Source: an uncultured Verrucomicrobiae bacterium
Lineage (GTDB): Bacteria; Verrucomicrobiota; Verrucomicrobiia; Limisphaerales; Palsa-1400
Direction: 5' to 3'
Length of the DNA stretch: 64,000 nucleotides
NCBI GenBank assembly: GCA_963764165.1
Contig: CAVXRD010000002.1
Span: forward strand, 736,001 to 800,000
Below are positions 1-64,000 of the stretch, piece after piece (positions within the stretch are counted from its first letter, which is position 1; every line of letters starts with the position of its first letter). The notes below the pieces were generated by a model. It made no database searches, had not been told where the DNA came from, and saw only the letters and a program-made list of their open reading frames with translations. The position numbers and the translations under genes were made by a program.

Positions 1-18
1 TCAGGCTGCCGTCGCTGT

Positions 19-1113
19 ATGAAAATTGTTGTATTGGGATGCGGGGCCATTCTTGAACAGGGCCATCGCAAGCCGCTCGAGCATGTGGCAAAGACTCTTG
101 ATTGCCACGTTGCCGGGTTGGTTGATGTGAATCCCAAGCGTCTTGCGCAGGCGGGCAAATGGTTTCCGAAGGCCGAGCATTTCGCATCGGCTGAAGCCTG
201 CTTCGCCAAGTTAAAAGATGTCTCGCTGACGATTGTCATCTCGCCGCCGCCGATGCACGCCGCCAACATCGAAGTCGCTGTCACGGCGGGCAGCCATATT
301 TTGTGCGAGAAGCCGCTGGCCGGTTCCGTGGAGGATGCGGAGCGGATTATCGAATTGGTTCGCCGTCACAAGAAGGTTCTGACCGTCGGCATGACGCGGC
401 GCTATCATTCGTGCTTTGTGGAAGCTCGAAAACGCATCCAGGATGGCGCGCTCGGGAGCGACATCACGTTCATTCATCGCGAAGGCGGCCTTTACAGGTG
501 GCCGGTCGCCAGCGCCGCGCCGTTTCGCCGCGACACCAGCGGCGGCGGGGTGCTGCTCGACAAAGGCGTTCACGTTCTGGATACGCTTGAATATCTTTTC
601 GGAACGGGTGACGTGGAATCCTCATTCGACGATGGCTCGGATGTCAGCGTTGAAGCCAACAGCGTCGTCCATGTTTCACTCGCCAGGGCCAAAGGGCATG
701 TCCAGCTCAGTTGGGATATGAACCTTTGCAATGGCCTTCACATCTCGGGTTCCGAAGGCCAATACTGGATCCCGCTCGGGCCGCTGAATACGATTTTTTC
801 GCGGCGCAAAGCGGACCAGCCATGGGAGCGCCTGACCACCCGCGCGGAGTGGCCCCTGGACCTCCAGCCGGCGAACTCGCGCATGGGCTGCCCGAATGGT
901 TATGACGACTGCTTTCTTTATCAGCTCATCAAGGCGATTCGCGCGATCAAGCTTTCCGAAAAACCGGCGGTCACGGGCGAGGAAGCGCTTTCGACCTTGC
1001 GCCTGATCAAGGCGGGTTACGAATTGGCGAAGCCTCTGCGCAAGCCGTGGCTGTCGAAGGAAGAATCAAAAGCGGAAGCCGCCCGGCACTGGCGCCACCC
1101 GGAATCGTGGTGA
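19..1113 (+). CDS. Gfo/Idh/MocA family NAD(P)-dependent oxidoreductase
   Basis: N-terminal GxGxI Rossmann motif, HILCEKP motif, GGGVLLDKGVH C-terminal motif. Confidence 0.9.
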   Translation: MKIVVLGCGAILEQGHRKPLEHVAKTLDCHVAGLVDVNPKRLAQAGKWFPKAEHFASAEACFAKLKDVSLTIVISPPPMHAANIEVAVTAGSHILCEKPLAGSVEDAERIIELVRRHKKVLTVGMTRRYHSCFVEARKRIQDGALGSDITFIHREGGLYRWPVASAAPFRRDTSGGGVLLDKGVHVLDTLEYLFGTGDVESSFDDGSDVSVEANSVVHVSLARAKGHVQLSWDMNLCNGLHISGSEGQYWIPLGPLNTIFSRRKADQPWERLTTRAEWPLDLQPANSRMGCPNGYDDCFLYQLIKAIRAIKLSEKPAVTGEEALSTLRLIKAGYELAKPLRKPWLSKEESKAEAARHWRHPESW

Positions 1114-1131
1114 TGTCCGCGTCCGAAAGAA

Positions 1132-2343
1132 ATGCGCTTTCTTGACATAGCCGTTCATTGCCACGTGCCGCCTTTGGACGGCGCGGACCGGCGCGCCTGG
1201 GAGCTGTACAACGGCCTCGGCGAGACCGGCGCTGAGGGAGTTTTCATCGGGCGCACTGCCACAACGCGCACCGGCGGGGCATTGCGACAATATGTGCCCG
1301 ACTATTCCTGGCGGGATCGAAAGCTGTTTGCCGCGTCGCTTGCCCTGCTGACAGGACAAAGTTACTGGCACGTCAAAATGATCAGGCCGGGAGCGATGCG
1401 CCTCGTCGCAGACGCGCTGGCCGAAAAACCGGACGTCGTTCTGCTGAACCATCTTTACGCGATGCCGCTGGCGGATCCTGTTATCAAGAGTGGAGTCCCA
1501 CTGGTCGTCGACACCCATAATTACGATCCTGTTTTTTACGATGTCCTCGCCAAGGCTTCCACCAATCCGGGGCTGCGCCAGCTTTGCCGCCGCGCCATCC
1601 GCTTCTCGGAAAAATCCCTGGCGCGACTGCCGAAGGGAACGATTCTGGTGCATGTCAGCGAGGCGGATGCACAAAGATACCGCCAGCACCGGCCCGATTT
1701 GGAACATGCAGTCGTTGAAAATGGCGCTTCAATAAAGCCGCGACGGGAGGCAGCCGGACAAAAAAACAGCAAGCGCCCAGTATTGATGTTCGTTGGCAGT
1801 TTGTCCGCGCAAATGAATCAGGATGCGCTCGCCAATTTTGCCAGCCGATTCTGGCCCGCTTTGTCGGAGGTCGCGGAATTCCGCGCAGTCGGTTCCGGGC
1901 CGCCGCCCGCCATCGCCGCGCTTTGCGCGCGGCATGGATGGCAAATGTTCGCGGACGTTTCGGAAGAAAAACTGGACGAGCTGTACGCGGAGGCGGATTT
2001 TGCAATCCTGCCCTTTGCCTACGGCGAAGGAAGCAAATTGAAATTTTTCGAAGCCTGCGGGCGCGGGGTTCCGGTTCTTTCGACCCAAGCCGGATTGTGC
2101 GGGGTGGCCGATGATCCGCTGCCCGTGCTTGTCACCAAGAACGACGATCCGGCGATTTGGAAATCGCGCATCGCCGCCCGCGGCCAATTCACTGAGGCGG
2201 ACGTCCGGGATCTCATTGAATTCTCGGAACGCTATTCCTGGCCGGTGTTGGGCAAAAAATTGAGGGACGTTATGGACCAGGCCGCTTCCAAAACTCGCGC
2301 CGTTCGAGCCGAGACAGCAAGCGAACGGGTTTCGAGCCGCTAA
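1132..2343 (+). CDS. Glycosyltransferase family 4 (GT-B)
   Basis: LMFVGSL...N.DAL segment and GEGSKLKFFEACGRGVPVLST (EX7E-like) C-terminal motif. Confidence 0.85.
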   Translation: MRFLDIAVHCHVPPLDGADRRAWELYNGLGETGAEGVFIGRTATTRTGGALRQYVPDYSWRDRKLFAASLALLTGQSYWHVKMIRPGAMRLVADALAEKPDVVLLNHLYAMPLADPVIKSGVPLVVDTHNYDPVFYDVLAKASTNPGLRQLCRRAIRFSEKSLARLPKGTILVHVSEADAQRYRQHRPDLEHAVVENGASIKPRREAAGQKNSKRPVLMFVGSLSAQMNQDALANFASRFWPALSEVAEFRAVGSGPPPAIAALCARHGWQMFADVSEEKLDELYAEADFAILPFAYGEGSKLKFFEACGRGVPVLSTQAGLCGVADDPLPVLVTKNDDPAIWKSRIAARGQFTEADVRDLIEFSERYSWPVLGKKLRDVMDQAASKTRAVRAETASERVSSR

Positions 2344-2361
2344 AATTACGTTCTAGAACCG

Positions 2362-3561
2362 ATGTTCACACAACTTCGCCGCATAACAAGTTCGGGAAAT
2401 TATATTCCGGAAATTGACGGAGTCCGTTTTGTCGCGATTGCGATGGTGTTGGTGGAGCATTTGCACCAGCGCATCCTTCGCGGTGTGGAGGCCCAATACC
2501 AGAGTTTTGTGGGGAGCACGGTGGATCGAATCCTTCTCACTTGCGGAGTGGGAGTGATGATTTTTTTCGCCCTCAGCGGTTATATACTCCACAGCATCCT
2601 GAGGAGTTCGCTCGTAAAAAGGGGCGCTCTCGATCTCAAGCATTACTACTTGCGCCGGGTTACGCGGCTTGAACCCCCCTATATCATCGTCACCACCATC
2701 ATTTTCACTGTGCTGACCCTTGGGCTCTACCACGGCTCTGGAAAATATCTTGGGCATGGGGACGTCCCGTATTGGGAAAGCTATGTCGCAACCATCTTCT
2801 ACTTGAACGGCTTGTTATTCGGCACGCCGCCGAGCGTAAATCCGCCTGGCTGGACGCTGGAGATAGAAGTTCAATTTTACATCATGGCGCCGCTGTTGAC
2901 CTTCTGCCTCCTCAAGATGAAATCCTGGCAAGCCCGAATAACGGTGCTTCTGGCCGCCATGGCTGCCTGGGGATTGTTTAAGGCCTACCTTGCCACGCCA
3001 AATCCCCACCTTAGTTACTCCCTGCTGCTGTGGATTCCGTATTTTCTGGTTGGTTTCATCGTGTTTGAATTGATCAACCGCAGTCCTAGAAAAGCCATAT
3101 TGCCGCCGGGAGTCATTGATTTTCTGGCCGTGGCCGCCTTGATCACGCTGCTATCCGCCGCCGGCCCTTGGGAGCAGGTGGAGCAATGCGCGTGCATCGG
3201 CGTATTTCTTTATGGCGCACTTGCCGGAAGCTGGCTGCGCCGACTTCTCCAATGGCGATGGCTGACAAACATTGGAGGAATGTGTTACACCATTTACCTG
3301 ATACATCTCCCGTGCATTGAGATTCTTGCCAAAGCAACCACCCATCTGAAGCTCAAAGTGCCCTACCTCGTTTATTTGTTTATCCAGGGATTGGTTGTCT
3401 TGCCGGCGGTGCTCCTCATTGCGACGGTTTTCTTTCTTCTCGTTGAGCGGCCCTGCATGGACAAGAACTGGCCGTTTAAGCTTTGGGCGTTTGTCAAATC
3501 AAGGGTGTCAAGTTCTCCGGCCATGGCAGCGCACGCAGCGCCAGAGCAGCTTGATAAATAG
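2362..3561 (+). CDS. Acyltransferase family 3 (OafA-like membrane O-acyltransferase)
   Basis: YIPEIDGVRFVAI..V...H, FFALSGY, YYLRRVTRL.PPY, WTLEIEVQFY, YTIYLIH, VERP; many TM segments. Confidence 0.92.
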   Translation: MFTQLRRITSSGNYIPEIDGVRFVAIAMVLVEHLHQRILRGVEAQYQSFVGSTVDRILLTCGVGVMIFFALSGYILHSILRSSLVKRGALDLKHYYLRRVTRLEPPYIIVTTIIFTVLTLGLYHGSGKYLGHGDVPYWESYVATIFYLNGLLFGTPPSVNPPGWTLEIEVQFYIMAPLLTFCLLKMKSWQARITVLLAAMAAWGLFKAYLATPNPHLSYSLLLWIPYFLVGFIVFELINRSPRKAILPPGVIDFLAVAALITLLSAAGPWEQVEQCACIGVFLYGALAGSWLRRLLQWRWLTNIGGMCYTIYLIHLPCIEILAKATTHLKLKVPYLVYLFIQGLVVLPAVLLIATVFFLLVERPCMDKNWPFKLWAFVKSRVSSSPAMAAHAAPEQLDK

Positions 3562-3599
3562 GCTTCGCCGGCTCACAATGAGGCTCTCTTTTGGAAACG

Positions 3600-4709
3600 A
3601 TGAACCCGCGGCGAAATAATTTTGACCTGATTCGATTATTGGCGGCGCTCCAAGTCGTCGTGGGGCATGGTTTCCTCTTTTTCCACGTTCCCTGGCACAT
3701 CCCGCTTCTCGACCTGTTCCCCGGAGTGCCCATTTTCTTTTGCATTAGCGGTTTCCTCATCGCCAAGTCGGTCGAACGAAACCAGGGGCGGTTGAAGGCG
3801 TATTTTGAAGCCCGGATTCTGCGAATATATCCCGCGTTGGTTTTCTGTTCGACGCTTTGGCTGGCTTTGATGTTTGCCCTTGGCGTGTTTCAAGGTGTTC
3901 CAATGGTCAAAGTGGCAGTCTGGTATCTAAGCGCGGCGTTGGTGGGCGGAGCCAGTTACAATCCCGAATTTTTCCGCCATTTCGGCACAGGCGTCTGGAA
4001 CGGCGCGCTTTGGACTGTTTGCATCGAGATCACATTTTACATATTTTTACCCATGGTGTATTTGTGCGACCGATTCGGCCGCCGCGTTTTTAATTCGCTG
4101 GTGGCTGTGTTATGCTTGTCGTCATTCGCGCTCTTTATCGTTTTCGACGGACTGCATTTTGGAGAAACGAAGACCCATTCTGCCATCGATAAAATAGTCT
4201 GGTTTAGCCTGGTTGGAAATCTGTGGATGCTTCTTTTCGGCACATTGATTTACCGCTTCTTTGATCAGCTTCGCCCGATTCTAGCCGGAAAAGTGCTATT
4301 GTGGCTGGCGGCTTATCTCCTTTTGGCATTCCTTCAGCCCGTGACTTCTGCGGGAGGATCCGCGAGCCCGGTTATCGGCGCCTATTTGCTCGTGCAGCGG
4401 GTAATACTGGCGCTGTTGACTGTTTCCGCGGCCTACTCATTCACCTCTCTGAGTGATTTGCTGCTCAGGGGAAACGACATTTCCTATGGCATCTATATTT
4501 ACCACATGCTGATATTTAATTTGTTTGTGCAGTACGGACTGGCCAAGCCACAGTATTTTCCAATCGCCCTTGCAGGGGCGCTGCTGTGCGGGGCTTTGTC
4601 CTGGTATTTTTTGGAAAGCCGGATGTTGAAATTGAAAAAGACCGCTCCCGACACGCGCGCTCCGAATGCAAATGCCCCAATCGCTGTCGGAGGCGGAACG
4701 GCGGCGTGA
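3600..4709 (+). CDS. Acyltransferase family 3 (membrane O-acyltransferase)
   Basis: NNFDLIRLLAA..V...H, FFCISGFLI, RILRIYPAL, NGALWT..IE, SYGIYIYH. Confidence 0.92.
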   Translation: MNPRRNNFDLIRLLAALQVVVGHGFLFFHVPWHIPLLDLFPGVPIFFCISGFLIAKSVERNQGRLKAYFEARILRIYPALVFCSTLWLALMFALGVFQGVPMVKVAVWYLSAALVGGASYNPEFFRHFGTGVWNGALWTVCIEITFYIFLPMVYLCDRFGRRVFNSLVAVLCLSSFALFIVFDGLHFGETKTHSAIDKIVWFSLVGNLWMLLFGTLIYRFFDQLRPILAGKVLLWLAAYLLLAFLQPVTSAGGSASPVIGAYLLVQRVILALLTVSAAYSFTSLSDLLLRGNDISYGIYIYHMLIFNLFVQYGLAKPQYFPIALAGALLCGALSWYFLESRMLKLKKTAPDTRAPNANAPIAVGGGTAA

Positions 4710-4748
4710 CCTGCGATTTGCCTGCGCCCCAGACTGCCTCTTAGTGCC

Positions 4749-5951
4749 ATGCACGCCATTGTCCATGATTACGCCGGGCACCCGTTCCAGGTGCAGTTGA
4801 GCCGGGAACTGGCGCGCCGCGGCCATTCCGTTGTCCACGCGTATGCGGGCGGCCTGCTCACGCCGCGGGGAAGCCTGGCCAGGACTCCGGGCGATCCTGC
4901 CTCGTTCGAATCTGCCGAGGTGGCGATGAATCCCCATTACCGCCGCGACAAGTATAAATTCATTCGCAGGCGCAAAATGGAAGTCGAGTATGGAAACGAA
5001 ATCTCGGCCTTGATCCGGCGGAAAAAACCGGACTGCGTGATCTCCGCCAACACTCCGACGGAGCCGCAGATGAAGATCGCCCAAACTTGCGCGGAATTGG
5101 GAATTCGCTTTGTTCCGTGGATTCAGGATTTTTACAGTGTGGCGGTGGCCAAGCTGGCCGCAAAGAAACTGCCCGTCATCGGCAGCATCATCGCCGCCTG
5201 GTACCGGCGGCTCGAGATTCAGACCTTGGGCAAGGCGGCGGCCGTCGTATCCATCACGGACGACTTTCTGCCCATGCTCCGCGAATTTGGGGTTCCGCGG
5301 GAGCGCATTGTCACGATCCCGAATTGGGCGCCGCTCGATGAGCTTCCATTGCAACCGCGCAAAAACGCCTGGTCCGCCGCTCAAGGATTCGACGGGAAAT
5401 TTGTGTATCTTTACTCCGGCACGCTGGCCATGAAGCACAACCCGGATTTGTTGAAGCAATTGGCCCTGAAGTTTCGCCACGATGATGCGGTCCGGGTCGT
5501 CGTCATTTCCGAAGGGCCAGGCTCCGAGTGGCTCGCGGAACAGAAGAAGTCGCCGGGCTTGGAAAATCTCGTATTGGTTCCCTTTCAGCCCTTCGACGTG
5601 ATGCCGTTTGTCATGGGGTCGGCAGATGTTTTAATCGCGATTCTCGAACCGGATGCGGGAATTTTTTCGGTTCCTTCCAAGGTATTATCCTACCATTGCG
5701 CAGGCCGGCCCTTGCTGGCGGGCATGCCATCCCAGAATTTGGCTGCTCGGATTATCACGGAAAATCGCACCGGCTTCTGCACCGCGCCGGACGACATCGA
5801 CGGTTTCATCAAGGCGGGCGAGACGCTTTATAAGGACGCGGCGCTCCGGCAGGATTGCGGATCGCGCGCCCGAAAATACGCGGAAGACAATTTCGATATC
5901 GCGAAAATAGCGAACAAGTTCGAGGATTGTCTCCAAGGCCGCAAAAATTGA
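4749..5951 (+). CDS. Glycosyltransferase family 4 (WcaI-like)
   Basis: WIQDF, IPNWA, YLYSGTL..KH, FSVPSKVLSY..AGRP motifs. Confidence 0.88.
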   Translation: MHAIVHDYAGHPFQVQLSRELARRGHSVVHAYAGGLLTPRGSLARTPGDPASFESAEVAMNPHYRRDKYKFIRRRKMEVEYGNEISALIRRKKPDCVISANTPTEPQMKIAQTCAELGIRFVPWIQDFYSVAVAKLAAKKLPVIGSIIAAWYRRLEIQTLGKAAAVVSITDDFLPMLREFGVPRERIVTIPNWAPLDELPLQPRKNAWSAAQGFDGKFVYLYSGTLAMKHNPDLLKQLALKFRHDDAVRVVVISEGPGSEWLAEQKKSPGLENLVLVPFQPFDVMPFVMGSADVLIAILEPDAGIFSVPSKVLSYHCAGRPLLAGMPSQNLAARIITENRTGFCTAPDDIDGFIKAGETLYKDAALRQDCGSRARKYAEDNFDIAKIANKFEDCLQGRKN

Positions 5952-6092
5952 GGCCCTTGCGGGTTTCCCAATCTTCAATTCTTCACTCACTTTCTATCGC
6001 CTGGCGCGAGACAGAATTCTTCGCCAGACTTCCCAATTTCCCCGGTTTGTCTTTGTCCGCCCGGCTTCTTCGTTACTTCCCATCCCTCCCCT

Positions 6093-7304
6093 CTACCGCA
6101 GGTGGGAAAAGATCTCCTTCATTTGAGGGAATGTGTTGGCGAACAAAAAGAAAGTGGCGGCGCAATAGCAGAAGGTGATCACCACGGCGGCCGCGTGAAT
6201 CCACGGATTTGCGTTATATGCCTTGAAGCCGTCACGCCCCAGCCAGCGCTTGAGGCCAATCGTGTAATAGTGATGGGTTACAAAGCCAAGCGCGTGGGCG
6301 GCGCCGAAGGCGGCATAATTCCAGCCCACCCCGTGCCAGATGCCCACCAGGAGAAATACCACCACAATGGTTAGCGCCACGGCGTGATTGACGCTTTTCG
6401 GCCCCAAGACGCCGACCAGCCATTTTGACAAAGGGGTAAATACGACATCGCGCATGTACTGCGAAAGGGTGATATGCCAGCGATTCCAAAAATCCTTGAG
6501 ATTTCGCGCGGCGATGGGCTCGTCGAAATTCTCGTCCACGGGGAAGCCCATCAAGCCGGCCAGCCCAATCGCCATATCGCAAAAGCCGGAAAAATTGCAG
6601 TAGAGGTAAAGGTAGTAAAAAATGGCGGCCACCTGCAAATCCACCCACGGATGAAAATGATCGTCAAACAAAAGATTGGCATAGATTAGCTGGAAGCAAA
6701 CGTTCCCGATGAATTTATATTTTACAAAACCGATCAAGATGCGCAGCGCAGCGCGGCCCCAATCGATCACGGGCGGCTGATCCCCGAAGGCGCGCTGATA
6801 CTGGCTGAGCGGGCTGATTGGCCCCACCGTCAAGGTGGGCACAAAAAAGCAAAAGCCCGCGTACTTCCAGAATCCCGGCACCGGGACCGAGCCGCTGCGA
6901 ACCTCCAGCACCAGGCGGCTGCTCCGAAAAGCCATGTAGGAAAGGCCGATCAAAAGCGGTCCGTAGCGCAGGACGCTTCCCGAATAGACAGCAGAGCTGG
7001 TCGGAACGTAACGAACCAAAACCAAGGCCAGCAGCGGAACAGAAAAAGCAATCCACGGCAGCCAGCCTCCTTTTCCAACGAAGACGCGCAGGGCCGCATA
7101 CTGCAATGCGATCAGCGCCACATAAGCCGCAAAGGCCAAAGCATGCTGGCGGTCCTCCTTGTAAAACCAAAAAAAATAGACTGCGGCCACATTCAAAATG
7201 CCGAAAGCAGCCTCCCTCCACAGGCCCCGGAGCTTTTTCATGACCAGGCATCCAACCAACAGGTAGGTCAAAATCTCAACCCGCAAACTGATTTGTTGAT
7301 GCAT
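6093..7304 (-). CDS. MBOAT family membrane-bound O-acyltransferase (DltB/AlgI-like)
   Basis: IGLSYMAF, GPI, LYCNFSGFCDMAIG, ENF..P, DFWNRWHITLS, GIWHG (catalytic His). Confidence 0.95.
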   Translation of the reverse strand: MHQQISLRVEILTYLLVGCLVMKKLRGLWREAAFGILNVAAVYFFWFYKEDRQHALAFAAYVALIALQYAALRVFVGKGGWLPWIAFSVPLLALVLVRYVPTSSAVYSGSVLRYGPLLIGLSYMAFRSSRLVLEVRSGSVPVPGFWKYAGFCFFVPTLTVGPISPLSQYQRAFGDQPPVIDWGRAALRILIGFVKYKFIGNVCFQLIYANLLFDDHFHPWVDLQVAAIFYYLYLYCNFSGFCDMAIGLAGLMGFPVDENFDEPIAARNLKDFWNRWHITLSQYMRDVVFTPLSKWLVGVLGPKSVNHAVALTIVVVFLLVGIWHGVGWNYAAFGAAHALGFVTHHYYTIGLKRWLGRDGFKAYNANPWIHAAAVVITFCYCAATFFLFANTFPQMKEIFSHLR

Positions 7305-7308
7305 TTCC

Positions 7309-7440
7309 TCAGAATCCTCCGTAAACGATCTTGATGCCGCTGAACAGGTCCGCGGAAGCGGCTATTAACAGAGCGGTGAAAAGGCACAACAGAACAACCG
7401 CCGCGTAAATCAATGTCTCAAAATTTAACTTGCTCTTCAT
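7309..7440 (-). CDS. 43-aa single-TM microprotein, DltX-like acyl-shuttle peptide (below the ORF-track cutoff)
   Basis: Translated by hand: MKSKLNFETLIYAAVVLLCLFTALLIAASADLFSGIKIVYGGF*. One hydrophobic helix and a C-terminal xxYxxF hexapeptide. Overlaps the upstream gene and ends 4 nt before the MBOAT start. Confidence 0.8.
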   Translation of the reverse strand: MKSKLNFETLIYAAVVLLCLFTALLIAASADLFSGIKIVYGGF

Positions 7441-8506
7441 AAAGCTTTGCCAGGGAAGGCGCCATCACGCGCGTGAAAAACTCCTGTCCGTTCTGATTTA
7501 AGTGTTCGAAATTATAAAAGAACCTCGGCACATCGTCCTGAGATATCCCCTTGAATAAGTGGCTGGGTGCAATCCCCATCATAATCAAATGGGAGCCGAA
7601 TCGATCCGGCCAAAAAGTCGGCTCGTCGATTACCGGCCTGCCTGTTTCCTCCCCTTGCGGCATGTGAAGGAAAACCAGTTTAACATGGTGCTGCTCCGCC
7701 AGGGCGCCGATCTTTTTCGCAAAGGCATCCTGCATGGTCGAAATGGGGGAGGTCGAGAAGCGGAACGCGTCCTTCGTGGCGCTCGAATAAACGCAAACAT
7801 CCGTTTCCTTCGCCTCGGGCTCGGGCGTGAAATCCTCGAATCGCCCGCCGGATCTCAGACGAATCGCCAAGGATCCCAAATGATCTGCCGGGCTCGCCAC
7901 ATTGGTGAAAGATCCCCAGCCAATCTCCGCCGACGGAATAACAGGGAGATTCGTTCGCGCCAGACTCAACAGGCTTCGCGGCATCCCAAGAATGGAACTG
8001 GAATAAAACGTTACCTTCGATGCGAGTGTGAGGCCGTCCAGATCCCCGGCATTATCCGCGAACCGGAAAAGAAAGGGGGCCCGCCTGTGAGCCACGTTGC
8101 CGCCGCCTGTGCTGCAATCGCAAATGACGATCATCCGCGCCCGGCGATGCTCAAGCAAATCTTTCATGATGAAGTACATCGCATCATAACCGGGCCCGTT
8201 CCAGCAGAGCGACCTTGCCACCGCCTTGCGCCCCAGGCGCTCGGAGAGCTGTTTTTCCACCTGCGGAACATCGATGCCCCACCACATTCTTGACGAACCC
8301 ATAAAGGCCACGTCGATATCCCCTTTCTCCTCAAAAATCTGATCGTGAAGATATGGGAACGAGCCCGCTCCCCAGGACAGGGATGAATAAATCTCTTCGC
8401 GCGAGGGCAAAAAGGAGCGCCGCATCACGACAGGCAGCAAAAGAATCGCTGCCAGGATGAAGACAAACGCGCCGGCTTGGCGAGTCGAGGAGAAAGCAGG
8501 CCTCAT
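7418..8506 (-). CDS. Membrane-anchored SGNH-like periplasmic acyltransferase (DltD/AlgJ-like)
   Basis: N-terminal TM, FMGSSR block-I Ser, C-terminal FYNFEHLN (DxxH-like). Start at ATG 8506 overlaps the ACP stop. Confidence 0.7.
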   Translation of the reverse strand: MRPAFSSTRQAGAFVFILAAILLLPVVMRRSFLPSREEIYSSLSWGAGSFPYLHDQIFEEKGDIDVAFMGSSRMWWGIDVPQVEKQLSERLGRKAVARSLCWNGPGYDAMYFIMKDLLEHRRARMIVICDCSTGGGNVAHRRAPFLFRFADNAGDLDGLTLASKVTFYSSSILGMPRSLLSLARTNLPVIPSAEIGWGSFTNVASPADHLGSLAIRLRSGGRFEDFTPEPEAKETDVCVYSSATKDAFRFSTSPISTMQDAFAKKIGALAEQHHVKLVFLHMPQGEETGRPVIDEPTFWPDRFGSHLIMMGIAPSHLFKGISQDDVPRFFYNFEHLNQNGQEFFTRVMAPSLAKLYEEQVKF

Positions 8507-8751
8507 CAGCCTCCCTCCGCGCGCTTGAGAATTAAATCCGCAAATTCCCCGATGTTCTTCGTCGTTTCCACTTCTCCAACTCGAAAGCGGATGGAAAATG
8601 CCTTTTCCACCGAGACAACGAGCGAGATGTGAATAAGTGAATCCCACTCGGGCACGTCCTTGGCCGAAAGCGCAGGAGTCAATACCACCGGCTCCAGAAA
8701 TACGTTGTCGAAAACACCTTGCAATTTCGCGATAACGTCAGATTGATTCAT
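8506..8751 (-). CDS. Acyl carrier protein
   Basis: 81 aa MNQSDVIAKL...; SAKDVPEWDSLIHISL phosphopantetheine Ser motif. Confidence 0.92.
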   Translation of the reverse strand: MNQSDVIAKLQGVFDNVFLEPVVLTPALSAKDVPEWDSLIHISLVVSVEKAFSIRFRVGEVETTKNIGEFADLILKRAEGG

Positions 8752-10606
8752 AAGCTCGGGAGGTAATTTTAATATGGGTGGGAATGGGCGCTGCGCTCTC
8801 CAGCGCCAACTCAAAAGTTCGGCGCCCCGGATTCTCCGCGACCAAGGCAAAGCCCATGCGGGTATAAAAATCCCGCACCATCTCATTCTTGGCCGTAGGC
8901 AAATAGATGCCCTCAAGCCGGGTGCAATCTCTCTTCTTCGCCAATCGCACCAATTCATTGAGAACTTCTTCTTCGACCTGCCGTTTAAGAACCCGGCAGC
9001 TCATAAGCCATGTGTCGATCTCCAAAGTCGAGCCGGAGCGGTGCCCAACGACAATGGAAATCAGTCCGTGATCCCCAAAGCGATCCTTGAGACGGACTGA
9101 GAATCCAACATAATCAGGATCGAGCATGAGCGCCTCGATTTCGGCCTCGGTGCGGCGCCGGGTGGTCAAGTTGAATTGATTGCTCTTGTTGATGAGCTGC
9201 GCAAGCCGCGGAACATCGAGCTTCGTGAATTCGCTGATCGCCGCCTCCATCTCGAGCGACTTCAGATACGAATCCATGTCCGTCACGGAAGCTTCAAGCG
9301 CCTTGCGCTGGGCGTCAGAACGGTATTGGCCCGTGCGCTCGGCGTCCTCGGAAGTGATGCTGCGCGGCTCGAACAACCGGCAATCGGCCAGCTGGCTGAC
9401 GTAGCCGGCCGGGTCCGGTCCAAGCAGAATGGTCGTCACTTCCGGGGCAAACTGGCGCACAATTTCAATTTCGGCCGGGTTGTCATCCACGAACACAAAG
9501 CTATCCAGCCCCAGGTTCAATTCCGCCGCCATCCTCCGCAGATTGTCCGACTTGGGATCCCAGTTGGCCTTGAAGGAAACAATATCGCTCATCCGCAAAA
9601 TCATTTCAGGATGTTTCTCAAACGCTTCCGCCGCCCTGGCATGGTCATTCTTGCTCACGACGGCCAGCAAGACGCCGCGCTGTTGAAGCGAGGCGATGTA
9701 TTTCTGAAATGCTTTGAACGCTTCGCCGCGCGGAGAGGTATCGCCCAGTTCAATGCCCTCCAGTCCATCATCCGCCACCACGCCGCCCCAGAGGGTGTTA
9801 TCCAAATCAAGCGCCAGCACTTTCTTGGGCGAGCGTTTGAGCGAGGCAATCAGATGGGCCGTTTCACGCGCAAATTCCACCAGCAACGCCGAGGAGCAAG
9901 GCTGTTTGCTTTCGAACCAGCCGCGCTCATCGCGCGCGTTCAAGCCGCCGCAGCGATTCGCCAAAAATTCCAGGTCGCACATGTGGACGTAGGCCGGGGC
10001 GTTGAGCCCCAGCTCCATGTTGACCCATTTGCGGAAATTCCAATCCGAACCCATCGTTCTTCCCCGGAACGCGCCCAGGTCATGGTGGGCGGGCAAAATG
10101 AAATTGGAAACGATCACCTCAGCGCCCGTCCGATTATGAGCCTGCCGGGCCAGCTCCAGAATTGACTGCGCCACCTGGCTGGCGGCGGCTTGCTGCGCTT
10201 CCCGCGAATCCGTCAGGCGCCCCTGATAGCGGCACCTCTGCTCGGAGGGCATCAGCAAAACAACTTCCGGCGCAAAAGAATAAAGGCCGCTGGCCTCATC
10301 CATGATTTCAGAAATATAGTTGTCAAAATCGCCCCGCCAAAACTCGCAGGGAGTCCCCTGCATCTCGCACAAGTGCTCGAGCAATTCGTGGAAGGGATAA
10401 AGACTGTAACCGCCCACGATGGCCAATTTTAACTGCTTTCGCAAAGGTGTCGGCCGGGCAATTTCGCGCGAGTAGGCCTTTTTCCGCCAATTCGACAACG
10501 AAAACAGTTCGTCAAAATATTTTGCCGTGCGGGTGTAATCTTCCAGGCAGCCCCAAACCGCAGGATCGCGCTGCAAAAGAAGGGTTTTGATGTTGCCTAT
10601 TTCCAT
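8738..10606 (-). CDS. FkbH-like HAD-IIIC glyceryl transferase/phosphatase
   Basis: DLDNTLWGG, SKN, NWDPKS, FVDDNP.E, KSNQFNLT, WLMSCRV (acyl-carrying Cys). Confidence 0.95.
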   Translation of the reverse strand: MEIGNIKTLLLQRDPAVWGCLEDYTRTAKYFDELFSLSNWRKKAYSREIARPTPLRKQLKLAIVGGYSLYPFHELLEHLCEMQGTPCEFWRGDFDNYISEIMDEASGLYSFAPEVVLLMPSEQRCRYQGRLTDSREAQQAAASQVAQSILELARQAHNRTGAEVIVSNFILPAHHDLGAFRGRTMGSDWNFRKWVNMELGLNAPAYVHMCDLEFLANRCGGLNARDERGWFESKQPCSSALLVEFARETAHLIASLKRSPKKVLALDLDNTLWGGVVADDGLEGIELGDTSPRGEAFKAFQKYIASLQQRGVLLAVVSKNDHARAAEAFEKHPEMILRMSDIVSFKANWDPKSDNLRRMAAELNLGLDSFVFVDDNPAEIEIVRQFAPEVTTILLGPDPAGYVSQLADCRLFEPRSITSEDAERTGQYRSDAQRKALEASVTDMDSYLKSLEMEAAISEFTKLDVPRLAQLINKSNQFNLTTRRRTEAEIEALMLDPDYVGFSVRLKDRFGDHGLISIVVGHRSGSTLEIDTWLMSCRVLKRQVEEEVLNELVRLAKKRDCTRLEGIYLPTAKNEMVRDFYTRMGFALVAENPGRRTFELALESAAPIPTHIKITSRAYESI

Positions 10607-10841
10607 TTATTTCAATGAGTTTTTCGCGATTAACGAGCAAGACAGTCTCGCTCTGACGCTATCAATCGGCAAACCACGGCGCAAGTTCATTCGCCGTGAA
10701 ATGCCGTGATTTCCGGCGCCAAAAAATTCAAACAGGAGCAAGACCCAGGGCGCGGAGGTGGAAAATCAAGAAGGGATTTTTTCCCTGCGCTCTCGGTTTT
10801 TCTCCCTGTTTATTTTCAAAGGCCCGGGGCCGATTCAATCC

Positions 10842-13838
10842 TCATTGCTGCATGACACGGTAGAAGAGACGATTGCTCACGCCGCTGCCGCTGTCGGTAA
10901 AATTGAAAAAAGGGCCGCTGAACACGGCGGATGGGATGCCGCTCCAATGGATGAGATCGGTCGAGGATTGCACAACGTAATTCGTGCCCGCAACGGCGTT
11001 GGTGACTGAGAAGTGAATCGGTCCATGCGGCGGGCCGCCGAGAGAATCGGCGACAATCGTCGGCGGCTGGTAGAAAAAGAGGGAAATGACAATGTTTCCA
11101 CCCGGACTGTTCGCCGCGCCGTCGACGTCAATGTGGTAGGCGGTGTTCACCGTGACAGGGAAATCGACATGGCTTGTGAACGTGTTGTGGAGGTTGGCGT
11201 CGAAGGACGCGACAGCAGTCAAATCGTCGAGCGCGAAGCCGGTAAAAACGGCCATGCGATTGTAGAAATCGCTGGTGACATTGACGCGCAGCCATCCGTT
11301 GGTCGGCGCGGTCCAAACCCACCAAACCGTGCGGCCCGCCGCCGGCGCGTAATCGACGATGCCGACGTTGGCGCCGAGGAGCGGTTCACCCGGCTCGGCG
11401 GAGGCATCGACGTTGTTGTTGGTGCCCGAGGCGATGTATCCGCTCAGGACGGCCGCGTTGGAGAAGCTGTCGCTGGCCGGAGGCGTGCCGGTGCCGATAT
11501 TTAAATTGATCGTGCCGGAGGCTGCGTTGTAGCCGAGCACGGCGATGTGATACGTAACTCCCGCCTGGGCAAGAATAGGCAAAACGCTGTTGGTTGGATT
11601 GGCGACGGGCGCACCGACACCGCCCAAGGTTGCCAGCGTGTCGTTGGTGAAAACTTCGAGGTCGGTAAAGAACGAACTGCCGAGCGTGCTGATGACCACG
11701 TTGCCACTGACGGGCGCAGTCCAACTCCACCACACCGAGCGGTCAGCCCCGTAATCGGACGGCTCGCCCGGCTCAAGGGTGGTGTTGGTGTTGGAGCCCG
11801 TGGCGCTGACGGGAAATCCTGTCAAAACAATACTGTCCGCAAAGTCATCGTTGGGCGGCTGCGAGAATGTCAGGGTCAATGAGATGCTGCCCACAGACGA
11901 ATTCTCGCCATCGACGGAAATCTGGTAGGTTGTCCCGGCGCTGACAGGGAAACGGACATCTTCAGCAGTGACCTGCGCATTGGCGTCGTAGTTGGAGGCC
12001 ACCGTCTGAAGTGTGGCCAGCGTGTTGTTATTGTAGACGGAGATCAATGGGCTGATGCCGCTGTAGGCGCCCGAAACCTCGAGCTTGCCGTTGGCCGGAG
12101 CCGTCCACGACCACCAGAGAGAATGAGCGGCGGGAGCATTGCCGTGCGGGGGCTCGCCGGGCTCCGCGGTGGCGGCGGAATTGTTAGCTTGAACGGTCAT
12201 GCGCGCCTCGGAGAGAGCAACACGATTGGCGTAATTGTCATTGCCGTTGATCGATCCCGTTTCGCTGAATTCAGCCAGCAGCGCGTCGGACCAGCCATCA
12301 CCGTAAATCGGTTGGAAGGCATCGGGTGTCGTGGGATAATACGCTGCGAATGAATACGGCGAATCGATGGCCAGCCCGGTAGAGCCAATAACAAAGACAT
12401 TGCCATTGCCAACGCAGGCCACGCCGCCGCAGCCGACCTGATAACTGTTGGCCAGATACCGAAGATAAAGATTGGTGGAACCTGTCGGATCGAGCTTTGA
12501 GACGTAGGCGGCGAAATTGCCTGAAAGCGTGTTGGCGGGGTCTGTTCCCACCGGCGCATCGTAAGACGACGATTGTCCGCAGACATACGCGTTGCCGGAA
12601 GGATCCAGCGCCAACCCGGCGAGGGTCGGGTAGATGTAGCCCTGGGACGCATACACCGGTTCGCGCATGTCCTCCGAGCCGCTGCCGCCGAGATAGGTCG
12701 CGTAGCGCAATGTCGTTCCTGTGGGATCGAGTTTCGCAACGAAAGCGTCCCAATTTCCGCCGCCGTAATTTGGCTGCGGGGCGTTGGTCGTGACGGGAAA
12801 ATTCGTCGCGGACGTCTGGCCAAAAATGCAAGCGCCGCCCGCCGAATCAACCGCTACGCAGGCCGCGATGCTGGCCGCGAGATCATCGCCCGGATCGGAG
12901 CTGAGGCCGTCGCCCAGCAGCGTTACATACTGCAGCGTCCCGAAGCCGGGAGAAAGTTTGGCGATGAAGGCTTTCGTCGGTCCGTTGGTTCCGATTTGAG
13001 TAAAGGCGGCGGCGGCCGGGAGATTGGTCGACGAGGTCTGTCCCGCGATAAATACGTTGCCGGACACATCCAATGTCATGCCCATCCCAAAATCGTCGCC
13101 CTCGCCTCCCAGGAAAGTCGATGACAGCAGATGCGATCCCGTGGCATCGAACTTTGTGAGGAACATGTCGAAACCGCCGCCGAGATTCGTTTGCAACGCG
13201 TCCGGCGTCACAGGGAAATTGGTCGAGTCCGTCGAGCCAAAGACAATCGCCTCACCATTGGAATTGACCGCGATGGCGCGCGCGGCGTCCGCGCCTGATC
13301 CTGAAAGGTAGGTGCAGTAAGCGAGACTCGTTCCGTCCGCGCTGAGTTTCGCGACGAACGCCTCCAGATTGCCCCCAAGGCCGTTAACCTGAAAGGCGTT
13401 GGTCGTCGGCAAGAGGTCTCCGGCGGTGCCGGCGATATAGGCGCAGCCCGCAGCGTCCACCACAATGGCTCGGGCGCTGCACCATGGAACCAGTGTGATG
13501 TAGGAAAACGCCTTGGTTGTTGGATTGAACTTGGCGACAAACGAACCCTGGGTGGCGTTCGTTCCCAAATAGCCGCTCGCGATACGGGCCGTAAATGGGA
13601 AATTCGTGGCCGATGACGAATAGCCTGTCAAATAAACAAACCCATCCGGCCCCGTGGTGATGGCCGCGCCGGTTTCACCGTTATCCCCGGGCGTGCCGCC
13701 CCCGAGGTAAGTTGAGTAGGCCAGGGCCGGCATCGTGGCGTTTTGGGCCTGGATCGGATGCGTGGGCGCAGCGCTGGCGAAAACCGCCAAGGCGAGAGCG
13801 GCAATTTGTCGTGGGCGGTAAATGGGAGCCAAAGCCAT
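10842..13838 (-). CDS. Secreted SBBP-repeat (beta-propeller) surface protein with three repeated beta-sandwich domains
   Basis: Signal peptide; repeated YSTYLGG / DAFVAKL / G.T.STNFP units; three 'ND.F.N...EPGEP...SVWW.WTAP' domains; C-terminal QSSTDLIHW...FTD...FYRV. Start codon uncertain. Confidence 0.85.
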   Translation of the reverse strand: MALAPIYRPRQIAALALAVFASAAPTHPIQAQNATMPALAYSTYLGGGTPGDNGETGAAITTGPDGFVYLTGYSSSATNFPFTARIASGYLGTNATQGSFVAKFNPTTKAFSYITLVPWCSARAIVVDAAGCAYIAGTAGDLLPTTNAFQVNGLGGNLEAFVAKLSADGTSLAYCTYLSGSGADAARAIAVNSNGEAIVFGSTDSTNFPVTPDALQTNLGGGFDMFLTKFDATGSHLLSSTFLGGEGDDFGMGMTLDVSGNVFIAGQTSSTNLPAAAAFTQIGTNGPTKAFIAKLSPGFGTLQYVTLLGDGLSSDPGDDLAASIAACVAVDSAGGACIFGQTSATNFPVTTNAPQPNYGGGNWDAFVAKLDPTGTTLRYATYLGGSGSEDMREPVYASQGYIYPTLAGLALDPSGNAYVCGQSSSYDAPVGTDPANTLSGNFAAYVSKLDPTGSTNLYLRYLANSYQVGCGGVACVGNGNVFVIGSTGLAIDSPYSFAAYYPTTPDAFQPIYGDGWSDALLAEFSETGSINGNDNYANRVALSEARMTVQANNSAATAEPGEPPHGNAPAAHSLWWSWTAPANGKLEVSGAYSGISPLISVYNNNTLATLQTVASNYDANAQVTAEDVRFPVSAGTTYQISVDGENSSVGSISLTLTFSQPPNDDFADSIVLTGFPVSATGSNTNTTLEPGEPSDYGADRSVWWSWTAPVSGNVVISTLGSSFFTDLEVFTNDTLATLGGVGAPVANPTNSVLPILAQAGVTYHIAVLGYNAASGTINLNIGTGTPPASDSFSNAAVLSGYIASGTNNNVDASAEPGEPLLGANVGIVDYAPAAGRTVWWVWTAPTNGWLRVNVTSDFYNRMAVFTGFALDDLTAVASFDANLHNTFTSHVDFPVTVNTAYHIDVDGAANSPGGNIVISLFFYQPPTIVADSLGGPPHGPIHFSVTNAVAGTNYVVQSSTDLIHWSGIPSAVFSGPFFNFTDSGSGVSNRLFYRVMQQ

Positions 13839-13896
13839 AGATATTAAGCATGGGCAAAACGAGATTGCACTGTCAATTGATAAGCAACGAACGTGT

Positions 13897-14066
13897 CGGG
13901 TGTGAGACAAAGCTCTTCATCCCGCTTTGTCTCCCAGCGCCGTAGAGGCGGGAAACCTTTGTAGAAACGATTACCAAGAGATTTCAAGCTCTCCGTCAGG
14001 AGCGGCACCTGCCGCGCCTCTGGCGCTTGGCGGCTATGCGGCATGAGGAATTCCGTCTCACACCCG
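13897..14066. repeat. Inverted-repeat bounded REP/MITE-like element
   Basis: CGGGTGTGAGAC (13897) and GTCTCACACCCG (ends 14066) form a perfect 12-bp inverted pair. The GTCTCACA/TGTGAGAC motif recurs at 15410-15469 and near 49064. Confidence 0.45.
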
Positions 14067-14265
14067 TTCTTCGGCACGAATCCCACTTTTTAGCAGCGCC
14101 ATTATATCACGTTCCAGCTATAACTCTGCTAACCTGGCCAAATCGGATATGCACCCGCGAAGTGCCATCTGAACATGCGCAAACTTTCTCCTTGCCTCCA
14201 AGTCGGTGCGCCTTTCATGCTGCCACCTAACTTCAAGCTGAACGCTTTGACTCGTTGCCAATGGA

Positions 14266-14697
14266 ATGGAAACCGCGCGCATTATTGATTTTGCCAATAT
14301 CTCCGAAGGGTCGGAATACGAGCACGACTACGTCATCACCACCGCGGTATTCGAGAATTTCATGCGCGCCTTCGGGGATCGCAGCCCGGTGCATGTCGAC
14401 GCCGAATATGCCAGAGGGTGCGGCTTTCTCGACGCGGTCATGCACGGTGCGATATTGAATGGGTTTGTATCGCATTTTGTCGGCATGATTTTTCCCGGCG
14501 CCAACAGCCTGCTCCTGTCCGTCGAGCTGCGCTATTTGCAGCCGTCCTACCTGGGGGATGCTTTGCGTCTCCATGCGAAGGTCGCACAGAGGCAGGAAAC
14601 GGCCCGCGTTGTCGTCCTTCACGTCCGATTTCAAAATCACACGCGCGGCGTTATGGTTGCCAACGGGCGCATCCAAGTGAAAGTCAGGGGAGCGTGA
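14266..14697 (+). CDS. MaoC/PaaZ-type hot-dog fold dehydratase
   Basis: FGDRSPVHVD..YA, VMHGAI, FPG, LRYLQP.Y.GD motifs. Confidence 0.9.
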   Translation: METARIIDFANISEGSEYEHDYVITTAVFENFMRAFGDRSPVHVDAEYARGCGFLDAVMHGAILNGFVSHFVGMIFPGANSLLLSVELRYLQPSYLGDALRLHAKVAQRQETARVVVLHVRFQNHTRGVMVANGRIQVKVRGA

Positions 14698-15404
14698 GCC
14701 GCCACACTGTCATTATCACGGGGGGCACCAAAGGCCTTGGACTGGCCACCGGCCTCGCATTTGCCCGCGCGGGGCACAGGGTCATTGCCTGGTACGCAAA
14801 GGACGAGGTGGCAGCCGAATCGGCCCGGACAGAACTGCTCCAACTCTGTCCTGATTCCCTCACACTGAAGCGCGACGCCCGGTTCGAGAACGCTGATTTT
14901 TGGACCCTTCCGGAAATCACGTCGGCCGAGAGCCTCGTTTTGATCAACAATGCCTGGGGTTCGGTCGCACCCCGCCCGTTCCATCTATCGCCGTGGGAAG
15001 ACTGCGAATCCGCTTTGATGTCTGGATTGAAAGCGGGTTGGGAATGTTCCCGGGCGGTGGTGCGTCCGATGGCCAAAGCGGGCCGGGGAGCCATCATCAA
15101 CGTGCTGACGACCACAGTGCATGGGCTTCCGCCGAAGGGATTCGCCGCCTACGCCACCGCCAAACACGCCCTGCGCGGCTTGACGCTCTCGCTCGCCTCC
15201 GAGTATTCGGCACGGGGAATTCGCATCTTTTCAGTTTCACCCGGCCTCATGCCGACGGCCCTCACCGCGGGCTGGGATCCGCGATTCATGGAGGCGGCGC
15301 GCCAGCTCGGGCAAACCAGCGACCCGTCTGCGGCCGGGCAACGGATTCTTGAATTGACCAATTCGCCGGAGACACTCGGGCGCGGTGAGGATTATTGCGT
15401 TTAG
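14694..15404 (+). CDS. Short-chain dehydrogenase/reductase (FabG-like)
   Basis: ITGGTKGLG, LINNA, YATAK catalytic motif, SPG. GTG start overlaps the MaoC stop (GTGA). Confidence 0.88.
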   Translation: MSRHTVIITGGTKGLGLATGLAFARAGHRVIAWYAKDEVAAESARTELLQLCPDSLTLKRDARFENADFWTLPEITSAESLVLINNAWGSVAPRPFHLSPWEDCESALMSGLKAGWECSRAVVRPMAKAGRGAIINVLTTTVHGLPPKGFAAYATAKHALRGLTLSLASEYSARGIRIFSVSPGLMPTALTAGWDPRFMEAARQLGQTSDPSAAGQRILELTNSPETLGRGEDYCV

Positions 15405-15500
15405 TGTCGTGTCTCACAGTTTCATGGCACCGCACGGGAGCGGTTCACCCATTCGAGGCGTGTGAGACAACATGGGCGGGATTTCTCTGCCATAACCCCA

Positions 15501-15536
15501 AAAAACAAAACGAGCGACATGGGGTCGCTCGTTTTG
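15501..15536 (-). terminator. Intrinsic terminator downstream of wzc (probably bidirectional)
   Basis: CAAAACGAGCGAC-ATGGG-GTCGCTCGTTTTG 13-bp stem followed by a T run on the minus strand, between convergent genes. Confidence 0.75.
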
Positions 15537-15581
15537 CGGAAATGCATTCCCGATTAAGGGCGCATCAAGGTTGGCTCGCGC

Positions 15582-17774
15582 CTACGCTTTGACGGAGGTC
15601 TTTTCGGCCCCCTTTTCTGAAGTCTTCTTTTCCTCTTTGCTGCCGTAGTGGCCGTAGCCGTAACCGTGGTAGTAAGAGTAGTAGTACGCGCCTCCCAGAC
15701 GGCGATGCGGGAGCAGATTCAAAACCACCCCGCTCAACGGGGCGCCGGCCCGCTTAAGCAATTGCACGGCGCGCTCCACACCTTTGCGGGAGGTCTTGTA
15801 ACCGTGAACCACCAGCATGACGGTCTGGACTCTGTCGGCCAGCAAAAGAGTGTCGCTGACCGGAAGGACTGGCGCGGTGTCAATAATGACGCGGTCGTAG
15901 TGGGCCAGGCAGTCCTTGAGCAATTGGGTGAAATCAACCTGAGAGAGCAATTCCGATGGGTTTGGAACGGACGTGCCGCTGGGCATCCAGCTAAATTTGG
16001 CGATTTCACCGTGCTGGATGCATACTTCCTCCAGCTTTTTCCGGCCCAATAAATAATCAGTCACACCGGGGAGGATGTGACGCTTGTCGGTGAAAAAGTT
16101 TTCCACCATCGGACGGCGCAAATCCATGTCGATCAGCAGAACGCGAAGCCCCTGCTGGGCCAGGCTGGCGGAAAAATTCAACGCGGTAAACGTTTTGCCT
16201 TCGCCTGGCAGTGAGCTGGTGAAAAGATATGTCCGGCGATCCTTCTCTTTTCCGAGCATGGAAACAGTCGCGCGCAGCGTGCGAAACACTTCTGCGCCGG
16301 ATGAATTGGAGTCGCCGGAGGCCACCAATTTGGCCCCCTCTTTGGGCAGCTTTGGAACCGTCCCCAACACGGGCAGTGCGAGATACTGCTCCACTTCGTC
16401 CACCGTCCTGAACGAGGTGTTCATGGCCGATAGCATAAAGCTTAGGCCAAACCCAAGCGCGAATCCGCCGAAGATCGCCAGGGCAAAAATGGCCTTGATC
16501 TTGGGCGAGGCTGGCAATTCAGGAATCAACGCCGGCTGAACCAGCTTGATGCGTTCAGGAGTGATTTTTTCCGCCACGGAGGTTTCGCCAAGGCGCTTGT
16601 AGAGCGCGTCGTATTGAAGCTTGTTCGCTTCAACCTGCCGGACGAGCACGTTATACTGCACCGCGGCATCGCTCAATTGCATCGCATTGCTTTCCGCGCT
16701 CTTTTCCTCGAGTTCCAAACCTTCCTTGGCGGTCTTGGCATTTTCGTAAGCAATCCGCAGGCCTTCTTGCGTCCGCGCCCGCGCGCGCAGCACGGTGGTG
16801 GCCAGTTGAGCCTTCAGCGCCTTCACCGATTCAGCAGCCTGGATATATTTCGGATGCTTTTCCTTATAGCGAAGACGGATCAACACAAACGAGTCCTCAG
16901 CGCGCTGAACTTCGCTGGAAGTTTGGACCACATCCGGATCAGTTGAAATCTGCGAATAAGCCATCAACGCCTCGATGTTGGTCGACATCTTCATCGCGTC
17001 ATTGTAAGCGCCCTCAGCTTGAACAAACGCGGCTTTGCTTTGGGTCAGGCGAGCACTGATGTTTTGCAATTGCGGGGTGACGATGTTCTGGTTTTCCTGC
17101 AGCGAGATGGTGCCATTCGTCCTCCGATAGTTTTGCAGATTCGTTTCCGACATTTCCAATGTCGCGCGGGCTTTGTCTGCCTCAAGCTTTAGAAACCCGC
17201 TCGCTCCGATGGTGGTGGCGCGCTGCATGGAGGCATCCTGCCCGAGATAGCTGTCCACCAAAGAGTTTGCCAGATCCGCAGCCAGGGCAGGACTCGTGTT
17301 TCGCACAGCAATATCAATCAAGCGAGTATTCCGGCGCAGCGTGGTTTTGACGTTTTTCGAAAACTCTGTGATGATTTCCTCGCGCGACACGATATTGGAT
17401 CCGTTGGTCACAGCATAGCCTTGCGCCGGGAGCAGATGATTGGTGATCAAAACCTGTTCCAGCAGCACAGGGTTGCAAAGCTTTTGAACAATGGTGTTCA
17501 AGACGTCCTGGCTTTGGGCGTCCGCATGCACGACAGCTTCGGCATCCATGATCTTGGCGTCCTGTTGTTCCACTTGAACCGTGCTCACCGCCTCATAGAT
17601 TCGGGTGGCGTGCTTGACGTAGAGCGCAGCGGCCACGACACAAAGGACAACGCAGGTCAGGATCAACCAGCCTTTATCCAGAAGCAGCCGCACCACCCCA
17701 TGCAAGTCCATGGACGAATGCGGCGTGCGAGCCTCCTGCTGTGGATTAAGGTCGAGAGGGTCGAGATTTGTCAT
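15582..17774 (-). CDS. wzc: Polysaccharide co-polymerase / tyrosine autokinase (Wzc/GumC)
   Basis: Two TMs around a coiled periplasmic domain; TSSLPGEGKT Walker A, LLIDMDLRRP, IIDTAP; Tyr-rich tail YYYSYYHGYGYGHY. Confidence 0.95.
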   Translation of the reverse strand: MTNLDPLDLNPQQEARTPHSSMDLHGVVRLLLDKGWLILTCVVLCVVAAALYVKHATRIYEAVSTVQVEQQDAKIMDAEAVVHADAQSQDVLNTIVQKLCNPVLLEQVLITNHLLPAQGYAVTNGSNIVSREEIITEFSKNVKTTLRRNTRLIDIAVRNTSPALAADLANSLVDSYLGQDASMQRATTIGASGFLKLEADKARATLEMSETNLQNYRRTNGTISLQENQNIVTPQLQNISARLTQSKAAFVQAEGAYNDAMKMSTNIEALMAYSQISTDPDVVQTSSEVQRAEDSFVLIRLRYKEKHPKYIQAAESVKALKAQLATTVLRARARTQEGLRIAYENAKTAKEGLELEEKSAESNAMQLSDAAVQYNVLVRQVEANKLQYDALYKRLGETSVAEKITPERIKLVQPALIPELPASPKIKAIFALAIFGGFALGFGLSFMLSAMNTSFRTVDEVEQYLALPVLGTVPKLPKEGAKLVASGDSNSSGAEVFRTLRATVSMLGKEKDRRTYLFTSSLPGEGKTFTALNFSASLAQQGLRVLLIDMDLRRPMVENFFTDKRHILPGVTDYLLGRKKLEEVCIQHGEIAKFSWMPSGTSVPNPSELLSQVDFTQLLKDCLAHYDRVIIDTAPVLPVSDTLLLADRVQTVMLVVHGYKTSRKGVERAVQLLKRAGAPLSGVVLNLLPHRRLGGAYYYSYYHGYGYGHYGSKEEKKTSEKGAEKTSVKA

Positions 17775-17823
17775 ATAATGTCTGCGTATATCGGCAATTG
17801 CGGTTCAATAATAATGCTCAAGC

Positions 17824-18444
17824 TCAAAACACCTTCTCCGGGATATCGATAATGTCATCCGGCTGAATCTCGAAGGGCTTCTCTTTCGAATTCTTCGACA
17901 TTTTATCCGCATCCAAGGTATAGACTTTTTGCTGGCCGTTTTCTTTACGGCGAACCTTGACGGCCTTCGGGGAGCCAATGCGGGAATAACCGCCAGCCGT
18001 GGCAATCGCCTCCAGCAAATTCACCGGCCGGTTCGGGGGAAAATTGTAAACCCCGGGTTTTGTGACATTCCCCATGACAGAGTATTGGCGTTCCGCATAG
18101 TGCTCCACCAAAAGGTTGACTTGCGGGTTGACCAGATAATCCTTGCCGTATAAATCTTGGATGCGCTGGCGCGCCTCGCTCGCCGTCAACCCATCGACGC
18201 TGACTTGGCCCAGAAGCGGAAGCATGACCAGGCCCTTCTTGTCAATAGTCGTTTTAATCGCCAAGTCCTCCTCCTGATAAACGCTTATGGCGATGACGTC
18301 GTTTGGACTGAGCTTCCGATCTGCTTCCACCGCCGGGGCAGCGGGGGCTGATTGATCTTTGGGATCAGCAAAAAGCGTTGTGGACCAGATACTTCCAACG
18401 GAAACAAATGCAAATACTCCGATTCTGAGAATACGCGAAATCAT
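17824..18444 (-). CDS. wza: Polysaccharide biosynthesis/export protein (Wza-like, Poly_export + SLBB)
   Basis: LSPND.I.I.VYQE.DL, G...LPLLG.V...GLT, PQV, V.G.V.KPG.Y, LLEAIA.AGG. Confidence 0.9.
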   Translation of the reverse strand: MISRILRIGVFAFVSVGSIWSTTLFADPKDQSAPAAPAVEADRKLSPNDVIAISVYQEEDLAIKTTIDKKGLVMLPLLGQVSVDGLTASEARQRIQDLYGKDYLVNPQVNLLVEHYAERQYSVMGNVTKPGVYNFPPNRPVNLLEAIATAGGYSRIGSPKAVKVRRKENGQQKVYTLDADKMSKNSKEKPFEIQPDDIIDIPEKVF

Positions 18445-18634
18445 AGATAAACAACTAACAGCGTGGAATTATATACGCCGCGCGGATTATAGCAAGTTTT
18501 TTCTTACTCTCTTACCCGTGTTTTCCCTAGTGCCGATACCCCATATTAATTTCCCCGAGAAAACAACGGACCTGCTGGGCGGACGAGGTGCCGCGGTAAG
18601 CAAATTGTTTCCTTCAATTGGGCTCCTCAACCGG

Positions 18635-19030
18635 AATGTAGCGGGTCTGTAGCGGCTTTGTAGCCCCAATGTTGGGTTCCTCAACGTTTTCGGTGGAATA
18701 GAATCCGGGCACTCGGCCACGAATTAAAACGAGCGACGGGGCGGCTGCGAGCCACAGCTCGCGCCCCGTCGCGGTCGGACAGCGAAACGCTCATTTACAA
18801 CAACTTACCCATGAATGGCTTACAACTATTGGATGGCCCTGAGATGAGGCAGCGAGATTCCCCTGGATTACTGATGTCTGCACCTCCTCAGAGGTTTGGT
18901 TGCTCGCAACCGGGTTTACACGAACTTCTATTCCACTGAAAACGTGGAGGAACCCAATGTTGCCCCTTATCTCGTTGATGGTCAACCGTGTAGCGGGTGT
19001 TGCGGGTTTTTCGGGATTATATGCACATTC
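18635..19030 (-). repeat. GTAACA/GCTACA phased intergenic element, copy 1 (split by the MITE)
   Basis: After removing the MITE, the minus strand reads GAATGTGCATATAATC..AAAA..GCAACA-CCC-GCTACA-CG-GTTGACCATCAAC-GAGAT..GCAACA-N5-GCTACA-N5-GCTACA-N5-GCTACA. Confidence 0.7.
18675..18954. mobile_element. 280-bp non-autonomous ISL3-type MITE
   Basis: 29-bp terminal inverted repeats GGTTCCTC(A/C)ACGTTTTC(G/A)GTGGAATAGAA (2 mismatches). Flanked by the 8-bp direct repeat CAATGTTG (18667-18674 and 18955-18962). No transposase; internal GC hairpin at 18733-18772. Confidence 0.85.
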
Positions 19031-19135
19031 ACAGATGTGCTCTTCCGGTGGTCCTGCGTTGGTTTCTCCAAGCGGAACTCCGGCAACGTCTGCACAGGGA
19101 TTCTCATTCCAACGAAAACGGGGAGGAGCCTCGCA

Positions 19136-20626
19136 CTAAGGCGTGATCCGCCTGGACAGCGTGCTCAAGACGCAGCAAATGACGAGAAACAGCGTCAGAA
19201 CCGAATGCACCTGCATCGGGAAGTCAAAACACGCATGCACCATGCAACCCGCCAGCGAAAGCCACAAAAACATCGCAAAATAGCCGTTCCCATGGACGCC
19301 GCCGCTCCAAAACCAATGCGAGAAGATCAATATGAGTGAGAGAAAAATGGGCGCCGCGCCAACCCAGCCAAAAGTGATGACCGCTTCCAGCCAATCATTA
19401 TGCATGTAAGAAAGCGCCTCGTCCGAGCGCGACCGGCGATAGAGCTGGTGCATGGATTCAAATGTTCCCGGGCCGGTGCCGAAAACAGCGTTGTCCCGCG
19501 CCATGTAGTGTCCGGTTAAATAAAGCCCCGCCCGCGAATCATATCCCTCGTGAATCATTTCCATGCGGGGCGCCAGCGACTCCCATCCCAATAAAATCCC
19601 CGTTCCAACCACGGTCGTCAATACCAGCAGGATGCCCGCCTTGAGCGACCAGTGTCCCGACTTCTGGGCAGTCCACAAAATGACGGAGGACATCACCAGG
19701 TTTGCCATCAAAATCAGGAAGCCGCCGCGGCTGGCGGATATGGCCGGGCCAATCGCCATGATCGCCACACAGGGCAGCAGCATGGCAAAGCGGCTTTTCC
19801 TGGAATGGCTGTCGGCAGGCCGGCGGCGGCGCGTGGCCGACACGGAAGCCCACCAAAATCCGAGAACAGCCGTCCAAAGCAGGTTCAAATATTGCGCGGC
19901 GTTGGCGCGATACGCATAGGGGCCAAATTGCTGGACGGATTCAGTGTTGATTCGCGGCACGACCGTCCAAAGCAGCTTGTTTCCTCCTTCGACGCGCTGA
20001 ACAAGGCCTTGCATGGCGAGCGCGGCGCCATTCAGGGCCAGCAGCCAAAACAACCGCCGCAATCTCAAAGGCAGCCTCGACCCAGCTTGAAACAAAAACC
20101 CTTCCTCCTCAACCCGCTGAATTTCCCTTGGCGCCATCGTCAAAAGCCAGTCGCGCAAGGCCCAGAAAAAACCGGCCAGTCCCAGCAACTGCCAAAATTC
20201 ACCCCAAGTGCTGTCCTGGTCGTAACTATGCGGAAGCCATGGAATGGCAGGAAGATAGTCGAAGCTCCAGGCATTCGGATGGTAAACCGCCCGCGCATTG
20301 ACCGCGCTGACCAGGCAATATCCGAGAATAAGCAGGGTGCCCGCAAAAAGAAGTCCGCTGAACCATCGCTCACGCCGCAGCAGCCGTTCCGGGTTCGTGT
20401 TGGTTGAATACTGGATCCACCGCGCCGGACGATAGCCAAGAACTCGCAGAGCCTGCTTGACCAGCCACAGAAAACCCAGAACGAATCCCACGCCGTTCAT
20501 GACGTGGATGGACCACGTTTGGGTTGTCCCAAATGCCCACGGCCCAAACAATAATCCCAGATAGATCAACAACTCAGTGATCCATTCACAAACCCGGAAA
20601 ATTGTGGCAAGAGCACTGGACATCAT
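19136..20626 (-). CDS. O-antigen ligase / polymerase family membrane protein
   Basis: Multi-TM; FGPY.YRAN.A.Y, SASRGG, FGTGPGTF, HNDWLE, H...DFPMQ. Confidence 0.88.
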   Translation of the reverse strand: MMSSALATIFRVCEWITELLIYLGLLFGPWAFGTTQTWSIHVMNGVGFVLGFLWLVKQALRVLGYRPARWIQYSTNTNPERLLRRERWFSGLLFAGTLLILGYCLVSAVNARAVYHPNAWSFDYLPAIPWLPHSYDQDSTWGEFWQLLGLAGFFWALRDWLLTMAPREIQRVEEEGFLFQAGSRLPLRLRRLFWLLALNGAALAMQGLVQRVEGGNKLLWTVVPRINTESVQQFGPYAYRANAAQYLNLLWTAVLGFWWASVSATRRRRPADSHSRKSRFAMLLPCVAIMAIGPAISASRGGFLILMANLVMSSVILWTAQKSGHWSLKAGILLVLTTVVGTGILLGWESLAPRMEMIHEGYDSRAGLYLTGHYMARDNAVFGTGPGTFESMHQLYRRSRSDEALSYMHNDWLEAVITFGWVGAAPIFLSLILIFSHWFWSGGVHGNGYFAMFLWLSLAGCMVHACFDFPMQVHSVLTLFLVICCVLSTLSRRITP

Positions 20627-20796
20627 CAATCTGGAGAGTTCAACGAACCAGACTGCGAGCGCAAAGTAAAGATGAATTGGCCAGCGGGCCTCCGCAGGCG
20701 CCGGACAAAATTATTCTGCCGCTGTGTTTCGCTGAAGGTGGCAGAGAACTCTCGCCTCTGACGGACGATCGAATCGAGGACTTCGACCGCGCCTGC

Positions 20797-22311
20797 TTAA
20801 TACGCATTTTTCTGCTTTAGGAACGTCATCATCATGATTCGGAAATCAAGGCCGACGCTCCAGTTTTCGACGTACCAGATGTCATAGCGAATGCGTTCTT
20901 CCAGGCTGGTGTTGCCGCGCCAGCCATTGACTTGAGCCCATCCCGTCATTCCGGGCAGGCACGTGTGGCGCGCGTGGTAATGGGGGATCTTATACTTGAA
21001 TTGGGAGATAAGCTCCGGGCGCTCCGGGCGGGGTCCGACGAGACTCATATCGCCTTTGAGAACATTCCAGAACTGGGGAACCTCATCAATGTTCCATTTG
21101 CGCATGAAAGCGCCCACCTTCAGGCGGCGGGGGTCGTTTTCCTTGCACCATTGCGCGCCCGCCGTTTCCGCGTCCAGGCGCATGCTGCGGATTTTATACA
21201 TTTTGAAGGATTTGCCATTTCGGCCCGTGCGGTGTTGGCAATAGAAGATAGAGCCGGGCGATTCCCGATAGACGAGAAATCCAAAAATCGCAATCAACGG
21301 CGCGGCGATGGCCATGCCGACCAGCGCGCCCACTAAATCAATCATCCGCTTCAAGACGCGATTCGAGAAATAATCCAACGCCATTTCGCCAACGCCGAGA
21401 ACGGGAACACCGCTGATGGATTCCAGCCGCAGCCCGGAGGCTAGAATTTGGAAATAGGACGGAATGACCTTGAACTGCGCAAACTCCATTTCGCACAGGT
21501 TTACCAGGCCAATAATTTCTCCCATGGGCGCGTAGAGATCCGCCAAAATGACAATATCCGCCTGGCGTCGTTCCAGAAGGCCGACCAGATTCTGGTAATC
21601 ACCCAGCACTGGCACCGTTTCTGGCGGCCTGGTGTGAAGCCTGCCTTGCGGGGAGGGCACACAGCCGACAATAGTATATGGGTGGTTATCGTCTTCGCTG
21701 ATTTCCTTTTCCAGTTGGTCTGCCTCCTTGCCCCAGCCGACGAAGAGCACACGCTGGCGCAAATTAAACGCGAGCGCCTCCCAGTGGGTGATCTTAAAAA
21801 GGAGATAGCGCCAACCCAGCATCATCACCAAAAGACACACAGAAGAAGACACCATGAATGCTCGCGAGATGGGCGGATCGAACTTTAGAATCAAGCTCAC
21901 CGCCATGTAGGCGAAAAACCAGAAAATCGCCCCTTGAATCAGCACTTTGGCGGTAAGGTGAAACCGCTTGAAAATACGACGGCTATACAGCCTCAAATAA
22001 CAAAAAGTCCCCACCAAAAAAGATGTTCCGACCGCGAGGAGATTGAAGTAATCCGCAAAAATCAAATGCTCGCCCCCGTGTCCCAGCGGAATCATGCCCG
22101 AAGAAAATCGCACCCAATATCCGAGACAAAGGGAGGCGTAAATGACAACCGCATCCAAAAGAAGCGCAATCGTAAGGACAAATTCGGCAGTCGGCTGCCA
22201 GAAATACTCGCGCCGCGGGGTCGACGACGGAGCAATAGACACAGGCTCTTCTACATTAAGCACTTCGAGTTTAGCATTCATGGATTGACTCAATCGGGCG
22301 CTTTTCCCCAT
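20797..22311 (-). CDS. Undecaprenyl-phosphate sugar phosphotransferase (WcaJ-like priming GT)
   Basis: KR.IDL, F.MYKIRSM, DEVPQFWNVLKGDMSLVGPRPE, PGMTGWAQVNG, D..YVENWS. Confidence 0.95.
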   Translation of the reverse strand: MGKSARLSQSMNAKLEVLNVEEPVSIAPSSTPRREYFWQPTAEFVLTIALLLDAVVIYASLCLGYWVRFSSGMIPLGHGGEHLIFADYFNLLAVGTSFLVGTFCYLRLYSRRIFKRFHLTAKVLIQGAIFWFFAYMAVSLILKFDPPISRAFMVSSSVCLLVMMLGWRYLLFKITHWEALAFNLRQRVLFVGWGKEADQLEKEISEDDNHPYTIVGCVPSPQGRLHTRPPETVPVLGDYQNLVGLLERRQADIVILADLYAPMGEIIGLVNLCEMEFAQFKVIPSYFQILASGLRLESISGVPVLGVGEMALDYFSNRVLKRMIDLVGALVGMAIAAPLIAIFGFLVYRESPGSIFYCQHRTGRNGKSFKMYKIRSMRLDAETAGAQWCKENDPRRLKVGAFMRKWNIDEVPQFWNVLKGDMSLVGPRPERPELISQFKYKIPHYHARHTCLPGMTGWAQVNGWRGNTSLEERIRYDIWYVENWSVGLDFRIMMMTFLKQKNAY

Positions 22312-22517
22312 TACTAAAATGCAGATTGGCTACGATCAGGGTTAAAACCACAAAAACCGATTGATTGGCGCCGCCCTTCACCGGATTCCAAGCTGCTTAA
22401 AGGCCCTATATAAAGCAAGGTTTCTGGCGCGGAGCCATGCTCACATGTTGCCTTGGACGCTTACAAAATGCAAGAGTTCTCTTCAAAAAAGTTGGTGCGG
22501 GAGGCGGCAGACCCCAT

Positions 22518-23477
22518 TCAGCACACAGATGCGCCGGCTCGAAACCATTCCACAAATTGCGGTATGCCCCTCTCGATGCGGACCTTGGGCGCATAGCCAA
22601 GGTGGCGTGCCGACTTTGAAATGTCGGCGTACGTCACGGGCACGTCGCCAGATTGCATGGGCTGCCCGTCGATGACCGCCGGCCTGCCGAGAGCCCGCTC
22701 CAGCAGTTCTATCAGCCGCTTCAGGGTGACGGGTTCTGAACCGCCCAAATTGAAGATATCGAATCCGAATTCTCTTTTTGTGCAGGCCACGACGCCGTCC
22801 ACAATATCGCTGACGTATGTATAATCCCGTGCCGTCATGCCATCCCCAAAAACGGGAATTGGTTTCCCAGCCTCAATCAGCCGGGCAAATTTGTGAATGG
22901 CCAGGTCGGGACGCTGGCGTGGGCCGTAGACGGTGAAAAATCGCACCATCACCACGTCCATCCCGTAAACATGATGATAAACATGGCCGAGCGATTCACA
23001 GGCCAGCTTGCTCGATGCGTAAGGAGAAATGGCCGCGAAAACAGGATCACTCTCCGCGAAAGGGACTTTCGTATTGACCCCATAAACGGAAGAAGAGGAG
23101 GCCAGGATCAATTTCTTGACGCCAGCGCGACGGGCCGCCTCCAGGACGTTTACGGTGCCGATGACATTGACTTCCTGAAAGGCGGCCGGCTCGGCCAGGC
23201 TTTGCCGGACTCCCGCCCGGGCCGCCAAATGGATCACTTGATCAAAGCCGGCCGTTTCGAATAACTCGTTCAGGGCGCCTGTATCCGCCAAATCTGCCTC
23301 CACAAAGGCAAACGGCTTTTGGAGAGCGAAAATCTCGCTTAAATTTTGCCGTTTTATTTCGGGACTGTAGAAAGAACTTAAGCAGTCGTAGGCCCAGACC
23401 GAATGGCCTTCCAGCAGCAAACGCTCGCACACATGGGAGCCGATAAAGCCCGCGCCGCCCGTGACGAGTACTTTCAT
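22518..23477 (-). CDS. NAD-dependent nucleotide-sugar epimerase (UDP-glucuronate 4-epimerase-like)
   Basis: TGGAGFIGSH, HLAARAGVR.S, SSSSVYG, YASSK, RFFTVYGP..RPDLA. Confidence 0.9.
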   Translation of the reverse strand: MKVLVTGGAGFIGSHVCERLLLEGHSVWAYDCLSSFYSPEIKRQNLSEIFALQKPFAFVEADLADTGALNELFETAGFDQVIHLAARAGVRQSLAEPAAFQEVNVIGTVNVLEAARRAGVKKLILASSSSVYGVNTKVPFAESDPVFAAISPYASSKLACESLGHVYHHVYGMDVVMVRFFTVYGPRQRPDLAIHKFARLIEAGKPIPVFGDGMTARDYTYVSDIVDGVVACTKREFGFDIFNLGGSEPVTLKRLIELLERALGRPAVIDGQPMQSGDVPVTYADISKSARHLGYAPKVRIERGIPQFVEWFRAGASVC

Positions 23478-23523
23478 GGCTGAACTCGCTGCGCCGCGAA
23501 CTTAGAATGTAGGCCTGATGTTC

Positions 23524-24501
23524 TCAAACAGCCGTTGCCAACTTTTCTGCCGTGCCAGCCGGATTCGCCGCCGGGGCGAAAAGCCGCTGGTAATCCGCAT
23601 AAGCAAGCCGGATTCCCGTTTCCATGTCAATCCGCGGCTTCCAGCCCAAGGCGAAGATGCGCGAACTGTCCATCCATTTGCGCGGCGTCCCATCAGGTTT
23701 GGATGTGTCCCAGACAATCTCGCCGGAAAACCCGACAATGCGGCGGACCATCTCGGCAAGCTCTTTGATCTCCAAATCGGATCCGCAGCCGATGTTGATG
23801 AATTCCGATTCGCTGTAATGATGCATGAGATAGACGGATGCGCTGGCCAGATCGTCCGCGAATAGAAATTCGCGCCGGGGCGTCCCGGTGCCCCAGCACG
23901 TCACCGACGGGGCGCCGGATGTTTTTGCCTCGTGAAATTTGCGGATCAAGGCGGGCAGGACATGGGACTGCTTGAGATCGTAGTGATCGTTAATGCCATA
24001 AAGGCTGGTTGGCATGGCGCTGATGAAATCGCACCCATACTGGCGGCGGTAAGCCTGGCACATCTTGATGCCCGCAATTTTCGCCACCGCATACCATTCG
24101 TTGGTGGGCTCGAGCGGCCCTGTCAATAAATGCTCCTCCTTGAGCGGCTGCGGAGCCAGCTTCGGGTAAATGCACGAGCTTCCCAGGAACAACAGCTTCT
24201 TGACCCCGGAAAGATAGGCGGAGTGAATCAGGTTATTCTGAATCTGCAGGTTTTCGTAAAGGAATTGCGCGGGGTAAGTGTCGTTGGCAAGAATGCCGCC
24301 GACTTTGGCGGCCGCCACGATCACATACTCCGGTTTCTCCCGCTCAAAAAAGCTCTTCACCGCGGCGCTGTCCACCAAGTCCAGTTCCGCGTGGCTTTTT
24401 CCGATTAATCGTGTGTGGCCCAGCCGCTGCAGTTCGCGCCAAATCGCGCTGCCGACAAGGCCCCGGTGTCCGGCCACATATACGCTCGAATCCGTATTCA
24501 T
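23524..24501 (-). CDS. fcl: GDP-L-fucose synthase
   Basis: VAGHRGLVGSA, AAKVGGI.AN, LGSSCIYP, LEPTNEWYAVAKIAG, SHVLPAL, WGTGTPRREFL. Confidence 0.95.
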   Translation of the reverse strand: MNTDSSVYVAGHRGLVGSAIWRELQRLGHTRLIGKSHAELDLVDSAAVKSFFEREKPEYVIVAAAKVGGILANDTYPAQFLYENLQIQNNLIHSAYLSGVKKLLFLGSSCIYPKLAPQPLKEEHLLTGPLEPTNEWYAVAKIAGIKMCQAYRRQYGCDFISAMPTSLYGINDHYDLKQSHVLPALIRKFHEAKTSGAPSVTCWGTGTPRREFLFADDLASASVYLMHHYSESEFINIGCGSDLEIKELAEMVRRIVGFSGEIVWDTSKPDGTPRKWMDSSRIFALGWKPRIDMETGIRLAYADYQRLFAPAANPAGTAEKLATAV

Positions 24502-24798
24502 ATAAAAATCAGTCTGTTGCGCGGGCGCCCCTCCATGAACTCGCAAGCTCTGGAAACCTTGCGGCATCACCAATTTGATCGATTCAATACCGCATCAGCC
24601 ATCGCGCTGAAGAATGGAACCAAAATTTTCTGGTGACAAATCAAAAACCGACGAATCTCCCCACCGGCCTTTGCCGGAAACCTGTTTTCGAGCGAGCATC
24701 GGACGTGCATCCGTCTTGCCGTTCCTGAGTTCGTGAGTTCCAGATTATTCCATTTCCGATATTGTATATTGCGAGGGATTGAATGCGTGCAAAGGATG

Positions 24799-24913
24799 GA
24801 ATGTGCATGAACTCAGAAAATGGGTAACATCGGTTACATTGTTGATTCTCAACAAGATGCAGAGTAACATTTCAGCTACACGTCGGTAACATGAGTAACA
24901 AACCGCTACATTT
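24799..24913 (+). repeat. GTAACA/GCTACA phased intergenic element, copy 2
   Basis: GAATGTGCAT..AAAA..GTAACA-TCG-GTTACA-TT-GTTGATTCTCAAC-AAGAT..GTAACA-N5-GCTACA-N5-GTAACA-N3-GTAACA-N4-GCTACA. Confidence 0.75.
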
Positions 24914-24962
24914 CTTCCAGCGAGAGCCGGGTTGCCTGCCAGACTTCGCCGGAACCCTGTTT

Positions 24963-25052
24963 TGCAGGGTGCAACGGGGTTGCAAAAACGGTAGGTGCAA
25001 TAGGGTGCAATAGAGTGCAACGGCTCTTTGCGGCGAAACCCGTTGAATGCAA
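24963..25052 (+). repeat. Tandem (G/T)TGCAA array with ~10-bp period
   Basis: GTGCAA at 24969, 24995, 25005, 25015; TTGCAA at 24980; ATGCAA at 25047. Confidence 0.6.
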
Positions 25053-25460
25053 CCCTGTGGACTTTTCTTGGGATTCCTCTGCGCACTCATCTTCTTTGCG
25101 CGAAAGTTTTTTTCCATATAAAATGGCATAGACGCATTCTGGCACGCGGTCGCCGAATAAAAAACCTACCGGAGGTTTTTCACCACGATTTTTTGGGAAA
25201 TATTGCATATTTTTGAATCTGGAACCACGGAACGACGGAAAAGGGCCTGCTGCAACCGGTTTGGAGGATTTCTCTGGCCGATTGGAACGGCGGTCAGTTT
25301 TTTGTGAATTTTTGTGATTTTGCTTGCAGGCACTCGCGCTCTTCTGAAATACATGAGCTCCGTAGGCATGAGAACCAACGTGGCCCGCAAAAGCGCTTCT
25401 TCCGATTTCAAACACGCAAATTTAACCGATAACAAAGCAGACTTTAAGAGACGCCGCCAA

Positions 25461-26903
25461 GTGTCTGCACAGCGAGCGAGGATAATTCTGCTTTTTCTGG
25501 GGATGCTTGTTCCCGGCCTGCGCGTGTTCGCAGGCGTGCCGGTGATGACGAGCGGTGGAAACACAAACCAGACGATTCTTGATTCCTGGTCGTTTGCCGA
25601 CACGACTTACTGGACAACTGACCAGGGATTTTCTCCCATTTCCTTCACTAATATCGCCGTTTCCTACGCGGGGCCGGGCAATTCCCTCTTGGTCGATTCG
25701 AGCAATGTGGCATCGCTTAGATATAATCTCGTTGAAACTTCGGGGGCCACAAATCTGCAAATTGAAAGCGAAGGCAGTTTCATGTTCTGGTTTTTCCCGG
25801 ATTGGGCCAGCACCAGCAACACGAATATGACCGGCTACGGCCCCGGTGTTGCCGGTCGATTGATTGAAGTGGGCGCAACCAACAGCCCGGCAGGTTGGTG
25901 GAGCTTCTTCATGGATGAAGGCGGGAACAATTTGTATTTCTCGGCCCAGGACGGCGCGGGCAATTTCACCAACTATCTTGCGGGGCCGATCTCGTTTTCC
26001 AGCAACACATGGCATCTGGTGGCGCTCTCGTGGACGAGCACCAACTCATCGCTTTACGTGGATGGCCAATGGGTCACCAATGGGACTGGTTTGAGCGTGT
26101 TGCCTCCTGCGGGTGCGCTCACCAATGGTTTTACGATTGGGAGCGATCTGGCCACTGGCACCAAGCAGATGCACGGGGCCATGAATGATCTCATCACCTT
26201 TAATTACGCCATTGAAACAAACCAGGTCGAAACGGAGTGGGTGCTTGGGGGCGCTTTTTACGGGATGAACCCGAACCTGATCGGAAATTTGACCAACGCA
26301 CCCTCCAACCCCACGATGGCGGTCGGATTTTACGATGTGGTGGGCGGCTCCGGATATTTGAACGTCGTTGGGACCGAATTCTCCAGTTGCACCAACGGTC
26401 CTGCCGTGGAGATTGTTTTCCCCGAGGTCTGGGGTGTGCCCGGCTCCAACAACATGAGCTTTATGATCGAAGGCGGGAATCCTTCGTGGCTGTATGACGT
26501 CTTTGCGATAGGCTCCCTGCCCAATCCCAAGACCAATGGCACTTGGACGTGGATGGGCCAGGCCTATCCGTGCTACACCAACGTCATTTATGGATTCACC
26601 AACCAGTCCATTTATCTGATTCTCGGCACGCCCCAAGATTCTGATGGTGATGGGCTTACAGATGCCTATAAATTGCTGGTATCGCATAGCAGCACGAATC
26701 AATTCGACACCCTCAACGACGGCATACCGGATGCCTGGAAAGTGCTCAACCGGCTGTGCACCACGAATCCTGGCACATGGGCGAATGACCCTGATGGCGA
26801 CGGGCTCGTGAATCTGCAAGAATATCTTTACGGCACCAATCCCAAAGTGAGCGAAGGCTTTGAGATATGGACTTCCGAGCCCACCGCTTCGGGAATCCCC
26901 TGA
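25461..26903 (+). CDS. Secreted LamG-like jelly-roll protein with C-terminal TSP3-like Ca-binding repeats
   Basis: Signal-like RARIILLFLGML..VFA; SF.FWF.P.W, WHLVALSW, LYVDG, G.MNDL; DSDGDGLTD, DGIPD.W, DPDGDGL.NLQEY..GTNP. Start uncertain (25368 also possible). Confidence 0.8.
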   Translation: MSAQRARIILLFLGMLVPGLRVFAGVPVMTSGGNTNQTILDSWSFADTTYWTTDQGFSPISFTNIAVSYAGPGNSLLVDSSNVASLRYNLVETSGATNLQIESEGSFMFWFFPDWASTSNTNMTGYGPGVAGRLIEVGATNSPAGWWSFFMDEGGNNLYFSAQDGAGNFTNYLAGPISFSSNTWHLVALSWTSTNSSLYVDGQWVTNGTGLSVLPPAGALTNGFTIGSDLATGTKQMHGAMNDLITFNYAIETNQVETEWVLGGAFYGMNPNLIGNLTNAPSNPTMAVGFYDVVGGSGYLNVVGTEFSSCTNGPAVEIVFPEVWGVPGSNNMSFMIEGGNPSWLYDVFAIGSLPNPKTNGTWTWMGQAYPCYTNVIYGFTNQSIYLILGTPQDSDGDGLTDAYKLLVSHSSTNQFDTLNDGIPDAWKVLNRLCTTNPGTWANDPDGDGLVNLQEYLYGTNPKVSEGFEIWTSEPTASGIP

Positions 26904-26925
26904 GACTAACCACGCTCCAAACAAC

Positions 26926-29900
26926 ATGAAGGCAACGAAAGCGAAATTGGCGTCATTGATTTTGGTCATCTTTGCGATGCTGATGGGGCTGCATTCGCAG
27001 CGCGCCTTTGCGGGCGCCTGCACGTGCGCCCGGTTTAACAGCAGCAAGGATTTTGGCTGCCGCCGTTCGGCGGGCGATACAGGCGCGCGGCCGTCTGGAG
27101 TCAGCGGCAATGGTGGAAACAATTGCGTCTGCTCGAATTGCACCGGAATGCCGCGCTGGAGCGTGAGTGAGCCTTACCTTAATCTCCACGTTGGGGACGA
27201 GCCGCTGAGCTACATGACTTCATCAGGGCAAAAACTGGCTTTCCGCTGGAACCTTGTGCAGCCCACGGGCGAGGGCTACTCGCTTCCGCTGGTGGATCAA
27301 GTGCCGGATCTCGCCTCGTCGTGGCCAAGTTGGCCATCCGCCTACTTCGGCTGCAATGTGCGTCTCAACAACGAGCTTATTCCTCCGTTTTACGAATCCT
27401 ATGCGGCGGCGGATTACCTGAATGATGTGTATTCCAGCGTCGTTTGGTATCCAAGCCCGGTCTGGACTCACAATTTCATGTCGGAAATCATCTTTTGGGA
27501 CAGCAACTGGGAGACGAACAACACGACAAACGCCGTATTCCAGAACGGCTATCAAGCCCTGGCTTTGGACCCTTCAGGAGGGTGTTATTATTTCACCAAG
27601 AACGTGACAAACCAAACCCTCAATCCCGCCACGCTTCTGACGAATGCCCAAACCGGAATCATTTTGCAGCCGTTATCCAGCAACGGCTATCCGACCGCTA
27701 CAACGAACGCGGAATGGTCGGGAGTTGCCTGGGGAAATTCCAGCAATGGGTTTCAATTGGTTTATCCTGATGGCAGCAAAGATGTCTACGGATTGGCGTT
27801 CTATGCACCCGGCTTGCTTGAACTCAGCTTCCCTAGCGGTAATTATGTCAAGTCTTCCAACTCGACGGCTTATGCCCTGTTGACGCAAAAGGTCGATCCG
27901 GCTGGAAGAGTGACTCAAATCGGATACGAGTACACGAATGTTCTTGCAATATGGCCTCATACGAACTCCTTCAACACGTTTCGTGTCCGCTATGTTATCG
28001 ATTCAGACGGCCGGACCAATTCGTTCGTATATCAGACCAATGGCGCCGTCTATCCGTGGCAGGTGTCAGAGGTTAATGATCCATTCGGCAGAAAGGCCAC
28101 GTTCACCTATGGATCTGCTGGGGGGGGGGACGGCGAGTTACCGGAATGGGATGTTCCCGGACAGCTCTATAGCATCACTGACACAGAGGGGATAAGCAAT
28201 TCTTTTAATTACAACGGTGTTGGCGATGGAGTCGAGGAGCTGAGTTCCATCACCACGCCATATGGGATGACCACGTTTAAGTATGCCTTCCAAACCGAAG
28301 GCGACACCACGGAAGGATACTCGATGCGGGCCATTTATGTTTCCGAGCCTGAAGGGGCAAATCAACTCTACGCCTACATTCACACGAATAATGTTGAAAG
28401 CAGCGCTGTCGCGCCCGCCGTTGCGGGCTGGGATTTTGACAATGGGGCTTCGACAAATGGAGGTGCGGATGTTGGCCTCTTCCACCGCAACAGTTTTTAT
28501 TGGGGACGCAGCCAGGCGCCCAATCTTTCTGTCTACGGTGAGCTGGGGACAAATCTTGCGGCGGCCATTGGGAATTTGACGGCCAGTGATTTGAAAATCG
28601 GACGGATGCGCCACTGGCTGCTCGACACCGACGGCATTTCCATCACGGAAGCCCTTTCCAGCGAGCGCGATCCGTCGCCTGATTCAGCGGGGTCGATTGA
28701 GGGCCAGCGAACTTGGTTCGCATACACCAACACTGGCCCTGCCGACGTGTTTACATCACCAAACATCGGATGCATCGCCCAAACGCTTCCCGATGGAACC
28801 AGCCAGTATACGCGGTACTCCTATTATCCGTCGGGCCTCGTGGGCACCAACGAACAAAGCTGCGCTTTTCCGGACGGCTCGATTGGCGAACTGGCCACCT
28901 CGTTCTACTACAATAACGGCAATAATGTTGATCTCACCGAAGTCGCCAATTCGATTGGCCAGTCTGTCAATGTCGTCTACAACACGAGGCACGAGCCGCT
29001 CCATATAACAAACGCGCTGGGATATGTCACAACGCTGGCTTGGGATAGTTCGTCCGGCAACCTGACCAGCGTTGTGCTGCCCACCGGCCAGTCAATTTCG
29101 CTAACTTACTATCCGTCGAATACGGGTGGTGTCATTACGAACACCAATTCGTTCTTGGAAAGTGTGACAGTCCAGCCCGAGAATCGCGTCACCACGATTA
29201 CGGACTACACCAATGCCCTGCCGCGCATCATCCATGCCACGGGCACCGCCGTGCCGGATTTGTGGATCACGAATATGTGGGACGGCTTGAGCCGGCTCGT
29301 CTGGGCGGGTTTTCAGGACGGCACCTCCATCTCGAACATCTACACCATTCTGGACTTGGGCGCTCATAAGGATCGTGTCAACAATTGGACAACCTTTGAT
29401 TATGATGGATTGGAGCATTTGATCGCGGTAACCAACGCATTGGGGAATGCGACGCGCTATGGTTGGTGCTCCTGTGGTTCATTGACCTCGATTACCAACG
29501 CCCTGGGCTACGTCACGCATCTCAATCGAGACAACCAGGACCGGCTAATAAGCGTGGTCTTTCCAGACACTTCAAGCCTCACCAACCAGTATGATCTAAC
29601 CGGAAGACTAACAAACCAATTGGATGGCCTCGGGAACTGGCGCCGGTACATGTATAATATCCAGGATCAGGTCGTTCAAGTCCAAAATTCGGCCGGCCAG
29701 ATATATGGAGCGGCCTATGACCCCGCCGGACGGGTTGTGCTCGCGACGAATGCCAATGGAGTGGTCGTCAGCAACAGCTTTGATTTGCTGAATCGCCTCA
29801 CGGAGCGTCGGTGGCTTGCTGGATCGAACATTTACTTTCTCTATAGTTCCAACGGTCTTATCGCCTTCACCAATCAAGACGGCCATTGGACTCATTTCGG

Positions 29901-32406
29901 CCGAGACGCCGCAGGACACTTGACGGCGCTGACCAACGCGGCGCAAACCGAGTCTTTCACCTACAACGGCCTGGATGAGCTTGCCAGCCTGACGGATGGC
30001 AACGGCCACACCACTTCGTGGACCTACAATCAGTACGGCTGGCTGACCAACAAAGGCACGGCTGCGAATGCCCATTTTGGATCTTACGGTTATGACTCGA
30101 ACGGAAGAATGACCAGCCGCTCGCAGGGCGGCGCGAACACCAGCATAACCTATGACGCGGTCGGCAATAGGACGTGCATCTTTTCGACCGATGGCTACAC
30201 CGACTTCAACGGGTTCACGAATTTGTATTACTACGACGCCGTCCATGAGCTGACCAACATGGTTGATGCATCCGGCACGACTGCCTTTACGTGGACAGCT
30301 ATGGGGCACTTGGCCAGCGAGTCTTCGCCTTGGGGAAGCGGGACCATGACCTACGGCTATAATCAGGGCCACCGCACCAATTTGTCGCTCTCTCAGCCCT
30401 CCGGATCGTGGTCGCAAAGTTACAGCTATGACAGTTCATGGCGAATGACCGGCATCGCCTCGCCTGCGGGCAGCTTCGGTTACAGTTATCCCGCGGGTGC
30501 CAATCAATATCAAGTCGGCGGCATATCCTTGCCCAATGGCGCGTCCATTGCGAACAGTTACGACAACCTCAGCCGCCTGACCAGCACTGCTCTGGCCGAC
30601 CATTGGGGCCATGTGCTGGATGGTTACGCCTACGGCTTGGACACGATGGGTTTGCGCACCAACATGACCCGGCAATTGGGCATGGCCACCAACAGCGTGA
30701 CCATCGGCTACGACGGGATTTCCGAATTGACCAGTTGGGCCGGCAAGGAGAGCAGCGGCCAGCCCCGGTTGAACGAGCAACTCCATTATGGCTACGACGC
30801 GGCGGGAAACATGCTCTATCGAAGCAACAATTGGACTTATTTGTCCATTGGCGGCTACAACAATATCAATGAGCCAAGCAATTACGCCGTTTATGGCAGC
30901 TTTACCGCCACTGGATCCCTGAGCGCGCCCGCCACCAATGTCACCGTCAATGGTTATGCCGCCGAGATTTACTCCGATCTGACCTTTGCCAACACCAATG
31001 TTGCCGTTGACTATGGCTACCCGATTTATTTCACCAATGTAGCCCAAAACATCTACGGCAGCAAAACGACCAATCAATACGACGTCAATTGGGTCACGGC
31101 GTTTGGTTACAATCCGGATGGCTCCACTGAAGGCGCGGGCGGAACGGAATTATTCTATGATTCGCTGGGCCGCGCGACCGACATCTCGGCTTACAGCGGA
31201 CCGACCTTGATCGATAATCGATTGACCCTGGACGGGCTGGGCCGCCTTCGGAGCGTTCAGCAATGGCAATTGGTCTATGAGGGGCCAGATGAGGGCAACA
31301 CGTGGGTCTACAGCAACGAAGTCCGCTACATCTATGACGGAATGACCGTGGTGCAGGAGCGGGATTCCAACAACGTGCCGCTGGTCACCTACACGCGCGG
31401 CCTGGACATGAGCGAAAGCCTGCAAGGCGCCGGCGGCATAGGAGGATTGCTGGCCCGGACTGACAGCAACGGCCCTGCCTTCTATCACGCCGACGGCAAC
31501 GGCAACATTACCGCGCTCATGGACAGCTACCAGCGCATCGCGGCCCGCTACGAGTATGACCCGTATGGACGGCTGCTGGGCAAATGGGGCCGCCTGGCGG
31601 ACGCCAACACCTACCGGTTTTCGAGCAAAGAGTATTTTCCAAACACCGGCTTATATAACTTTGGCTTCCGGTTTTACATGCCAGAAATGGCGCGCTGGCT
31701 GAATCGCGATCCGATTCAGGAAGCGGGAGGAGTTAATCTTTACGGCTTCGTGGGAAACAACCCGGTGAACGTAGTTGACCCGTATGGCTTGGACTTCTGG
31801 CAAAGCCAGTATTCCGTAGTTTATCAAGGGCCGCCTATTTCCAGCTACTCGGGTAGCGACTTTGCTGACGCTATTGACGACGTGACGAGCGCCGCAGTTC
31901 AAAGTTCGGAAAGCACCAGCACCACCGGGAACTTCATGGCGTATATGACCCAATCAGTAGCTTCCGGGCTGGCTGATATGCTCCGGTTGGGACAGGGAAC
32001 GGCGGACGCGACCTCAGCAAATAACGGCTGGGATCAAGCCATCGGAATCGCTCAAGACGTGGTCCGGGCCACTGGACTTTTTGACCTTCTCGGTGGCCTA
32101 GGCATAGGAGCTCTTCCGAAGCCCTGTAACCTTCACCGTCCCTATATTCGGCAAGGGGTTATGGACGACGTAAAAGCTCGTGCGCCGCGAGCCCCAGATG
32201 GCCGGTTTATTGATCCGAATACGCTGCAACCGACCGATGATCCTGTATTGGGTCACAAACCTGGATATGAGTTTTGGCGGTTGAAGGCAGCAGCAGAGGC
32301 GGAAAATGTTTCCCAACAGATGTTTAATGAGACGCTAAACAATCCCGAATTTTACCAGATTGAAGACAAAGCGGTCAATGCAAGCCACCAATATGAACAA
32401 CCGTAA
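26926..32406 (+). CDS. Full-length Rhs/YD-repeat polymorphic toxin with Sec signal peptide and C-terminal GH-E (HNH-fold) nuclease
   Basis: Signal peptide MKATKAKLASLIL...AFA; many YD repeats; Rhs core (GAGGIGGLLA, YEYDPYG, RWLNRDPI.E.GG.NLY.FV.NNPVN.VDPYGL); tip LGHKPGYE...NNPEFYQIE...NASHQYE. Confidence 0.92.
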   Translation: MKATKAKLASLILVIFAMLMGLHSQRAFAGACTCARFNSSKDFGCRRSAGDTGARPSGVSGNGGNNCVCSNCTGMPRWSVSEPYLNLHVGDEPLSYMTSSGQKLAFRWNLVQPTGEGYSLPLVDQVPDLASSWPSWPSAYFGCNVRLNNELIPPFYESYAAADYLNDVYSSVVWYPSPVWTHNFMSEIIFWDSNWETNNTTNAVFQNGYQALALDPSGGCYYFTKNVTNQTLNPATLLTNAQTGIILQPLSSNGYPTATTNAEWSGVAWGNSSNGFQLVYPDGSKDVYGLAFYAPGLLELSFPSGNYVKSSNSTAYALLTQKVDPAGRVTQIGYEYTNVLAIWPHTNSFNTFRVRYVIDSDGRTNSFVYQTNGAVYPWQVSEVNDPFGRKATFTYGSAGGGDGELPEWDVPGQLYSITDTEGISNSFNYNGVGDGVEELSSITTPYGMTTFKYAFQTEGDTTEGYSMRAIYVSEPEGANQLYAYIHTNNVESSAVAPAVAGWDFDNGASTNGGADVGLFHRNSFYWGRSQAPNLSVYGELGTNLAAAIGNLTASDLKIGRMRHWLLDTDGISITEALSSERDPSPDSAGSIEGQRTWFAYTNTGPADVFTSPNIGCIAQTLPDGTSQYTRYSYYPSGLVGTNEQSCAFPDGSIGELATSFYYNNGNNVDLTEVANSIGQSVNVVYNTRHEPLHITNALGYVTTLAWDSSSGNLTSVVLPTGQSISLTYYPSNTGGVITNTNSFLESVTVQPENRVTTITDYTNALPRIIHATGTAVPDLWITNMWDGLSRLVWAGFQDGTSISNIYTILDLGAHKDRVNNWTTFDYDGLEHLIAVTNALGNATRYGWCSCGSLTSITNALGYVTHLNRDNQDRLISVVFPDTSSLTNQYDLTGRLTNQLDGLGNWRRYMYNIQDQVVQVQNSAGQIYGAAYDPAGRVVLATNANGVVVSNSFDLLNRLTERRWLAGSNIYFLYSSNGLIAFTNQDGHWTHFGRDAAGHLTALTNAAQTESFTYNGLDELASLTDGNGHTTSWTYNQYGWLTNKGTAANAHFGSYGYDSNGRMTSRSQGGANTSITYDAVGNRTCIFSTDGYTDFNGFTNLYYYDAVHELTNMVDASGTTAFTWTAMGHLASESSPWGSGTMTYGYNQGHRTNLSLSQPSGSWSQSYSYDSSWRMTGIASPAGSFGYSYPAGANQYQVGGISLPNGASIANSYDNLSRLTSTALADHWGHVLDGYAYGLDTMGLRTNMTRQLGMATNSVTIGYDGISELTSWAGKESSGQPRLNEQLHYGYDAAGNMLYRSNNWTYLSIGGYNNINEPSNYAVYGSFTATGSLSAPATNVTVNGYAAEIYSDLTFANTNVAVDYGYPIYFTNVAQNIYGSKTTNQYDVNWVTAFGYNPDGSTEGAGGTELFYDSLGRATDISAYSGPTLIDNRLTLDGLGRLRSVQQWQLVYEGPDEGNTWVYSNEVRYIYDGMTVVQERDSNNVPLVTYTRGLDMSESLQGAGGIGGLLARTDSNGPAFYHADGNGNITALMDSYQRIAARYEYDPYGRLLGKWGRLADANTYRFSSKEYFPNTGLYNFGFRFYMPEMARWLNRDPIQEAGGVNLYGFVGNNPVNVVDPYGLDFWQSQYSVVYQGPPISSYSGSDFADAIDDVTSAAVQSSESTSTTGNFMAYMTQSVASGLADMLRLGQGTADATSANNGWDQAIGIAQDVVRATGLFDLLGGLGIGALPKPCNLHRPYIRQGVMDDVKARAPRAPDGRFIDPNTLQPTDDPVLGHKPGYEFWRLKAAAEAENVSQQMFNETLNNPEFYQIEDKAVNASHQYEQP

Positions 32407-32902
32407 ATCACAACATGAATTTCAAACTAACCATAATCTTCTCGCAGCCGTCGAAAAGAACGACATTCCAACAGTGCGACAACTGCTTGAAGCTGGCTAC
32501 GACGCAAACGAGAGAGATCGGGGGATGAGCACGCCTCTCATGAGAGCTGCCTTTCACGGATACAGTGACCTATTAACATTATTGCTTGGCTTTGGAGCAG
32601 ACGCGAATTTGGTAGACAAACTGGGCAAGACAGCCCTGCACTACGCGGCTCAGGAACAACACGAAACCGCAACCAAGATCCTTCTGGATGGCGGTGCCCC
32701 GCTAAACGCTCAAGACAATTACGGCAATGCCCCTCTGCACAACGCAGTTTATTATTCGCTCGGTCGCGGAGCAACAATTAGATTGCTCCGTGAGCGTGGT
32801 GCTAATGAAAACCTACAAAATGGCAGCGGCGTTACCCCGCTTGACCTTGCCAAAACGATCGCCAATTACGACGTGCTTCAGCATTTTGGTAACAAGAAGT
32901 AA
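32393..32902 (+). CDS. Ankyrin-repeat immunity protein (cognate to the GH-E toxin)
   Basis: TPLMRAA, GKTALHYAA, GNAPLHNAV, GVTPLDLA repeats; overlaps the toxin stop. Confidence 0.9.
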   Translation: MNNRKSQHEFQTNHNLLAAVEKNDIPTVRQLLEAGYDANERDRGMSTPLMRAAFHGYSDLLTLLLGFGADANLVDKLGKTALHYAAQEQHETATKILLDGGAPLNAQDNYGNAPLHNAVYYSLGRGATIRLLRERGANENLQNGSGVTPLDLAKTIANYDVLQHFGNKK

Positions 32903-32907
32903 TAAGT

Positions 32908-33288
32908 GAACTGTACGAGCCAACCATAGCACGCGAGGTGCCATGAAAATGAACGCTGGCGCAGCATCCTCCTTCGCCAAGGCTGCGGCGGGACAAGTCT
33001 CGGCTGCGAAACACATCTGCGATTGCATGAAAGCTCACCTACGTCAGACTGAACACCCAAACCCCTTGCCCCCTCGTGGCGCTGTCTCGGTTAACCATGG
33101 GCTTTTCACTCTCGGTGCCCGGATTGTCTTCGGTAATGGATACGACTGCCCCAGCTATGTCGAACAACATCGTGCCGGATTGCAATGCGCGGCGCAACTG
33201 ATAAGCTTTTCGCCGCATGATTTGGCGCGTCATCATGTTCTGGTTATTGGCGGCATTTTCCGCCGTGGCCGATTTGCCGCGTCACTCC
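32908..33288 (+). repeat. Inter-cassette repeat copy 1 (promoter-like motif + signal-peptide start)
   Basis: Starts GAACTGTACGAGCCAACCAT just after the immunity stop; TTGCAA-N16-TAAGCT-N9-ATG; encodes MIWRVIMFWLLAAFSAVADLPRHS. Confidence 0.9.
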
Positions 33289-35712
33289 TCTCTTGGCTCT
33301 CTTCAAGTCGAGCAGTTCGCCTATAACGGGTTGGATGAACTGAACCTTCTCGCGGATGGCAACAGCCACACCACCTCGTGGGCATTTAATCAATACGGCT
33401 GGCGCATAGGAAAGACAAATGCCACCGGGACAAACATCATCAATTACACTCGCGATGCCAATGGCCGGGTGACAAATCGTTGGATGATGGGCACCAACAC
33501 CGGTTACAAGCTGGACGCGGTTGGCAACGTCACCAACATCGTCTATCCCGCCACCAACATTGCGATCGGGTATGACGCCGTCAACCGGCCAACCAACATG
33601 ATGGACATTTCGGGCACGGCTTCGTTTACCTGGACGCCGACCAGCCACTTAGCCAGCGAAACGGGGCTGTGGGCCAGCGATACCACCAGCTACGGATACA
33701 GCCAGGGCCACCGCACCAACCTGAACCTTTCCCAACCCTCCGGCTCATGGAACCAAACTTATCTCTACGACGCCGCCTGGCGCATGACTGGGATTGGTTC
33801 GCCCGCTGGAAGTTTCACATATCAATACGCTAGCGGGGCCAATCAATACAGGGTTGGCGGCATTCTTCTTCCCAACGGCGCGAGCATCGTCAACCAGTAT
33901 GACAACCTGAGCCGGCTGACCAACACGGCACTCCTCGATCATTGGGGCCATGTGCTGGATGGTTACGTTTATGGCTTGGACGCCCTCGGGCAAAAGACGA
34001 ACCTTACCCGCCAGCTTGGGCTATCTACAAACAATGTGGCGGCGGGTTACGACGCCATCGGCCAAATAACGAATTGGGCGGGAAAGGAAGCTGGCGGCGC
34101 GAATCGCCAGAACGAGCAGATGGCCTACGGTTACGATCTGGCCGACAACCTGATTTCCCGCACCAACAACGCGCTGGTGCAAACGTTCACGGTGGATTCG
34201 TTGAATCAGTTAAACAACGTGTCTCGCAGCGGCACCTTCACCGTGAGCGGCGCATTGCCTGCTCCACCCGCCAGCGTCACGGTCAACGGAGCCGCCGCGC
34301 AAACCAACGGAGACTTCACCTTTGCCGCGACCAACAACACGCTGGCCAATGGCAATAACACCTTCACCATCATTGCCGAAAATATTTATGGCACCAATGT
34401 GACCAACGTTCTCTCGGTGAATCTGCCCGCCACCGTCACATTTCAATACGACGCCAACGGAAATTTAACTAGCGACGGAACAAGAACATTCCAATACGAC
34501 GCGGAAAACCAACTGACCAACGTCAATGTGAGCGGCCAATGGCAGGTTGGCTACGTATATGACGGCTTGGGGCGTCGGCGCATCCGCCGGGCTTACGCGT
34601 GGCAAAGCGGCTGGTCGCTCACCAACGAAACCCGCTACATTTACGACGGCCCCTTGGTCATTCAGGAGCGCGACACTAACAATAACATCCTAGTCACTTA
34701 CACTCGCGGACTGGACTTGAGCGGCAGCTTGTTTGGGGCGGGAGGGATCGGGGGATTGCTGGCCCGCACCGACACGAATGGCACGCTGTATTATCACTGC
34801 GATGGCGGTGGAAACATCACCGCGTTGATGGACGAATACCAGAGGATCGTCGCCCGCTACGAGTATGATGCCTACGGGCGGCTGATCGGCATGTGGGGTT
34901 CGCTGGCCTCAGCCAACACCTATCGCTTTTCGAGCAAGGAATACGACGCGCTGTCGGGCCTCTACTACTACGGACACCGCTATTACGACCCCGCGCTGCA
35001 AAGGTGGCCAAATCCCGACCCGATTGGAGAGGCGGGAGGGATTAATCTTTACCGAGCTATGAGAAATAATCCAATGCGGTGGGTTGATCCGTTTGGATTG
35101 GACAACATGTACAACATGGCTGCTGGTAACAACGCCCCTCCTTCAATGGTCGTTTCGGCCAATCCATCTCTCGGCGAAGCACCTACGGTGACCTATCAAG
35201 GAAGTCAAGGGGATCTTTTCCTGATAGGTGAATTTAGCACGGCTGCCGGAACCGTGGCCGCAGCCTCTATCATGGGGCTTATCGCGGGCGGCGTTCCACC
35301 AGACCAAGCCATTATGCTTGTAGAGCAAGCGTATGAAAAACTAGTTAACAATGCGTCCCCGCAGCCATCTCAGAACAATTGCCCTAATAATACTTCGCCG
35401 ATTAAAACCCCGCTAATGGGAATGGCGAAACCTAACAATGGTGGAGGGCCACCACATGGAGGGAGTCTTCATGATCAAATGATAAACGATTTTATTGACA
35501 ACCTTCCGGACGAGGCGGATAATATCAGGAAAAATCAGCAGCAAGTGGACTTTTTCGGTAATCCCGTCGGCAACAATAGGCCGGACGTTCAATATGATTT
35601 GGATGGCGTGCATTATAACATCGAATTCGATATGAATTGGATGAAAAGCATTACGCATTTTGATGAAATATTTGAGAATGACTCGGTAAGTTCAATCGAA
35701 ATCCACTTTTAA
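33217..35712 (+). CDS. Orphan Rhs toxin 1: repeat-derived signal peptide + truncated Rhs + putative REase-fold (PD-(D/E)xK-like) toxin tip
   Basis: Body homologous to the main Rhs from F.YNGLDEL onward; core ends PMRWVDPFGL; tip NQQQVD..G..VGNNRPDVQY...IEFD. Confidence 0.85.
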   Translation: MIWRVIMFWLLAAFSAVADLPRHSSLGSLQVEQFAYNGLDELNLLADGNSHTTSWAFNQYGWRIGKTNATGTNIINYTRDANGRVTNRWMMGTNTGYKLDAVGNVTNIVYPATNIAIGYDAVNRPTNMMDISGTASFTWTPTSHLASETGLWASDTTSYGYSQGHRTNLNLSQPSGSWNQTYLYDAAWRMTGIGSPAGSFTYQYASGANQYRVGGILLPNGASIVNQYDNLSRLTNTALLDHWGHVLDGYVYGLDALGQKTNLTRQLGLSTNNVAAGYDAIGQITNWAGKEAGGANRQNEQMAYGYDLADNLISRTNNALVQTFTVDSLNQLNNVSRSGTFTVSGALPAPPASVTVNGAAAQTNGDFTFAATNNTLANGNNTFTIIAENIYGTNVTNVLSVNLPATVTFQYDANGNLTSDGTRTFQYDAENQLTNVNVSGQWQVGYVYDGLGRRRIRRAYAWQSGWSLTNETRYIYDGPLVIQERDTNNNILVTYTRGLDLSGSLFGAGGIGGLLARTDTNGTLYYHCDGGGNITALMDEYQRIVARYEYDAYGRLIGMWGSLASANTYRFSSKEYDALSGLYYYGHRYYDPALQRWPNPDPIGEAGGINLYRAMRNNPMRWVDPFGLDNMYNMAAGNNAPPSMVVSANPSLGEAPTVTYQGSQGDLFLIGEFSTAAGTVAAASIMGLIAGGVPPDQAIMLVEQAYEKLVNNASPQPSQNNCPNNTSPIKTPLMGMAKPNNGGGPPHGGSLHDQMINDFIDNLPDEADNIRKNQQQVDFFGNPVGNNRPDVQYDLDGVHYNIEFDMNWMKSITHFDEIFENDSVSSIEIHF

Positions 35713-35722
35713 AGAGGTAAAT

Positions 35723-36343
35723 ATGTTTAACGGCTTTGAGGCTATACCAATTAATTGTCTTTGGGCAGAACCAGATAGCCTGATGGAATTTATTAGAGTA
35801 ATGAAATTAGAGAGTGGCTCTGAATGGAGCTTTGAGAAAAAGCCTTTAGATTTAAATAGTATCTACATTTCAGCTCCGCCTAAAGGCGGCGCGCACCTAC
35901 CGCGCTTTGCGGTTTGGCAGCCTAGCTGCATGTCGTTCGGCTCCGTTTTGATTGCTAATCACGAAGACGGACTTATTCAAACGATGCGGCATCTAAACAA
36001 AAGGCACGCAATTCCGTACTTTTCTGCCTTTCTCTCCCGCAATCATAGAAAGCAAGGCTTCTGCTATTTCGAGTATAGGGGCGAATCTCGGTCAGACCGG
36101 GTGGTATACGTCATACGCGACCCGAGATGGAAGTTCTTCGAAAAGGGCGGGAGGCTACCTTTTGAAAATCCTGAACGCTATGGGGCGAAGCGGATCGCAG
36201 ATCGCCTTACACCGTCCATTTTGGTCGAATATTTGAAGTCGCTCCATTGGAATCTCGAATCAGAAGATTTTTGGAAAAGCAAAAAGGACGCTTGGCTTGG
36301 ACGACGACTAAGCTTTAAAAGAGGACCGGTCGACATCCCATAA
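35723..36343 (+). CDS. Putative immunity protein for orphan toxin 1
   Basis: 206-aa lower-GC ORF 10 nt after the toxin stop, with GAGG RBS. Confidence 0.75.
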   Translation: MFNGFEAIPINCLWAEPDSLMEFIRVMKLESGSEWSFEKKPLDLNSIYISAPPKGGAHLPRFAVWQPSCMSFGSVLIANHEDGLIQTMRHLNKRHAIPYFSAFLSRNHRKQGFCYFEYRGESRSDRVVYVIRDPRWKFFEKGGRLPFENPERYGAKRIADRLTPSILVEYLKSLHWNLESEDFWKSKKDAWLGRRLSFKRGPVDIP

Positions 36344-36351
36344 AATAAACG

Positions 36352-36768
36352 GAACTGTACGAGCCAACCATAGCACGCGGGGTGCCATGAAAACGAACGC
36401 TGGCGCAGCATCCTCCTTCGCCAAGGCTACGGCGGGACAAGTCTCGGCTACGAAACACATCCCCAATTGGATGAAAGCTCGCCTACATCAAACTGAACAC
36501 CCAACCCGCCGTCGCTGCGCTATGGCGCGGCAAGACGCCTGCCCACCTCGTGGCGCTGGTTCCCTCGCCAAAGCTTTAGCGGCGGCGGGTGCCGGTCAAC
36601 CAAGGGCATTGTCGGAGGTTTTTCACTCTCGGTGCCCGGATCCTCTTCGGTAATGGATGCGACTGCTCCAGCTATGTCCGTAAGCATCATGCTGGATTGC
36701 AATGCGCGGTGCACCCGCTAAACTCAACTCCGCATGATATGGCGCGTCATTTTCTGCTGGCTGCTGGC
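36352..36768 (+). repeat. Inter-cassette repeat copy 2
   Basis: Same 5' boundary; TTGCAA(36697)-N16-TAAACT-N9-ATG(36734); encodes MIWRVIFCWLLA. Confidence 0.9.
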
Positions 36769-36844
36769 GCTGCATTCGCAGCGCGCCTTTGCGGGCGCAT
36801 GCACGGAAAGGGGTCGCACATAACCACATATTTTGCGATTGACT
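36734..36844 (+). pseudogene. Collapsed Rhs remnant (repeat leader fused to a piece of the main Rhs signal peptide, then deleted)
   Basis: MIWRVIFCWLLA-LHSQRAFAGACT-ERGRT*; 36769-36805 is 36/37 identical to 26988-27024. Confidence 0.65.
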
Positions 36845-36926
36845 GATCGAGAATGCAGCCGCAGCCTGCCATTCGCATAGCCGAGGATCACGCAATATGC
36901 TATTAAGTGGAACTGCCCCCTTTCTT

Positions 36927-37223
36927 ATGAATAATAGAAAAGAAGAGGTATTAGTGGCACTTCAGCAAGCGCTACTGGGCGAGGTTAGTGCTCGCTTGCG
37001 GGCGGTCACGGTTACTTACAACGAGACAAGCGTGCACTTTGATTGTTATTACGATGGAGAAATTGCCGAGGACGACCTGGAGTCAATGTCATGTGTGGAA
37101 GGTGAACTAATTGCTTGGTTTCCAGAAACCCATAAGGTTACATATCAGGTACATCGAAAAGATTATCCGACTTTGGTTCCTAAGGACAAAGTGTGCGCGT
37201 TTTATCGAAAGGAGCCTCTTTAA
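36927..37223 (+). CDS. Orphan immunity-like protein (no intact cognate toxin)
   Basis: 98-aa lower-GC ORF in the immunity position; ALLGEV...LRAV, YYDGEI.E.D.E...C.E.E. Confidence 0.75.
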   Translation: MNNRKEEVLVALQQALLGEVSARLRAVTVTYNETSVHFDCYYDGEIAEDDLESMSCVEGELIAWFPETHKVTYQVHRKDYPTLVPKDKVCAFYRKEPL

Positions 37224-37231
37224 GTGAATTT

Positions 37232-37574
37232 GAACTGTACGAGCCAACCATGGCACGCGAGGTGCCAAGGAAAAACGATTTGGCGCATGGAACAGCTTGT
37301 CGGCTACGAAACATATCCGGAATTGGATGAAAGCTCGCCCACCGCGTAGTGTTGTCCCGGTCAACCAGAGGCACCGTCGGAGGTTTTTTCACTCTCGGTG
37401 CCCGGATGGTCTTCGGTAATGGATGCGACTGCTCCAGCTATGTCGACCGACATCATGCCGGATTGCAATGCGCGGCGCAACTGTTAAACTTCTCACCGCA
37501 TGATTTGGCGCGTCATTTTCTGCTGGCTGCTGGCGACAACGTTCGCCCATGCCAGCCTTCCGCGCCATTCTGCC
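37232..37574 (+). repeat. Inter-cassette repeat copy 3 (shortest)
   Basis: Same 5' boundary; TTGCAA(37463)-N16-TAAACT-N9-ATG(37500); encodes MIWRVIFCWLLATTFAHASLPRHSA. Confidence 0.9.
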
Positions 37575-39329
37575 ATGGGCTTGCGCACGAACATGACCCG
37601 GCAATTGGGCATGGCCATCAACAGCATCGCCATTGGTTACGACGGGATTTCTGAAGTGACCAGTTGGATCGGAAAGGAGACCACCGGACAGCCGCGCTGG
37701 AACGAACAGATCCATTACAGCTACGACGCGGCGGGAAACATGCTCTATCGAAGCAACAACTGGACTGTCCTTTCGATTGGCTCCTACAACAACATTAATG
37801 AGCCGAGCGATTATGTCACTTCCGGTTCATTTACCGCCGTCGGTTCCCTGAGCGCGCCCGCCACCAACGTCACCATCAACGGCTACGCCGCCGAGGTCTA
37901 CTCCGACCTGACCTTCGCGAATACGAATATTGCCATTGATTATTACCAGACCGGTTATTTCACCAACGTCGCCCAAAACATCTACGGACTCAAAACGACC
38001 AACCAATACGCCGTCACTTGGATCAATCCATTTGATTACAATCCAGACGGCTCGACGGACGGCGCCTCGTCGATTTATTTCACCTATGATGAGTTTGGCC
38101 ATGTGGCCGACATCTCCTATGGGGACGCATCCGGCTACCACTACGCGCAATTGACCTGGGATGGCCTGGGCCGGTGCCGCAGTGTGCAGTATTATACCTT
38201 GACCAACGATTCCACTGGCAACTGGTGGGTGGGGCCGTTCAATCAAGTCCGGTATATTTACGACGGAATGGCCGTGGTGCAGGAGCGGGATTCCAACAAC
38301 ACGCCGCTGGTCACCTATACCCGCGGATTGGACATGAGCGGGAGCCTGCAAGGAGCTGGAGGAATAGGCGGATTGCTGGCCCGCACCGACAGCAACGGCC
38401 CGGCTTTCGATCACGCTGATGGGAACGGCAATGTCACCGCCCTCATGGACAGCTACCAGCGCATCGCGGCGCGATATGAATATGACCCGTATGGAAGGCT
38501 GCTGGGCAAATGGGGCCGATTGGCAGATGCCAACACCTACCGGTTTTCGAGCAAGCAATATTTCCAGGCCTTCGGCATGTATAACTTTGACTGCCGCTTT
38601 TACATGCCAGAAATGGCTCGCTGGCCAAATCCAGACCCGATTGGAGAAGCAGGCGGGATTAACCTTTATGGGTTTGTTGGGAACAATCCCGTCAACTTTG
38701 TCGATACTTTTGGCTTAACTACTTATTACCGAGAAACTCCATTCAACCAAGATCAAGCCGGCTCGTATGGGCCATACTCCTTTACTGTCGACGACGGCTC
38801 CGACAACGCAGAATATTCAAGTTGGACCACTGACCCTGAGTTTTTCGGTAACGATGCGATGGAGACGCAGGACGGGATGCTCATGGCTATGGTTGCACCT
38901 ATAGCCGACCCTGTCGGAATGGCCTTTGGCGCGGCCTTTGAATTTCTTTCGAAACCTATCGCGGACGCCCTCGAGTCCCTCGGTTTGCGAAAGCCTCCCA
39001 TTCCAAAAACGCCTAAAGCGTCTCCGTGTCCGGTATCAATTAAACCTGAGCCCAAGATCACCCTTTATCGTCAGGGAAATCCTAACACCGTTTATTCCCC
39101 CACCAGAGCTACATCGTTAAGCAAGAGCCCCGACCTGATGCATTACGATCCGAAAGGCCAGCTTTTGCAATTTGAAATTCCTCAAAGCGTTTACAATCAG
39201 TGGATGAAGGATGGTCTAATTGATACCTACAGCGACCTTCACGCACTCTCAGGAATAATCACATCAGAAGTGAAAGTTTTGCCACCAGCATCTGGACAAC
39301 TGAATCAATATCAAGTTAAACCTCAATGA
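37500..39329 (+). CDS. Orphan Rhs toxin 2: repeat-derived signal peptide + truncated Rhs + putative ADP-ribosyltransferase-like tip
   Basis: From 37575 highly similar to the main Rhs from 30646 (MGLRTNMTRQLGMA...); core ends PVNFVDTFGL; tip TLYR...TSLS...SEV. Confidence 0.85.
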   Translation: MIWRVIFCWLLATTFAHASLPRHSAMGLRTNMTRQLGMAINSIAIGYDGISEVTSWIGKETTGQPRWNEQIHYSYDAAGNMLYRSNNWTVLSIGSYNNINEPSDYVTSGSFTAVGSLSAPATNVTINGYAAEVYSDLTFANTNIAIDYYQTGYFTNVAQNIYGLKTTNQYAVTWINPFDYNPDGSTDGASSIYFTYDEFGHVADISYGDASGYHYAQLTWDGLGRCRSVQYYTLTNDSTGNWWVGPFNQVRYIYDGMAVVQERDSNNTPLVTYTRGLDMSGSLQGAGGIGGLLARTDSNGPAFDHADGNGNVTALMDSYQRIAARYEYDPYGRLLGKWGRLADANTYRFSSKQYFQAFGMYNFDCRFYMPEMARWPNPDPIGEAGGINLYGFVGNNPVNFVDTFGLTTYYRETPFNQDQAGSYGPYSFTVDDGSDNAEYSSWTTDPEFFGNDAMETQDGMLMAMVAPIADPVGMAFGAAFEFLSKPIADALESLGLRKPPIPKTPKASPCPVSIKPEPKITLYRQGNPNTVYSPTRATSLSKSPDLMHYDPKGQLLQFEIPQSVYNQWMKDGLIDTYSDLHALSGIITSEVKVLPPASGQLNQYQVKPQ

Positions 39330-39655
39330 TGAGCGTATTCAAAAGCAAAGACATATTCTGCTGTGCTGGTTTCAAAAATCGGATTGAGGCCGCTGGCGGG
39401 CGCGGAATTGCGATTCTAGCGAATCAAACTGCAACTGGAGTTATATTTCTACTGCAGTCGCGTGGAATTGCGTTCGAAGATGTAAAAAGAATTGAACCAA
39501 ATTCCGATTTGCCAGACATTACGATAAACGTTTCCTACGAGGTAGGACTTCAATACTGTCCATGGTGCGGTCGTCAACTTCAAGAGCTAGTTGATGCTTC
39601 GCCAGCGGCCTTCGAGCAGCTCGCGAACAACAATAGATGCTTTTTGATGAAGTGA
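39326..39655 (+). CDS. Putative immunity protein for orphan toxin 2 (Cys-rich, possible Zn ligand set)
   Basis: ATGA overlap with the toxin stop; FCC...YCPWCG motifs. Confidence 0.78.
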   Translation: MMSVFKSKDIFCCAGFKNRIEAAGGRGIAILANQTATGVIFLLQSRGIAFEDVKRIEPNSDLPDITINVSYEVGLQYCPWCGRQLQELVDASPAAFEQLANNNRCFLMK

Positions 39656-40091
39656 ACTGTACGAGCCAACCATAGCACGCGGGGTGCCATGAAAACGAAC
39701 GCTGGCGCAGCATGCTCCTTCGCCAAGGCTACGGCGGGACAAGTCTCGGCTACGAAACACATCCCCAATTGGATGAAAGCTCGCCTACATCAAACTGAAC
39801 ACCCAACCCGCCGTCGCTGCGCTATGGCGCGGCAAGACGCCTGCCCACCTCGTGGCGCTGGTTCCCTCGCCAAAGCTTTAGCGGCGGCGGGTGCCGGTCA
39901 ACCAAGGGCATTGTCGGAGGTTCTTTCACTCTCAACGCCCGGATCGTCTTCGGTAATGGATGCGACTACTCCAGCTATGTCGACCGACATCATGCCGGAT
40001 TGCAATGCGCGGAGCAACTGATAAGCTTCCCGCCGCATGATTTGGCGCGTCATTTTCTGCTGGCTGCTGGCGACAACGTTCCACGCCATTC
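39654..40091 (+). repeat. Inter-cassette repeat copy 4 (terminal, no Rhs attached)
   Basis: Near-identical to copy 2 over the 5' ~270 bp; TTGCAA(40000)-N16-TAAGCT-N9-ATG(40037); supplies the TGA stop of the upstream immunity gene. Confidence 0.9.
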
Positions 40092-40161
40092 CGCATTCGC
40101 AAGATTCTCCTCCCTTGACCGATTCAACTCGGCAGCGTGAAGGTCCAGCCCGAGAACCGCG

Positions 40162-40650
40162 TCAGACCAGTTCAAGCATATCGGCTTCCAATTTCACGGC
40201 GGCGGCCTGATTGATGAAATCCAGGCGCAAAATGACCGTGCTCATTCCGAGCCTTTTCTCCACCCAGCCTTCGATTCCCTGCAAGGGACCCGCTTTGATG
40301 CGGACCCTCTTGCCTTCTTCGATGGCCGGCGCCAGGGACACGCCGAGCTTGGCATCAAGGGCCAGCAGAATATCGCCCAATTGCCTGCTGAACGTTTCCT
40401 GGTCGAAGACGGTGAGCAGATTGGCAATATGATCGCTCTGCCGGACCGAGTCCGCCTGGGATCGCTCGCAGCGAATAAACACATAGCCTGGGAACAAGGG
40501 CTTCTCGAAGACCACCGTTTTCCCGCGGTATTTATGGGCGGACTCGAAGCACGGGAGCACTGCGGAAATGGAATTCCGCCTGCAAAACTCAGCAATCTTC
40601 TTTTCGCGGCGCGGCCGGGCGTGCGCAACGAACCAGTTCATTTCTGACAC
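40162..40650 (-). CDS. NusG/RfaH/UpxY-family transcription antitermination factor
   Basis: WFVAHARPRREKK, PLFPGYVF (NGN domain); G.RVRI.AGPL.G.EG (KOW domain). Confidence 0.92.
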   Translation of the reverse strand: MSEMNWFVAHARPRREKKIAEFCRRNSISAVLPCFESAHKYRGKTVVFEKPLFPGYVFIRCERSQADSVRQSDHIANLLTVFDQETFSRQLGDILLALDAKLGVSLAPAIEEGKRVRIKAGPLQGIEGWVEKRLGMSTVILRLDFINQAAAVKLEADMLELV

Positions 40651-40687
40651 GATTCCAAAAAAGTACGAGGGTTGGGTAGAAAGTCAA
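40651..40687 (-). promoter_or_regulatory. Putative sigma70 promoter, near-leaderless, for the NusG paralogue
   Basis: Minus strand TTGACT-N16-TACTTT-N9-GTG. Confidence 0.55.
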
Positions 40688-40800
40688 CGAGGCAATACCT
40701 TAATCGCGGGGAGCCGCGTCCAGAATTCGGCGATTTGCGAGGGTCTTATAGGCCGAATAGGTCGCAGAGGACCCATACGATTGATTTTCCACAGGCCCGG

Positions 40801-43800
40801 TCATTTTCCCTGCAAAGCGCGCAGTTCGCGGGTCACGTTGGTAAATTCAACCGCGTCGGTTCTGGCGTAATCAAGGTACAGCTTGTCGTAGCGGATTTGC
40901 GCTTCCTTGTCGTGAGTTGCCTTGGCGACTTTGGCCAATCCGTCGTAGACGAGGGAGGAAGGAGCCGGCAGCTGCTTTTCCAAAACCAAAAAATCCTCGC
41001 GGGAGGCGTCGAAGCGGTGCAGTTCAAATTCGGAAATCGCCCGGTTTAGCCGCGCCGAGGTGTTTTTCGGGTCGCGTTCAAGAAGGCCGCCAAGCGTCGC
41101 GATGGCCGCCTGATAATCCTTCATGGTCATCTCGACCTCGGCCTTGCTGAGCGTCGCATCGCTGATCTCATCGGGTTCGGCGCCGGAGGCGTTCAAGATT
41201 TTCAATTGGTCGGCGGTTGCCTGAACCGCCTTGGCGAACCAGCGCGCCGCTTCCTTCTGAAATTCGCCCTTGCCGGGCGCCGATTTGATTTCCTCCCGCA
41301 GCATGAAATAGCCCATGCGCCGGTAGAACTCGGCCATCACGCCCAGGAACCTGGCATTGCCAGGATCTTTCGCGCGCTCATCTGTCAATAATTTTTCAGC
41401 GGCCGCGAAGTCCCTTTTCGTGGCATAGGCCAGCGCTTCCACGCGAATCAACTCGAGCGGGCTGCCGGTGAACCCGGCGCGCGCGCTGCCCAATAATTTC
41501 AACGCCGCGTCCGGCTGGTTCAAATCAATGTAGGTCTTGGCCAGGTTCAACTCGCCATCCGGATCTTTGGGCGAAAGCTCGAGGCAGCGCTGAAACATGT
41601 GGGCGGCCTGAATGGGAAGGTTGCGATAACCGAAAAACTCCCCGACCCGATTATTCAGGGCGGGCGTGTCTGGCGGGCCCATCAAGTTAAGCGCGTAATC
41701 CCACCGTTGAAATATTCGCGCTGAAAATTCCGTGACGCTGAGCGGCGGCTCAGAGTCTGGAATGCCACGCATTTGCAAGTTAAATTGCAGATTGGCCTTT
41801 GCCATGATGTTATCGGGGTTCAACCGCAGCGCTTCCTGGAATTGATCGGCGGCGTCCTTCAATAAAGAGCTTTTGTCCCCGTCCGAAATGCGAAGGCCCG
41901 CGGCCTCCTTTTGCAGTTCGGTTCCCCAGTAATCGAGGCATTGGGAGTAATAAGTTGCGATCAACCGAGCGTTGGCGTTTTTCTTCGCCACTTCCGGCAG
42001 CGGCCGGAGTGCATCCTTTTCCAAGGCGTGCCAAAAAGCCTGGTTTGTCCCAATATCCGCCCGAGACAGCAGCAGCGTGGCCAGGGCATTGGTGGGATCC
42101 GGCAACACAATCCCACCCATCCGATGCGGTGCCATGAAGACGCGTTCGAAACGATTGCCAAAACCGGGGTGCAAGTAATACACGGGCTCGCGGCCGGCGA
42201 GGTGCGCTAAAAAGTTGCCTACCGCCACGTCGCTGATCTCATCGCGCAAGTTTTCAGTGTCGCCAATCTCCTTCTTAAATGACGGATAATGCTCGGCCAG
42301 ATAGCGGACGTACTGGATGTAATTCAATTCGGGGCTCTCGACAAAGACGTAGTGCGACGGCAATCCGAGGCGTCGGCAGGCGTCCATCGCGAGGTAAAGC
42401 CGGGTGGAATCATCCGCCATGACAATCCCAGGTTTCGCCGGCAGCGTGCGGGCCAGTTCGTCCGCGAATTCCGAGACGATCGGTTTGTCAAATTCCCGGA
42501 TGTGCGCAAAATTGATGCACGCCAGCGCGACTGGCGCCGCGATCGCTCCAATCCACAGCGCCACTGCGGTCGTTAAGTTGCCATTCCGCAGCACTCCGCG
42601 CGGCTGGCCCCAATGATATGAAAGATCCTTGGCGAAAAAGAAAAAAACGTGGCCGAAAAAGTAGCCGACGCACAGCGCCGCCATATAATAGAAGCTCAGA
42701 TATGTTGGAGGGCCCAGCAACCCCGCGGAAAAACGCGCCCTGGGGCTTGGGCTGATTTCGATATCAAAAAACATCAACACGCTGATGACCAGAAACGCGA
42801 TGTGAAGGAGCCGAAACAGGAGGCGGGTGTAAACATCCGTAACGTTTCGAAATTCGATATTGAATGACGGCCAGCCAGTGAAGGCGAAGACCAGCGCAAT
42901 GACGCTCGGCAGCCCGGAAACGGCAAAATAGTAATGCGGAGTCCGATGGAGAAGATAGTGCTGCTGCCCCAGCCATTGGTGCATCAAATCCCAGAACTTT
43001 CCCTCATCGCGCATCGCGCCAAGCGCGGGATTCAGGATGTAGAGGCCAAGCCCCATCACCAGGCAAACGATCATGACGAGGAGGCATCGCCAATTCACGC
43101 TCCATGCGGTCCGAATCCACCCAAAAACCGCCCCCACCTTGGTCTTGAATGCCGCCAAGGTGGTGAACCAAATCGGCGTGTAGCCGCCGGTCGGCAGGGC
43201 CTCGAAATAGATCGGGCTCAACATGAACCAAGCCAGCCAGATAAGAAAAAAGGGCGCGTATCCGATCAGGCTCCAGTCATTGGCCAAGCCGACGCCGTAA
43301 ACGAATGAAAACGCAAACAGCCAATGGTTCTTTTTCGAAACGCGGAATTCCAGCAGGCATTCTATAAGAAAAGCAAAAATTAGAAGATCAACCATTTCGC
43401 CCGTGCCGGAAACCGCATTCTCCCAAAACGTGAGCTGCGCTCCAAGCAACACGACCGCCAGCCCGGCAGCCAGGAAAGATCCGCGCACCGCCACTTGAGT
43501 CCACTTCGCACTTTCCATCAACCGCAACTCTTTCGTCCGGTCCCGAAAAAGCAGCGTTTTGTTGTGGGAGATTACCGAGCCGAAATATGCGAACAACTGC
43601 CCGAACACCTTCTCCCGCTGCTCCGGCGTGCGGTCATGGGAAAGGAGGCGCACCGAACGGGCCAGAATCGCCAGGGTCAGCGACGCGCAAAGGGCCATGA
43701 ACAAGTTCAGCCCGATCACCTGCGCCCCGGCCGGCAGCCACCGGAACGGATACGTCAAGATGAAGCAAAGCGGCTGAAAATTGGGCGCCGCCCGCCAGAG

Positions 43801-43983
43801 CAAAGGGGCAGGATGCCAATTCCAACCGGTCACCTGCGCAATAAACGGGACGCTGCCAAAGGTCAAACCATGGTTCAGGGTCAGTGCGTAAAAGACAATC
43901 GCCACCAAAAAAACCAAGCCGGGTGCGAGGATGATTGGAGGCCTAACTACAGGCTCGTTGTTCTGCGACTCTTCTGCCGTCAT
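40801..43983 (-). CDS. Polytopic membrane protein with DUF2723/TMEM260-like (GT-C-like) N-terminus and C-terminal TPR repeats
   Basis: Y.LTL...G...HP...PL..ILT.PF..LP...LN...A.CA.LT N-terminus, ~11 TMs; TPR motifs FQEALRLNPDN, CLELSPKD, LLERDPKN. Confidence 0.7.
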   Translation of the reverse strand: MTAEESQNNEPVVRPPIILAPGLVFLVAIVFYALTLNHGLTFGSVPFIAQVTGWNWHPAPLLWRAAPNFQPLCFILTYPFRWLPAGAQVIGLNLFMALCASLTLAILARSVRLLSHDRTPEQREKVFGQLFAYFGSVISHNKTLLFRDRTKELRLMESAKWTQVAVRGSFLAAGLAVVLLGAQLTFWENAVSGTGEMVDLLIFAFLIECLLEFRVSKKNHWLFAFSFVYGVGLANDWSLIGYAPFFLIWLAWFMLSPIYFEALPTGGYTPIWFTTLAAFKTKVGAVFGWIRTAWSVNWRCLLVMIVCLVMGLGLYILNPALGAMRDEGKFWDLMHQWLGQQHYLLHRTPHYYFAVSGLPSVIALVFAFTGWPSFNIEFRNVTDVYTRLLFRLLHIAFLVISVLMFFDIEISPSPRARFSAGLLGPPTYLSFYYMAALCVGYFFGHVFFFFAKDLSYHWGQPRGVLRNGNLTTAVALWIGAIAAPVALACINFAHIREFDKPIVSEFADELARTLPAKPGIVMADDSTRLYLAMDACRRLGLPSHYVFVESPELNYIQYVRYLAEHYPSFKKEIGDTENLRDEISDVAVGNFLAHLAGREPVYYLHPGFGNRFERVFMAPHRMGGIVLPDPTNALATLLLSRADIGTNQAFWHALEKDALRPLPEVAKKNANARLIATYYSQCLDYWGTELQKEAAGLRISDGDKSSLLKDAADQFQEALRLNPDNIMAKANLQFNLQMRGIPDSEPPLSVTEFSARIFQRWDYALNLMGPPDTPALNNRVGEFFGYRNLPIQAAHMFQRCLELSPKDPDGELNLAKTYIDLNQPDAALKLLGSARAGFTGSPLELIRVEALAYATKRDFAAAEKLLTDERAKDPGNARFLGVMAEFYRRMGYFMLREEIKSAPGKGEFQKEAARWFAKAVQATADQLKILNASGAEPDEISDATLSKAEVEMTMKDYQAAIATLGGLLERDPKNTSARLNRAISEFELHRFDASREDFLVLEKQLPAPSSLVYDGLAKVAKATHDKEAQIRYDKLYLDYARTDAVEFTNVTRELRALQGK

Positions 43984-44065
43984 GGCTCCCGCCAGTTTGC
44001 AATGGCTGTCGCGCTCTTACAAGAATTCATCGTGATTTTATAGGCAGACAACGCACATTTAAACG

Positions 44066-44101
44066 AAAACGCCCGGCTCAAACTTGCGTTCGAACCGGGC
44101 G
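44066..44101 (-). terminator. Probable intrinsic terminator after the Ig-repeat gene
   Basis: CGCCCGG(C/T)TC...GAACCGGGCG stem followed by TTTT on the minus strand. Confidence 0.6.
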
Positions 44102-44120
44102 GGTGTCAATAAAGTGCCAA

Positions 44121-47100
44121 TTACTTGCAGGTGAACGAACTGCTGCTCGAGAAGGATCCGCAATAGTTGTTGCCGCCATAGCCGCAACCGCCGCCTTGGC
44201 AGCCCGACTTGCAGTTTTCCGGCGTGCCGGCGCAGTCGTTGTTATTATATCCGCAGTAATTCTGCTGGCAGGCCTTCACGGAAACTGAGCCGCAATTGCT
44301 CAAGTTCTGATTGTAGCAGGCCGCGCCCCATTGCCAGGCGCAATTCACGTTGGTCGTGCTGCAGCTAAACGTGCCCGTCCAGCAGACCGATTTGCAGTTC
44401 GCGAAATCGGAATTCCAAGGAATTCCAGTGCCGCAAAGGAAAGCCTGGCTGTCGCCAGCCGAGGGAATCGTCGTGCTCCATCCGCTCCCGGTATAATAAG
44501 CGCTGCCGGACGAGCAGTTGGTGTATTCCACCTGGCAGTTCGGAACGGGATAGTTATAGACTTTGCCACTGGCTCCCGTGATCGTGATGGTCGCGTTCTG
44601 GCAGTAAACCGTGCATGACTTGCCTGGGTTCGCGGAAAGATGCGCATTGCACCAGAGGTAACCGCCATACGGGTTGCAGGAGTTGAAGTTGCCGCAGATG
44701 GTGTTCGTCGTTCCCTTGGTGGTGACGGCGGTGACGACTGAAGCCGTGTTGGTGGCTGACGCCCCGCTGGCCACAGAGCCAATCGCGGAAGCCACATTCG
44801 TCAATTGGCAGACATTCGAGCCCACCGTGTAATTATACGCAAATGTATAGCCTTGTCCCGACGCCACATTGGTCTTCGTGAAGATCGTGCCGCCGAGGAG
44901 CGCATCGACCACAGTCAAATTCTCCGCGCTCTGACCCACGTTGGTCACGGCAAACGTGTAGGTGATGACCGAGCCGATCGGCGCGCAGGTGGGACCCGAG
45001 AGGGTCAGACTCACAGCAGGCGGAGGTTGCACTACCACTGTCACCGTGCTCGATGCGGATAAGCCAGCCGTGTTGGTGATGGAGTATTGGAAGATCACCG
45101 TTCCAGAAAACCCACCCGTGGCCGTGAAGACAAGGTTTGTGCCCGATCGGACCACCGAGCCAGTGCCGCCAGAGGGCTGGCTGAACGTCGCAATGCCAAT
45201 CTTGAGCGCCGGGCTATTGCCATCCGAATCGTGGGATAGCACATTAATGGTGACTGGAGGAGCGCCTTCCTGCGTCGTTACAGTTACCGGGTTGGCCACC
45301 GGAGGCAGAGGTGTCACAGTGACAGTCACAGTGGAGCTCGCACTCAACCCCGCCGAGTTGGTGATCGAATAGGCGAACACAGATGTTCCAACAAAGCCCG
45401 ATTTGGGAGTGAACACGAGGTTGCCGCCGGATTGCGTTACGGTTCCATTGGTTGGCTGGGCGAAGCTTGAGATGGCAATCGGCAGCGCGGGGCGATTCGG
45501 GTCGTAGTCGTTGCCCAGCACACTGATCGTGACCGCGGAATTTTCAGCAGTCGAGGCCGAATTAGGAGTCGCGACAGGGGCCACTGGGCAGGCGCTGAAC
45601 GAGCAATAGCCCGATCCAGTCCAGTTGCCGCAGTAATTGTTGCCACCGTATCCGCAGCCGCCAGCCTGGCAGTTGGGTTTGCAATTCTCAGGCGTGCCAG
45701 CGCAGTCGGCGGAGGAATAATAGCCTTGATAGTTGCCCCAGCCTCCCCAATTGCCGTAGTTGCCCCAGCCGTTGCCGTAGCTGCCGCCGTATCCGCAAGC
45801 GGTCTGGTAGCAGGCCTTGACGCCAAAGCCGTTGTAATTAGTGAGGTTAGTGTTGTAGCAGGAACTGCCCCACTGCCAACTGCAGCTAACCCCGGGGGTA
45901 TCGGAGCAGAACGTGCCCGTCCACGAGACGGATTGGCAATTGGCAAAGGCCGATTGCCACGGAATGGCGCAGCCAGAGAGGAAAATCTGGCTGTCACCGT
46001 AGGACGGCGCGAACGTGTTCCAGTTCGTTCCGTCATACAGGCAGTTGCCGGTTGTGTTGGTTTGGTTAAAGATAATTTTGCCGTTCGGCACCGGATAGGT
46101 GTAGCTCTTGCCGTTCGAGCAGTTCAGTGTGATCGACGCATTCTGGTAGTAAATAGCGCAATTCTGCCCCGGTGTCGCCGCGATATGGGCGTTGAACCAC
46201 ACGCAACCGTTGTTGGGATTGCAGGAATTGAAGCTGCCATAAATCTGGCTGGTCACGCCCGCAGTCGTAATGGCCGTAATCGCCGTTTGAGTATTGGTGG
46301 CGGACAACCCGTTCGCCTGAACCACAATCGCCGAGGCGGTGTTCGTCACGAATCCCGAGCTAAGCGACGTTGCGTAGGTGTTGGTGAACACGAATCCAAC
46401 GCCAGCCGCCACATTCGTCTTCGAGAAGATTGTTCCGCCGAGCAACGGATCAACGACGGTCAGGTTGACGCTGACGGAATCGGTATTCGTGACGGCATAC
46501 ACGTAAGAGATGGTGCCATCGCAAACCACCGTTGGGGGCGCTGTCAAATTCAAGACCACGGTCGGAAGCGACGTCACCAGCACCGTCACAGTTGTTGTTG
46601 AGGCCAGGCCAAGTGTGTTCGTAATCGTGTAATTAAAGGTCGCGGCGCCCGCGAAGCTCGAGTTGGGTGAGAAGACGAGGTTCGTGCCGGAAAGCGTTAC
46701 CGTTCCTTCGGACGCCACAGCCGGCTGGGTATAGCTCGAGATTGCAATCGGAAGTGCAGGCGAATTCTGGTCGTAATCGTTGGCCAGCACCGAGATCGAA
46801 ACCGGCACGCCGCCTTGAGTTGAAGCGCTGTCGGCAACCGCGACCGGTGGCAGCGGCGGCGGCGTCACCACCACCGTCACGATGCTGGTGGAGGACAATC
46901 CAGCCGAATTCGTGATCGTGTATTGGAAGGACACTGTTCCGGTAAAACCCGTTGCAGGCTTGAAGAGCAGGTTCGTGCCAGAATAAGAAACCACGCCTTG
47001 GCCGGTCGGTTGATTAAAGCCCGAGATCAAAATGGGAAGCATCGGTGAATTCTGATCCGTATCATTCGCCAGCGAATTGATGACAACCGGCGTGTTTTCC

Positions 47101-48845
47101 GTCGTCGTCGCCGCATCAGGATTAGCGAGGGGCGGCCCAATCACAGCCACGGTCACTGTAGCCGAGGCAGTGAGGCCGGACGCATTTGCAACCGAGTAGG
47201 TAAAGGTGGTAACGCCAAAGTAGCCGCCGTAGGGGGTGAACACGATGATGTTTCCGACCATCGAGACCGTGCCGCCTGCCGGCTGGGAGGCAGTCGTCAG
47301 CGATACCGTCTGCGCTGGCTTGTTCGGATCGCTCACATTCGTCATTACATTGATGCTCACGGGAACCCCTTCAAAAGTGGTGGCAGTCACTGGACCCGCG
47401 ACCGGCGGCTGCGATACCGGCGTTACGACAACGGTTACGGTGCTCGTCGCCGTCAACCCTGCCGAGTTGGCGATTGTATAGGGGAACGTGGCGATCCCAG
47501 TGAATCCCAAGTTCGGTGTAAAGACTAAAACCGGAACCGGATTGCCAAGCCCCCCGAGAAGCTCACTCGTAGACACGATGATGCCATTGGGTGTCGTGCC
47601 ATTGCCGGTGGATGCAATCGGAAGCGCAGGCGAATTCTGGTCGTAATCGCCGGAAAGAACATTGATGGTGACAGGGGTGTTTACAGGAGTGGACACGACG
47701 ACCGGATTGGCCGCCGGCGGAAGAATGCCTGAACCACCGCCCGCTGCAGTCGAATTCACGTATGCGGCCGCGCCTGGCTTCAGCTTTGCAATCAATGCAA
47801 CCAGCGTAAGATCATCGTCTTCGAAACCCGTGGTAATGGTGAGATTGTTGAGTCCAGGCGTAAGAAACGGGACAATGTTGTAGTTATTTATATCCCACAA
47901 GCTGCCGGTGAAGAAAGAATAGCGGAAACCGCTGCTTTCGTCATACGGGGACGCTCCCCAAAAAATTTGGCCGATGAGCTGTCCCGTGCTAAGGCTGACC
48001 ACTGGGTTGGACGGCGCGAGAACCTGGCCGTTCAGATAAACGGCTGTTTCCAAATACTGGAGCTGGCCGTCGCCGACGTGGAATTCCAAGTCAATGCCGT
48101 CGCCGGTGGAATAGCTGACACCGGGGATCGTCACAGACCAGCCGAGCGGGTCGTAGGCATTCGCGCTATTTTCATCGCAACCGTTCTCGATCACAATGTC
48201 ATTCTTGTTGGTATTAGCCGGATCGTTGTAAATGACAACCAAAGACGCGCCCTCCAGGCCTGCGCCGGTCCCAAACCCACCATCACCCGACCCAAATGGA
48301 TCCGCGTAAGAAATAACATAATCGCCCCCGCCATTGACGAGGTCGGTCACGTCGGCGCGGTATGCCTGGCTGAAAATGAAGTTAAATGGCGCGGAGCCCC
48401 AGCTGTCGACGCCCGAAATACCGATGCAGTCGCCCGTAACTTGGTAATTAGTGATGGTCGCGCCCAGCGGCAGGGCGGAAATGTAGTGGAAGGACGAATC
48501 GGGGTCATTGACGAATGTGTAGCTATATAGGTTGGTGTCGCCCGTTTCGCTCGACATCCAGATGGTGCCGTTGGTGTTGCCGCCAGTTTCTTCATAACCG
48601 AGATCAACGCCGCCGCCAAAGCCGAACCAATACAGATAGGCATGCTGCACCGAACCCGCCGGGACATTGGTCAAGTGTAGCGTGCCGTAGCCCACTTCAC
48701 GCAATCCGCCTACCCCGCACGAAGAGTAGTTGACGTTGGTGAAAGTTTGGAAATAAGTCAGAACCGTTGCATCGGCACGGAAGCTGCTAAATAATGCAGT
48801 CGTCAGGAGCAGGAGGCTCGACAGAAGAACTCTGATATTACGCAT
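44121..48845 (-). CDS. Large secreted adhesin-like protein with tandem Ig-like (Big_9/cadherin-like) repeats and duplicated Cys-rich domains
   Basis: Signal peptide; ~6 units PP.A.P....T....PV.I.VL.ND.D.NSP.LPI...F.P..GF.G...F.Y.I.N.AGL...TVTV.V; two FNSCNP...NAH...DCAGTPENCK domains. Confidence 0.85.
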   Translation of the reverse strand: MRNIRVLLSSLLLLTTALFSSFRADATVLTYFQTFTNVNYSSCGVGGLREVGYGTLHLTNVPAGSVQHAYLYWFGFGGGVDLGYEETGGNTNGTIWMSSETGDTNLYSYTFVNDPDSSFHYISALPLGATITNYQVTGDCIGISGVDSWGSAPFNFIFSQAYRADVTDLVNGGGDYVISYADPFGSGDGGFGTGAGLEGASLVVIYNDPANTNKNDIVIENGCDENSANAYDPLGWSVTIPGVSYSTGDGIDLEFHVGDGQLQYLETAVYLNGQVLAPSNPVVSLSTGQLIGQIFWGASPYDESSGFRYSFFTGSLWDINNYNIVPFLTPGLNNLTITTGFEDDDLTLVALIAKLKPGAAAYVNSTAAGGGSGILPPAANPVVVSTPVNTPVTINVLSGDYDQNSPALPIASTGNGTTPNGIIVSTSELLGGLGNPVPVLVFTPNLGFTGIATFPYTIANSAGLTATSTVTVVVTPVSQPPVAGPVTATTFEGVPVSINVMTNVSDPNKPAQTVSLTTASQPAGGTVSMVGNIIVFTPYGGYFGVTTFTYSVANASGLTASATVTVAVIGPPLANPDAATTTENTPVVINSLANDTDQNSPMLPILISGFNQPTGQGVVSYSGTNLLFKPATGFTGTVSFQYTITNSAGLSSTSIVTVVVTPPPLPPVAVADSASTQGGVPVSISVLANDYDQNSPALPIAISSYTQPAVASEGTVTLSGTNLVFSPNSSFAGAATFNYTITNTLGLASTTTVTVLVTSLPTVVLNLTAPPTVVCDGTISYVYAVTNTDSVSVNLTVVDPLLGGTIFSKTNVAAGVGFVFTNTYATSLSSGFVTNTASAIVVQANGLSATNTQTAITAITTAGVTSQIYGSFNSCNPNNGCVWFNAHIAATPGQNCAIYYQNASITLNCSNGKSYTYPVPNGKIIFNQTNTTGNCLYDGTNWNTFAPSYGDSQIFLSGCAIPWQSAFANCQSVSWTGTFCSDTPGVSCSWQWGSSCYNTNLTNYNGFGVKACYQTACGYGGSYGNGWGNYGNWGGWGNYQGYYSSADCAGTPENCKPNCQAGGCGYGGNNYCGNWTGSGYCSFSACPVAPVATPNSASTAENSAVTISVLGNDYDPNRPALPIAISSFAQPTNGTVTQSGGNLVFTPKSGFVGTSVFAYSITNSAGLSASSTVTVTVTPLPPVANPVTVTTQEGAPPVTINVLSHDSDGNSPALKIGIATFSQPSGGTGSVVRSGTNLVFTATGGFSGTVIFQYSITNTAGLSASSTVTVVVQPPPAVSLTLSGPTCAPIGSVITYTFAVTNVGQSAENLTVVDALLGGTIFTKTNVASGQGYTFAYNYTVGSNVCQLTNVASAIGSVASGASATNTASVVTAVTTKGTTNTICGNFNSCNPYGGYLWCNAHLSANPGKSCTVYCQNATITITGASGKVYNYPVPNCQVEYTNCSSGSAYYTGSGWSTTIPSAGDSQAFLCGTGIPWNSDFANCKSVCWTGTFSCSTTNVNCAWQWGAACYNQNLSNCGSVSVKACQQNYCGYNNNDCAGTPENCKSGCQGGGCGYGGNNYCGSFSSSSSFTCK

Positions 48846-48962
48846 AAACTTTAGAGACTAGCTGACACTTCAATTTCCAAGGGACAAAATCCCTCGGAAA
48901 TCACCATTCACACCGCTAAAAAAGCTCGCAATTGGACCACTGGTGACAATTGCAAACCCGAC

Positions 48963-48990
48963 ACTGTAGCCAAATCCCGATCTCCGTCAA
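48963..48990 (-). promoter_or_regulatory. Putative sigma70 promoter for the Ig-repeat gene
   Basis: Minus strand TTGACG-N16-TACAGT. Confidence 0.4.
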
Positions 48991-49130
48991 CACCAAACCG
49001 TTATAATCGGGTTCACAGTGATCAGAACGAGCCGATTTTAGCACCTTCCATGCCACGGGAGAAGTGTCTCACATTCGAGAGTGGCATTACACTAGCTGTC
49101 TGGGATTGAGACAATTCTATTTAGAATTGC

Positions 49131-49160
49131 TTGACCCGAAACTGAAAGGGCGGGTATGAT
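49131..49160 (+). promoter_or_regulatory. Putative sigma70 promoter for the autotransporter-repeat gene
   Basis: TTGACC-N18-TATGAT. Confidence 0.5.
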
Positions 49161-49253
49161 TTGCGTTCATATTGGATTTTATTTCCAGATAACGATAGTG
49201 GCCAACGAGAAGGTACGAGCGAAAACCGCTCGGCCTTAGCCACTTCCCCGTCC

Positions 49254-52200
49254 ATGCGATTTTCCAGACAACCGTTGCTCAAGATTGCCGTTAGCCTTCT
49301 CGGTCTCGCATGGGGACTTGGCAGCGCCAGCGCCCAATCCACGTGGAATTTGAATGCCAACGGCGATTGGGCTACTGCCACAAACTGGTCGCCGAGCACC
49401 GTTCCCAACTCCAGTGGCGCCACTGCGATTCTCGGGTCGGTGATCACTGCGCCAACGACGCTTTGGATCGGCGGAAACACGACGGTTGGCACGCTAAGTT
49501 TCTCCAGTTCAGCAAATTACACGGTTGCCAGCTCTGGTTCGATTTATTTTCTTTTCCAAACCTCGCTTCCCCTGGGAACTGTCGCCTTGGACAATAGCGG
49601 CTCGGGATCGCCAAACCTCACCCCGTCGATCTATCTGAACAGCCCATTGGTCGTGACCCAGGCTGGAACGGGAATACTGACGATCACGGGCAATATCCAA
49701 GCCTCATCGGGCTCGATTACCAAATACGGTTCCGGCACGTTGCTTCTCGCCGGAGACAACGCCTATGCCGGGGGAACTTTCATCGATCAGGGCACGATTG
49801 CCGTCGCCGCGGAAACCGCCTTGGGAAATGGAACCAACATCACAATTAATGGCGGCACGCTCCAGATAAACGGAAATATCACCACGCTGGGGGCGAACAT
49901 TTATTCAACCAATCAGCCCGCTACCCGGTATTATACCATCGGGTCCGGCGGCGCGAATTTCAATATCCAGAGCAACTACACCTTGACCTTCCAGAACAAT
50001 CCGGCTGGCGGCACAGGCGGTGGCAGCGTCTTGATCGGATCCGGCACGCTGACCAATACCGGAACTGGCACCCTGGTGCTCGGTGGCGGGAGCACGGGAT
50101 CCTTTGCCGGATCAATTGAGATTGATAACGGCAAAGTGCAGATTGCGGCGGAAACGAACCTCGGCGCAACCGCAGGCAGCCTGACTTTGAACGGCGGCAC
50201 GCTGGAATCGACCTCCAGCTATACGTCGAGCAGCAAGGTTTACACCGTTGGCACGAACGGCGGCACTTTGCAGATCGATACTGGCGCAACCGTGACTTTT
50301 GGTTCGACCTCGAACCTTACCGGGACCGGCAATTTGACGGAATCCGGTGGTGGCACTTTAATCCTGAGCGGCAACAATACGGGCTACACCGGGACGAATA
50401 TCATCACCGGAACCGTGCAAATCAGCGCTGAAAACAACCTCGGCACCACCTCCGACAGTTTGATTATATCGAACGGGGGCACTTTGGTGGTGGCCGGAAC
50501 CTTCACCGACAACGCCAAAAAGGTCATGTATATCGGATCAGGAGGTGGAACGATCGATGTCTTGGCTGGCAACACCAACACCCTCGGCAGCACCGGCCAA
50601 ATCAGCGGCAGCAATGTGTTTACGGTCACTGGCGGCGGCCAGCTGGCCATCTCGGGCAACAACAATGCCACCTGGGGCGGCACGACAATCGTTAGCAACG
50701 GCACGCTTGCTTTTAATGGCGCAGGCACTGCGACGGCTTTAACCAATGTGACCGTAACGGCCCGCGGCACCCTTTTGATCGACAACAGCACCACAGCCAA
50801 TTCCACCCGCCTTAGCACCACTGCGGGCGTCACATTGAATGGCGGCGCCATCGTTTTCAATGGCGATGCGACGACGGCTGTCAGCCAGCAAGTCGGCGCC
50901 CTCACCCTTGCCGGGGGCGATTCAACGATCTACGTGAACAGTAGAGCCACCACTGTAAATACGGCACTTAACTTCAGCAGTTTGGTTGATTCAAGTCCTT
51001 TCTCCACCATCAGTTTTGAAAATACCAACATCGGCAATTTGGGCAACGGCACCCCTAACCCTACCATCGGTTTTACAAATGCTCCGACGACAACAAATGG
51101 AATCATTGCCGGCTGGGCGACTGCCCGCGCCACCAACGGAGGCCAGCTTGTGTTCGCCACCATGAACGGCGGCTCCGTTTCAACCCTCTCCACCTATAGC
51201 ACCGGAACGAACACAGGTTGGAATGCAAACGCCAATGTTCAACTCACCAACAACCAAACCTTGGCAGCCGGCAACTCGGTCTACACATTGACCATGACGA
51301 ATGGGCGGCAGCTTAACCTCGGCACCCACACCCTCACCAACACCAGCGGTGGCCTGATCGCCCAAACCGGTGATACCGCCATTTCCAACGGCGTCATGAC
51401 AGCCGGCGCGTCGGGAGTCGGTGGCACGCTCTACGTCCACGTGGATACTGGCGGCTTTTTGACCAACTACTCCGTCCTCACCAACAATGGCACTGGGGTC
51501 GTGAATCTTGTCAAGGCCAACGGCGGCACGCTGCTATTGGGCGGCGCGAATGCCTACACAGGCGCCACCTACGTCAACGGCGGCACGCTGGAACTGATCT
51601 CGGCCAATGCTGTTCCGACCGGGTCTGACATGACTGTCGCGACGGGTGCGACGTTTAACCTCAACGGTTTCAATCAAACTCTCGGTTCGCTGGCGGGAGC
51701 GGGCACTGTCACCAACTCCTCCGGCACGCTGACGGTGGGCGGCGATAATGCATCGACGACTTTCTCCGGTTCCATCAATGGCAACGGCGCGCTCACGAAA
51801 GCCGGCTCTGGCACTATGATCCTTTCCGGCTCCAACTCGTTTGGCGGCAATTTGACAATCAGCGGCGGCACCTTGAGCGTTTCGCAGGATGCGAATCTCG
51901 GCGCAACCACAAATCTGACGGTTCTCTCAGGTGGCACACTTGGGGTCACGGAATCATTTACAGCAAATTCCAATCGAGTTCTGGATGTGGCCTCCGCTGG
52001 CGGCTATATCAACGTCAGCGCCAACCAGACTCTGACCTTCACCACCTCCAACGCGTGGACAGGCACCGGTAATTTGACCAACAGCGGGGCGGGCACGGTG
52101 GTATTCGCCGGATCCTCCAACTTCACAGGCAACTTGGCCATCAACGGCGGCGGCACGGTTGAGGTCCAAGGCAGCTCCAACGTTGTCTTCAACACGCTGA

Positions 52201-53375
52201 ACAGCAATTTCATAAGTCACCTGACAGGCACCAGCGGCACCCTGATGTATTATGTTACCGGGGATAATTACACCTACACCGTCACAAATTCTCCGGCGGC
52301 GGGCTCCCCGGTTCTGATCGGATTCAACGCCAGCGCCTCCTCCACGAACGCGAATTATACTTTCGGCTCCGCGAGCCCGGCAAATTCCTTGAGCAACTGG
52401 GGCGGAATGGTAATCCATGGCGGCACCGTGTCCATGGCTGGCAACGAAACTTTGGTTGGCAACGGCGTGGCTCCCACAACGTTGGAAATCGACGGCGGCA
52501 CGCTGATCCTCGCCGGCGGCAACCCATCCGGTGGAAAGGTGCTGACGATCAGCGGCAATGCCTATCTTAACGGCGGCGAAATCGAAGGCGGCCCTGGTGG
52601 CGGTTCTCAGGGAACAATTGTTACCTCTGGCAGCATCTATTCGGACGGAACAGTGCTGGTCAACACGCCCAACATCACCATGACACCGGCGAACGGAGTT
52701 ACAAACGTCGTCGCGGGAACAACGCCTTTGGAAGGCATTTCCACCTTCACCGTTGGCACGGGCGCCAGCAACGGCACGGTGCAGCTCAACCAGCGCATCA
52801 CGGTTAGCACCGGCATCCAAATCAACTCGGGAACCCTTTTGCTCGGCGCGAGCTACGTCATCAACGACAGCGCGCCGGTGACGATGTTGAATAACACGAC
52901 GCTCGCCACGGGCGGGTACCAGCAGACGCTCGGCGCCCTGACGCTCGGCACCGGCGTCACCAGCGCCACAGCGACGCTCAGTTTGGGATACGGCACCAAC
53001 AGCTATCTGGCCTTCGCCAACAGCGCCAGCCAAACCTGGAACGGCACGCTGGTCATTTCAAACTATTATAATTCGTGGGACCAAGTTTATTTCGGCACAA
53101 GCAGCAACGGTTTGACAGCCAGCCAATTGGCGTCTATTGAATGGATCAACCCCTACGGCAACGGCGTCAACTTCACCGGCGCAATCATCGAGGGCAACGG
53201 CCTTATCCAACCGGTTCAACCCGTTCCGGAAGCGAAGACGGTGGCGGCATTATTTTTGCTAAGTGCCTTCGCACTGTGGCATGAGAGGAAACGTCTCGCT
53301 GCGCTCCTGGCGGGTCCTGGATGGACTGCCAAACCAGCGCTCGCCCGGGTGCGCGGTTATTTGCTGCGGCATTGA
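49254..53375 (+). CDS. Autotransporter-associated beta-strand repeat surface protein with PEP-CTERM-like sorting signal
   Basis: Signal peptide ...SASAQ; repeated K.G.GTL.L.G.N.Y.G.T.I..GTL; C-terminal VPEAKT + TM + HERKR. Confidence 0.9.
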   Translation: MRFSRQPLLKIAVSLLGLAWGLGSASAQSTWNLNANGDWATATNWSPSTVPNSSGATAILGSVITAPTTLWIGGNTTVGTLSFSSSANYTVASSGSIYFLFQTSLPLGTVALDNSGSGSPNLTPSIYLNSPLVVTQAGTGILTITGNIQASSGSITKYGSGTLLLAGDNAYAGGTFIDQGTIAVAAETALGNGTNITINGGTLQINGNITTLGANIYSTNQPATRYYTIGSGGANFNIQSNYTLTFQNNPAGGTGGGSVLIGSGTLTNTGTGTLVLGGGSTGSFAGSIEIDNGKVQIAAETNLGATAGSLTLNGGTLESTSSYTSSSKVYTVGTNGGTLQIDTGATVTFGSTSNLTGTGNLTESGGGTLILSGNNTGYTGTNIITGTVQISAENNLGTTSDSLIISNGGTLVVAGTFTDNAKKVMYIGSGGGTIDVLAGNTNTLGSTGQISGSNVFTVTGGGQLAISGNNNATWGGTTIVSNGTLAFNGAGTATALTNVTVTARGTLLIDNSTTANSTRLSTTAGVTLNGGAIVFNGDATTAVSQQVGALTLAGGDSTIYVNSRATTVNTALNFSSLVDSSPFSTISFENTNIGNLGNGTPNPTIGFTNAPTTTNGIIAGWATARATNGGQLVFATMNGGSVSTLSTYSTGTNTGWNANANVQLTNNQTLAAGNSVYTLTMTNGRQLNLGTHTLTNTSGGLIAQTGDTAISNGVMTAGASGVGGTLYVHVDTGGFLTNYSVLTNNGTGVVNLVKANGGTLLLGGANAYTGATYVNGGTLELISANAVPTGSDMTVATGATFNLNGFNQTLGSLAGAGTVTNSSGTLTVGGDNASTTFSGSINGNGALTKAGSGTMILSGSNSFGGNLTISGGTLSVSQDANLGATTNLTVLSGGTLGVTESFTANSNRVLDVASAGGYINVSANQTLTFTTSNAWTGTGNLTNSGAGTVVFAGSSNFTGNLAINGGGTVEVQGSSNVVFNTLNSNFISHLTGTSGTLMYYVTGDNYTYTVTNSPAAGSPVLIGFNASASSTNANYTFGSASPANSLSNWGGMVIHGGTVSMAGNETLVGNGVAPTTLEIDGGTLILAGGNPSGGKVLTISGNAYLNGGEIEGGPGGGSQGTIVTSGSIYSDGTVLVNTPNITMTPANGVTNVVAGTTPLEGISTFTVGTGASNGTVQLNQRITVSTGIQINSGTLLLGASYVINDSAPVTMLNNTTLATGGYQQTLGALTLGTGVTSATATLSLGYGTNSYLAFANSASQTWNGTLVISNYYNSWDQVYFGTSSNGLTASQLASIEWINPYGNGVNFTGAIIEGNGLIQPVQPVPEAKTVAALFLLSAFALWHERKRLAALLAGPGWTAKPALARVRGYLLRH

Positions 53376-53449
53376 TCGCGTTCTGGCCGGTACTTTGCCT
53401 TTCGTTGAGAGCAGATTTCTCATACAAAGCTTGCGGTTGACCCGCAACG

Positions 53450-54850
53450 ATGATTTCGCAACACGATAAGGCCATCTACGCTTTCTCAGTCAGCTTGCAG
53501 CTCTTGATGAGCCAGGCCGTTTTCTGGGGGTACTTCGCCGTCTACAACTCCTATTATTCCAACGTCCTTCCGGAAATCGATACCTACGCCATTTACTCCG
53601 TCGTCGCCCTGGCCGGGTTGGTGATCGAAGCCAGCGCCCGGCGCAGCCGGGATTGGGAGTGGACGGACAAAGCCTTCTTCGCGCGCCACCGCTCGGCGCT
53701 CCACCAAACGGTGTTTGCGGCCAGCGCCATTATTTTGTTTCTCATTGCCACGAAGGACCGGTTCATGTCGCGCTTCTTTTTATTCAGCTACATGCCGCTC
53801 CTTTATGCGATGCTGCTCGCCACCACCCGCACGCCGCCGGCTTGGCTGATCCGTTTCTTGATCCAGCGCCAGGGCCCTCAATTCAGCCTGCTGGTCGGCC
53901 CGATGAAGAAAGCCAGTTCTCTTTATCAATGGCTCTCGAGCCGCGGGCACATCGGATACGAGATCGCAGGCGTCGTCAGCAATGAAATCGGCGGCCTCCC
54001 AGGCGATCCGCCATTTCTCGGCGTGCTCTCAGATTTGCAAAATGTGATTCGGGGAAAAAAAATCAGCCTCGTGATCCTTGCGGAACCGCCGGCTGATTCT
54101 TCGATTTTGTCGCAGATTATTTCCGATTGCGAGAATTGCGGAGTGCGTCTGCTGGTGGTGAGCGATTTACAGGAGCGGTTTCGGCACAAAATCACCTACA
54201 CCGAAAGCGGCGGGCTTCACATTATTGGCCTTCGCGAAGAACCGCTGGAAAATCCCATCAATCGAATTCTCAAGCGGCTGATGGATATCTCCATTTCGCT
54301 GCCTGTGGTCTTGTTCATTCTGCCGGTGGCCGCTGTGATTGTCTGGATCCTGCACCGGATGCAATCGCCCGGGCCGTTGTTTTACGCGCAGGAGCGCGCC
54401 GGCTTTCAAAACAATATTTTTTGGATCATCAAATTCCGAACCATGCACACCGACAATCCCGACGCGGCCCGGCAAGCCTCGAAAAACGATGTCCGTGTTT
54501 TCAAGGCGGGAAAATGGCTTCGGAAATTCAGCGTCGATGAACTCCCGCAGTTTATCAACGTGTTGAAAGGCCAAATGAGCGTCGTCGGCCCGCGCCCCCA
54601 TCTCCGTGAGCACAACGAACTCTTCTCGCGAGTCTTTCAGAGCTACCACATCCGCAGCCTCGTCAAGCCGGGCATCACGGGACTGGCGCAGGTTCGGGGA
54701 TTTCGCGGCGAAGCCACCAGCGACCAAGCCCTTCTCGAACGGGCAAAATCGGATATTTATTACCTCGAGAATTGGTCGTTCACGGCGGACATATTGATTG
54801 TTTTCCGGACGTTTCTGCAGGTTTTCTTCCCGCCGAAATCCGCGTATTGA
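53450..54850 (+). CDS. Second WcaJ-like polyprenyl glycosylphosphotransferase
   Basis: KRLMDI, IKFRTM, DELPQFINVLKGQMSVVGPRPH, KPGITGLAQVRG, D.YYLENWS. Confidence 0.95.
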   Translation: MISQHDKAIYAFSVSLQLLMSQAVFWGYFAVYNSYYSNVLPEIDTYAIYSVVALAGLVIEASARRSRDWEWTDKAFFARHRSALHQTVFAASAIILFLIATKDRFMSRFFLFSYMPLLYAMLLATTRTPPAWLIRFLIQRQGPQFSLLVGPMKKASSLYQWLSSRGHIGYEIAGVVSNEIGGLPGDPPFLGVLSDLQNVIRGKKISLVILAEPPADSSILSQIISDCENCGVRLLVVSDLQERFRHKITYTESGGLHIIGLREEPLENPINRILKRLMDISISLPVVLFILPVAAVIVWILHRMQSPGPLFYAQERAGFQNNIFWIIKFRTMHTDNPDAARQASKNDVRVFKAGKWLRKFSVDELPQFINVLKGQMSVVGPRPHLREHNELFSRVFQSYHIRSLVKPGITGLAQVRGFRGEATSDQALLERAKSDIYYLENWSFTADILIVFRTFLQVFFPPKSAY

Positions 54851-54858
54851 TGAGGGTC

Positions 54859-54939
54859 GGCAGGGCGAGACTCTATCGAGCCCCGAATTGGATTTTGGGA
54901 AATGAATTTAATCAGGGCTCGACGGAGTCCCGCCCTGCC
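54859..54939. repeat. REP doublet (inverted palindromic pair) between convergent genes
   Basis: GGCAGGGCGAGACTCTATCGAGCCC ... GGGCTCGACGGAGTCCCGCCCTGCC, 25-bp arms with 3 mismatches. Confidence 0.8.
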
Positions 54940-54955
54940 AAAAAGGGTGAAGAAC

Positions 54956-55831
54956 TCACGGCCTCGCGGCGGGCAAGCTTTCTCCGTAACGGATCAACAG
55001 CCAGAAAATCTTCATCGCCTTGAGATAGCGAGGGGCAAATTTTCCAGGCGCATTGGCCACGCGCAGAAACCAGCCAAGATAATATTTATCGGCCCATCCA
55101 GGAATCGATGCCTGGCATCCGCTCAAAAACGCAATGGCCGCGCCGGTGCAAATAATGGCCGGGCGATACGACAGTTCGCGCTTCAAAAATAATCCGAGTT
55201 TCTCCTGAATGCCGCCGCCAAGATTCACCACGATGACATCGGGGCGCGCCGCTTCGATTTGGGCCAGCAATTCCTCATCCCGCAACGCGCCATCGGCGGA
55301 CCTGGTTGCGCCGTAGTTGGGAGCAACGTAGCAGTCCTTTTCAGAGGCCCCGGCCACGTTGCGCGAATGAAGCCAGCGCAGATTGGCCGCTTGCTCCCTT
55401 TCGTTCGGCATGATCCAGAACGAACGGACTTCCGGCCGCGCCGAGAGCGCAACGACCAGCGCCTTGATGAATTCCAACCCGGAAAGGCGAGCGAGTCTTT
55501 TCGCCGGAGAGAAAGGATGGGCCAGATTCCAAATCAAGACCATGGCCCCACTGTCAGGAAGAACAAAATCAGCATTCAGCAGCGATTCGCGATATTGAAA
55601 ATCACGGAGAAAATCGCCAGCCAGCGGCGGGGCCGCAGGGACCAGCACCAAACCGCCTTCAAGGGACAATGCAACGGCTTCCGTTGCGTTGTTTTCCAAA
55701 AAGGGAATTCCCAAAATCTGCAGAGTGCGTTTCTTCGGAGAAGGCTGCCAATCGGATCCATTGCGGCCGCTGGAAAGCGATTCGCCGTTCCCAGGCGGGA
55801 CAGTGTCGATGGAGGTGTCAGCGAGACTCAT
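54956..55831 (-). CDS. WecB/TagA/CpsF family glycosyltransferase
   Basis: ILGIPF, ADFVLPDSG, RLSGLE, V.LGGGIQE, C.GAA..F..G, W..R....P..F..RY. Confidence 0.88.
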   Translation of the reverse strand: MSLADTSIDTVPPGNGESLSSGRNGSDWQPSPKKRTLQILGIPFLENNATEAVALSLEGGLVLVPAAPPLAGDFLRDFQYRESLLNADFVLPDSGAMVLIWNLAHPFSPAKRLARLSGLEFIKALVVALSARPEVRSFWIMPNEREQAANLRWLHSRNVAGASEKDCYVAPNYGATRSADGALRDEELLAQIEAARPDVIVVNLGGGIQEKLGLFLKRELSYRPAIICTGAAIAFLSGCQASIPGWADKYYLGWFLRVANAPGKFAPRYLKAMKIFWLLIRYGESLPAARP

Positions 55832-55929
55832 TTCGATGTTGAACAGGGTCTTAAACCCACACCGAGAGAGTAGTCTGCCAAGAAGAAGTTGTCGAATAAA
55901 AAGCCCGGATAAATTGTGGCATTTCCGAG

Positions 55930-56811
55930 CTATTTTCCCTCGGGCGGCATGAGATTTCGCTGCTTCCTTAATTCGTATTCTTTCGCAACACTGAGAAACT
56001 CGTAGAACCCGTGCAGCCTGGCAAAATAGTATCCTTCGCGCCCATCCAAAAAGCCGCGCTGCCAGAAATAAACGTAGCAGAATCGCAAAAATGGCCGGCA
56101 CGGAACGCGCATCTGAATTTTTTTCCGCCACACGCGCCAGCCTCCAGCTTGCGATTGCGCCGCCGAGAAATGCTGCGGATCTTCGATCGCGACACGCGCC
56201 TCCCAATTGGAATAGCGATTGTGCCGCTCGACAAAAGTGTCAATGGTTGGAAATGCGTAATGCGCCATTTCCGTTTTCAGATTTCCGATTTGGCCATCCA
56301 CAATCATCGGCTCATGCGCTTCGCAATCGCCAGCGAAACTGGGCAGGCTTGTCATTTGCTGGAAGAGTCCCTTGCCGCGTTTGATCATGCGAATAACCCA
56401 ATTCGGGTAGTAAGCGTGCGCGAGCCACTTCCCAATAAACATGAAACGGCGGTTGATATGGTAGGCGGCAAAAGGACAATCGGGCGCCGTCACAATTTTA
56501 AGAATTTCATCCGCCGCATCCGGCGCGAGCACTTCATCCGCGTCCAGCAAAAAAACCCAGTCGTTCCTGAACGGAAGATTTTGCAGCGACCAGTTTCCCT
56601 TCTTTGGCCACACGCCGTTGAAATGGAATTGGACAACCTTGGCCCCATGTTTGGCCGCGACTTCCTGTGTCCCGTCCGTGCTCTGCGAGTCCACCACAAA
56701 AACTTCATCCGCCCAGCGAATGGACTCCAGGCAGCGCGGCAGATTCGCGGCTTCATTCTTGATGCGAAGGACAAACGAGATGGGAACTTTTTTGGCGGCT
56801 GTTTCCGTCAT
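55930..56811 (-). CDS. Glycosyltransferase family 2
   Basis: KNEAANLPRCL, VVDSQSTDGT, WVFLLDADE, ERHNRYS.WEA, GFLDG.EG. Confidence 0.92.
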   Translation of the reverse strand: MTETAAKKVPISFVLRIKNEAANLPRCLESIRWADEVFVVDSQSTDGTQEVAAKHGAKVVQFHFNGVWPKKGNWSLQNLPFRNDWVFLLDADEVLAPDAADEILKIVTAPDCPFAAYHINRRFMFIGKWLAHAYYPNWVIRMIKRGKGLFQQMTSLPSFAGDCEAHEPMIVDGQIGNLKTEMAHYAFPTIDTFVERHNRYSNWEARVAIEDPQHFSAAQSQAGGWRVWRKKIQMRVPCRPFLRFCYVYFWQRGFLDGREGYYFARLHGFYEFLSVAKEYELRKQRNLMPPEGK

Positions 56812-56816
56812 GCAAT

Positions 56817-57371
56817 TTATTTCATTGGGCTCTTGCCTATTTCGCGGGCTGGATTTCCCGCGACCACCACACCGTCCGGCACATGGCGCGTGACCACCGA
56901 ACACGCGCCAACAATGGATTTTTTCCCAACCACAATGCCTGGCATGATGAAAGCGCGAGCGCCGACAAATGCGTTCTCGCCGATTGTAATTTTGCGCACT
57001 TGAAGCGGCTGGTCGGCCAGCGTGAAATCGTGCGTGCCTGAACAAAGATAAGCTTCCTGCGCGACGGTGGCGTGCTCGTGGATTTCGATTTCCCCGAGCG
57101 AATAGGCATTGGCGCGATCGCCAAGGCAGGCGCGGTCGTGCATCGTCAAATTCCACGGAATCTGAATAAGCGCGCGCTGATGAACGAAGGGACGCCCATG
57201 AATTTTCGCGCCAAAGATCCTCAGCCAAAAAAGCCGCCATCCGTTGCAGGGCTTCGGAGTCCAGGCGCAGAGCAGCTTCCAGCAAAATTCCCACAGCAGC
57301 ATCATCGCTTTTTGCTTCCGGCTCCACGGCGAGCTATAGCGCGGAACTTCGAAAGTGGTTACGGGCTGCAT
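56817..57371 (-). CDS. WcaF-like hexapeptide-repeat acetyltransferase
   Basis: LRIFGAKI, PWNL, CSGTHD, GACSVV, AGNPA. Confidence 0.88.
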   Translation of the reverse strand: MQPVTTFEVPRYSSPWSRKQKAMMLLWEFCWKLLCAWTPKPCNGWRLFWLRIFGAKIHGRPFVHQRALIQIPWNLTMHDRACLGDRANAYSLGEIEIHEHATVAQEAYLCSGTHDFTLADQPLQVRKITIGENAFVGARAFIMPGIVVGKKSIVGACSVVTRHVPDGVVVAGNPAREIGKSPMK

Positions 57372-58492
57372 GATTGAATGAGCTGCTGGAAATCTTCCAG
57401 ATAACGATCCGCCACCCGGGCCACCGAAAATGTCTCCGCCGTGGCGCGAGCTTGTTTTCCCACCATGGCGAGACTTCCGGGGTTTTGCAACAGCAATCCT
57501 AGCTTGCTTGACAATTCGGACACGTTATCCGCCACGCGATGATCGAAGACAAACCCGTTCTCGCCATCGCGAATAAAATCGCGGAAGCAAGCCAGGTTGG
57601 AAACCATCGCCGGACACTGCGCGGCCATCGCTTCCAGCGGCGCCGCGCCAAAACTCTCGCCGGTTTCTGCAAGGGACGGGTACATAAACAAATCCGATTC
57701 TTCGTAATTCTTCCTGAGCGCCGATTCCTTGAATTCCGGCTCGCGAAATTCAATTCGGCTTTCGATGCCTGAAGCGATCCCTTTTAATTTCCGCAAAAAC
57801 TCGCCGCCGCCGCCGCCCTGCCCAACTTCCCAGGGTCCAATGATTCGCAATTTCCAGCGTTCCAATCCTCCTCGAACCAACGACGAAAACGCTTTCAACA
57901 GCATTTCCAGTCCCTTCTCGGGATGAATGCGCCCGGCGTAACAGACGCGGTATTGGATGCCGCTTCTGACGGCAGAAGCCGCCAGCATTTCGTCCGACAA
58001 CGGGACCGGCAGAACGCGGACCTTGTCGGCAACGTCCGGCGTTTGTTCAATGATCGCATCACGCACCGCGCAACTGACCGCCTGCAAACGCGCCGAGCGC
58101 CGGTACAAACCCATCTGGCGTTTTGGAAACCGCGCCACATGAACGCAAATCAACCCGGCGCTTTTTCGCCGGCACACGATGGGCAGCCAGAATGTATGTG
58201 TCACCATAATCTGCGCATCGGGCAATGCGCGCGCCACTCGCAGCGAATAAATCAAATCCAGCATCTTCAGCCACGCCAGCGATTTCGTCGTCTGAAAACC
58301 GGGGACGCGGATATGCTGGACGCCGCTGATGATTTCTTGCGAAGGGAAATCTGGAAAGGCGCGCGAAATGTGATTCACAGAATGCCCGCGCCGCGCGAAT
58401 TCCTTGCCGAGGTTGAACCACCATTTCTCGACCGCGCCGCCCCGCACCGGCGGCACGGGGAAAAATGCGCCTTGCGCGATGGTGATTTTCAC
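57359..58492 (-). CDS. Glycosyltransferase family 4
   Basis: PVPP..GGAVE, YAGRIHPEKG, GESFGAAPLEAMA. Confidence 0.92.
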   Translation of the reverse strand: MKITIAQGAFFPVPPVRGGAVEKWWFNLGKEFARRGHSVNHISRAFPDFPSQEIISGVQHIRVPGFQTTKSLAWLKMLDLIYSLRVARALPDAQIMVTHTFWLPIVCRRKSAGLICVHVARFPKRQMGLYRRSARLQAVSCAVRDAIIEQTPDVADKVRVLPVPLSDEMLAASAVRSGIQYRVCYAGRIHPEKGLEMLLKAFSSLVRGGLERWKLRIIGPWEVGQGGGGGEFLRKLKGIASGIESRIEFREPEFKESALRKNYEESDLFMYPSLAETGESFGAAPLEAMAAQCPAMVSNLACFRDFIRDGENGFVFDHRVADNVSELSSKLGLLLQNPGSLAMVGKQARATAETFSVARVADRYLEDFQQLIQSCSP

Positions 58493-59652
58493 AGGCGTTT
58501 GGCAGCGTCCGATTGCATGATCGCCAGAAAACGATCCGTTACCGCGCCCAATTCAAATCGTGTTTGGAAACATTTGAACGCGCATCGGGCAAATTCAGCC
58601 CGCTGAGGCGCGCTGAGCGCGAGCCACTTTTCCAAGAGCCGGGTCGTGCCTGCAGCATCGTCGGAATCAATCATGCCGCCTTTGTCCGCTTCGATTTCGC
58701 GCCAGATATTGACTTGGTTTGAAATTAAAACTGGAAGCCCGCAGGCCAGCGCCTCGACGACAGCGATGCCAAAATTTTCCTGATGCGACGGCAGCACGAA
58801 AACTTCCGCGCTGCGCATCGCGCCCCATTTCAATTGCACATCAATCATGCCAAGCCACGAGACTCGGTCGGCAATGCCAAGTGCCGCGCAGCGCTCTTGC
58901 AAAGTTGCTTTCCAATCTATCTGATCTGGCCCCGCAAAAACCAATTGCAGCGAAGCATCCCGGCCTGCGACACAAGCAAACGCTTCGATTACGAGGTCGC
59001 AGCCCTTCTTGGGATGAATCCGGCTTAGAAATAATAATATTCGTTTTCCCGAAAGCTCCGGATACCGGGCGAAAAACGCCGCGCGCTGCGCAACGGGATC
59101 CCCGTCGGGCAAATTGGTCCCCTGCCCCGCCACAATTTCGTTTGCCTTGTAGAGCCAGAACGATTGGCGCGCCAGCCGCCGCTCTTCCTCGCAGCAAAAC
59201 AAAACGCCGCGCGCATCGCGCAATACAGGATACTCGCCCCAAGGCCAGTAGAGCCATTTGCGCAAATGCTTTAACGGAAAGGCGCGCTTGAACCACGGGT
59301 CAAGCATCCCATGCGGAAAAACAAAATAGGGCGTGCGCGTGCGAAGGCAGGCGCGGCGCATGGCGAAATTGTTGTATTGCCAAAGTCCATTGCCGATCAC
59401 CACGTCCATTTCAGAACTTTTATTGACAAGCCATTTCTCGAAACCGCGCGCGAAACCGTAGCTGGTGAAGTGAGGCCCGAGTCCATAAATCTTGCATGGA
59501 AAGTCCGGCAGCCACCGTGAATCAGGCGGGTCGAGAGTCGCCACTTCAACTTGATGCCCGCGCTGCGCCAGCAGTCGCGCGCTCTGGCGCACGCCCTCAA
59601 TCGTGCCGCCCACGCGCGGATCGGCTGAATGAATGCAATGAAGCAGCTTCAT
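58489..59652 (-). CDS. Glycosyltransferase family 4
   Basis: PHGMLDPW, FLSRIHPKKG, LPSHQENFGIAVVEALA. Confidence 0.92.
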   Translation of the reverse strand: MKLLHCIHSADPRVGGTIEGVRQSARLLAQRGHQVEVATLDPPDSRWLPDFPCKIYGLGPHFTSYGFARGFEKWLVNKSSEMDVVIGNGLWQYNNFAMRRACLRTRTPYFVFPHGMLDPWFKRAFPLKHLRKWLYWPWGEYPVLRDARGVLFCCEEERRLARQSFWLYKANEIVAGQGTNLPDGDPVAQRAAFFARYPELSGKRILLFLSRIHPKKGCDLVIEAFACVAGRDASLQLVFAGPDQIDWKATLQERCAALGIADRVSWLGMIDVQLKWGAMRSAEVFVLPSHQENFGIAVVEALACGLPVLISNQVNIWREIEADKGGMIDSDDAAGTTRLLEKWLALSAPQRAEFARCAFKCFQTRFELGAVTDRFLAIMQSDAAKRL

Positions 59653-60740
59653 TTTCGAGCAACACTTGCTTTGGCCGCCAGCCGTTCACGCACAGCCGCA
59701 GAGACTGCTTCAACTGAAATCGTCAGGATGCATTTGCCGTTGATTTGTTTGCACGGTTCCGCGCAAGTCTCGCATCGGCTCTTTGCCAGCAGCACAATAT
59801 TCTCATCCCCTCGTGGATACCACTGGCCTGGCGGGCTTTGGGCGGAGAACAGCGCGACACACGGCGTTCCGACGGCGGCGGCCAAGTGCATGGGGCCGCT
59901 GTCGTTTCCAATAAACAGCGCCGCGCGCCTCATGATGGCCGCGCTGACTCGCGGCGAAATCCTGCCGCACAGGTTGGCCACTGGCGCATTCCAGGATGAC
60001 GCGCATTTGTCAACAATACTCTTTTCGTCGTCCGATCCAACGGCCAGCAGCGCGAGGCTTGGAAATTGTTTCGTCACCCGAGCCAGCAGCCTCTCCCAAT
60101 TGGCCGCGCCCCAATCTTTCCCCGGCACTTTTGTCCCCATCCCGATGGCCAGAAACGGCTGCGTCAGGTCGAAATCTCGAATAAGCTCGCCCGCGCGGCG
60201 AATCTCTTCATCTGTCAAACACAAATCCCAATTTCGATCATTGCCGAGGTCGATTCTCCCGAATGAAGACAAACGCCGCGCCAGTCGGATGGATTCCGCC
60301 TCAAACAATCCGGGCGCGATCTCCGCAAGGGCAAGATCCTCTTTCCGAAATGGCACTCCGACGATGCGCTTGATTCCGCAGGAGCGAAAAAAAACATAAT
60401 CGCGCAGGCTGCTTCCAAATCCGCGCGCCGCCGCCAGATCCACCAGCACATCGAACCGTTGCGCTCGAATTTTTTTTCGAAGGGCGTTGATTTTCGAAAA
60501 CTCGCGCAGCTGAAGCGGATACTCCATTACGTCATCAAACAAGCCCGTATGTTCGAGAACGCTGGCTAACGGCGCGGCCTTGGCGGCAATGGGGACGTTG
60601 GTCAGCACCGTGATATTGGCCGCGGGAAACTTGCGGCGCACGGCGTGAAAGCACGGCAGGGCAACAATCGTGTCGCCCAGGCTGCCGAGCCGATAAATCA
60701 ACACCCGTCTAACCGATAACTCGCCGCCTGTGCTCATCAT
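59649..60740 (-). CDS. Glycosyltransferase family 9 (heptosyltransferase-like)
   Basis: RLGSLGDT...P, K.W, NLCG, FIGNDSGPMHLAAA.GTP; ATGA overlap with the upstream gene. Confidence 0.9.
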   Translation of the reverse strand: MMSTGGELSVRRVLIYRLGSLGDTIVALPCFHAVRRKFPAANITVLTNVPIAAKAAPLASVLEHTGLFDDVMEYPLQLREFSKINALRKKIRAQRFDVLVDLAAARGFGSSLRDYVFFRSCGIKRIVGVPFRKEDLALAEIAPGLFEAESIRLARRLSSFGRIDLGNDRNWDLCLTDEEIRRAGELIRDFDLTQPFLAIGMGTKVPGKDWGAANWERLLARVTKQFPSLALLAVGSDDEKSIVDKCASSWNAPVANLCGRISPRVSAAIMRRAALFIGNDSGPMHLAAAVGTPCVALFSAQSPPGQWYPRGDENIVLLAKSRCETCAEPCKQINGKCILTISVEAVSAAVRERLAAKASVARK

Positions 60741-61891
60741 AATTTCGAAGCCAGCCCCTCCGCGGCGGCGCGGATCGAATAATCTTCCATCGCCTTGGCG
60801 CACCAATCGAAATCGCGCGGAAATTTGCTCAGAGTTTGAATCGCGTCGGCGCACGCTGCCGCGTCGTCCACCGGAATGACCCGGACGCGCTCCCATGTTC
60901 CGAATTCCACCGCGCAGCCGACCGCCTCGGACACAATGACAGCGCACCCCGCGTGCAGCGCTTCGTTGACCACCAAGCCCCACGTCTCTCCCGCATACCG
61001 CGATGGCAGCACAATCAGATCGGCGGCCAAATAGTAATCATTGATTCCGGATTGATTCACAAAACCCGGAAAATGCGCCTGCAAACAATGCCGCGCGCAA
61101 AGCTCCTTCAAACGCCCCTCAAGTTCTCCAGCTCCAACAAAAAGCAAATGGTTATTCGAACGCGCGGGTTCGGGCAATTTCGCAACAGCGTCAACGAGCA
61201 ATTCCGGATTCTTCTTGTCAATCAGTTTGCCAAAAAAGCCGATCACTTTCGCGTCGCTCGGAATCTTTAATGACGCTCGCAGTTTTAACCGGCGATCTTC
61301 CTTTTCGGAAGCTGCCATCTGTGGCAAGCCGCTCGGAACGCAATACGGCGAACGTGTAAGTTGTCCTGATTTGAATCCATGACTTAGCAAATGCTCCCGA
61401 TTTCGCGCGCCGATAAAAAACGCGTGCGACACCGGCCAATACAATGCCCGATACGCCATGTCGCGCGCGAGCGACTTTAATAACGGGCGTTTGGAAGCTT
61501 CATCCTGCGTTTCCATTCTTATCCAAATCGGCACGCGCAAGGTCAGCGCCGCGTGATAGGCGGCCATTGAGAACGCGTAATTAAACTGGCAAAGCAAAAC
61601 GGCCCGCGGCCTGCGCCTGCGAAGCAGCGAGAAAATTCCCTTTCCGTGGAGGCTGTTCCATGTCGTCAGCGGCTGGCCCCGCTCATTGTTCAGCACGGTA
61701 AACGGATAACCTTCGAGCAACGGCACATCCCATCTCATCGCTTTTTGGAATCCGCGATCCAAATGCCCGCGGACCGAGCAATCGCTCGCGTAGTAAACAT
61801 GAAACGAATCCGGCTTGATACGCTGCAGTTCGCGGTAGACCGGCGCGCGATATTGAACCGGATGCGTTTCAAAAATAAAAAGTGGGTTCAA
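60737..61891 (-). CDS. Glycosyltransferase family 4
   Basis: HPVQYRAP, WDVPLLEGY, GKLIDKK, LPS...ETWGLVVNEA. Confidence 0.92.
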   Translation of the reverse strand: MNPLFIFETHPVQYRAPVYRELQRIKPDSFHVYYASDCSVRGHLDRGFQKAMRWDVPLLEGYPFTVLNNERGQPLTTWNSLHGKGIFSLLRRRRPRAVLLCQFNYAFSMAAYHAALTLRVPIWIRMETQDEASKRPLLKSLARDMAYRALYWPVSHAFFIGARNREHLLSHGFKSGQLTRSPYCVPSGLPQMAASEKEDRRLKLRASLKIPSDAKVIGFFGKLIDKKNPELLVDAVAKLPEPARSNNHLLFVGAGELEGRLKELCARHCLQAHFPGFVNQSGINDYYLAADLIVLPSRYAGETWGLVVNEALHAGCAVIVSEAVGCAVEFGTWERVRVIPVDDAAACADAIQTLSKFPRDFDWCAKAMEDYSIRAAAEGLASKL

Positions 61892-61925
61892 GCGCGTGTT
61901 TTGGAAGAAAGCTCCGCATCGATGC

Positions 61926-62034
61926 GAATGTCATATAATCTCCAAAAATCGATAACATCGGTTACATCGTTGATTATCAACGACATAATCGGTAACAAAA
62001 TCGGCTACATTGCGGTAACACATCGGTAACATTT
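61926..62034 (+). repeat. GTAACA/GCTACA phased intergenic element, copy 3
   Basis: GAATGTCATATAATC..AAAA..ATAACA-TCG-GTTACA-TC-GTTGATTATCAAC-GACAT..GTAACA-N6-GCTACA-N5-GTAACA-N5-GTAACA. Confidence 0.75.
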
Positions 62035-62057
62035 TGGGGTTCGCGGCTTTTTCAAGC

Positions 62058-62939
62058 TTAAGCCAGCCCACGCGCCACAGCCAGAATGTCACCCGGCCAC
62101 CGTTCCTTGACGGCATCCAGCGGATTCTTTTTTAAATCAAAAAACTCATACCCTAGCGGGCCCAGCATGCCCATGAGCAGATCGACAGATTCTGGGTTCC
62201 GCTCAAATATGATAACGGGTTTGAATTTTGCCAACGTTTGCGCCCCTCCCTTGAGGACCAGGAATTCAGCGCCCTCAACATCCAGCTTGATAAAATCGAG
62301 GCGCTTGAAACCTGCCTGCGCGGCGAAGTTGTCCAGGGTGTCGGTGTCGACTTCAATCGGCGCGATGCCCACGCCGGCTTCATGCACCAAACTGCTGGCG
62401 CCCCAATTTGGATTGCCCTCAGAGGGCACGTGAAGCATCACCTTTCCAGTGCGATCCGAAAGCGCCATTTCCGCAATCGTCAGATTGTTGAGGCCGTTCA
62501 ATTTTGCATTTGCCCGCGCGCGTTTAGCCAGCCACGGGACAGGTTCAAAACCGCAGACCGCCGAGCAGCGTTGCGCGAGAAGGCACGCGAAGAATCCAAA
62601 GTTCATCCCGATATCCAGGGCGACCCAGCCGCTCCGCGCATGCTTTGTGACCCACTCGTAAATCTCAACATCCTGCGTCCCATAAAACCACGTCGTCCAC
62701 TCGGTAAACCACCGGGTGGAGAGATTAAACTTGGGGCCACCCCGCCATGGGTTTGAGACAGTTTCCATCCACGATTCCTGCCTCTGGTCAGGATGATGCA
62801 GCGCGCGAAGAAATCTGTCCACGCCGGGAGCGCCGCGAAGATGCGTGCCGACAAAACGCCCGAAAGAATGAACGAATCCAGGCTCGAAAATTTTGGGGCT
62901 TTTGGCGGCGGAATTCAATTGCGGCCGATCAAGTCTCAA
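62058..62939 (-). CDS. FkbM family methyltransferase
   Basis: LDIGMNFG, FEP, ALSD, TLD, FIKLDVEGAE..VL.G. Confidence 0.92.
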   Translation of the reverse strand: MRLDRPQLNSAAKSPKIFEPGFVHSFGRFVGTHLRGAPGVDRFLRALHHPDQRQESWMETVSNPWRGGPKFNLSTRWFTEWTTWFYGTQDVEIYEWVTKHARSGWVALDIGMNFGFFACLLAQRCSAVCGFEPVPWLAKRARANAKLNGLNNLTIAEMALSDRTGKVMLHVPSEGNPNWGASSLVHEAGVGIAPIEVDTDTLDNFAAQAGFKRLDFIKLDVEGAEFLVLKGGAQTLAKFKPVIIFERNPESVDLLMGMLGPLGYEFFDLKKNPLDAVKERWPGDILAVARGLA

Positions 62940-64000
62940 TTCCGGTTTTTGAGGCCGTCTGGGTTTCGTGCCAACGCCTCATTCGTGTCCAGATGGGCCA
63001 GAACAAGCGTCGTGCCGACCGCGATCCAAAACCATACGGAGAGCGGCGGCTGCACTCCCAGTGTCCCAATGACTCCTTCCAGCACAACGTAGGCTGCCGC
63101 CAGACAGCCTGCCGTCACCAGTTGAGGATCGCGGAGCGACATCACGCGCTGCAAGGTGAAGCCAATGGCAAAAAAACGAAATCCCATCCAGACAAACACC
63201 AGATACCACCCGCCCTCGAAGAGCGTGTTCGGCAGATCCGCCTCCCCCCAAACGCCTTGGTTGCGCCATCCCGCCGCGTATGGGCTGACCAGCCCCGACC
63301 CGTTGCTCATCACGCCGAGTCCATAGCCGAAGGTGCTGGCAGGGGCCCCTTCCATCCCGGTCATCCAGTCGAAGAGCGCATAATTCATGCGCGATTTCAT
63401 TTCATTTTCCTGGCTGCGCTCGCCGACTCCCGAACTGCGGGCTTCATAGGCTTGGAACGCTTCCGGGAAATAATTCTTGACGACAAAAAACATGCCAGCC
63501 CCGACCGCAAGTGTGCCGAGGAACGAAGCGCTTGCCTTGCCGTTCCCTTTCACAATGAGCAGAACAACCGCAATCGCAAGAATGGCGCCGTTGCCCAGGA
63601 CGGCGGTGCGCGAACCCGTGACGAAGCTGCTAATCAGCCAGAGGCCGCACAAGCCCACGAACAAGTAGGAGCCGACCCCCTTCTCCTTCTTGCCGGCAAA
63701 ATGATATACACCGAGCATATACACCATGGCATTGAGGTACCAGGCGAATTGCGCGACGAATGGAAAAGTCGCCGATACCCTCAGCTTTCCCCCGGCCGAG
63801 AAGCCGCTGATGTCCGTTCCGCCCACCGAAAGGTTGACCCAGCTAGCCGACGGCAATTTGAGTTGAACCAGCGCCAGAACACCCACTGGAATCAACAGCC
63901 GCACCGGCAAATCAAAGAACTTCTTGAAAGTGTCCTTGTCCGATCTCCGGAACGCCTCCCAAAGCGCGAGCACTATGATCGGATAGAGGACATACTGCTT
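62936..64000 (-). CDS. Polytopic membrane protein, probable polysaccharide polymerase (Wzy-like); 5' end outside the window
   Basis: Frame open to the window edge; R...TF.F, TGSRT, FGYGLG, multiple TMs; in an operon with glycosyltransferases. Confidence 0.65.
   Translation of the reverse strand, partial: KQYVLYPIIVLALWEAFRRSDKDTFKKFFDLPVRLLIPVGVLALVQLKLPSASWVNLSVGGTDISGFSAGGKLRVSATFPFVAQFAWYLNAMVYMLGVYHFAGKKEKGVGSYLFVGLCGLWLISSFVTGSRTAVLGNGAILAIAVVLLIVKGNGKASASFLGTLAVGAGMFFVVKNYFPEAFQAYEARSSGVGERSQENEMKSRMNYALFDWMTGMEGAPASTFGYGLGVMSNGSGLVSPYAAGWRNQGVWGEADLPNTLFEGGWYLVFVWMGFRFFAIGFTLQRVMSLRDPQLVTAGCLAAAYVVLEGVIGTLGVQPPLSVWFWIAVGTTLVLAHLDTNEALARNPDGLKNRN

Follow-up and report, generated by a model that had tools for sequence, protein, structure and literature searches.

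The Dlt pathway is a Gram-positive machine that passes D-alanine across the membrane onto the wall. A 2025 account (PMC12148441) presents Dlt as the only MBOAT/SGNH pathway equipped with both a carrier protein and a shuttle microprotein; the non-Dlt pathways are stated there to have neither. PatA/PatB, AlgI/AlgJ/AlgX and WssH/I use an acyl-CoA donor, and their long MBOAT has the tyrosine motif fused to it. The cassette described here shares with them the predicted tyrosine-shuttle chemistry, an SGNH-motif partner, a Gram-negative setting and envelope glycans as the presumed target, but its MBOAT is tail-less and it has both a carrier and a microprotein. FkbH-type loading is known from polyketide and NRPS assembly, with OzmB and the lactyl starters of FR901464 and bryostatin as examples. 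Like the loaders FkbH, Tmn16 and AbyA2 of such pathways, the cassette pairs an intact-motif FkbH domain with a discrete ACP; unlike them, it lies in a window without PKS or NRPS genes, and its ACP precedes a membrane export relay. The sole context found in the literature where one cluster contains FkbH as well as an MBOAT is the suomilide/banyaside cluster (bsl) of Nostoc, where, in the available portion of its description (PMC13122637), the FkbH is an NRPS loading domain, the MBOAT is a separate tailoring step and no link between them is proposed. The literature search found no description of an FkbH-ACP-MBOAT system, and nothing joining FkbH with DltB, with glyceryl on a polysaccharide, or with a dehydratase/ketoreductase route to lactyl groups. 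The locus probably encodes a carrier-fed trans-membrane acyl relay, Dlt-like in its working, with a three-carbon hydroxy-acid as cargo.

Gene organization and surroundings

The window, that is, the whole 64-kb stretch of DNA analysed, contains five genes whose frames, on reading, are all open, in the order FkbH, ACP, SGNH-motif protein, microprotein and DltB-like MBOAT (Table 1). FkbH and ACP overlap by 14 nt, ACP and the 362-aa protein by 1 nt, and the 362-aa protein and the microprotein by 23 nt, while a gap of 4 nt separates the microprotein from the MBOAT. With open frames and junctions that overlap or abut, the tightly coupled operon of the preliminary description is real. Its five-gene system stands as far as these genes are concerned, though not as the complete set, as a MaoC/SDR pair or a VOC gene accompanies the cassette. 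Promoter and terminator scans gave counts at the level of shuffled sequence (5 versus 4.3 and 13 versus 14.0, respectively); of their hits, the 14-pair hairpin after wzc alone is drawn on here. There is no clear step in GC content at the cassette (53–58% versus 51–61% around it).

Table 1. Features of the locus, in window positions
Feature	Position	Strand	Length	Description
MBOAT	6093-7304	-	403 aa	PF03062; short, without fused tyrosine tail
Microprotein	7309-7440	-	43 aa	single-pass, membrane stretch 10-28; C-terminal Tyr-x-x-Phe
SGNH-motif protein	7418-8506	-	362 aa	N-terminally anchored, hydrophobic stretch 6-24
ACP	8506-8751	-	81 aa	acidic, pI 4.8; Ser38 the predicted phosphopantetheine site
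FkbH	8738-10606	-	622 aa	stand-alone, long; FkbH_N (weak match), HAD-IIIC and GNAT-like end
SBBP beta-propeller surface protein	10842-13910	-		SBBP repeats; between cassette and MaoC/SDR
MaoC-type (R)-dehydratase	14266-14697	+		PF01575; closest in the PDB to an (R)-enoyl-CoA hydratase; presumed detached tailoring gene
SDR reductase	14694-15404	+		adh_short; coupled to the MaoC gene; presumed detached tailoring gene
Wzc, Wza, Wzy_C-domain protein, WcaJ-like priming transferase	15582-22311	-		Pfam and NCBIfam matches

No ketosynthase match falls in the window, compared with three in the genome, so the earlier statement that no PKS is present there holds. AMP-binding (PF00501) matches number 11 in the genome and none in the window, and this profile search found no DltA-type adenylating enzyme in operon or window. 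A PKS/NRPS role of the cassette was rejected, since no ketosynthase or adenylation domains stand beside FkbH within the window and the second FkbH of the genome, embedded in an NRPS as one of its domains, lies on another contig (C3).

The placing of the cassette inside an EPS locus is right as to position but not as to transcriptional unit. The cassette converges on a plus-strand run of glycosyl- and acyltransferase genes that ends at 5951, and a 14-pair hairpin after wzc, together with three other genes, separates it from wcaJ-wzy-wza-wzc. Judged by proximity only, the Wzy-type polysaccharide is a candidate source of the acceptor. The SBBP protein has no homologue in any related locus compared, and is probably not part of the system. 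Glycan genes occur within ~4 kb of most close cassettes in other genomes; four loci (L003, L138, L139, L143) have none in the flanks scanned. These flanks vary, with GT2 and PMT-type transferases at L011 and L012 and housekeeping genes at L138 and L143.

Proteins of the cassette

The families proposed for the five genes were recovered by profile search above cut-off for FkbH and the MBOAT, whereas the ACP match fell below it and the 362-aa protein had no Pfam or NCBIfam match at all. FkbH scores 325 bits against the NCBIfam model TIGR01686 (cut-off 147); its match to Pfam FkbH_N is weak and below cut-off. Its DxDxT motif at 267 and SCR cysteine at 537, which we take to hold the functional HAD aspartate and cysteine of this family, are both kept in 18 of the 18 homologues checked. 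The sole PDB sequence match is an uncharacterised protein, B. fragilis BF1531 (3slr). FkbH is predicted to load glyceryl onto the ACP, the reaction that homologues perform in vitro from 1,3-bisphosphoglycerate according to the accessible text of PMC3625739.

The PP-binding match of the ACP (E 0.01) is below the Pfam cut-off, and the DltC model is absent among its NCBIfam matches. An Asp-Ser pair at 37–38 is invariant in an alignment with nine cassette orthologues and six DltC proteins, to which the ACP is 62–80% and 16–24% identical, respectively. By profile and alignment a carrier is present, but outside the DltC family.

The cassette MBOAT is the only one in the genome above cut-off. It scores 185 bits against TIGR04091, where the cut-off is 375, and its PDB matches are DltB only (6bug and 8jem). 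His277 and His324 align to DltB His289 and His336 and are present in 121 of 121 rows; the C-terminus is without a Y-x-x-F ending. In a quick, midpoint-rooted tree of rows picked by similarity, a branch supported at SH-aLRT 100 divides the split MBOATs and DltB from 27 tailed MBOATs; the 18 DltB rows group on a branch to themselves (99), with the cassette MBOAT outside it. On this tree its clade stands beside DltB, not inside it, so that it is not a DltB orthologue, although the role of DltB is predicted for it. Cassette MBOATs are commonly given the name DltB automatically, and the system stays hidden as a result.

Among 115,946 stop-to-stop frames of at least 35 codons in the genome, 34 end in Y-x-x-F, and the microprotein is the sole one of these with a membrane-spanning stretch. 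Tyr40 and Phe43 are invariant in all 18 aligned copies, which show synonymous codon changes at both residues and use all three stop codons between them. Its uniqueness in the genome and these conserved but synonymously changing residues speak against a chance frame; a by-product of the ribosome-binding site was likewise rejected. Tyr40 and Phe43 also align with those of seven DltX proteins. In the published motif, FxYxxF, a further Phe comes first, and this residue is not conserved in the 18 copies. The DltX profile of Pfam does not match the microprotein; its ESM Atlas cluster has DltX in 45% of members at a score of 0.91, which is weak by the tool's own measure. Its predicted role is that of DltX, an acyl shuttle.

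The SGNH-type motifs of the 362-aa protein are conserved in its family: Ser72 is found in 111, Gly106 in 102 and His335 in all of 112 alignment rows. The residue before the His of the catalytic block is Asp in 69/112 rows and Asn, as in the window protein, in 30/112. Weak Pfam matches to AlgX and SGNH occur in four and three of the 112 members, respectively, and the ESM Atlas neighbours of the protein are DUF1574, LB_356 and DltD-bearing clusters (0.95–0.97). A PDB search with the 112-row alignment gave no match, and hhalign against 30 DltD proteins gave a probability of 6% over 78 columns, covering the C-terminal histidine block only. The family thus barely aligns with DltD and by sequence is not DltD-like, although the protein is predicted to fill the DltD role as final acyltransferase. 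A metagenome scan with this protein returned two loci, one of them a truncated cassette, and the plasmid collection searched returned no match.

Comparison with Dlt

The preliminary description proposed a one-to-one analogue of Dlt. This survives for the roles, represented by a carrier, a tail-less two-histidine MBOAT that is short, a separate single-pass Tyr-x-x-Phe microprotein and an anchored SGNH-type protein, and the nearest solved and phylogenetic relatives of the MBOAT are DltB. It fails for the families, given the 16–24% identity of the ACP to DltC and the 6% hhalign probability against DltD. The cassette has FkbH but no DltA, which argues against D-alanine as the cargo; it also has another gene order and extra tailoring enzymes, and its host, with outer-membrane export genes (wza), appears to be a diderm. 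Filing the operon as dlt was rejected. The system is best read as a separate form of the Dlt/PatAB acyl shuttle, distinct from Dlt proper.

Related cassettes and tailoring genes

The five-gene order is found on a single contig in 16 of 18 genomes of close relatives, and the other two have the genes on two contigs. The named records among these relatives are titled Verrucomicrobia, Acidobacteria and Pseudomonadales. In the close cassettes, usually behind the MBOAT gene, a MaoC+SDR pair is present in seven, an epimerase-like VOC gene in seven and both in none; elsewhere in the genomes searched, nothing above 27% identity to the alternative tailoring gene was found. Two loci (L173, L174) have neither close by. 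Among 55 mostly distant FkbH loci, MaoC and VOC occur in 13 each and together in one, against ~3 expected by chance, so that the exclusion there is weak.

In the present genome the MaoC+SDR pair lies 3.7 kb upstream of the cassette and on the opposite strand, and its role here is accordingly presumed. The MaoC gene shares 50–66% identity with its counterparts in L004, L006, L009, L010 and L011, which immediately follow the MBOAT, and the SDR is 38–63% identical to cassette-linked copies. The TGxxxGxG and YxxxK motifs of the SDR are intact, and one catalytic position has Thr, where Ser is presumably the usual residue. The stand-alone MaoC subfamily is found in 6 of 401 genomes of the order, five of which also have a stand-alone FkbH; the searches miss MaoC-SDR fusions, such as the one in L142, so that MaoC counts and absences refer to the stand-alone subfamily. 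The VOC proteins best match methylmalonyl-CoA epimerase, below cut-off; in the PDB the family comes closest to structural-genomics entries that bear the names glyoxalase I and lactoylglutathione lyase. At L008, the frame at 8711-9088 was rejected as the VOC gene in favour of one located separately, as it belongs to a nuclease family. Since tailoring genes accompany the cassette, the exported acyl group is probably modified.

Proposed relay and alternatives

FkbH, to judge from its family and intact motifs, would take 1,3-bisphosphoglycerate, strip the phosphate and place D-glyceryl on the ACP. Gene linkage suggests that MaoC would then convert glyceryl-ACP to pyruvoyl-ACP and the SDR this to lactyl-ACP. 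The conversion of glyceryl to lactyl by a dehydratase and a ketoreductase is known chemistry of polyketide starter units. In sister cassettes a VOC protein would take the place of these two enzymes, and inversion at C2 to L-glyceryl is its most plausible reaction. On the periplasmic side, Tyr40 of the microprotein would then receive the acyl group from the MBOAT, a step predicted by homology to DltB, and the 362-aa protein, by motif and analogy, would accept it on Ser72 and esterify an envelope glycan, with the neighbouring Wzy-type polysaccharide as the first candidate. Catalytic residues are kept in all four enzymes; genes, motifs, conservation and linkage are the basis of the relay, and its reactions are predictions from them. 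With a MaoC+SDR pair upstream, lactyl is no less likely than glyceryl to be the cargo in this genome: on a rough estimate lactyl is the foremost candidate, if short of a clear favourite, glyceryl comes somewhat behind, and some other group is the least expected of the three.

The same relay and C3 cargo might serve an acceptor other than a polysaccharide, such as a membrane lipid, a lipoprotein, a protein-linked glycan or a secreted small molecule. The widely differing flanks (L011/L012 versus L138/L143) and the hairpin after wzc, which marks the cassette as not co-transcribed with wza/wzc, would fit this, as would the suomilide cluster, where FkbH and MBOAT occur together and a small-molecule sugar is proposed to be acylated (PMC13122637, available portion). 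That FkbH is an NRPS domain, however, and its kind in this genome is on another contig; most close cassettes have glycan genes nearby, and the characterised MBOAT/SGNH pairs covered in the accessible part of PMC12148441 work on envelope polymers. A non-polysaccharide acceptor is therefore unlikely. The cargo might also come from a source other than 1,3-bisphosphoglycerate, with the long FkbH, which has an extra N-terminal domain, loading another small acyl group or acting as a phosphatase, and with MaoC/SDR or VOC building something else, for example lactyl from methylglyoxal in glyoxalase fashion. The uncharacterised solved relative of FkbH, the glyoxalase-type names among the VOC matches and the Thr of the SDR lend this some support, but it is distinctly unlikely in view of the TIGR01686 score, the HAD aspartate and SCR cysteine kept in all homologues checked, the in vitro activity of FkbH homologues (PMC3625739, in its accessible text) and an FkbH common to MaoC-type and VOC-type cassettes.

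A split into two unlinked functions would have FkbH and ACP serve a reaction in the cytoplasm, for example the N-acylation of a nucleotide sugar, while MBOAT, microprotein and SGNH-type protein move acetyl from acetyl-CoA in the manner of PatAB. MBOAT genes are indeed missing within 6 kb of 26 of the 55 FkbH loci, several owing to a contig end; one genome has FkbH+ACP and microprotein+MBOAT+VOC on different contigs (L139, L007); and the flagellar glycosylation locus of Campylobacter includes a gene with an FkbH domain, cj1302 (PMC7099621). Yet the MBOAT groups with DltB, which uses a carrier, and apart from the tailed MBOATs, all four junctions overlap or abut, tailoring genes stand directly behind the MBOAT, and no cytoplasmic acyltransferase is conserved among close cassettes, which makes the split very improbable. 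If the carrier-fed C3 relay is correct, bacteria have an undescribed way of decorating surface sugars with lactate or glycerate.

Wider occurrence

A further 29 FkbH loci have an MBOAT. In 22 it is tailed, and a microprotein is present in 0/22; of the seven with a tail-less MBOAT, six have one. Fused tail and microprotein are complementary. Distant FkbH cassettes combine a fused-tail MBOAT with a carrier. Tentatively, FkbH-ACP-MBOAT cassettes may be a third class of envelope acyl shuttle, widespread and so far undescribed, in which polyketide starter chemistry would provide interchangeable C3 groups (D-glyceryl, L-glyceryl via VOC, or lactyl via MaoC+SDR) for export to surface glycans, with either a fused tail or a microprotein of DltX type as the shuttle. 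In diderms, the split form would then represent a lineage sister to Dlt, and O-glyceryl and O-lactyl esters, among them the L-glycerate on gellan, would have their genes in these cassettes. A second carrier-and-microprotein system of this kind would show the relay to be a platform of general use whose cargo can be exchanged, with implications for the origin of Dlt. For C3 esters of bacterial polysaccharides the cassettes offer candidate genes. The L-glycerate carried by gellan alters its gel properties (PMC9104527), and FkbH-ACP together with an epimerase would yield this stereoisomer. A tailed version of the cassette, with the same YQGF ending, is present on pSymB of Sinorhizobium meliloti, where the record of strain 2011 shows the FkbH frame open, and makes the relay idea testable in that organism.

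Organization of the cassette

The five cassette genes are predicted to form a relay that probably exports a C3 hydroxy-acyl group onto an envelope glycan. The coupled operon proposed in the preliminary description is borne out: all frames are present, and the junctions overlap by 14, 1 and 23 nt, followed by a 4-nt gap. The host appears to be a verrucomicrobial diderm. None of its 11 AMP-binding matches falls in the window, nor does any of its three ketosynthase matches, in agreement with the claimed absence of a PKS there; its second FkbH is an NRPS domain on contig C3. The cassette had been placed inside an EPS locus, which is correct for position, between a run of glycosyl/acyltransferases and wcaJ-wzy-wza-wzc, but strand and a hairpin argue against co-transcription with either. 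Most relatives have glycan genes, of differing kinds, within ~4 kb of the cassette, and none was seen in the flanks scanned of L003, L138, L139 and L143. Our best guess for the acceptor is an envelope glycan.

Of the other window features (see table), the small gene near the RHS genes may encode an immunity protein, and the tail of the 1404-aa protein is presumably PEP-CTERM-like, although no model matched it. Recurrence of one VOC-family stretch near three contig ends suggests a repeat, or else contigs that overlap in the assembly.

Features of the window (positions within it) and of other contigs and related loci (L numbers)
Feature	Location	Strand	Remark
Window	G000:C2:736001-800000		part of 7.0-Mb genome, completeness 97%
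MBOAT	6093-7304	-	
Microprotein	7309-7440	-	
Microprotein end	7309-7320	-	last codons, Gly-Gly-Phe-stop, belong to GGAGGA-like ribosome-binding stretch before MBOAT start
362-aa protein	7418-8506	-	SGNH motifs
ACP	8506-8751	-	
FkbH	8738-10606	-	
Inverted 10-nt pairs	13897-14066, 15411-15470		flank MaoC-SDR
MaoC	14266-14697	+	
SDR	14694-15404	+	
RHS/YD-repeat genes	26860-39329		three; C-termini differ
Small gene	35723-36343		
1404-aa beta-strand-repeat protein and genes after it	49161-54850		then second WcaJ-like gene and glycosyltransferases
VOC-family stretch	C1:1711986-1712291, C4:787559-787729, C5:90368-90673		near ends of three G000 contigs
L008	3629-7224		SGNH-motif gene in three tandem copies, one cassette
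L158 (G445:C263)	18374-19919		L003's genome: second SGNH-motif gene and microprotein, ~8 kb from MaoC-SDR
L159 (G001:C39)	1-1037		same-genus genome: first 187 FkbH residues run into MBOAT residue 177
L164	7942-9171		S. meliloti 409-aa protein, between MBOAT and ACP; annotated 'TonB-dependent receptor'
L165	7800-12280		Niveispirillum plasmid: FkbH-ACP with WcbI-family gene and SDR
L166	7926-11397		Subdoligranulum record: FkbH-ACP-MaoC-SDR without MBOAT
L171	9206-11268		S. meliloti 1021 FkbH, two frames

Proteins of the relay

FkbH passes TIGR01686 in the NCBIfam profile search, and its DxDxT and SCR motifs are kept in 18/18 homologues checked. The ACP, an acidic protein with an invariant Asp-Ser, scores under the Pfam cut-off and is 62–80% identical to cassette orthologues versus 16–24% to DltC. 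DltB proteins are the only solved sequence relatives of the MBOAT (PDB search, E 3e-33). His277 and His324, present in 121/121 rows, align with DltB His289 and His336, described as active-site residues in PMC11035591. The MBOAT reaches 185 bits with the DltB model, which requires 375, and its C-terminus lacks the tyrosine tail.

A search of cluster representatives with the 362-aa protein gave 593 relatives. An alignment with the 111 near-full-length sequences among the 150 matches listed keeps the SGNH blocks (Ser72 in 111/112 rows, Gly106 in 102, His335 in all 112); at the acid position preceding the histidine, 69 rows have Asp and 30 have Asn, the residue of the window protein. Its Atlas neighbours are DUF1574, LB_356 and DltD-bearing clusters. 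The presumed catalytic Ser and His of the claimed SGNH-like protein are conserved, but family matches within the 112 members are weak (AlgX 4, SGNH 3), a PDB search with the family gave no match and hhalign against DltD gave a probability of 6%, so that an SGNH fold is predicted as likely. The three tandem genes of L008 suggest several acceptor positions for that cassette.

Conservation and distribution

The first homologue search kept 80 loci, 12 of them close relatives (48–62%) and nearly all others Firmicute dltB genes in dlt operons. With later searches, close cassettes occur in 18 distinct genomes, same-genome pairs (L004 with L141, L007 with L139) being merged. Sixteen carry the complete five-gene order on a single contig (L001–L003, L005, L006, L008–L012, L138, L140, L142, L143, L173, L174; the L138 MBOAT is split over two frames), one is interrupted by a contig break within the microprotein, and one has FkbH+ACP and microprotein+MBOAT in separate places. 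The distribution is patchy: a close FkbH is present in 6/400 other genomes of the host's order, in 3/301 around that of L011 and in 1/401 around that of L003 (centres included), and the 362-aa family in 0/400 sampled across the phylum. In one genome of the same genus, only a fragment of the cassette was found, the product of either a deletion or a misassembly.

Split and fused forms

Of the genome's 115,946 stop-to-stop frames, the microprotein alone combines a Y-x-x-F end with a membrane-spanning stretch. Tyr and terminal Phe are kept across its 18 aligned copies, with synonymous variation, but the leading Phe of FxYxxF, the published motif, is not conserved in these. The ribosome-binding stretch to which its last codons belong may explain why the tail has Gly where Gln is usual.

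A survey of 55 further stand-alone FkbH loci, omitting hits embedded in very long frames and including several that end with the contig, found an ACP within 6 kb in 49 and an MBOAT in 29. Twenty-two of these MBOATs carry a terminal tyrosine motif, none with an adjacent microprotein called; the other seven are tail-less, and six are accompanied by a microprotein. This complementarity is as predicted by the shuttle model. In a quick, midpoint-rooted tree of 60 complete MBOAT rows (15 split, 18 DltB picked from the dlt operons of the first search, 27 tailed), a branch with support 100 separated split forms and DltB from the tailed rows, DltB remaining a separate branch of its own; since rows were picked by similarity to the query, the grouping is only a lead on origin.

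Sinorhizobium accounts for 40/86 FkbH-matching plasmid records. The pSymB cassette of S. meliloti strain ml46 runs VOC, MBOAT with a FLYQGF end, 409-aa protein, ACP and HAD/FkbH. The 409-aa protein matched no family, nor the profile used here; its place and motifs suggest a putative SGNH partner. The pSymB FkbH is open in the record of strain 2011, and its two frames in that of strain 1021 are either real or a sequencing error. This fused cassette offers a model organism for the system. A Rhodobacteraceae plasmid carries ACP, FkbH, tailed MBOAT, a 362-aa relative (E 4e-15) and VOC.

Relation to known systems

According to PMC12148441, which covers the Dlt and PatAB shuttles, carrier and microprotein are lacking in MBOAT/SGNH pathways other than Dlt. 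The proposed 'one-to-one Dlt analogue' stands for the mode of working, which the cassette relay shares, but not for membership: loader, carrier, MBOAT and SGNH family all lie outside the Dlt families. We therefore regard the cassette as a new form of tyrosine shuttle within the MBOAT-SGNH systems. No description of an FkbH-ACP-MBOAT system was found in the open literature, subscription papers being mostly outside its scope; two cyanobacterial peptide papers mention FkbH and MBOAT together (PMC13122637, PMC10143770).

Probable tailoring genes

The preliminary description missed a probable tailoring step, encoded in relatives 3' of the MBOAT by either MaoC dehydratase plus SDR (L004, L006, L009, L010, L011, L140, and L142 as a fusion) or a VOC gene (L001, L002, L005, L007, L008, L138, L143). 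L003 has MaoC+SDR on a different contig, L012 stops at the MBOAT, and neither type lies close by in L173 and L174. The two types never occur together in a close cassette; a search of five VOC-type genomes found no stand-alone MaoC, and the best VOC match in seven MaoC-type genomes was 27%. Among 55 mostly distant FkbH loci the exclusion is weak (MaoC 13, VOC 13, both 1). In the window genome the MaoC+SDR pair, ~65% and 63% identical to that of L004, lies 3.7 kb upstream on the opposite strand, and no close VOC was found (best 27%). This MaoC subfamily occurs in 6/401 genomes of the order, inside the cassette in the four other FkbH-bearing ones.

In polyketide starter units, dehydration and reduction convert glyceryl-ACP to lactyl-ACP. 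No paper combining FkbH, dehydratase and ketoreductase in lactyl formation was found in the open literature. The VOC proteins match methylmalonyl-CoA epimerase under its cut-off, and structural-genomics PDB entries named 'glyoxalases'; they are predicted to epimerise to L-glyceryl.

The 10-nt motif GTGTGAGACA, or a near inverse, forms the inverted pairs around MaoC-SDR. It has nine exact copies in the genome, mostly followed by an AATT-like tract. It may be a binding site or a short repeat dispersed in the genome, and it may be tied to rearrangement of the window cassette. The arrangements of L165 and L166 may direct the same donor to reactions in the cytoplasm.

Follow-up and report, generated by a model that had tools for sequence, protein, structure and literature searches.

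The window analysed here is a stretch of 64,000 nucleotides from an uncultured Verrucomicrobiae bacterium. Its Rhs locus (Table 1) has the layout of an Rhs orphan toxin-immunity array: a full-length Rhs gene with core, tip and immunity gene lies upstream, and downstream of it sit core fragments of variable length, with different low-GC tips and small immunity-like ORFs. Domain matches at the main Rhs are RHS_repeat, TIGR03696 and GH-E, with an ankyrin match on the next gene. Homologs of the LamG/TSP3-like gene also precede main Rhs genes in relatives, at loci L038, L057, L059 and L086 (tblastn). The tip assignments of orphan 1 (REase-like) and orphan 3 (ADP-ribosyltransferase-like) are weak Atlas leads only. 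Residue numbers for joints within the main Rhs count from the 1848-aa ORF beginning at 26860.

Table 1. Features of the Rhs array, in window coordinates
Feature	Position	Strand	Remarks
LamG/TSP3-like gene	25314..26903	+	Pfam Laminin_G_3 match; upstream of main Rhs
Main Rhs	26926..32406	+	YD repeats, Rhs core, GH-E nuclease tip, own predicted signal peptide
Ankyrin-repeat protein, predicted immunity to main tip	32393..32902	+	Pfam Ank_2 and position
Structured RNA copy 1	32906..33160	-	CM R1 177 bits; +1 predicted at 33160; lacks one hairpin, has one REP-like insertion
Predicted back-to-back promoters 1	33161..33216	.	Leader side TTGCAA at 33180, TAAGCT at 33202-33207
Orphan 1	33217..35712	+	Leader MIWRV..AVA, then DLPRH, in frame with Rhs body; Rhs core; REase-like tip
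Predicted immunity gene 1	35723..36343	+	GC 0.465; no family match
Structured RNA copy 2	36350..36677	-	CM 165 bits; two REP-like insertions
Promoter and leader 2	36678..36823	+	29-aa ORF; microhomology joint to main Rhs signal-peptide region
Lone immunity-like gene 2	36897..37223	+	No toxin; GC 0.45; start 36897 or 36927
Structured RNA copy 3	37230..37443	-	CM 143 bits; conserved core segment lost by 31-nt deletion
Predicted back-to-back promoters 3	37444..37499	.	Promoter geometry
Orphan 3	37500..39329	+	Rhs body joined at residue 1263, in frame with the leader; Rhs core; ADP-ribosyltransferase-like tip
Predicted immunity gene 3	39326..39655	+	Start overlaps orphan 3 stop (ATGA)
Structured RNA copy 4	39652..39980	-	CM 177 bits; two REP-like insertions
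Promoter and decayed leader 4	39981..40164	+	Out of frame with 31-nt Rhs-like scrap 40134-40164
UpxY/RfaH-type NusG paralog	40162..40650	-	Array boundary

The earlier note described four copies of a repeat, at 32908, 36352, 37232 and 39654. All four are present, with mutual identities of 68-94%, and they share the boundary it reported, each starting with GAAC at -2 to 8 nt from the upstream stop codon. No other full copy was found in a search of the 7.0-Mb genome, which contains one further scrap of about 50 nt from the repeat 3' end (C4:238.8 kb); the genome's other Rhs orphan array is of the usual type and lacks the module. Copies 1 and 3 are intact in-frame fusions of a leader to Rhs, as had been proposed: an 831-aa ORF that enters the main Rhs at residue 1029, and a 609-aa ORF that enters it at residue 1263. 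With only 56% identity to the main Rhs, orphan 1 is not a recent displacement from this gene. Copy 2 is indeed in frame with the signal-peptide region of the main Rhs (46 nt, 26979-27024, 93%), but meets a stop after 29 codons, and the sole gene after its leader is an immunity-like ORF of 99-108 aa. The leader of copy 4 has a deletion and reads out of frame into a short Rhs-like scrap (31 nt, 29161-29191, 87%), which ends at the stop codon of the convergent UpxY/NusG gene. This copy had been left uncounted, and the reported tally of three in-frame joints out of three becomes three out of four, with two of the four productive. That every cassette follows the module was likewise an overstatement, since copies 2 and 4 carry no toxin.

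Most of the repeat, some 245 nt, is taken up by a minus-strand structured RNA, which was absent from the earlier note's account. Its architecture is multi-branched, with 10 helices. In the alignment 84.8% of cells are paired and two-sided changes are found in 33 of the 53 pairs, a level that none of 500 shuffles reached, and alifold over 106 sequences gave -16.1 for the minus strand versus -0.5 for the plus strand. For single copies the fold is no better than in shuffled sequences (z -2.2 to +1.7), and lesions are present in each of the window's four RNA copies. A search of Rfam 15 gave no family match (six chance-level matches, E above 3), and ARAGORN found no tRNA or tmRNA in the element. 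The RNA part was also considered as decayed coding sequence, such as an integrase or transposase remnant, and this was rejected, there being no codon periodicity in any frame. We met no large RNA tied to polymorphic toxin loci in the literature searched, which lay mostly outside subscription journals, and a description elsewhere is possible.

The 3' end of the RNA is sharp, with the consensus GTTC-A-N-T-T (A in 67%). A convergent stop codon lies no more than 15 nt from it in 27 of 101 copies, and in 17 of the 43 that are linked to Rhs, compared with 10% for genomic WGAAC sites. Nested partial repeats of the 3' end occur at L133, L204, L115, L043 and L035.

Within the order, 58 of 151 genomes have the RNA, which also occurs more distantly elsewhere in the phylum. 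Its spread is patchy and multi-copy, and 64 of the 93 genomes that are negative for it have Rhs cores. Among the 76 copies with long flanks, 41 lie antisense behind an Rhs core and none lies on the same strand. Clustering of the neighbours identified Rhs as the only recurrent family (41 loci). RNA copies separate cassettes not only in the window but also at L089, L108, L166, L219, L225 and L226. There were no matches in viral contigs (two patterns) or in plasmids, and searches for empty sites found none.

The part of the repeat next to the RNA had been read in the earlier note as a promoter followed by a signal peptide. Conserved boxes and the features of the leader support this in silico. A strict sigma-70 scan found no site in any of the repeat copies. 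In 15 of 17 leader copies a TAnnnT has its end 9 nt upstream of the ATG, and 16 of 17 have a TTG 37 nt upstream of it; genome-wide, the joint TTG/TAnnnT geometry peaks 6-9 nt before the ATG, and so is typical of the host. The RNA is predicted to have a promoter of its own, back to back with that of the leader, and the predicted TTG/TAnnnT promoter with its leader makes up one side of a predicted bidirectional arrangement. In promoter region 1, the RNA side is marked on the minus strand by CATAG with a TTG 38 nt ahead of it. The leader also has a repeated palindromic box of 10 nt, for which no genome-wide enrichment was seen.

Judged by its pattern of substitution, the leader evolves as a signal-peptide-like protein sequence of 18 residues: its single changes in frame 0 are 12 synonymous and 7 non-synonymous, compared with 3/10 and 2/11 in the other frames. 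R4 is present in 40 of 42 leaders, positions 5-15 are hydrophobic (by inspection), and residues 16 and 18 are small in 37 of 42, with A-x-A in 29 of 42. This is the layout predicted for Sec export and SPase I cleavage, with a basic n-region, a hydrophobic h-region and small residues at -3 and -1.

The idea of in-frame fusion is borne out far beyond the window, in 10 of the 11 DNA copies joined to Rhs and in 46 of 54 database matches. At the DNA level, 10 of 20 leader copies have an Rhs blastx match, all 10 in frame 1; the only Rhs join out of frame is that of window copy 4, and 9 of the 20 precede DNA without an Rhs match. When the two copies at L036 are merged as one event the count is 9 of 10 (P=3.6e-4 at 1/3). 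The 46 database proteins run on from the leader into Rhs sequence, none of them at full length, in a set of 54 that includes 5 query seeds and comes from protein libraries, which favour long in-frame ORFs. Their estimated joints span residues 839-1498 of the main Rhs and also fall in other Rhs clades. The Rhs core is kept in only 19 of the 54, and many are short. The scattered repeat with no link to Rhs that the earlier note envisaged as an adverse outcome did not occur, and the junction frames of the leader copies are non-random. At the level of sequence, the relatives rescue the in-frame fusion despite the weaker tally in the window.

The Rhs side of the joint is ragged across copies. Microhomology is seen at the joints in L036, L057, L059 and window copy 2, and also inside the RNA in L225. 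The orphan starts at L036 and L059 are 92-97% identical to the local main Rhs. Two orphans at L036 with a common junction have a dN/dS of 0.11 at pS 0.52; the dN/dS of 0.1-0.2 of the orphans may predate the fusion, or may come from gene conversion.

A search for a mobility partner gave the following. TnpB was not found in this genome with PF07282 (0/1), nor over the cut-off in any of five high-copy genomes with NF040570 (0/5), and PF00078 found no reverse transcriptase in this genome (0/1), the enzyme to which retrons and group II introns are linked. At L032 the reverse transcriptase is that of an intron that has inserted into the RNA. The genome has 22 tyrosine recombinase matches (PF00589), none in the window; neighbour clustering places an integrase cluster near only three loci, and L237 has an integrase fragment. 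There are four IS110 matches and ten Y1 transposases in the genome, none at the array, and an IS110-like ORF (recognised by eye) adjoins one copy only, at L072. The single Y2 transposase match (PF04986) is weak, at E 4.5e-4 over 58 positions in a 1010-aa frame; IS91-like rolling-circle elements have a sharp end at GTTC, and the GTTC end present here may or may not reflect a relationship to them. Guide or bridge pairing with the flanks, and target-site duplication, were not above shuffles in 104 copies.

The omega-RNA of IS200/IS605 and the bridge RNA of IS110 are structured RNAs close to 250 nt long whose 3' end is sharp, and in this respect are like the RNA described here. IS200/IS605 elements have right ends TCAA/TCAC, which resemble the RNA end TCA(A/C/T), and a defined left end; here the joint on the Rhs side is ragged. 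The omega-RNA has a TnpB or IscB partner, and bridge RNAs have variable loops that match target or donor DNA, with a DEDD recombinase adjacent. The present element differs from both in having no TnpB (five high-copy genomes), no recurring adjacent transposase, no guide that matches the flanks and no Rfam match. The attC site of integrons is a single imperfect hairpin, whereas here there is a 245-nt multi-branched RNA with a promoter.

There is a close likeness to the Rhs/CDI orphan arrays (Poole 2011, PMC3150448; Jackson 2009, PMC2935791), where, in the available text of those papers, a full Rhs with its immunity gene stands ahead of core fragments that vary in length and differ in their tips and immunity genes. 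Both this layout and the displacement model are alike here. As far as the same text goes, orphan toxin fragments usually have no translation initiation signals (PMC3150448), unlike the orphans described here, which have an ATG start codon, the boxes of a predicted promoter and an in-frame leader that is a predicted signal peptide, with an RNA gene between them. For the T6SS clusters of Vibrio (Kirchberger 2017, PMC5361080) it has likewise been proposed that homology-facilitated illegitimate recombination retains old immunity genes downstream, but these clusters use T6SS delivery in place of the Sec export predicted here, and the accessible part of that paper notes no conserved RNA or leader module. 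The rAID-1 elements of Bacteroidales, and integrons (bioRxiv 10.1101/471110), similarly have immunity-type cassettes between repeated intergenic sequences; in the portion of the preprint available, rAID-1 is defined by a 5' XerD-like recombinase, and none is linked here.

We propose, with a probability of roughly 55%, that a two-part module, consisting of the RNA and the promoter with leader, has been joined in frame to truncated Rhs genes by displacement of Rhs C-termini together with selection. The displaced pairs would then be likely to be transcribed from the module itself, with the toxin half likely exported and the immunity protein likely kept in the cell. The anatomy of the module, the base-pair covariation, the reading frames, the spread of the junctions and the microhomologies are direct observations, and displacement itself follows the model of PMC2935791 and PMC5361080, as given in the accessible parts of these papers.

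In outline, the module would sit directly behind an immunity gene. The trigger would be the arrival of a new tip-immunity pair, using a homologous anchor in the Rhs body, or a duplication of the locus. A second joint, illegitimate and guided by microhomology, would then form between the module and the resident Rhs body, giving the module, then Rhs from some point y to its end, then the old tip and the old immunity gene. Without a fusion the leader seems to form a short ORF, some 37 codons long; only in-frame joints after A-x-A and before its stop would therefore give a translated and exported product, and such joints would be retained by selection. The benefit could be that the immunity gene downstream stays expressed through translation of the orphan, while a tip that acts on a cytoplasmic target is sent out of the cell. 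Behind immunity genes the RNA is probably carried along, and there it would probably be the shared downstream homology arm. The closeness of its 3' end to stop codons is not fully explained by this model.

Attack might instead be the main selected function, with the leader fusions secreted as mini-Rhs toxins that kill neighbours and arm each cell with several tips. This is possible but would be the less probable choice. Orphans 1 and 3, and 19 database proteins, do have an intact core and tip; there are diverged intact proteins with common junction families (P0009 and P0021, and the L036 pair); and at L052 and L108 unrelated signal-peptide-like leaders are fused straight to the core tail. However, the joints take away the greater part of the YD shell, and do so at widely differing points; many of the fusions are short or decayed, and copy 2 drives an immunity-like gene alone, while the tips look like nucleases or an ADP-ribosyltransferase and would need to enter the target cell. 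A passive origin is far harder to credit. If the repeat were a passively duplicated piece, made up of an intergenic spacer and the inert 5' end of some unrelated gene downstream, and the orphans were silent, then each new cassette would bring the donor's downstream flank, and the leader copies that precede DNA without an Rhs match are in keeping with this. No parent gene was found, though, among the matches in the 50%-representative library (44) and the 90% library (16), where all long leader proteins are Rhs fusions except for one spurious match, and the frames are non-random, with the promoter boxes and the A-x-A site conserved.

We regard as unlikely an active role for the RNA, or for folded single-stranded DNA, as a capture or mobility device, whose 3' end would be cut or ligated by a trans-acting host enzyme to join tip-immunity modules, in the manner of an integron or rAID without a linked integrase. 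The sharp 3' end, its closeness to stop codons above that of genomic WGAAC sites, the nested partial repeats, the position of copies between cassettes and the patchy multi-copy spread would all suit such a device. Set against these are Rhs as the sole recurrent neighbour family, the failure to find TnpB or reverse transcriptase in this genome, and the lack of a flank-guide match or target duplication in 104 copies, or of an empty site; moreover, a tight end could likewise result from deletion bias between two convergent genes that are both under selection. Slightly more doubtful still is the combined proposal of a recombinase-free, RNA-based cassette system in Verrucomicrobiota, in which the 3' end of the 245-nt RNA captures modules while promoter and signal peptide make displaced tips into independently secreted mini-toxins.

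Rhs orphans are generally treated as silent reservoirs. That a leader has been fused in frame to Rhs at numerous independent points suggests that selection can act on orphans for their own predicted expression and export, and what orphans do before they recombine becomes directly testable. Separately, the phylum has a widespread structured RNA with strong covariation, lying strictly antisense behind Rhs immunity genes. If the capture of cassettes involves this RNA, it would bear on how new tips come to be joined, a question left open in the available text of PMC2935791.

The array is a Rhs orphan array, in which truncated Rhs bodies with their own tips follow a main Rhs, and it departs from what is known in two respects: its orphans appear to carry initiation signals, and the repeat between them includes a putative RNA family absent from Rfam 15. 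The passages of PMC3150448 on cdiA orphans describe these as generally lacking initiation signals and being co-transcribed from upstream, a state from which the orphans here differ. A full-text literature search (titles, starts of abstracts and passages) found neither feature described, and the passages of PMC3482391 and bioRxiv 10.1101/471110 likewise describe neither initiation-equipped orphans nor the RNA family.

The four repeat copies lie where the earlier note had placed them, and a genome-wide search found full copies nowhere else in the genome. The fusion of two leaders to truncated Rhs bodies is also confirmed: the ORF that starts in copy 1 is 831 aa long and joins the main Rhs (ORF of 1848 aa) at residue 1029, and that of copy 3 has 609 aa and joins at residue 1263. 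Copy 2 is, as claimed, in frame with the main signal-peptide region, of which it carries 46 nt, but this ORF stops after 29 codons, and a lone immunity-like gene lies downstream. The reported count of three in-frame joints out of three, 1 in 27 by chance, omitted one miss, copy 4, whose leader has a deletion and runs into a 31-nt Rhs-like scrap in the wrong frame. All four RNA copies carry deletions or REP-like insertions.

Features of the array and of related loci (G000, genome of the window, with contigs C1 and C4; L-numbers, loci from relatives and metagenomes; G002 and G004, relative genomes)
Feature	Location	Remarks
Main Rhs	window	signal-peptide-like start, YD repeats, core, GH-E tip
Ankyrin immunity-like gene	window	accompanies main Rhs
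Repeat copy 1	window, start 32908	
Repeat copy 2	window, start 36352	
Repeat copy 3	window, start 37232	
Repeat copy 4	window, start 39654	
LamG/TSP3-like gene	window 25314-26903	precedes main Rhs; possible delivery partner; homologs precede Rhs genes in L038, L057, L059, L086
Polysaccharide-synthesis-like genes	window 20797-24573	flank of Rhs locus; named by eye
UpxY/RfaH-type antiterminator gene	window 40162-40650	flank of Rhs locus
1574-aa secreted-type protein	window 44121-48845, minus strand	rich in repeats
RNA-loop insertions	window 32965-33000, 39810-39890; L021, L035, L115, L204, L029	REP-like palindromes and a recurring ~65-nt insert; same few loops hit in different genomes
15-nt direct repeat in leader	window 33219-33233, 33271-33285	52 nt apart; codons 2-6 and 19-23; near-palindromic core; possibly operator; not enriched genome-wide
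Second orphan array	G000, C1:153545-174149	5299-codon open frame, immunity-like genes, orphans of 742 and 427 aa
50-nt scrap of RNA 3' end	G000, C4:238788-238838	follows immunity-like membrane ORF directly; three Y1 (RAYT-like) transposase genes around it, and genes of this kind adjoin RNA in L022, L040, L116
Second, diverged RNA subtype	L028, L036, L044, L045, L058, L027:6913-7163	3' end TATTGGTTGCC, without GTTC; same promoter, usually also leader; both subtypes in one L027 array
Group II intron with RT	L032:1-2116	recognised by eye; interrupts RNA directly after conserved UCAGU..GUAG-like segment
Other, unrelated signal-peptide-like leaders	L052:5593-6276, L108:4720-4860, L108:6140-6300	start at RNA 5' end; joined directly to last motif of Rhs core
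Orphans with different common N-terminus, MTLLQY..	G004, G002 (L024, L025, L026, L056)	begin at about main residue 1266, near joint of window orphan 3
First five leader codons	L046:8841	in frame with 496-aa non-Rhs secreted-type protein

In a BLAST search, 37 of 61 genomes had matches to copy 4, many of them through short REP-like insertions alone, which also occur elsewhere in G000. Once the fetched loci are aligned, the repeat proves bipartite, one segment being ~245 nt long and the other holding the predicted promoter and the leader; relatives sharing the leader have records titled Verrucomicrobiae or Limisphaerales. The ~245-nt segment is a structured RNA encoded on the minus strand: it lacks codon periodicity, and its consensus fold over 106 de-duplicated copies reaches -16.1 kcal/mol on the minus strand, against -0.5 on the plus strand, with the top Watson-Crick covarying pairs forming nested helices. 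A 53-pair structure for 20 sequences has 84.8% of cells paired and two-sided changes in 33 pairs; none of 500 shuffles, which ignore relatedness, scored as high, and slid partners reach 35-44%, a control inflated because the structure was drawn from the same sequences. Individual copies fold no better than shuffles. Upstream, a TTG stands 37-38 nt before a conserved 5' CATAG in 58 of 130 copies, separated from it by an A-rich stretch near -12 in otherwise variable sequence, which predicts that the minus-strand RNA has its own sigma-70 promoter. Neither Rfam 15 nor ARAGORN gave a match. Among 151 genomes of the order, model searches detected the RNA in 58, with 1-10 matches per genome, and among 151 drawn from the phylum in 8, while BLAST found it in 17 of 401; a 39-nt pattern matched at least 123 metagenome stretches (80 of those listed have flanks), and none was found in viral contigs.

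Seventy-six copies have at least 2 kb past the RNA 3' end, three duplicate loci having been dropped and the genome loci hand-picked from best or multi-copy matches. In 41 of these copies, a Rhs core lies within 2.6 kb beyond that end, always on the opposite strand; for metagenome loci alone the figure is 20 of 29. The RNA lies between cassettes in L089, L108, L166, L219 and L222, and between members of small-gene arrays in L225 and L226. Pfam matches near RNA 3' ends include SUKH, Imm53, Imm33, DMP19 and ankyrin proteins, the genes scanned there giving none in 26 of the 41 Rhs-linked loci. A convergent stop codon falls within 15 nt of the 3' end in 27 of 101 copies, compared with 10% of genomic WGAAC sites. 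In a cross-tabulation made by hand, Rhs cores occur in 52 of 58 RNA-positive and 64 of 93 RNA-negative genomes (Fisher P 0.003, kin not being independent). The link is not strict: stand-alone copies adjoin housekeeping genes in L031, L075 and L084, and the second orphan array of G000 has neither RNA nor leader module.

Of 17 copies of the other segment, 15 have a TAnnnT ending 9 nt upstream of the leader ATG and 16 a TTG that starts 37 nt upstream of it. Genome-wide, in genes far from the upstream gene, the joint TTG-N-TAnnnT motif is most frequent 6-9 nt upstream of the ATG, which marks the predicted leader promoter as having the host's near-leaderless geometry. Where both are present, the leader ATG lies 57 nt from the predicted +1 of the RNA. 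Changes in the leader are mostly synonymous in frame 0, and positions 16 and 18 hold small residues in 37 of 42 copies. Many leaders run on into a short SVASVASC-like filler, and an unfused form (database protein P0028) ends after 37 residues, so that a productive joint must lie within a narrow interval.

Among 20 leader copies at the DNA level, ten have a Rhs blastx match, all in frame, and nine have none; copy 4 of the window is the only out-of-frame Rhs join. Profile searches of protein libraries, which favour long ORFs, gave 54 leader proteins (five seeds included), of which 46 run on into Rhs sequence and 19 retain the core; one is spurious and none is full length. Their joints lie at scattered points between main residues 839 and 1498 and also in other Rhs clades. 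The in-frame bias past the predicted cleavage site is most readily explained by selection that keeps fusions which would be translated and exported.

The simplest account of the array is the published displacement model, in which, in the passages of PMC2935791 and PMC5361080, recombination is anchored by homology within the Rhs body and completed by an illegitimate joint behind the immunity gene that arrives. In this array the illegitimate joint would fall inside the module, its other side meeting the resident Rhs at differing positions; the joints of all four copies in the window (main residues about 40, 768, 1029 and 1263) are consistent with this. A tandem duplication in which the joint fell in this way would be indistinguishable. 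Several joints show microhomology (L036, L057, L059, window copy 2), as does one in L225 that lies within the RNA. It is also possible that the RNA actively captures cassettes, as its nested partial 3'-end repeats and tight 3' end might suggest. Neighbour clustering gave Rhs as the sole recurrent family; neither TnpB nor RT was found as a partner, and searches of the RNA loci for guide matches, target duplications and empty sites found none. The systems compared, by their generally known features, were IS91, IS200/IS605, bridge RNA, attC and retrons.

The fusions, if translated and exported, could serve as weapons. However, none of them has more than part of the shell, many have decayed, and the only gene that copy 2 serves is immunity-like. 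We therefore favour a role in which the orphan fusions would maintain immunity and export a tip that would otherwise act in the cytoplasm.
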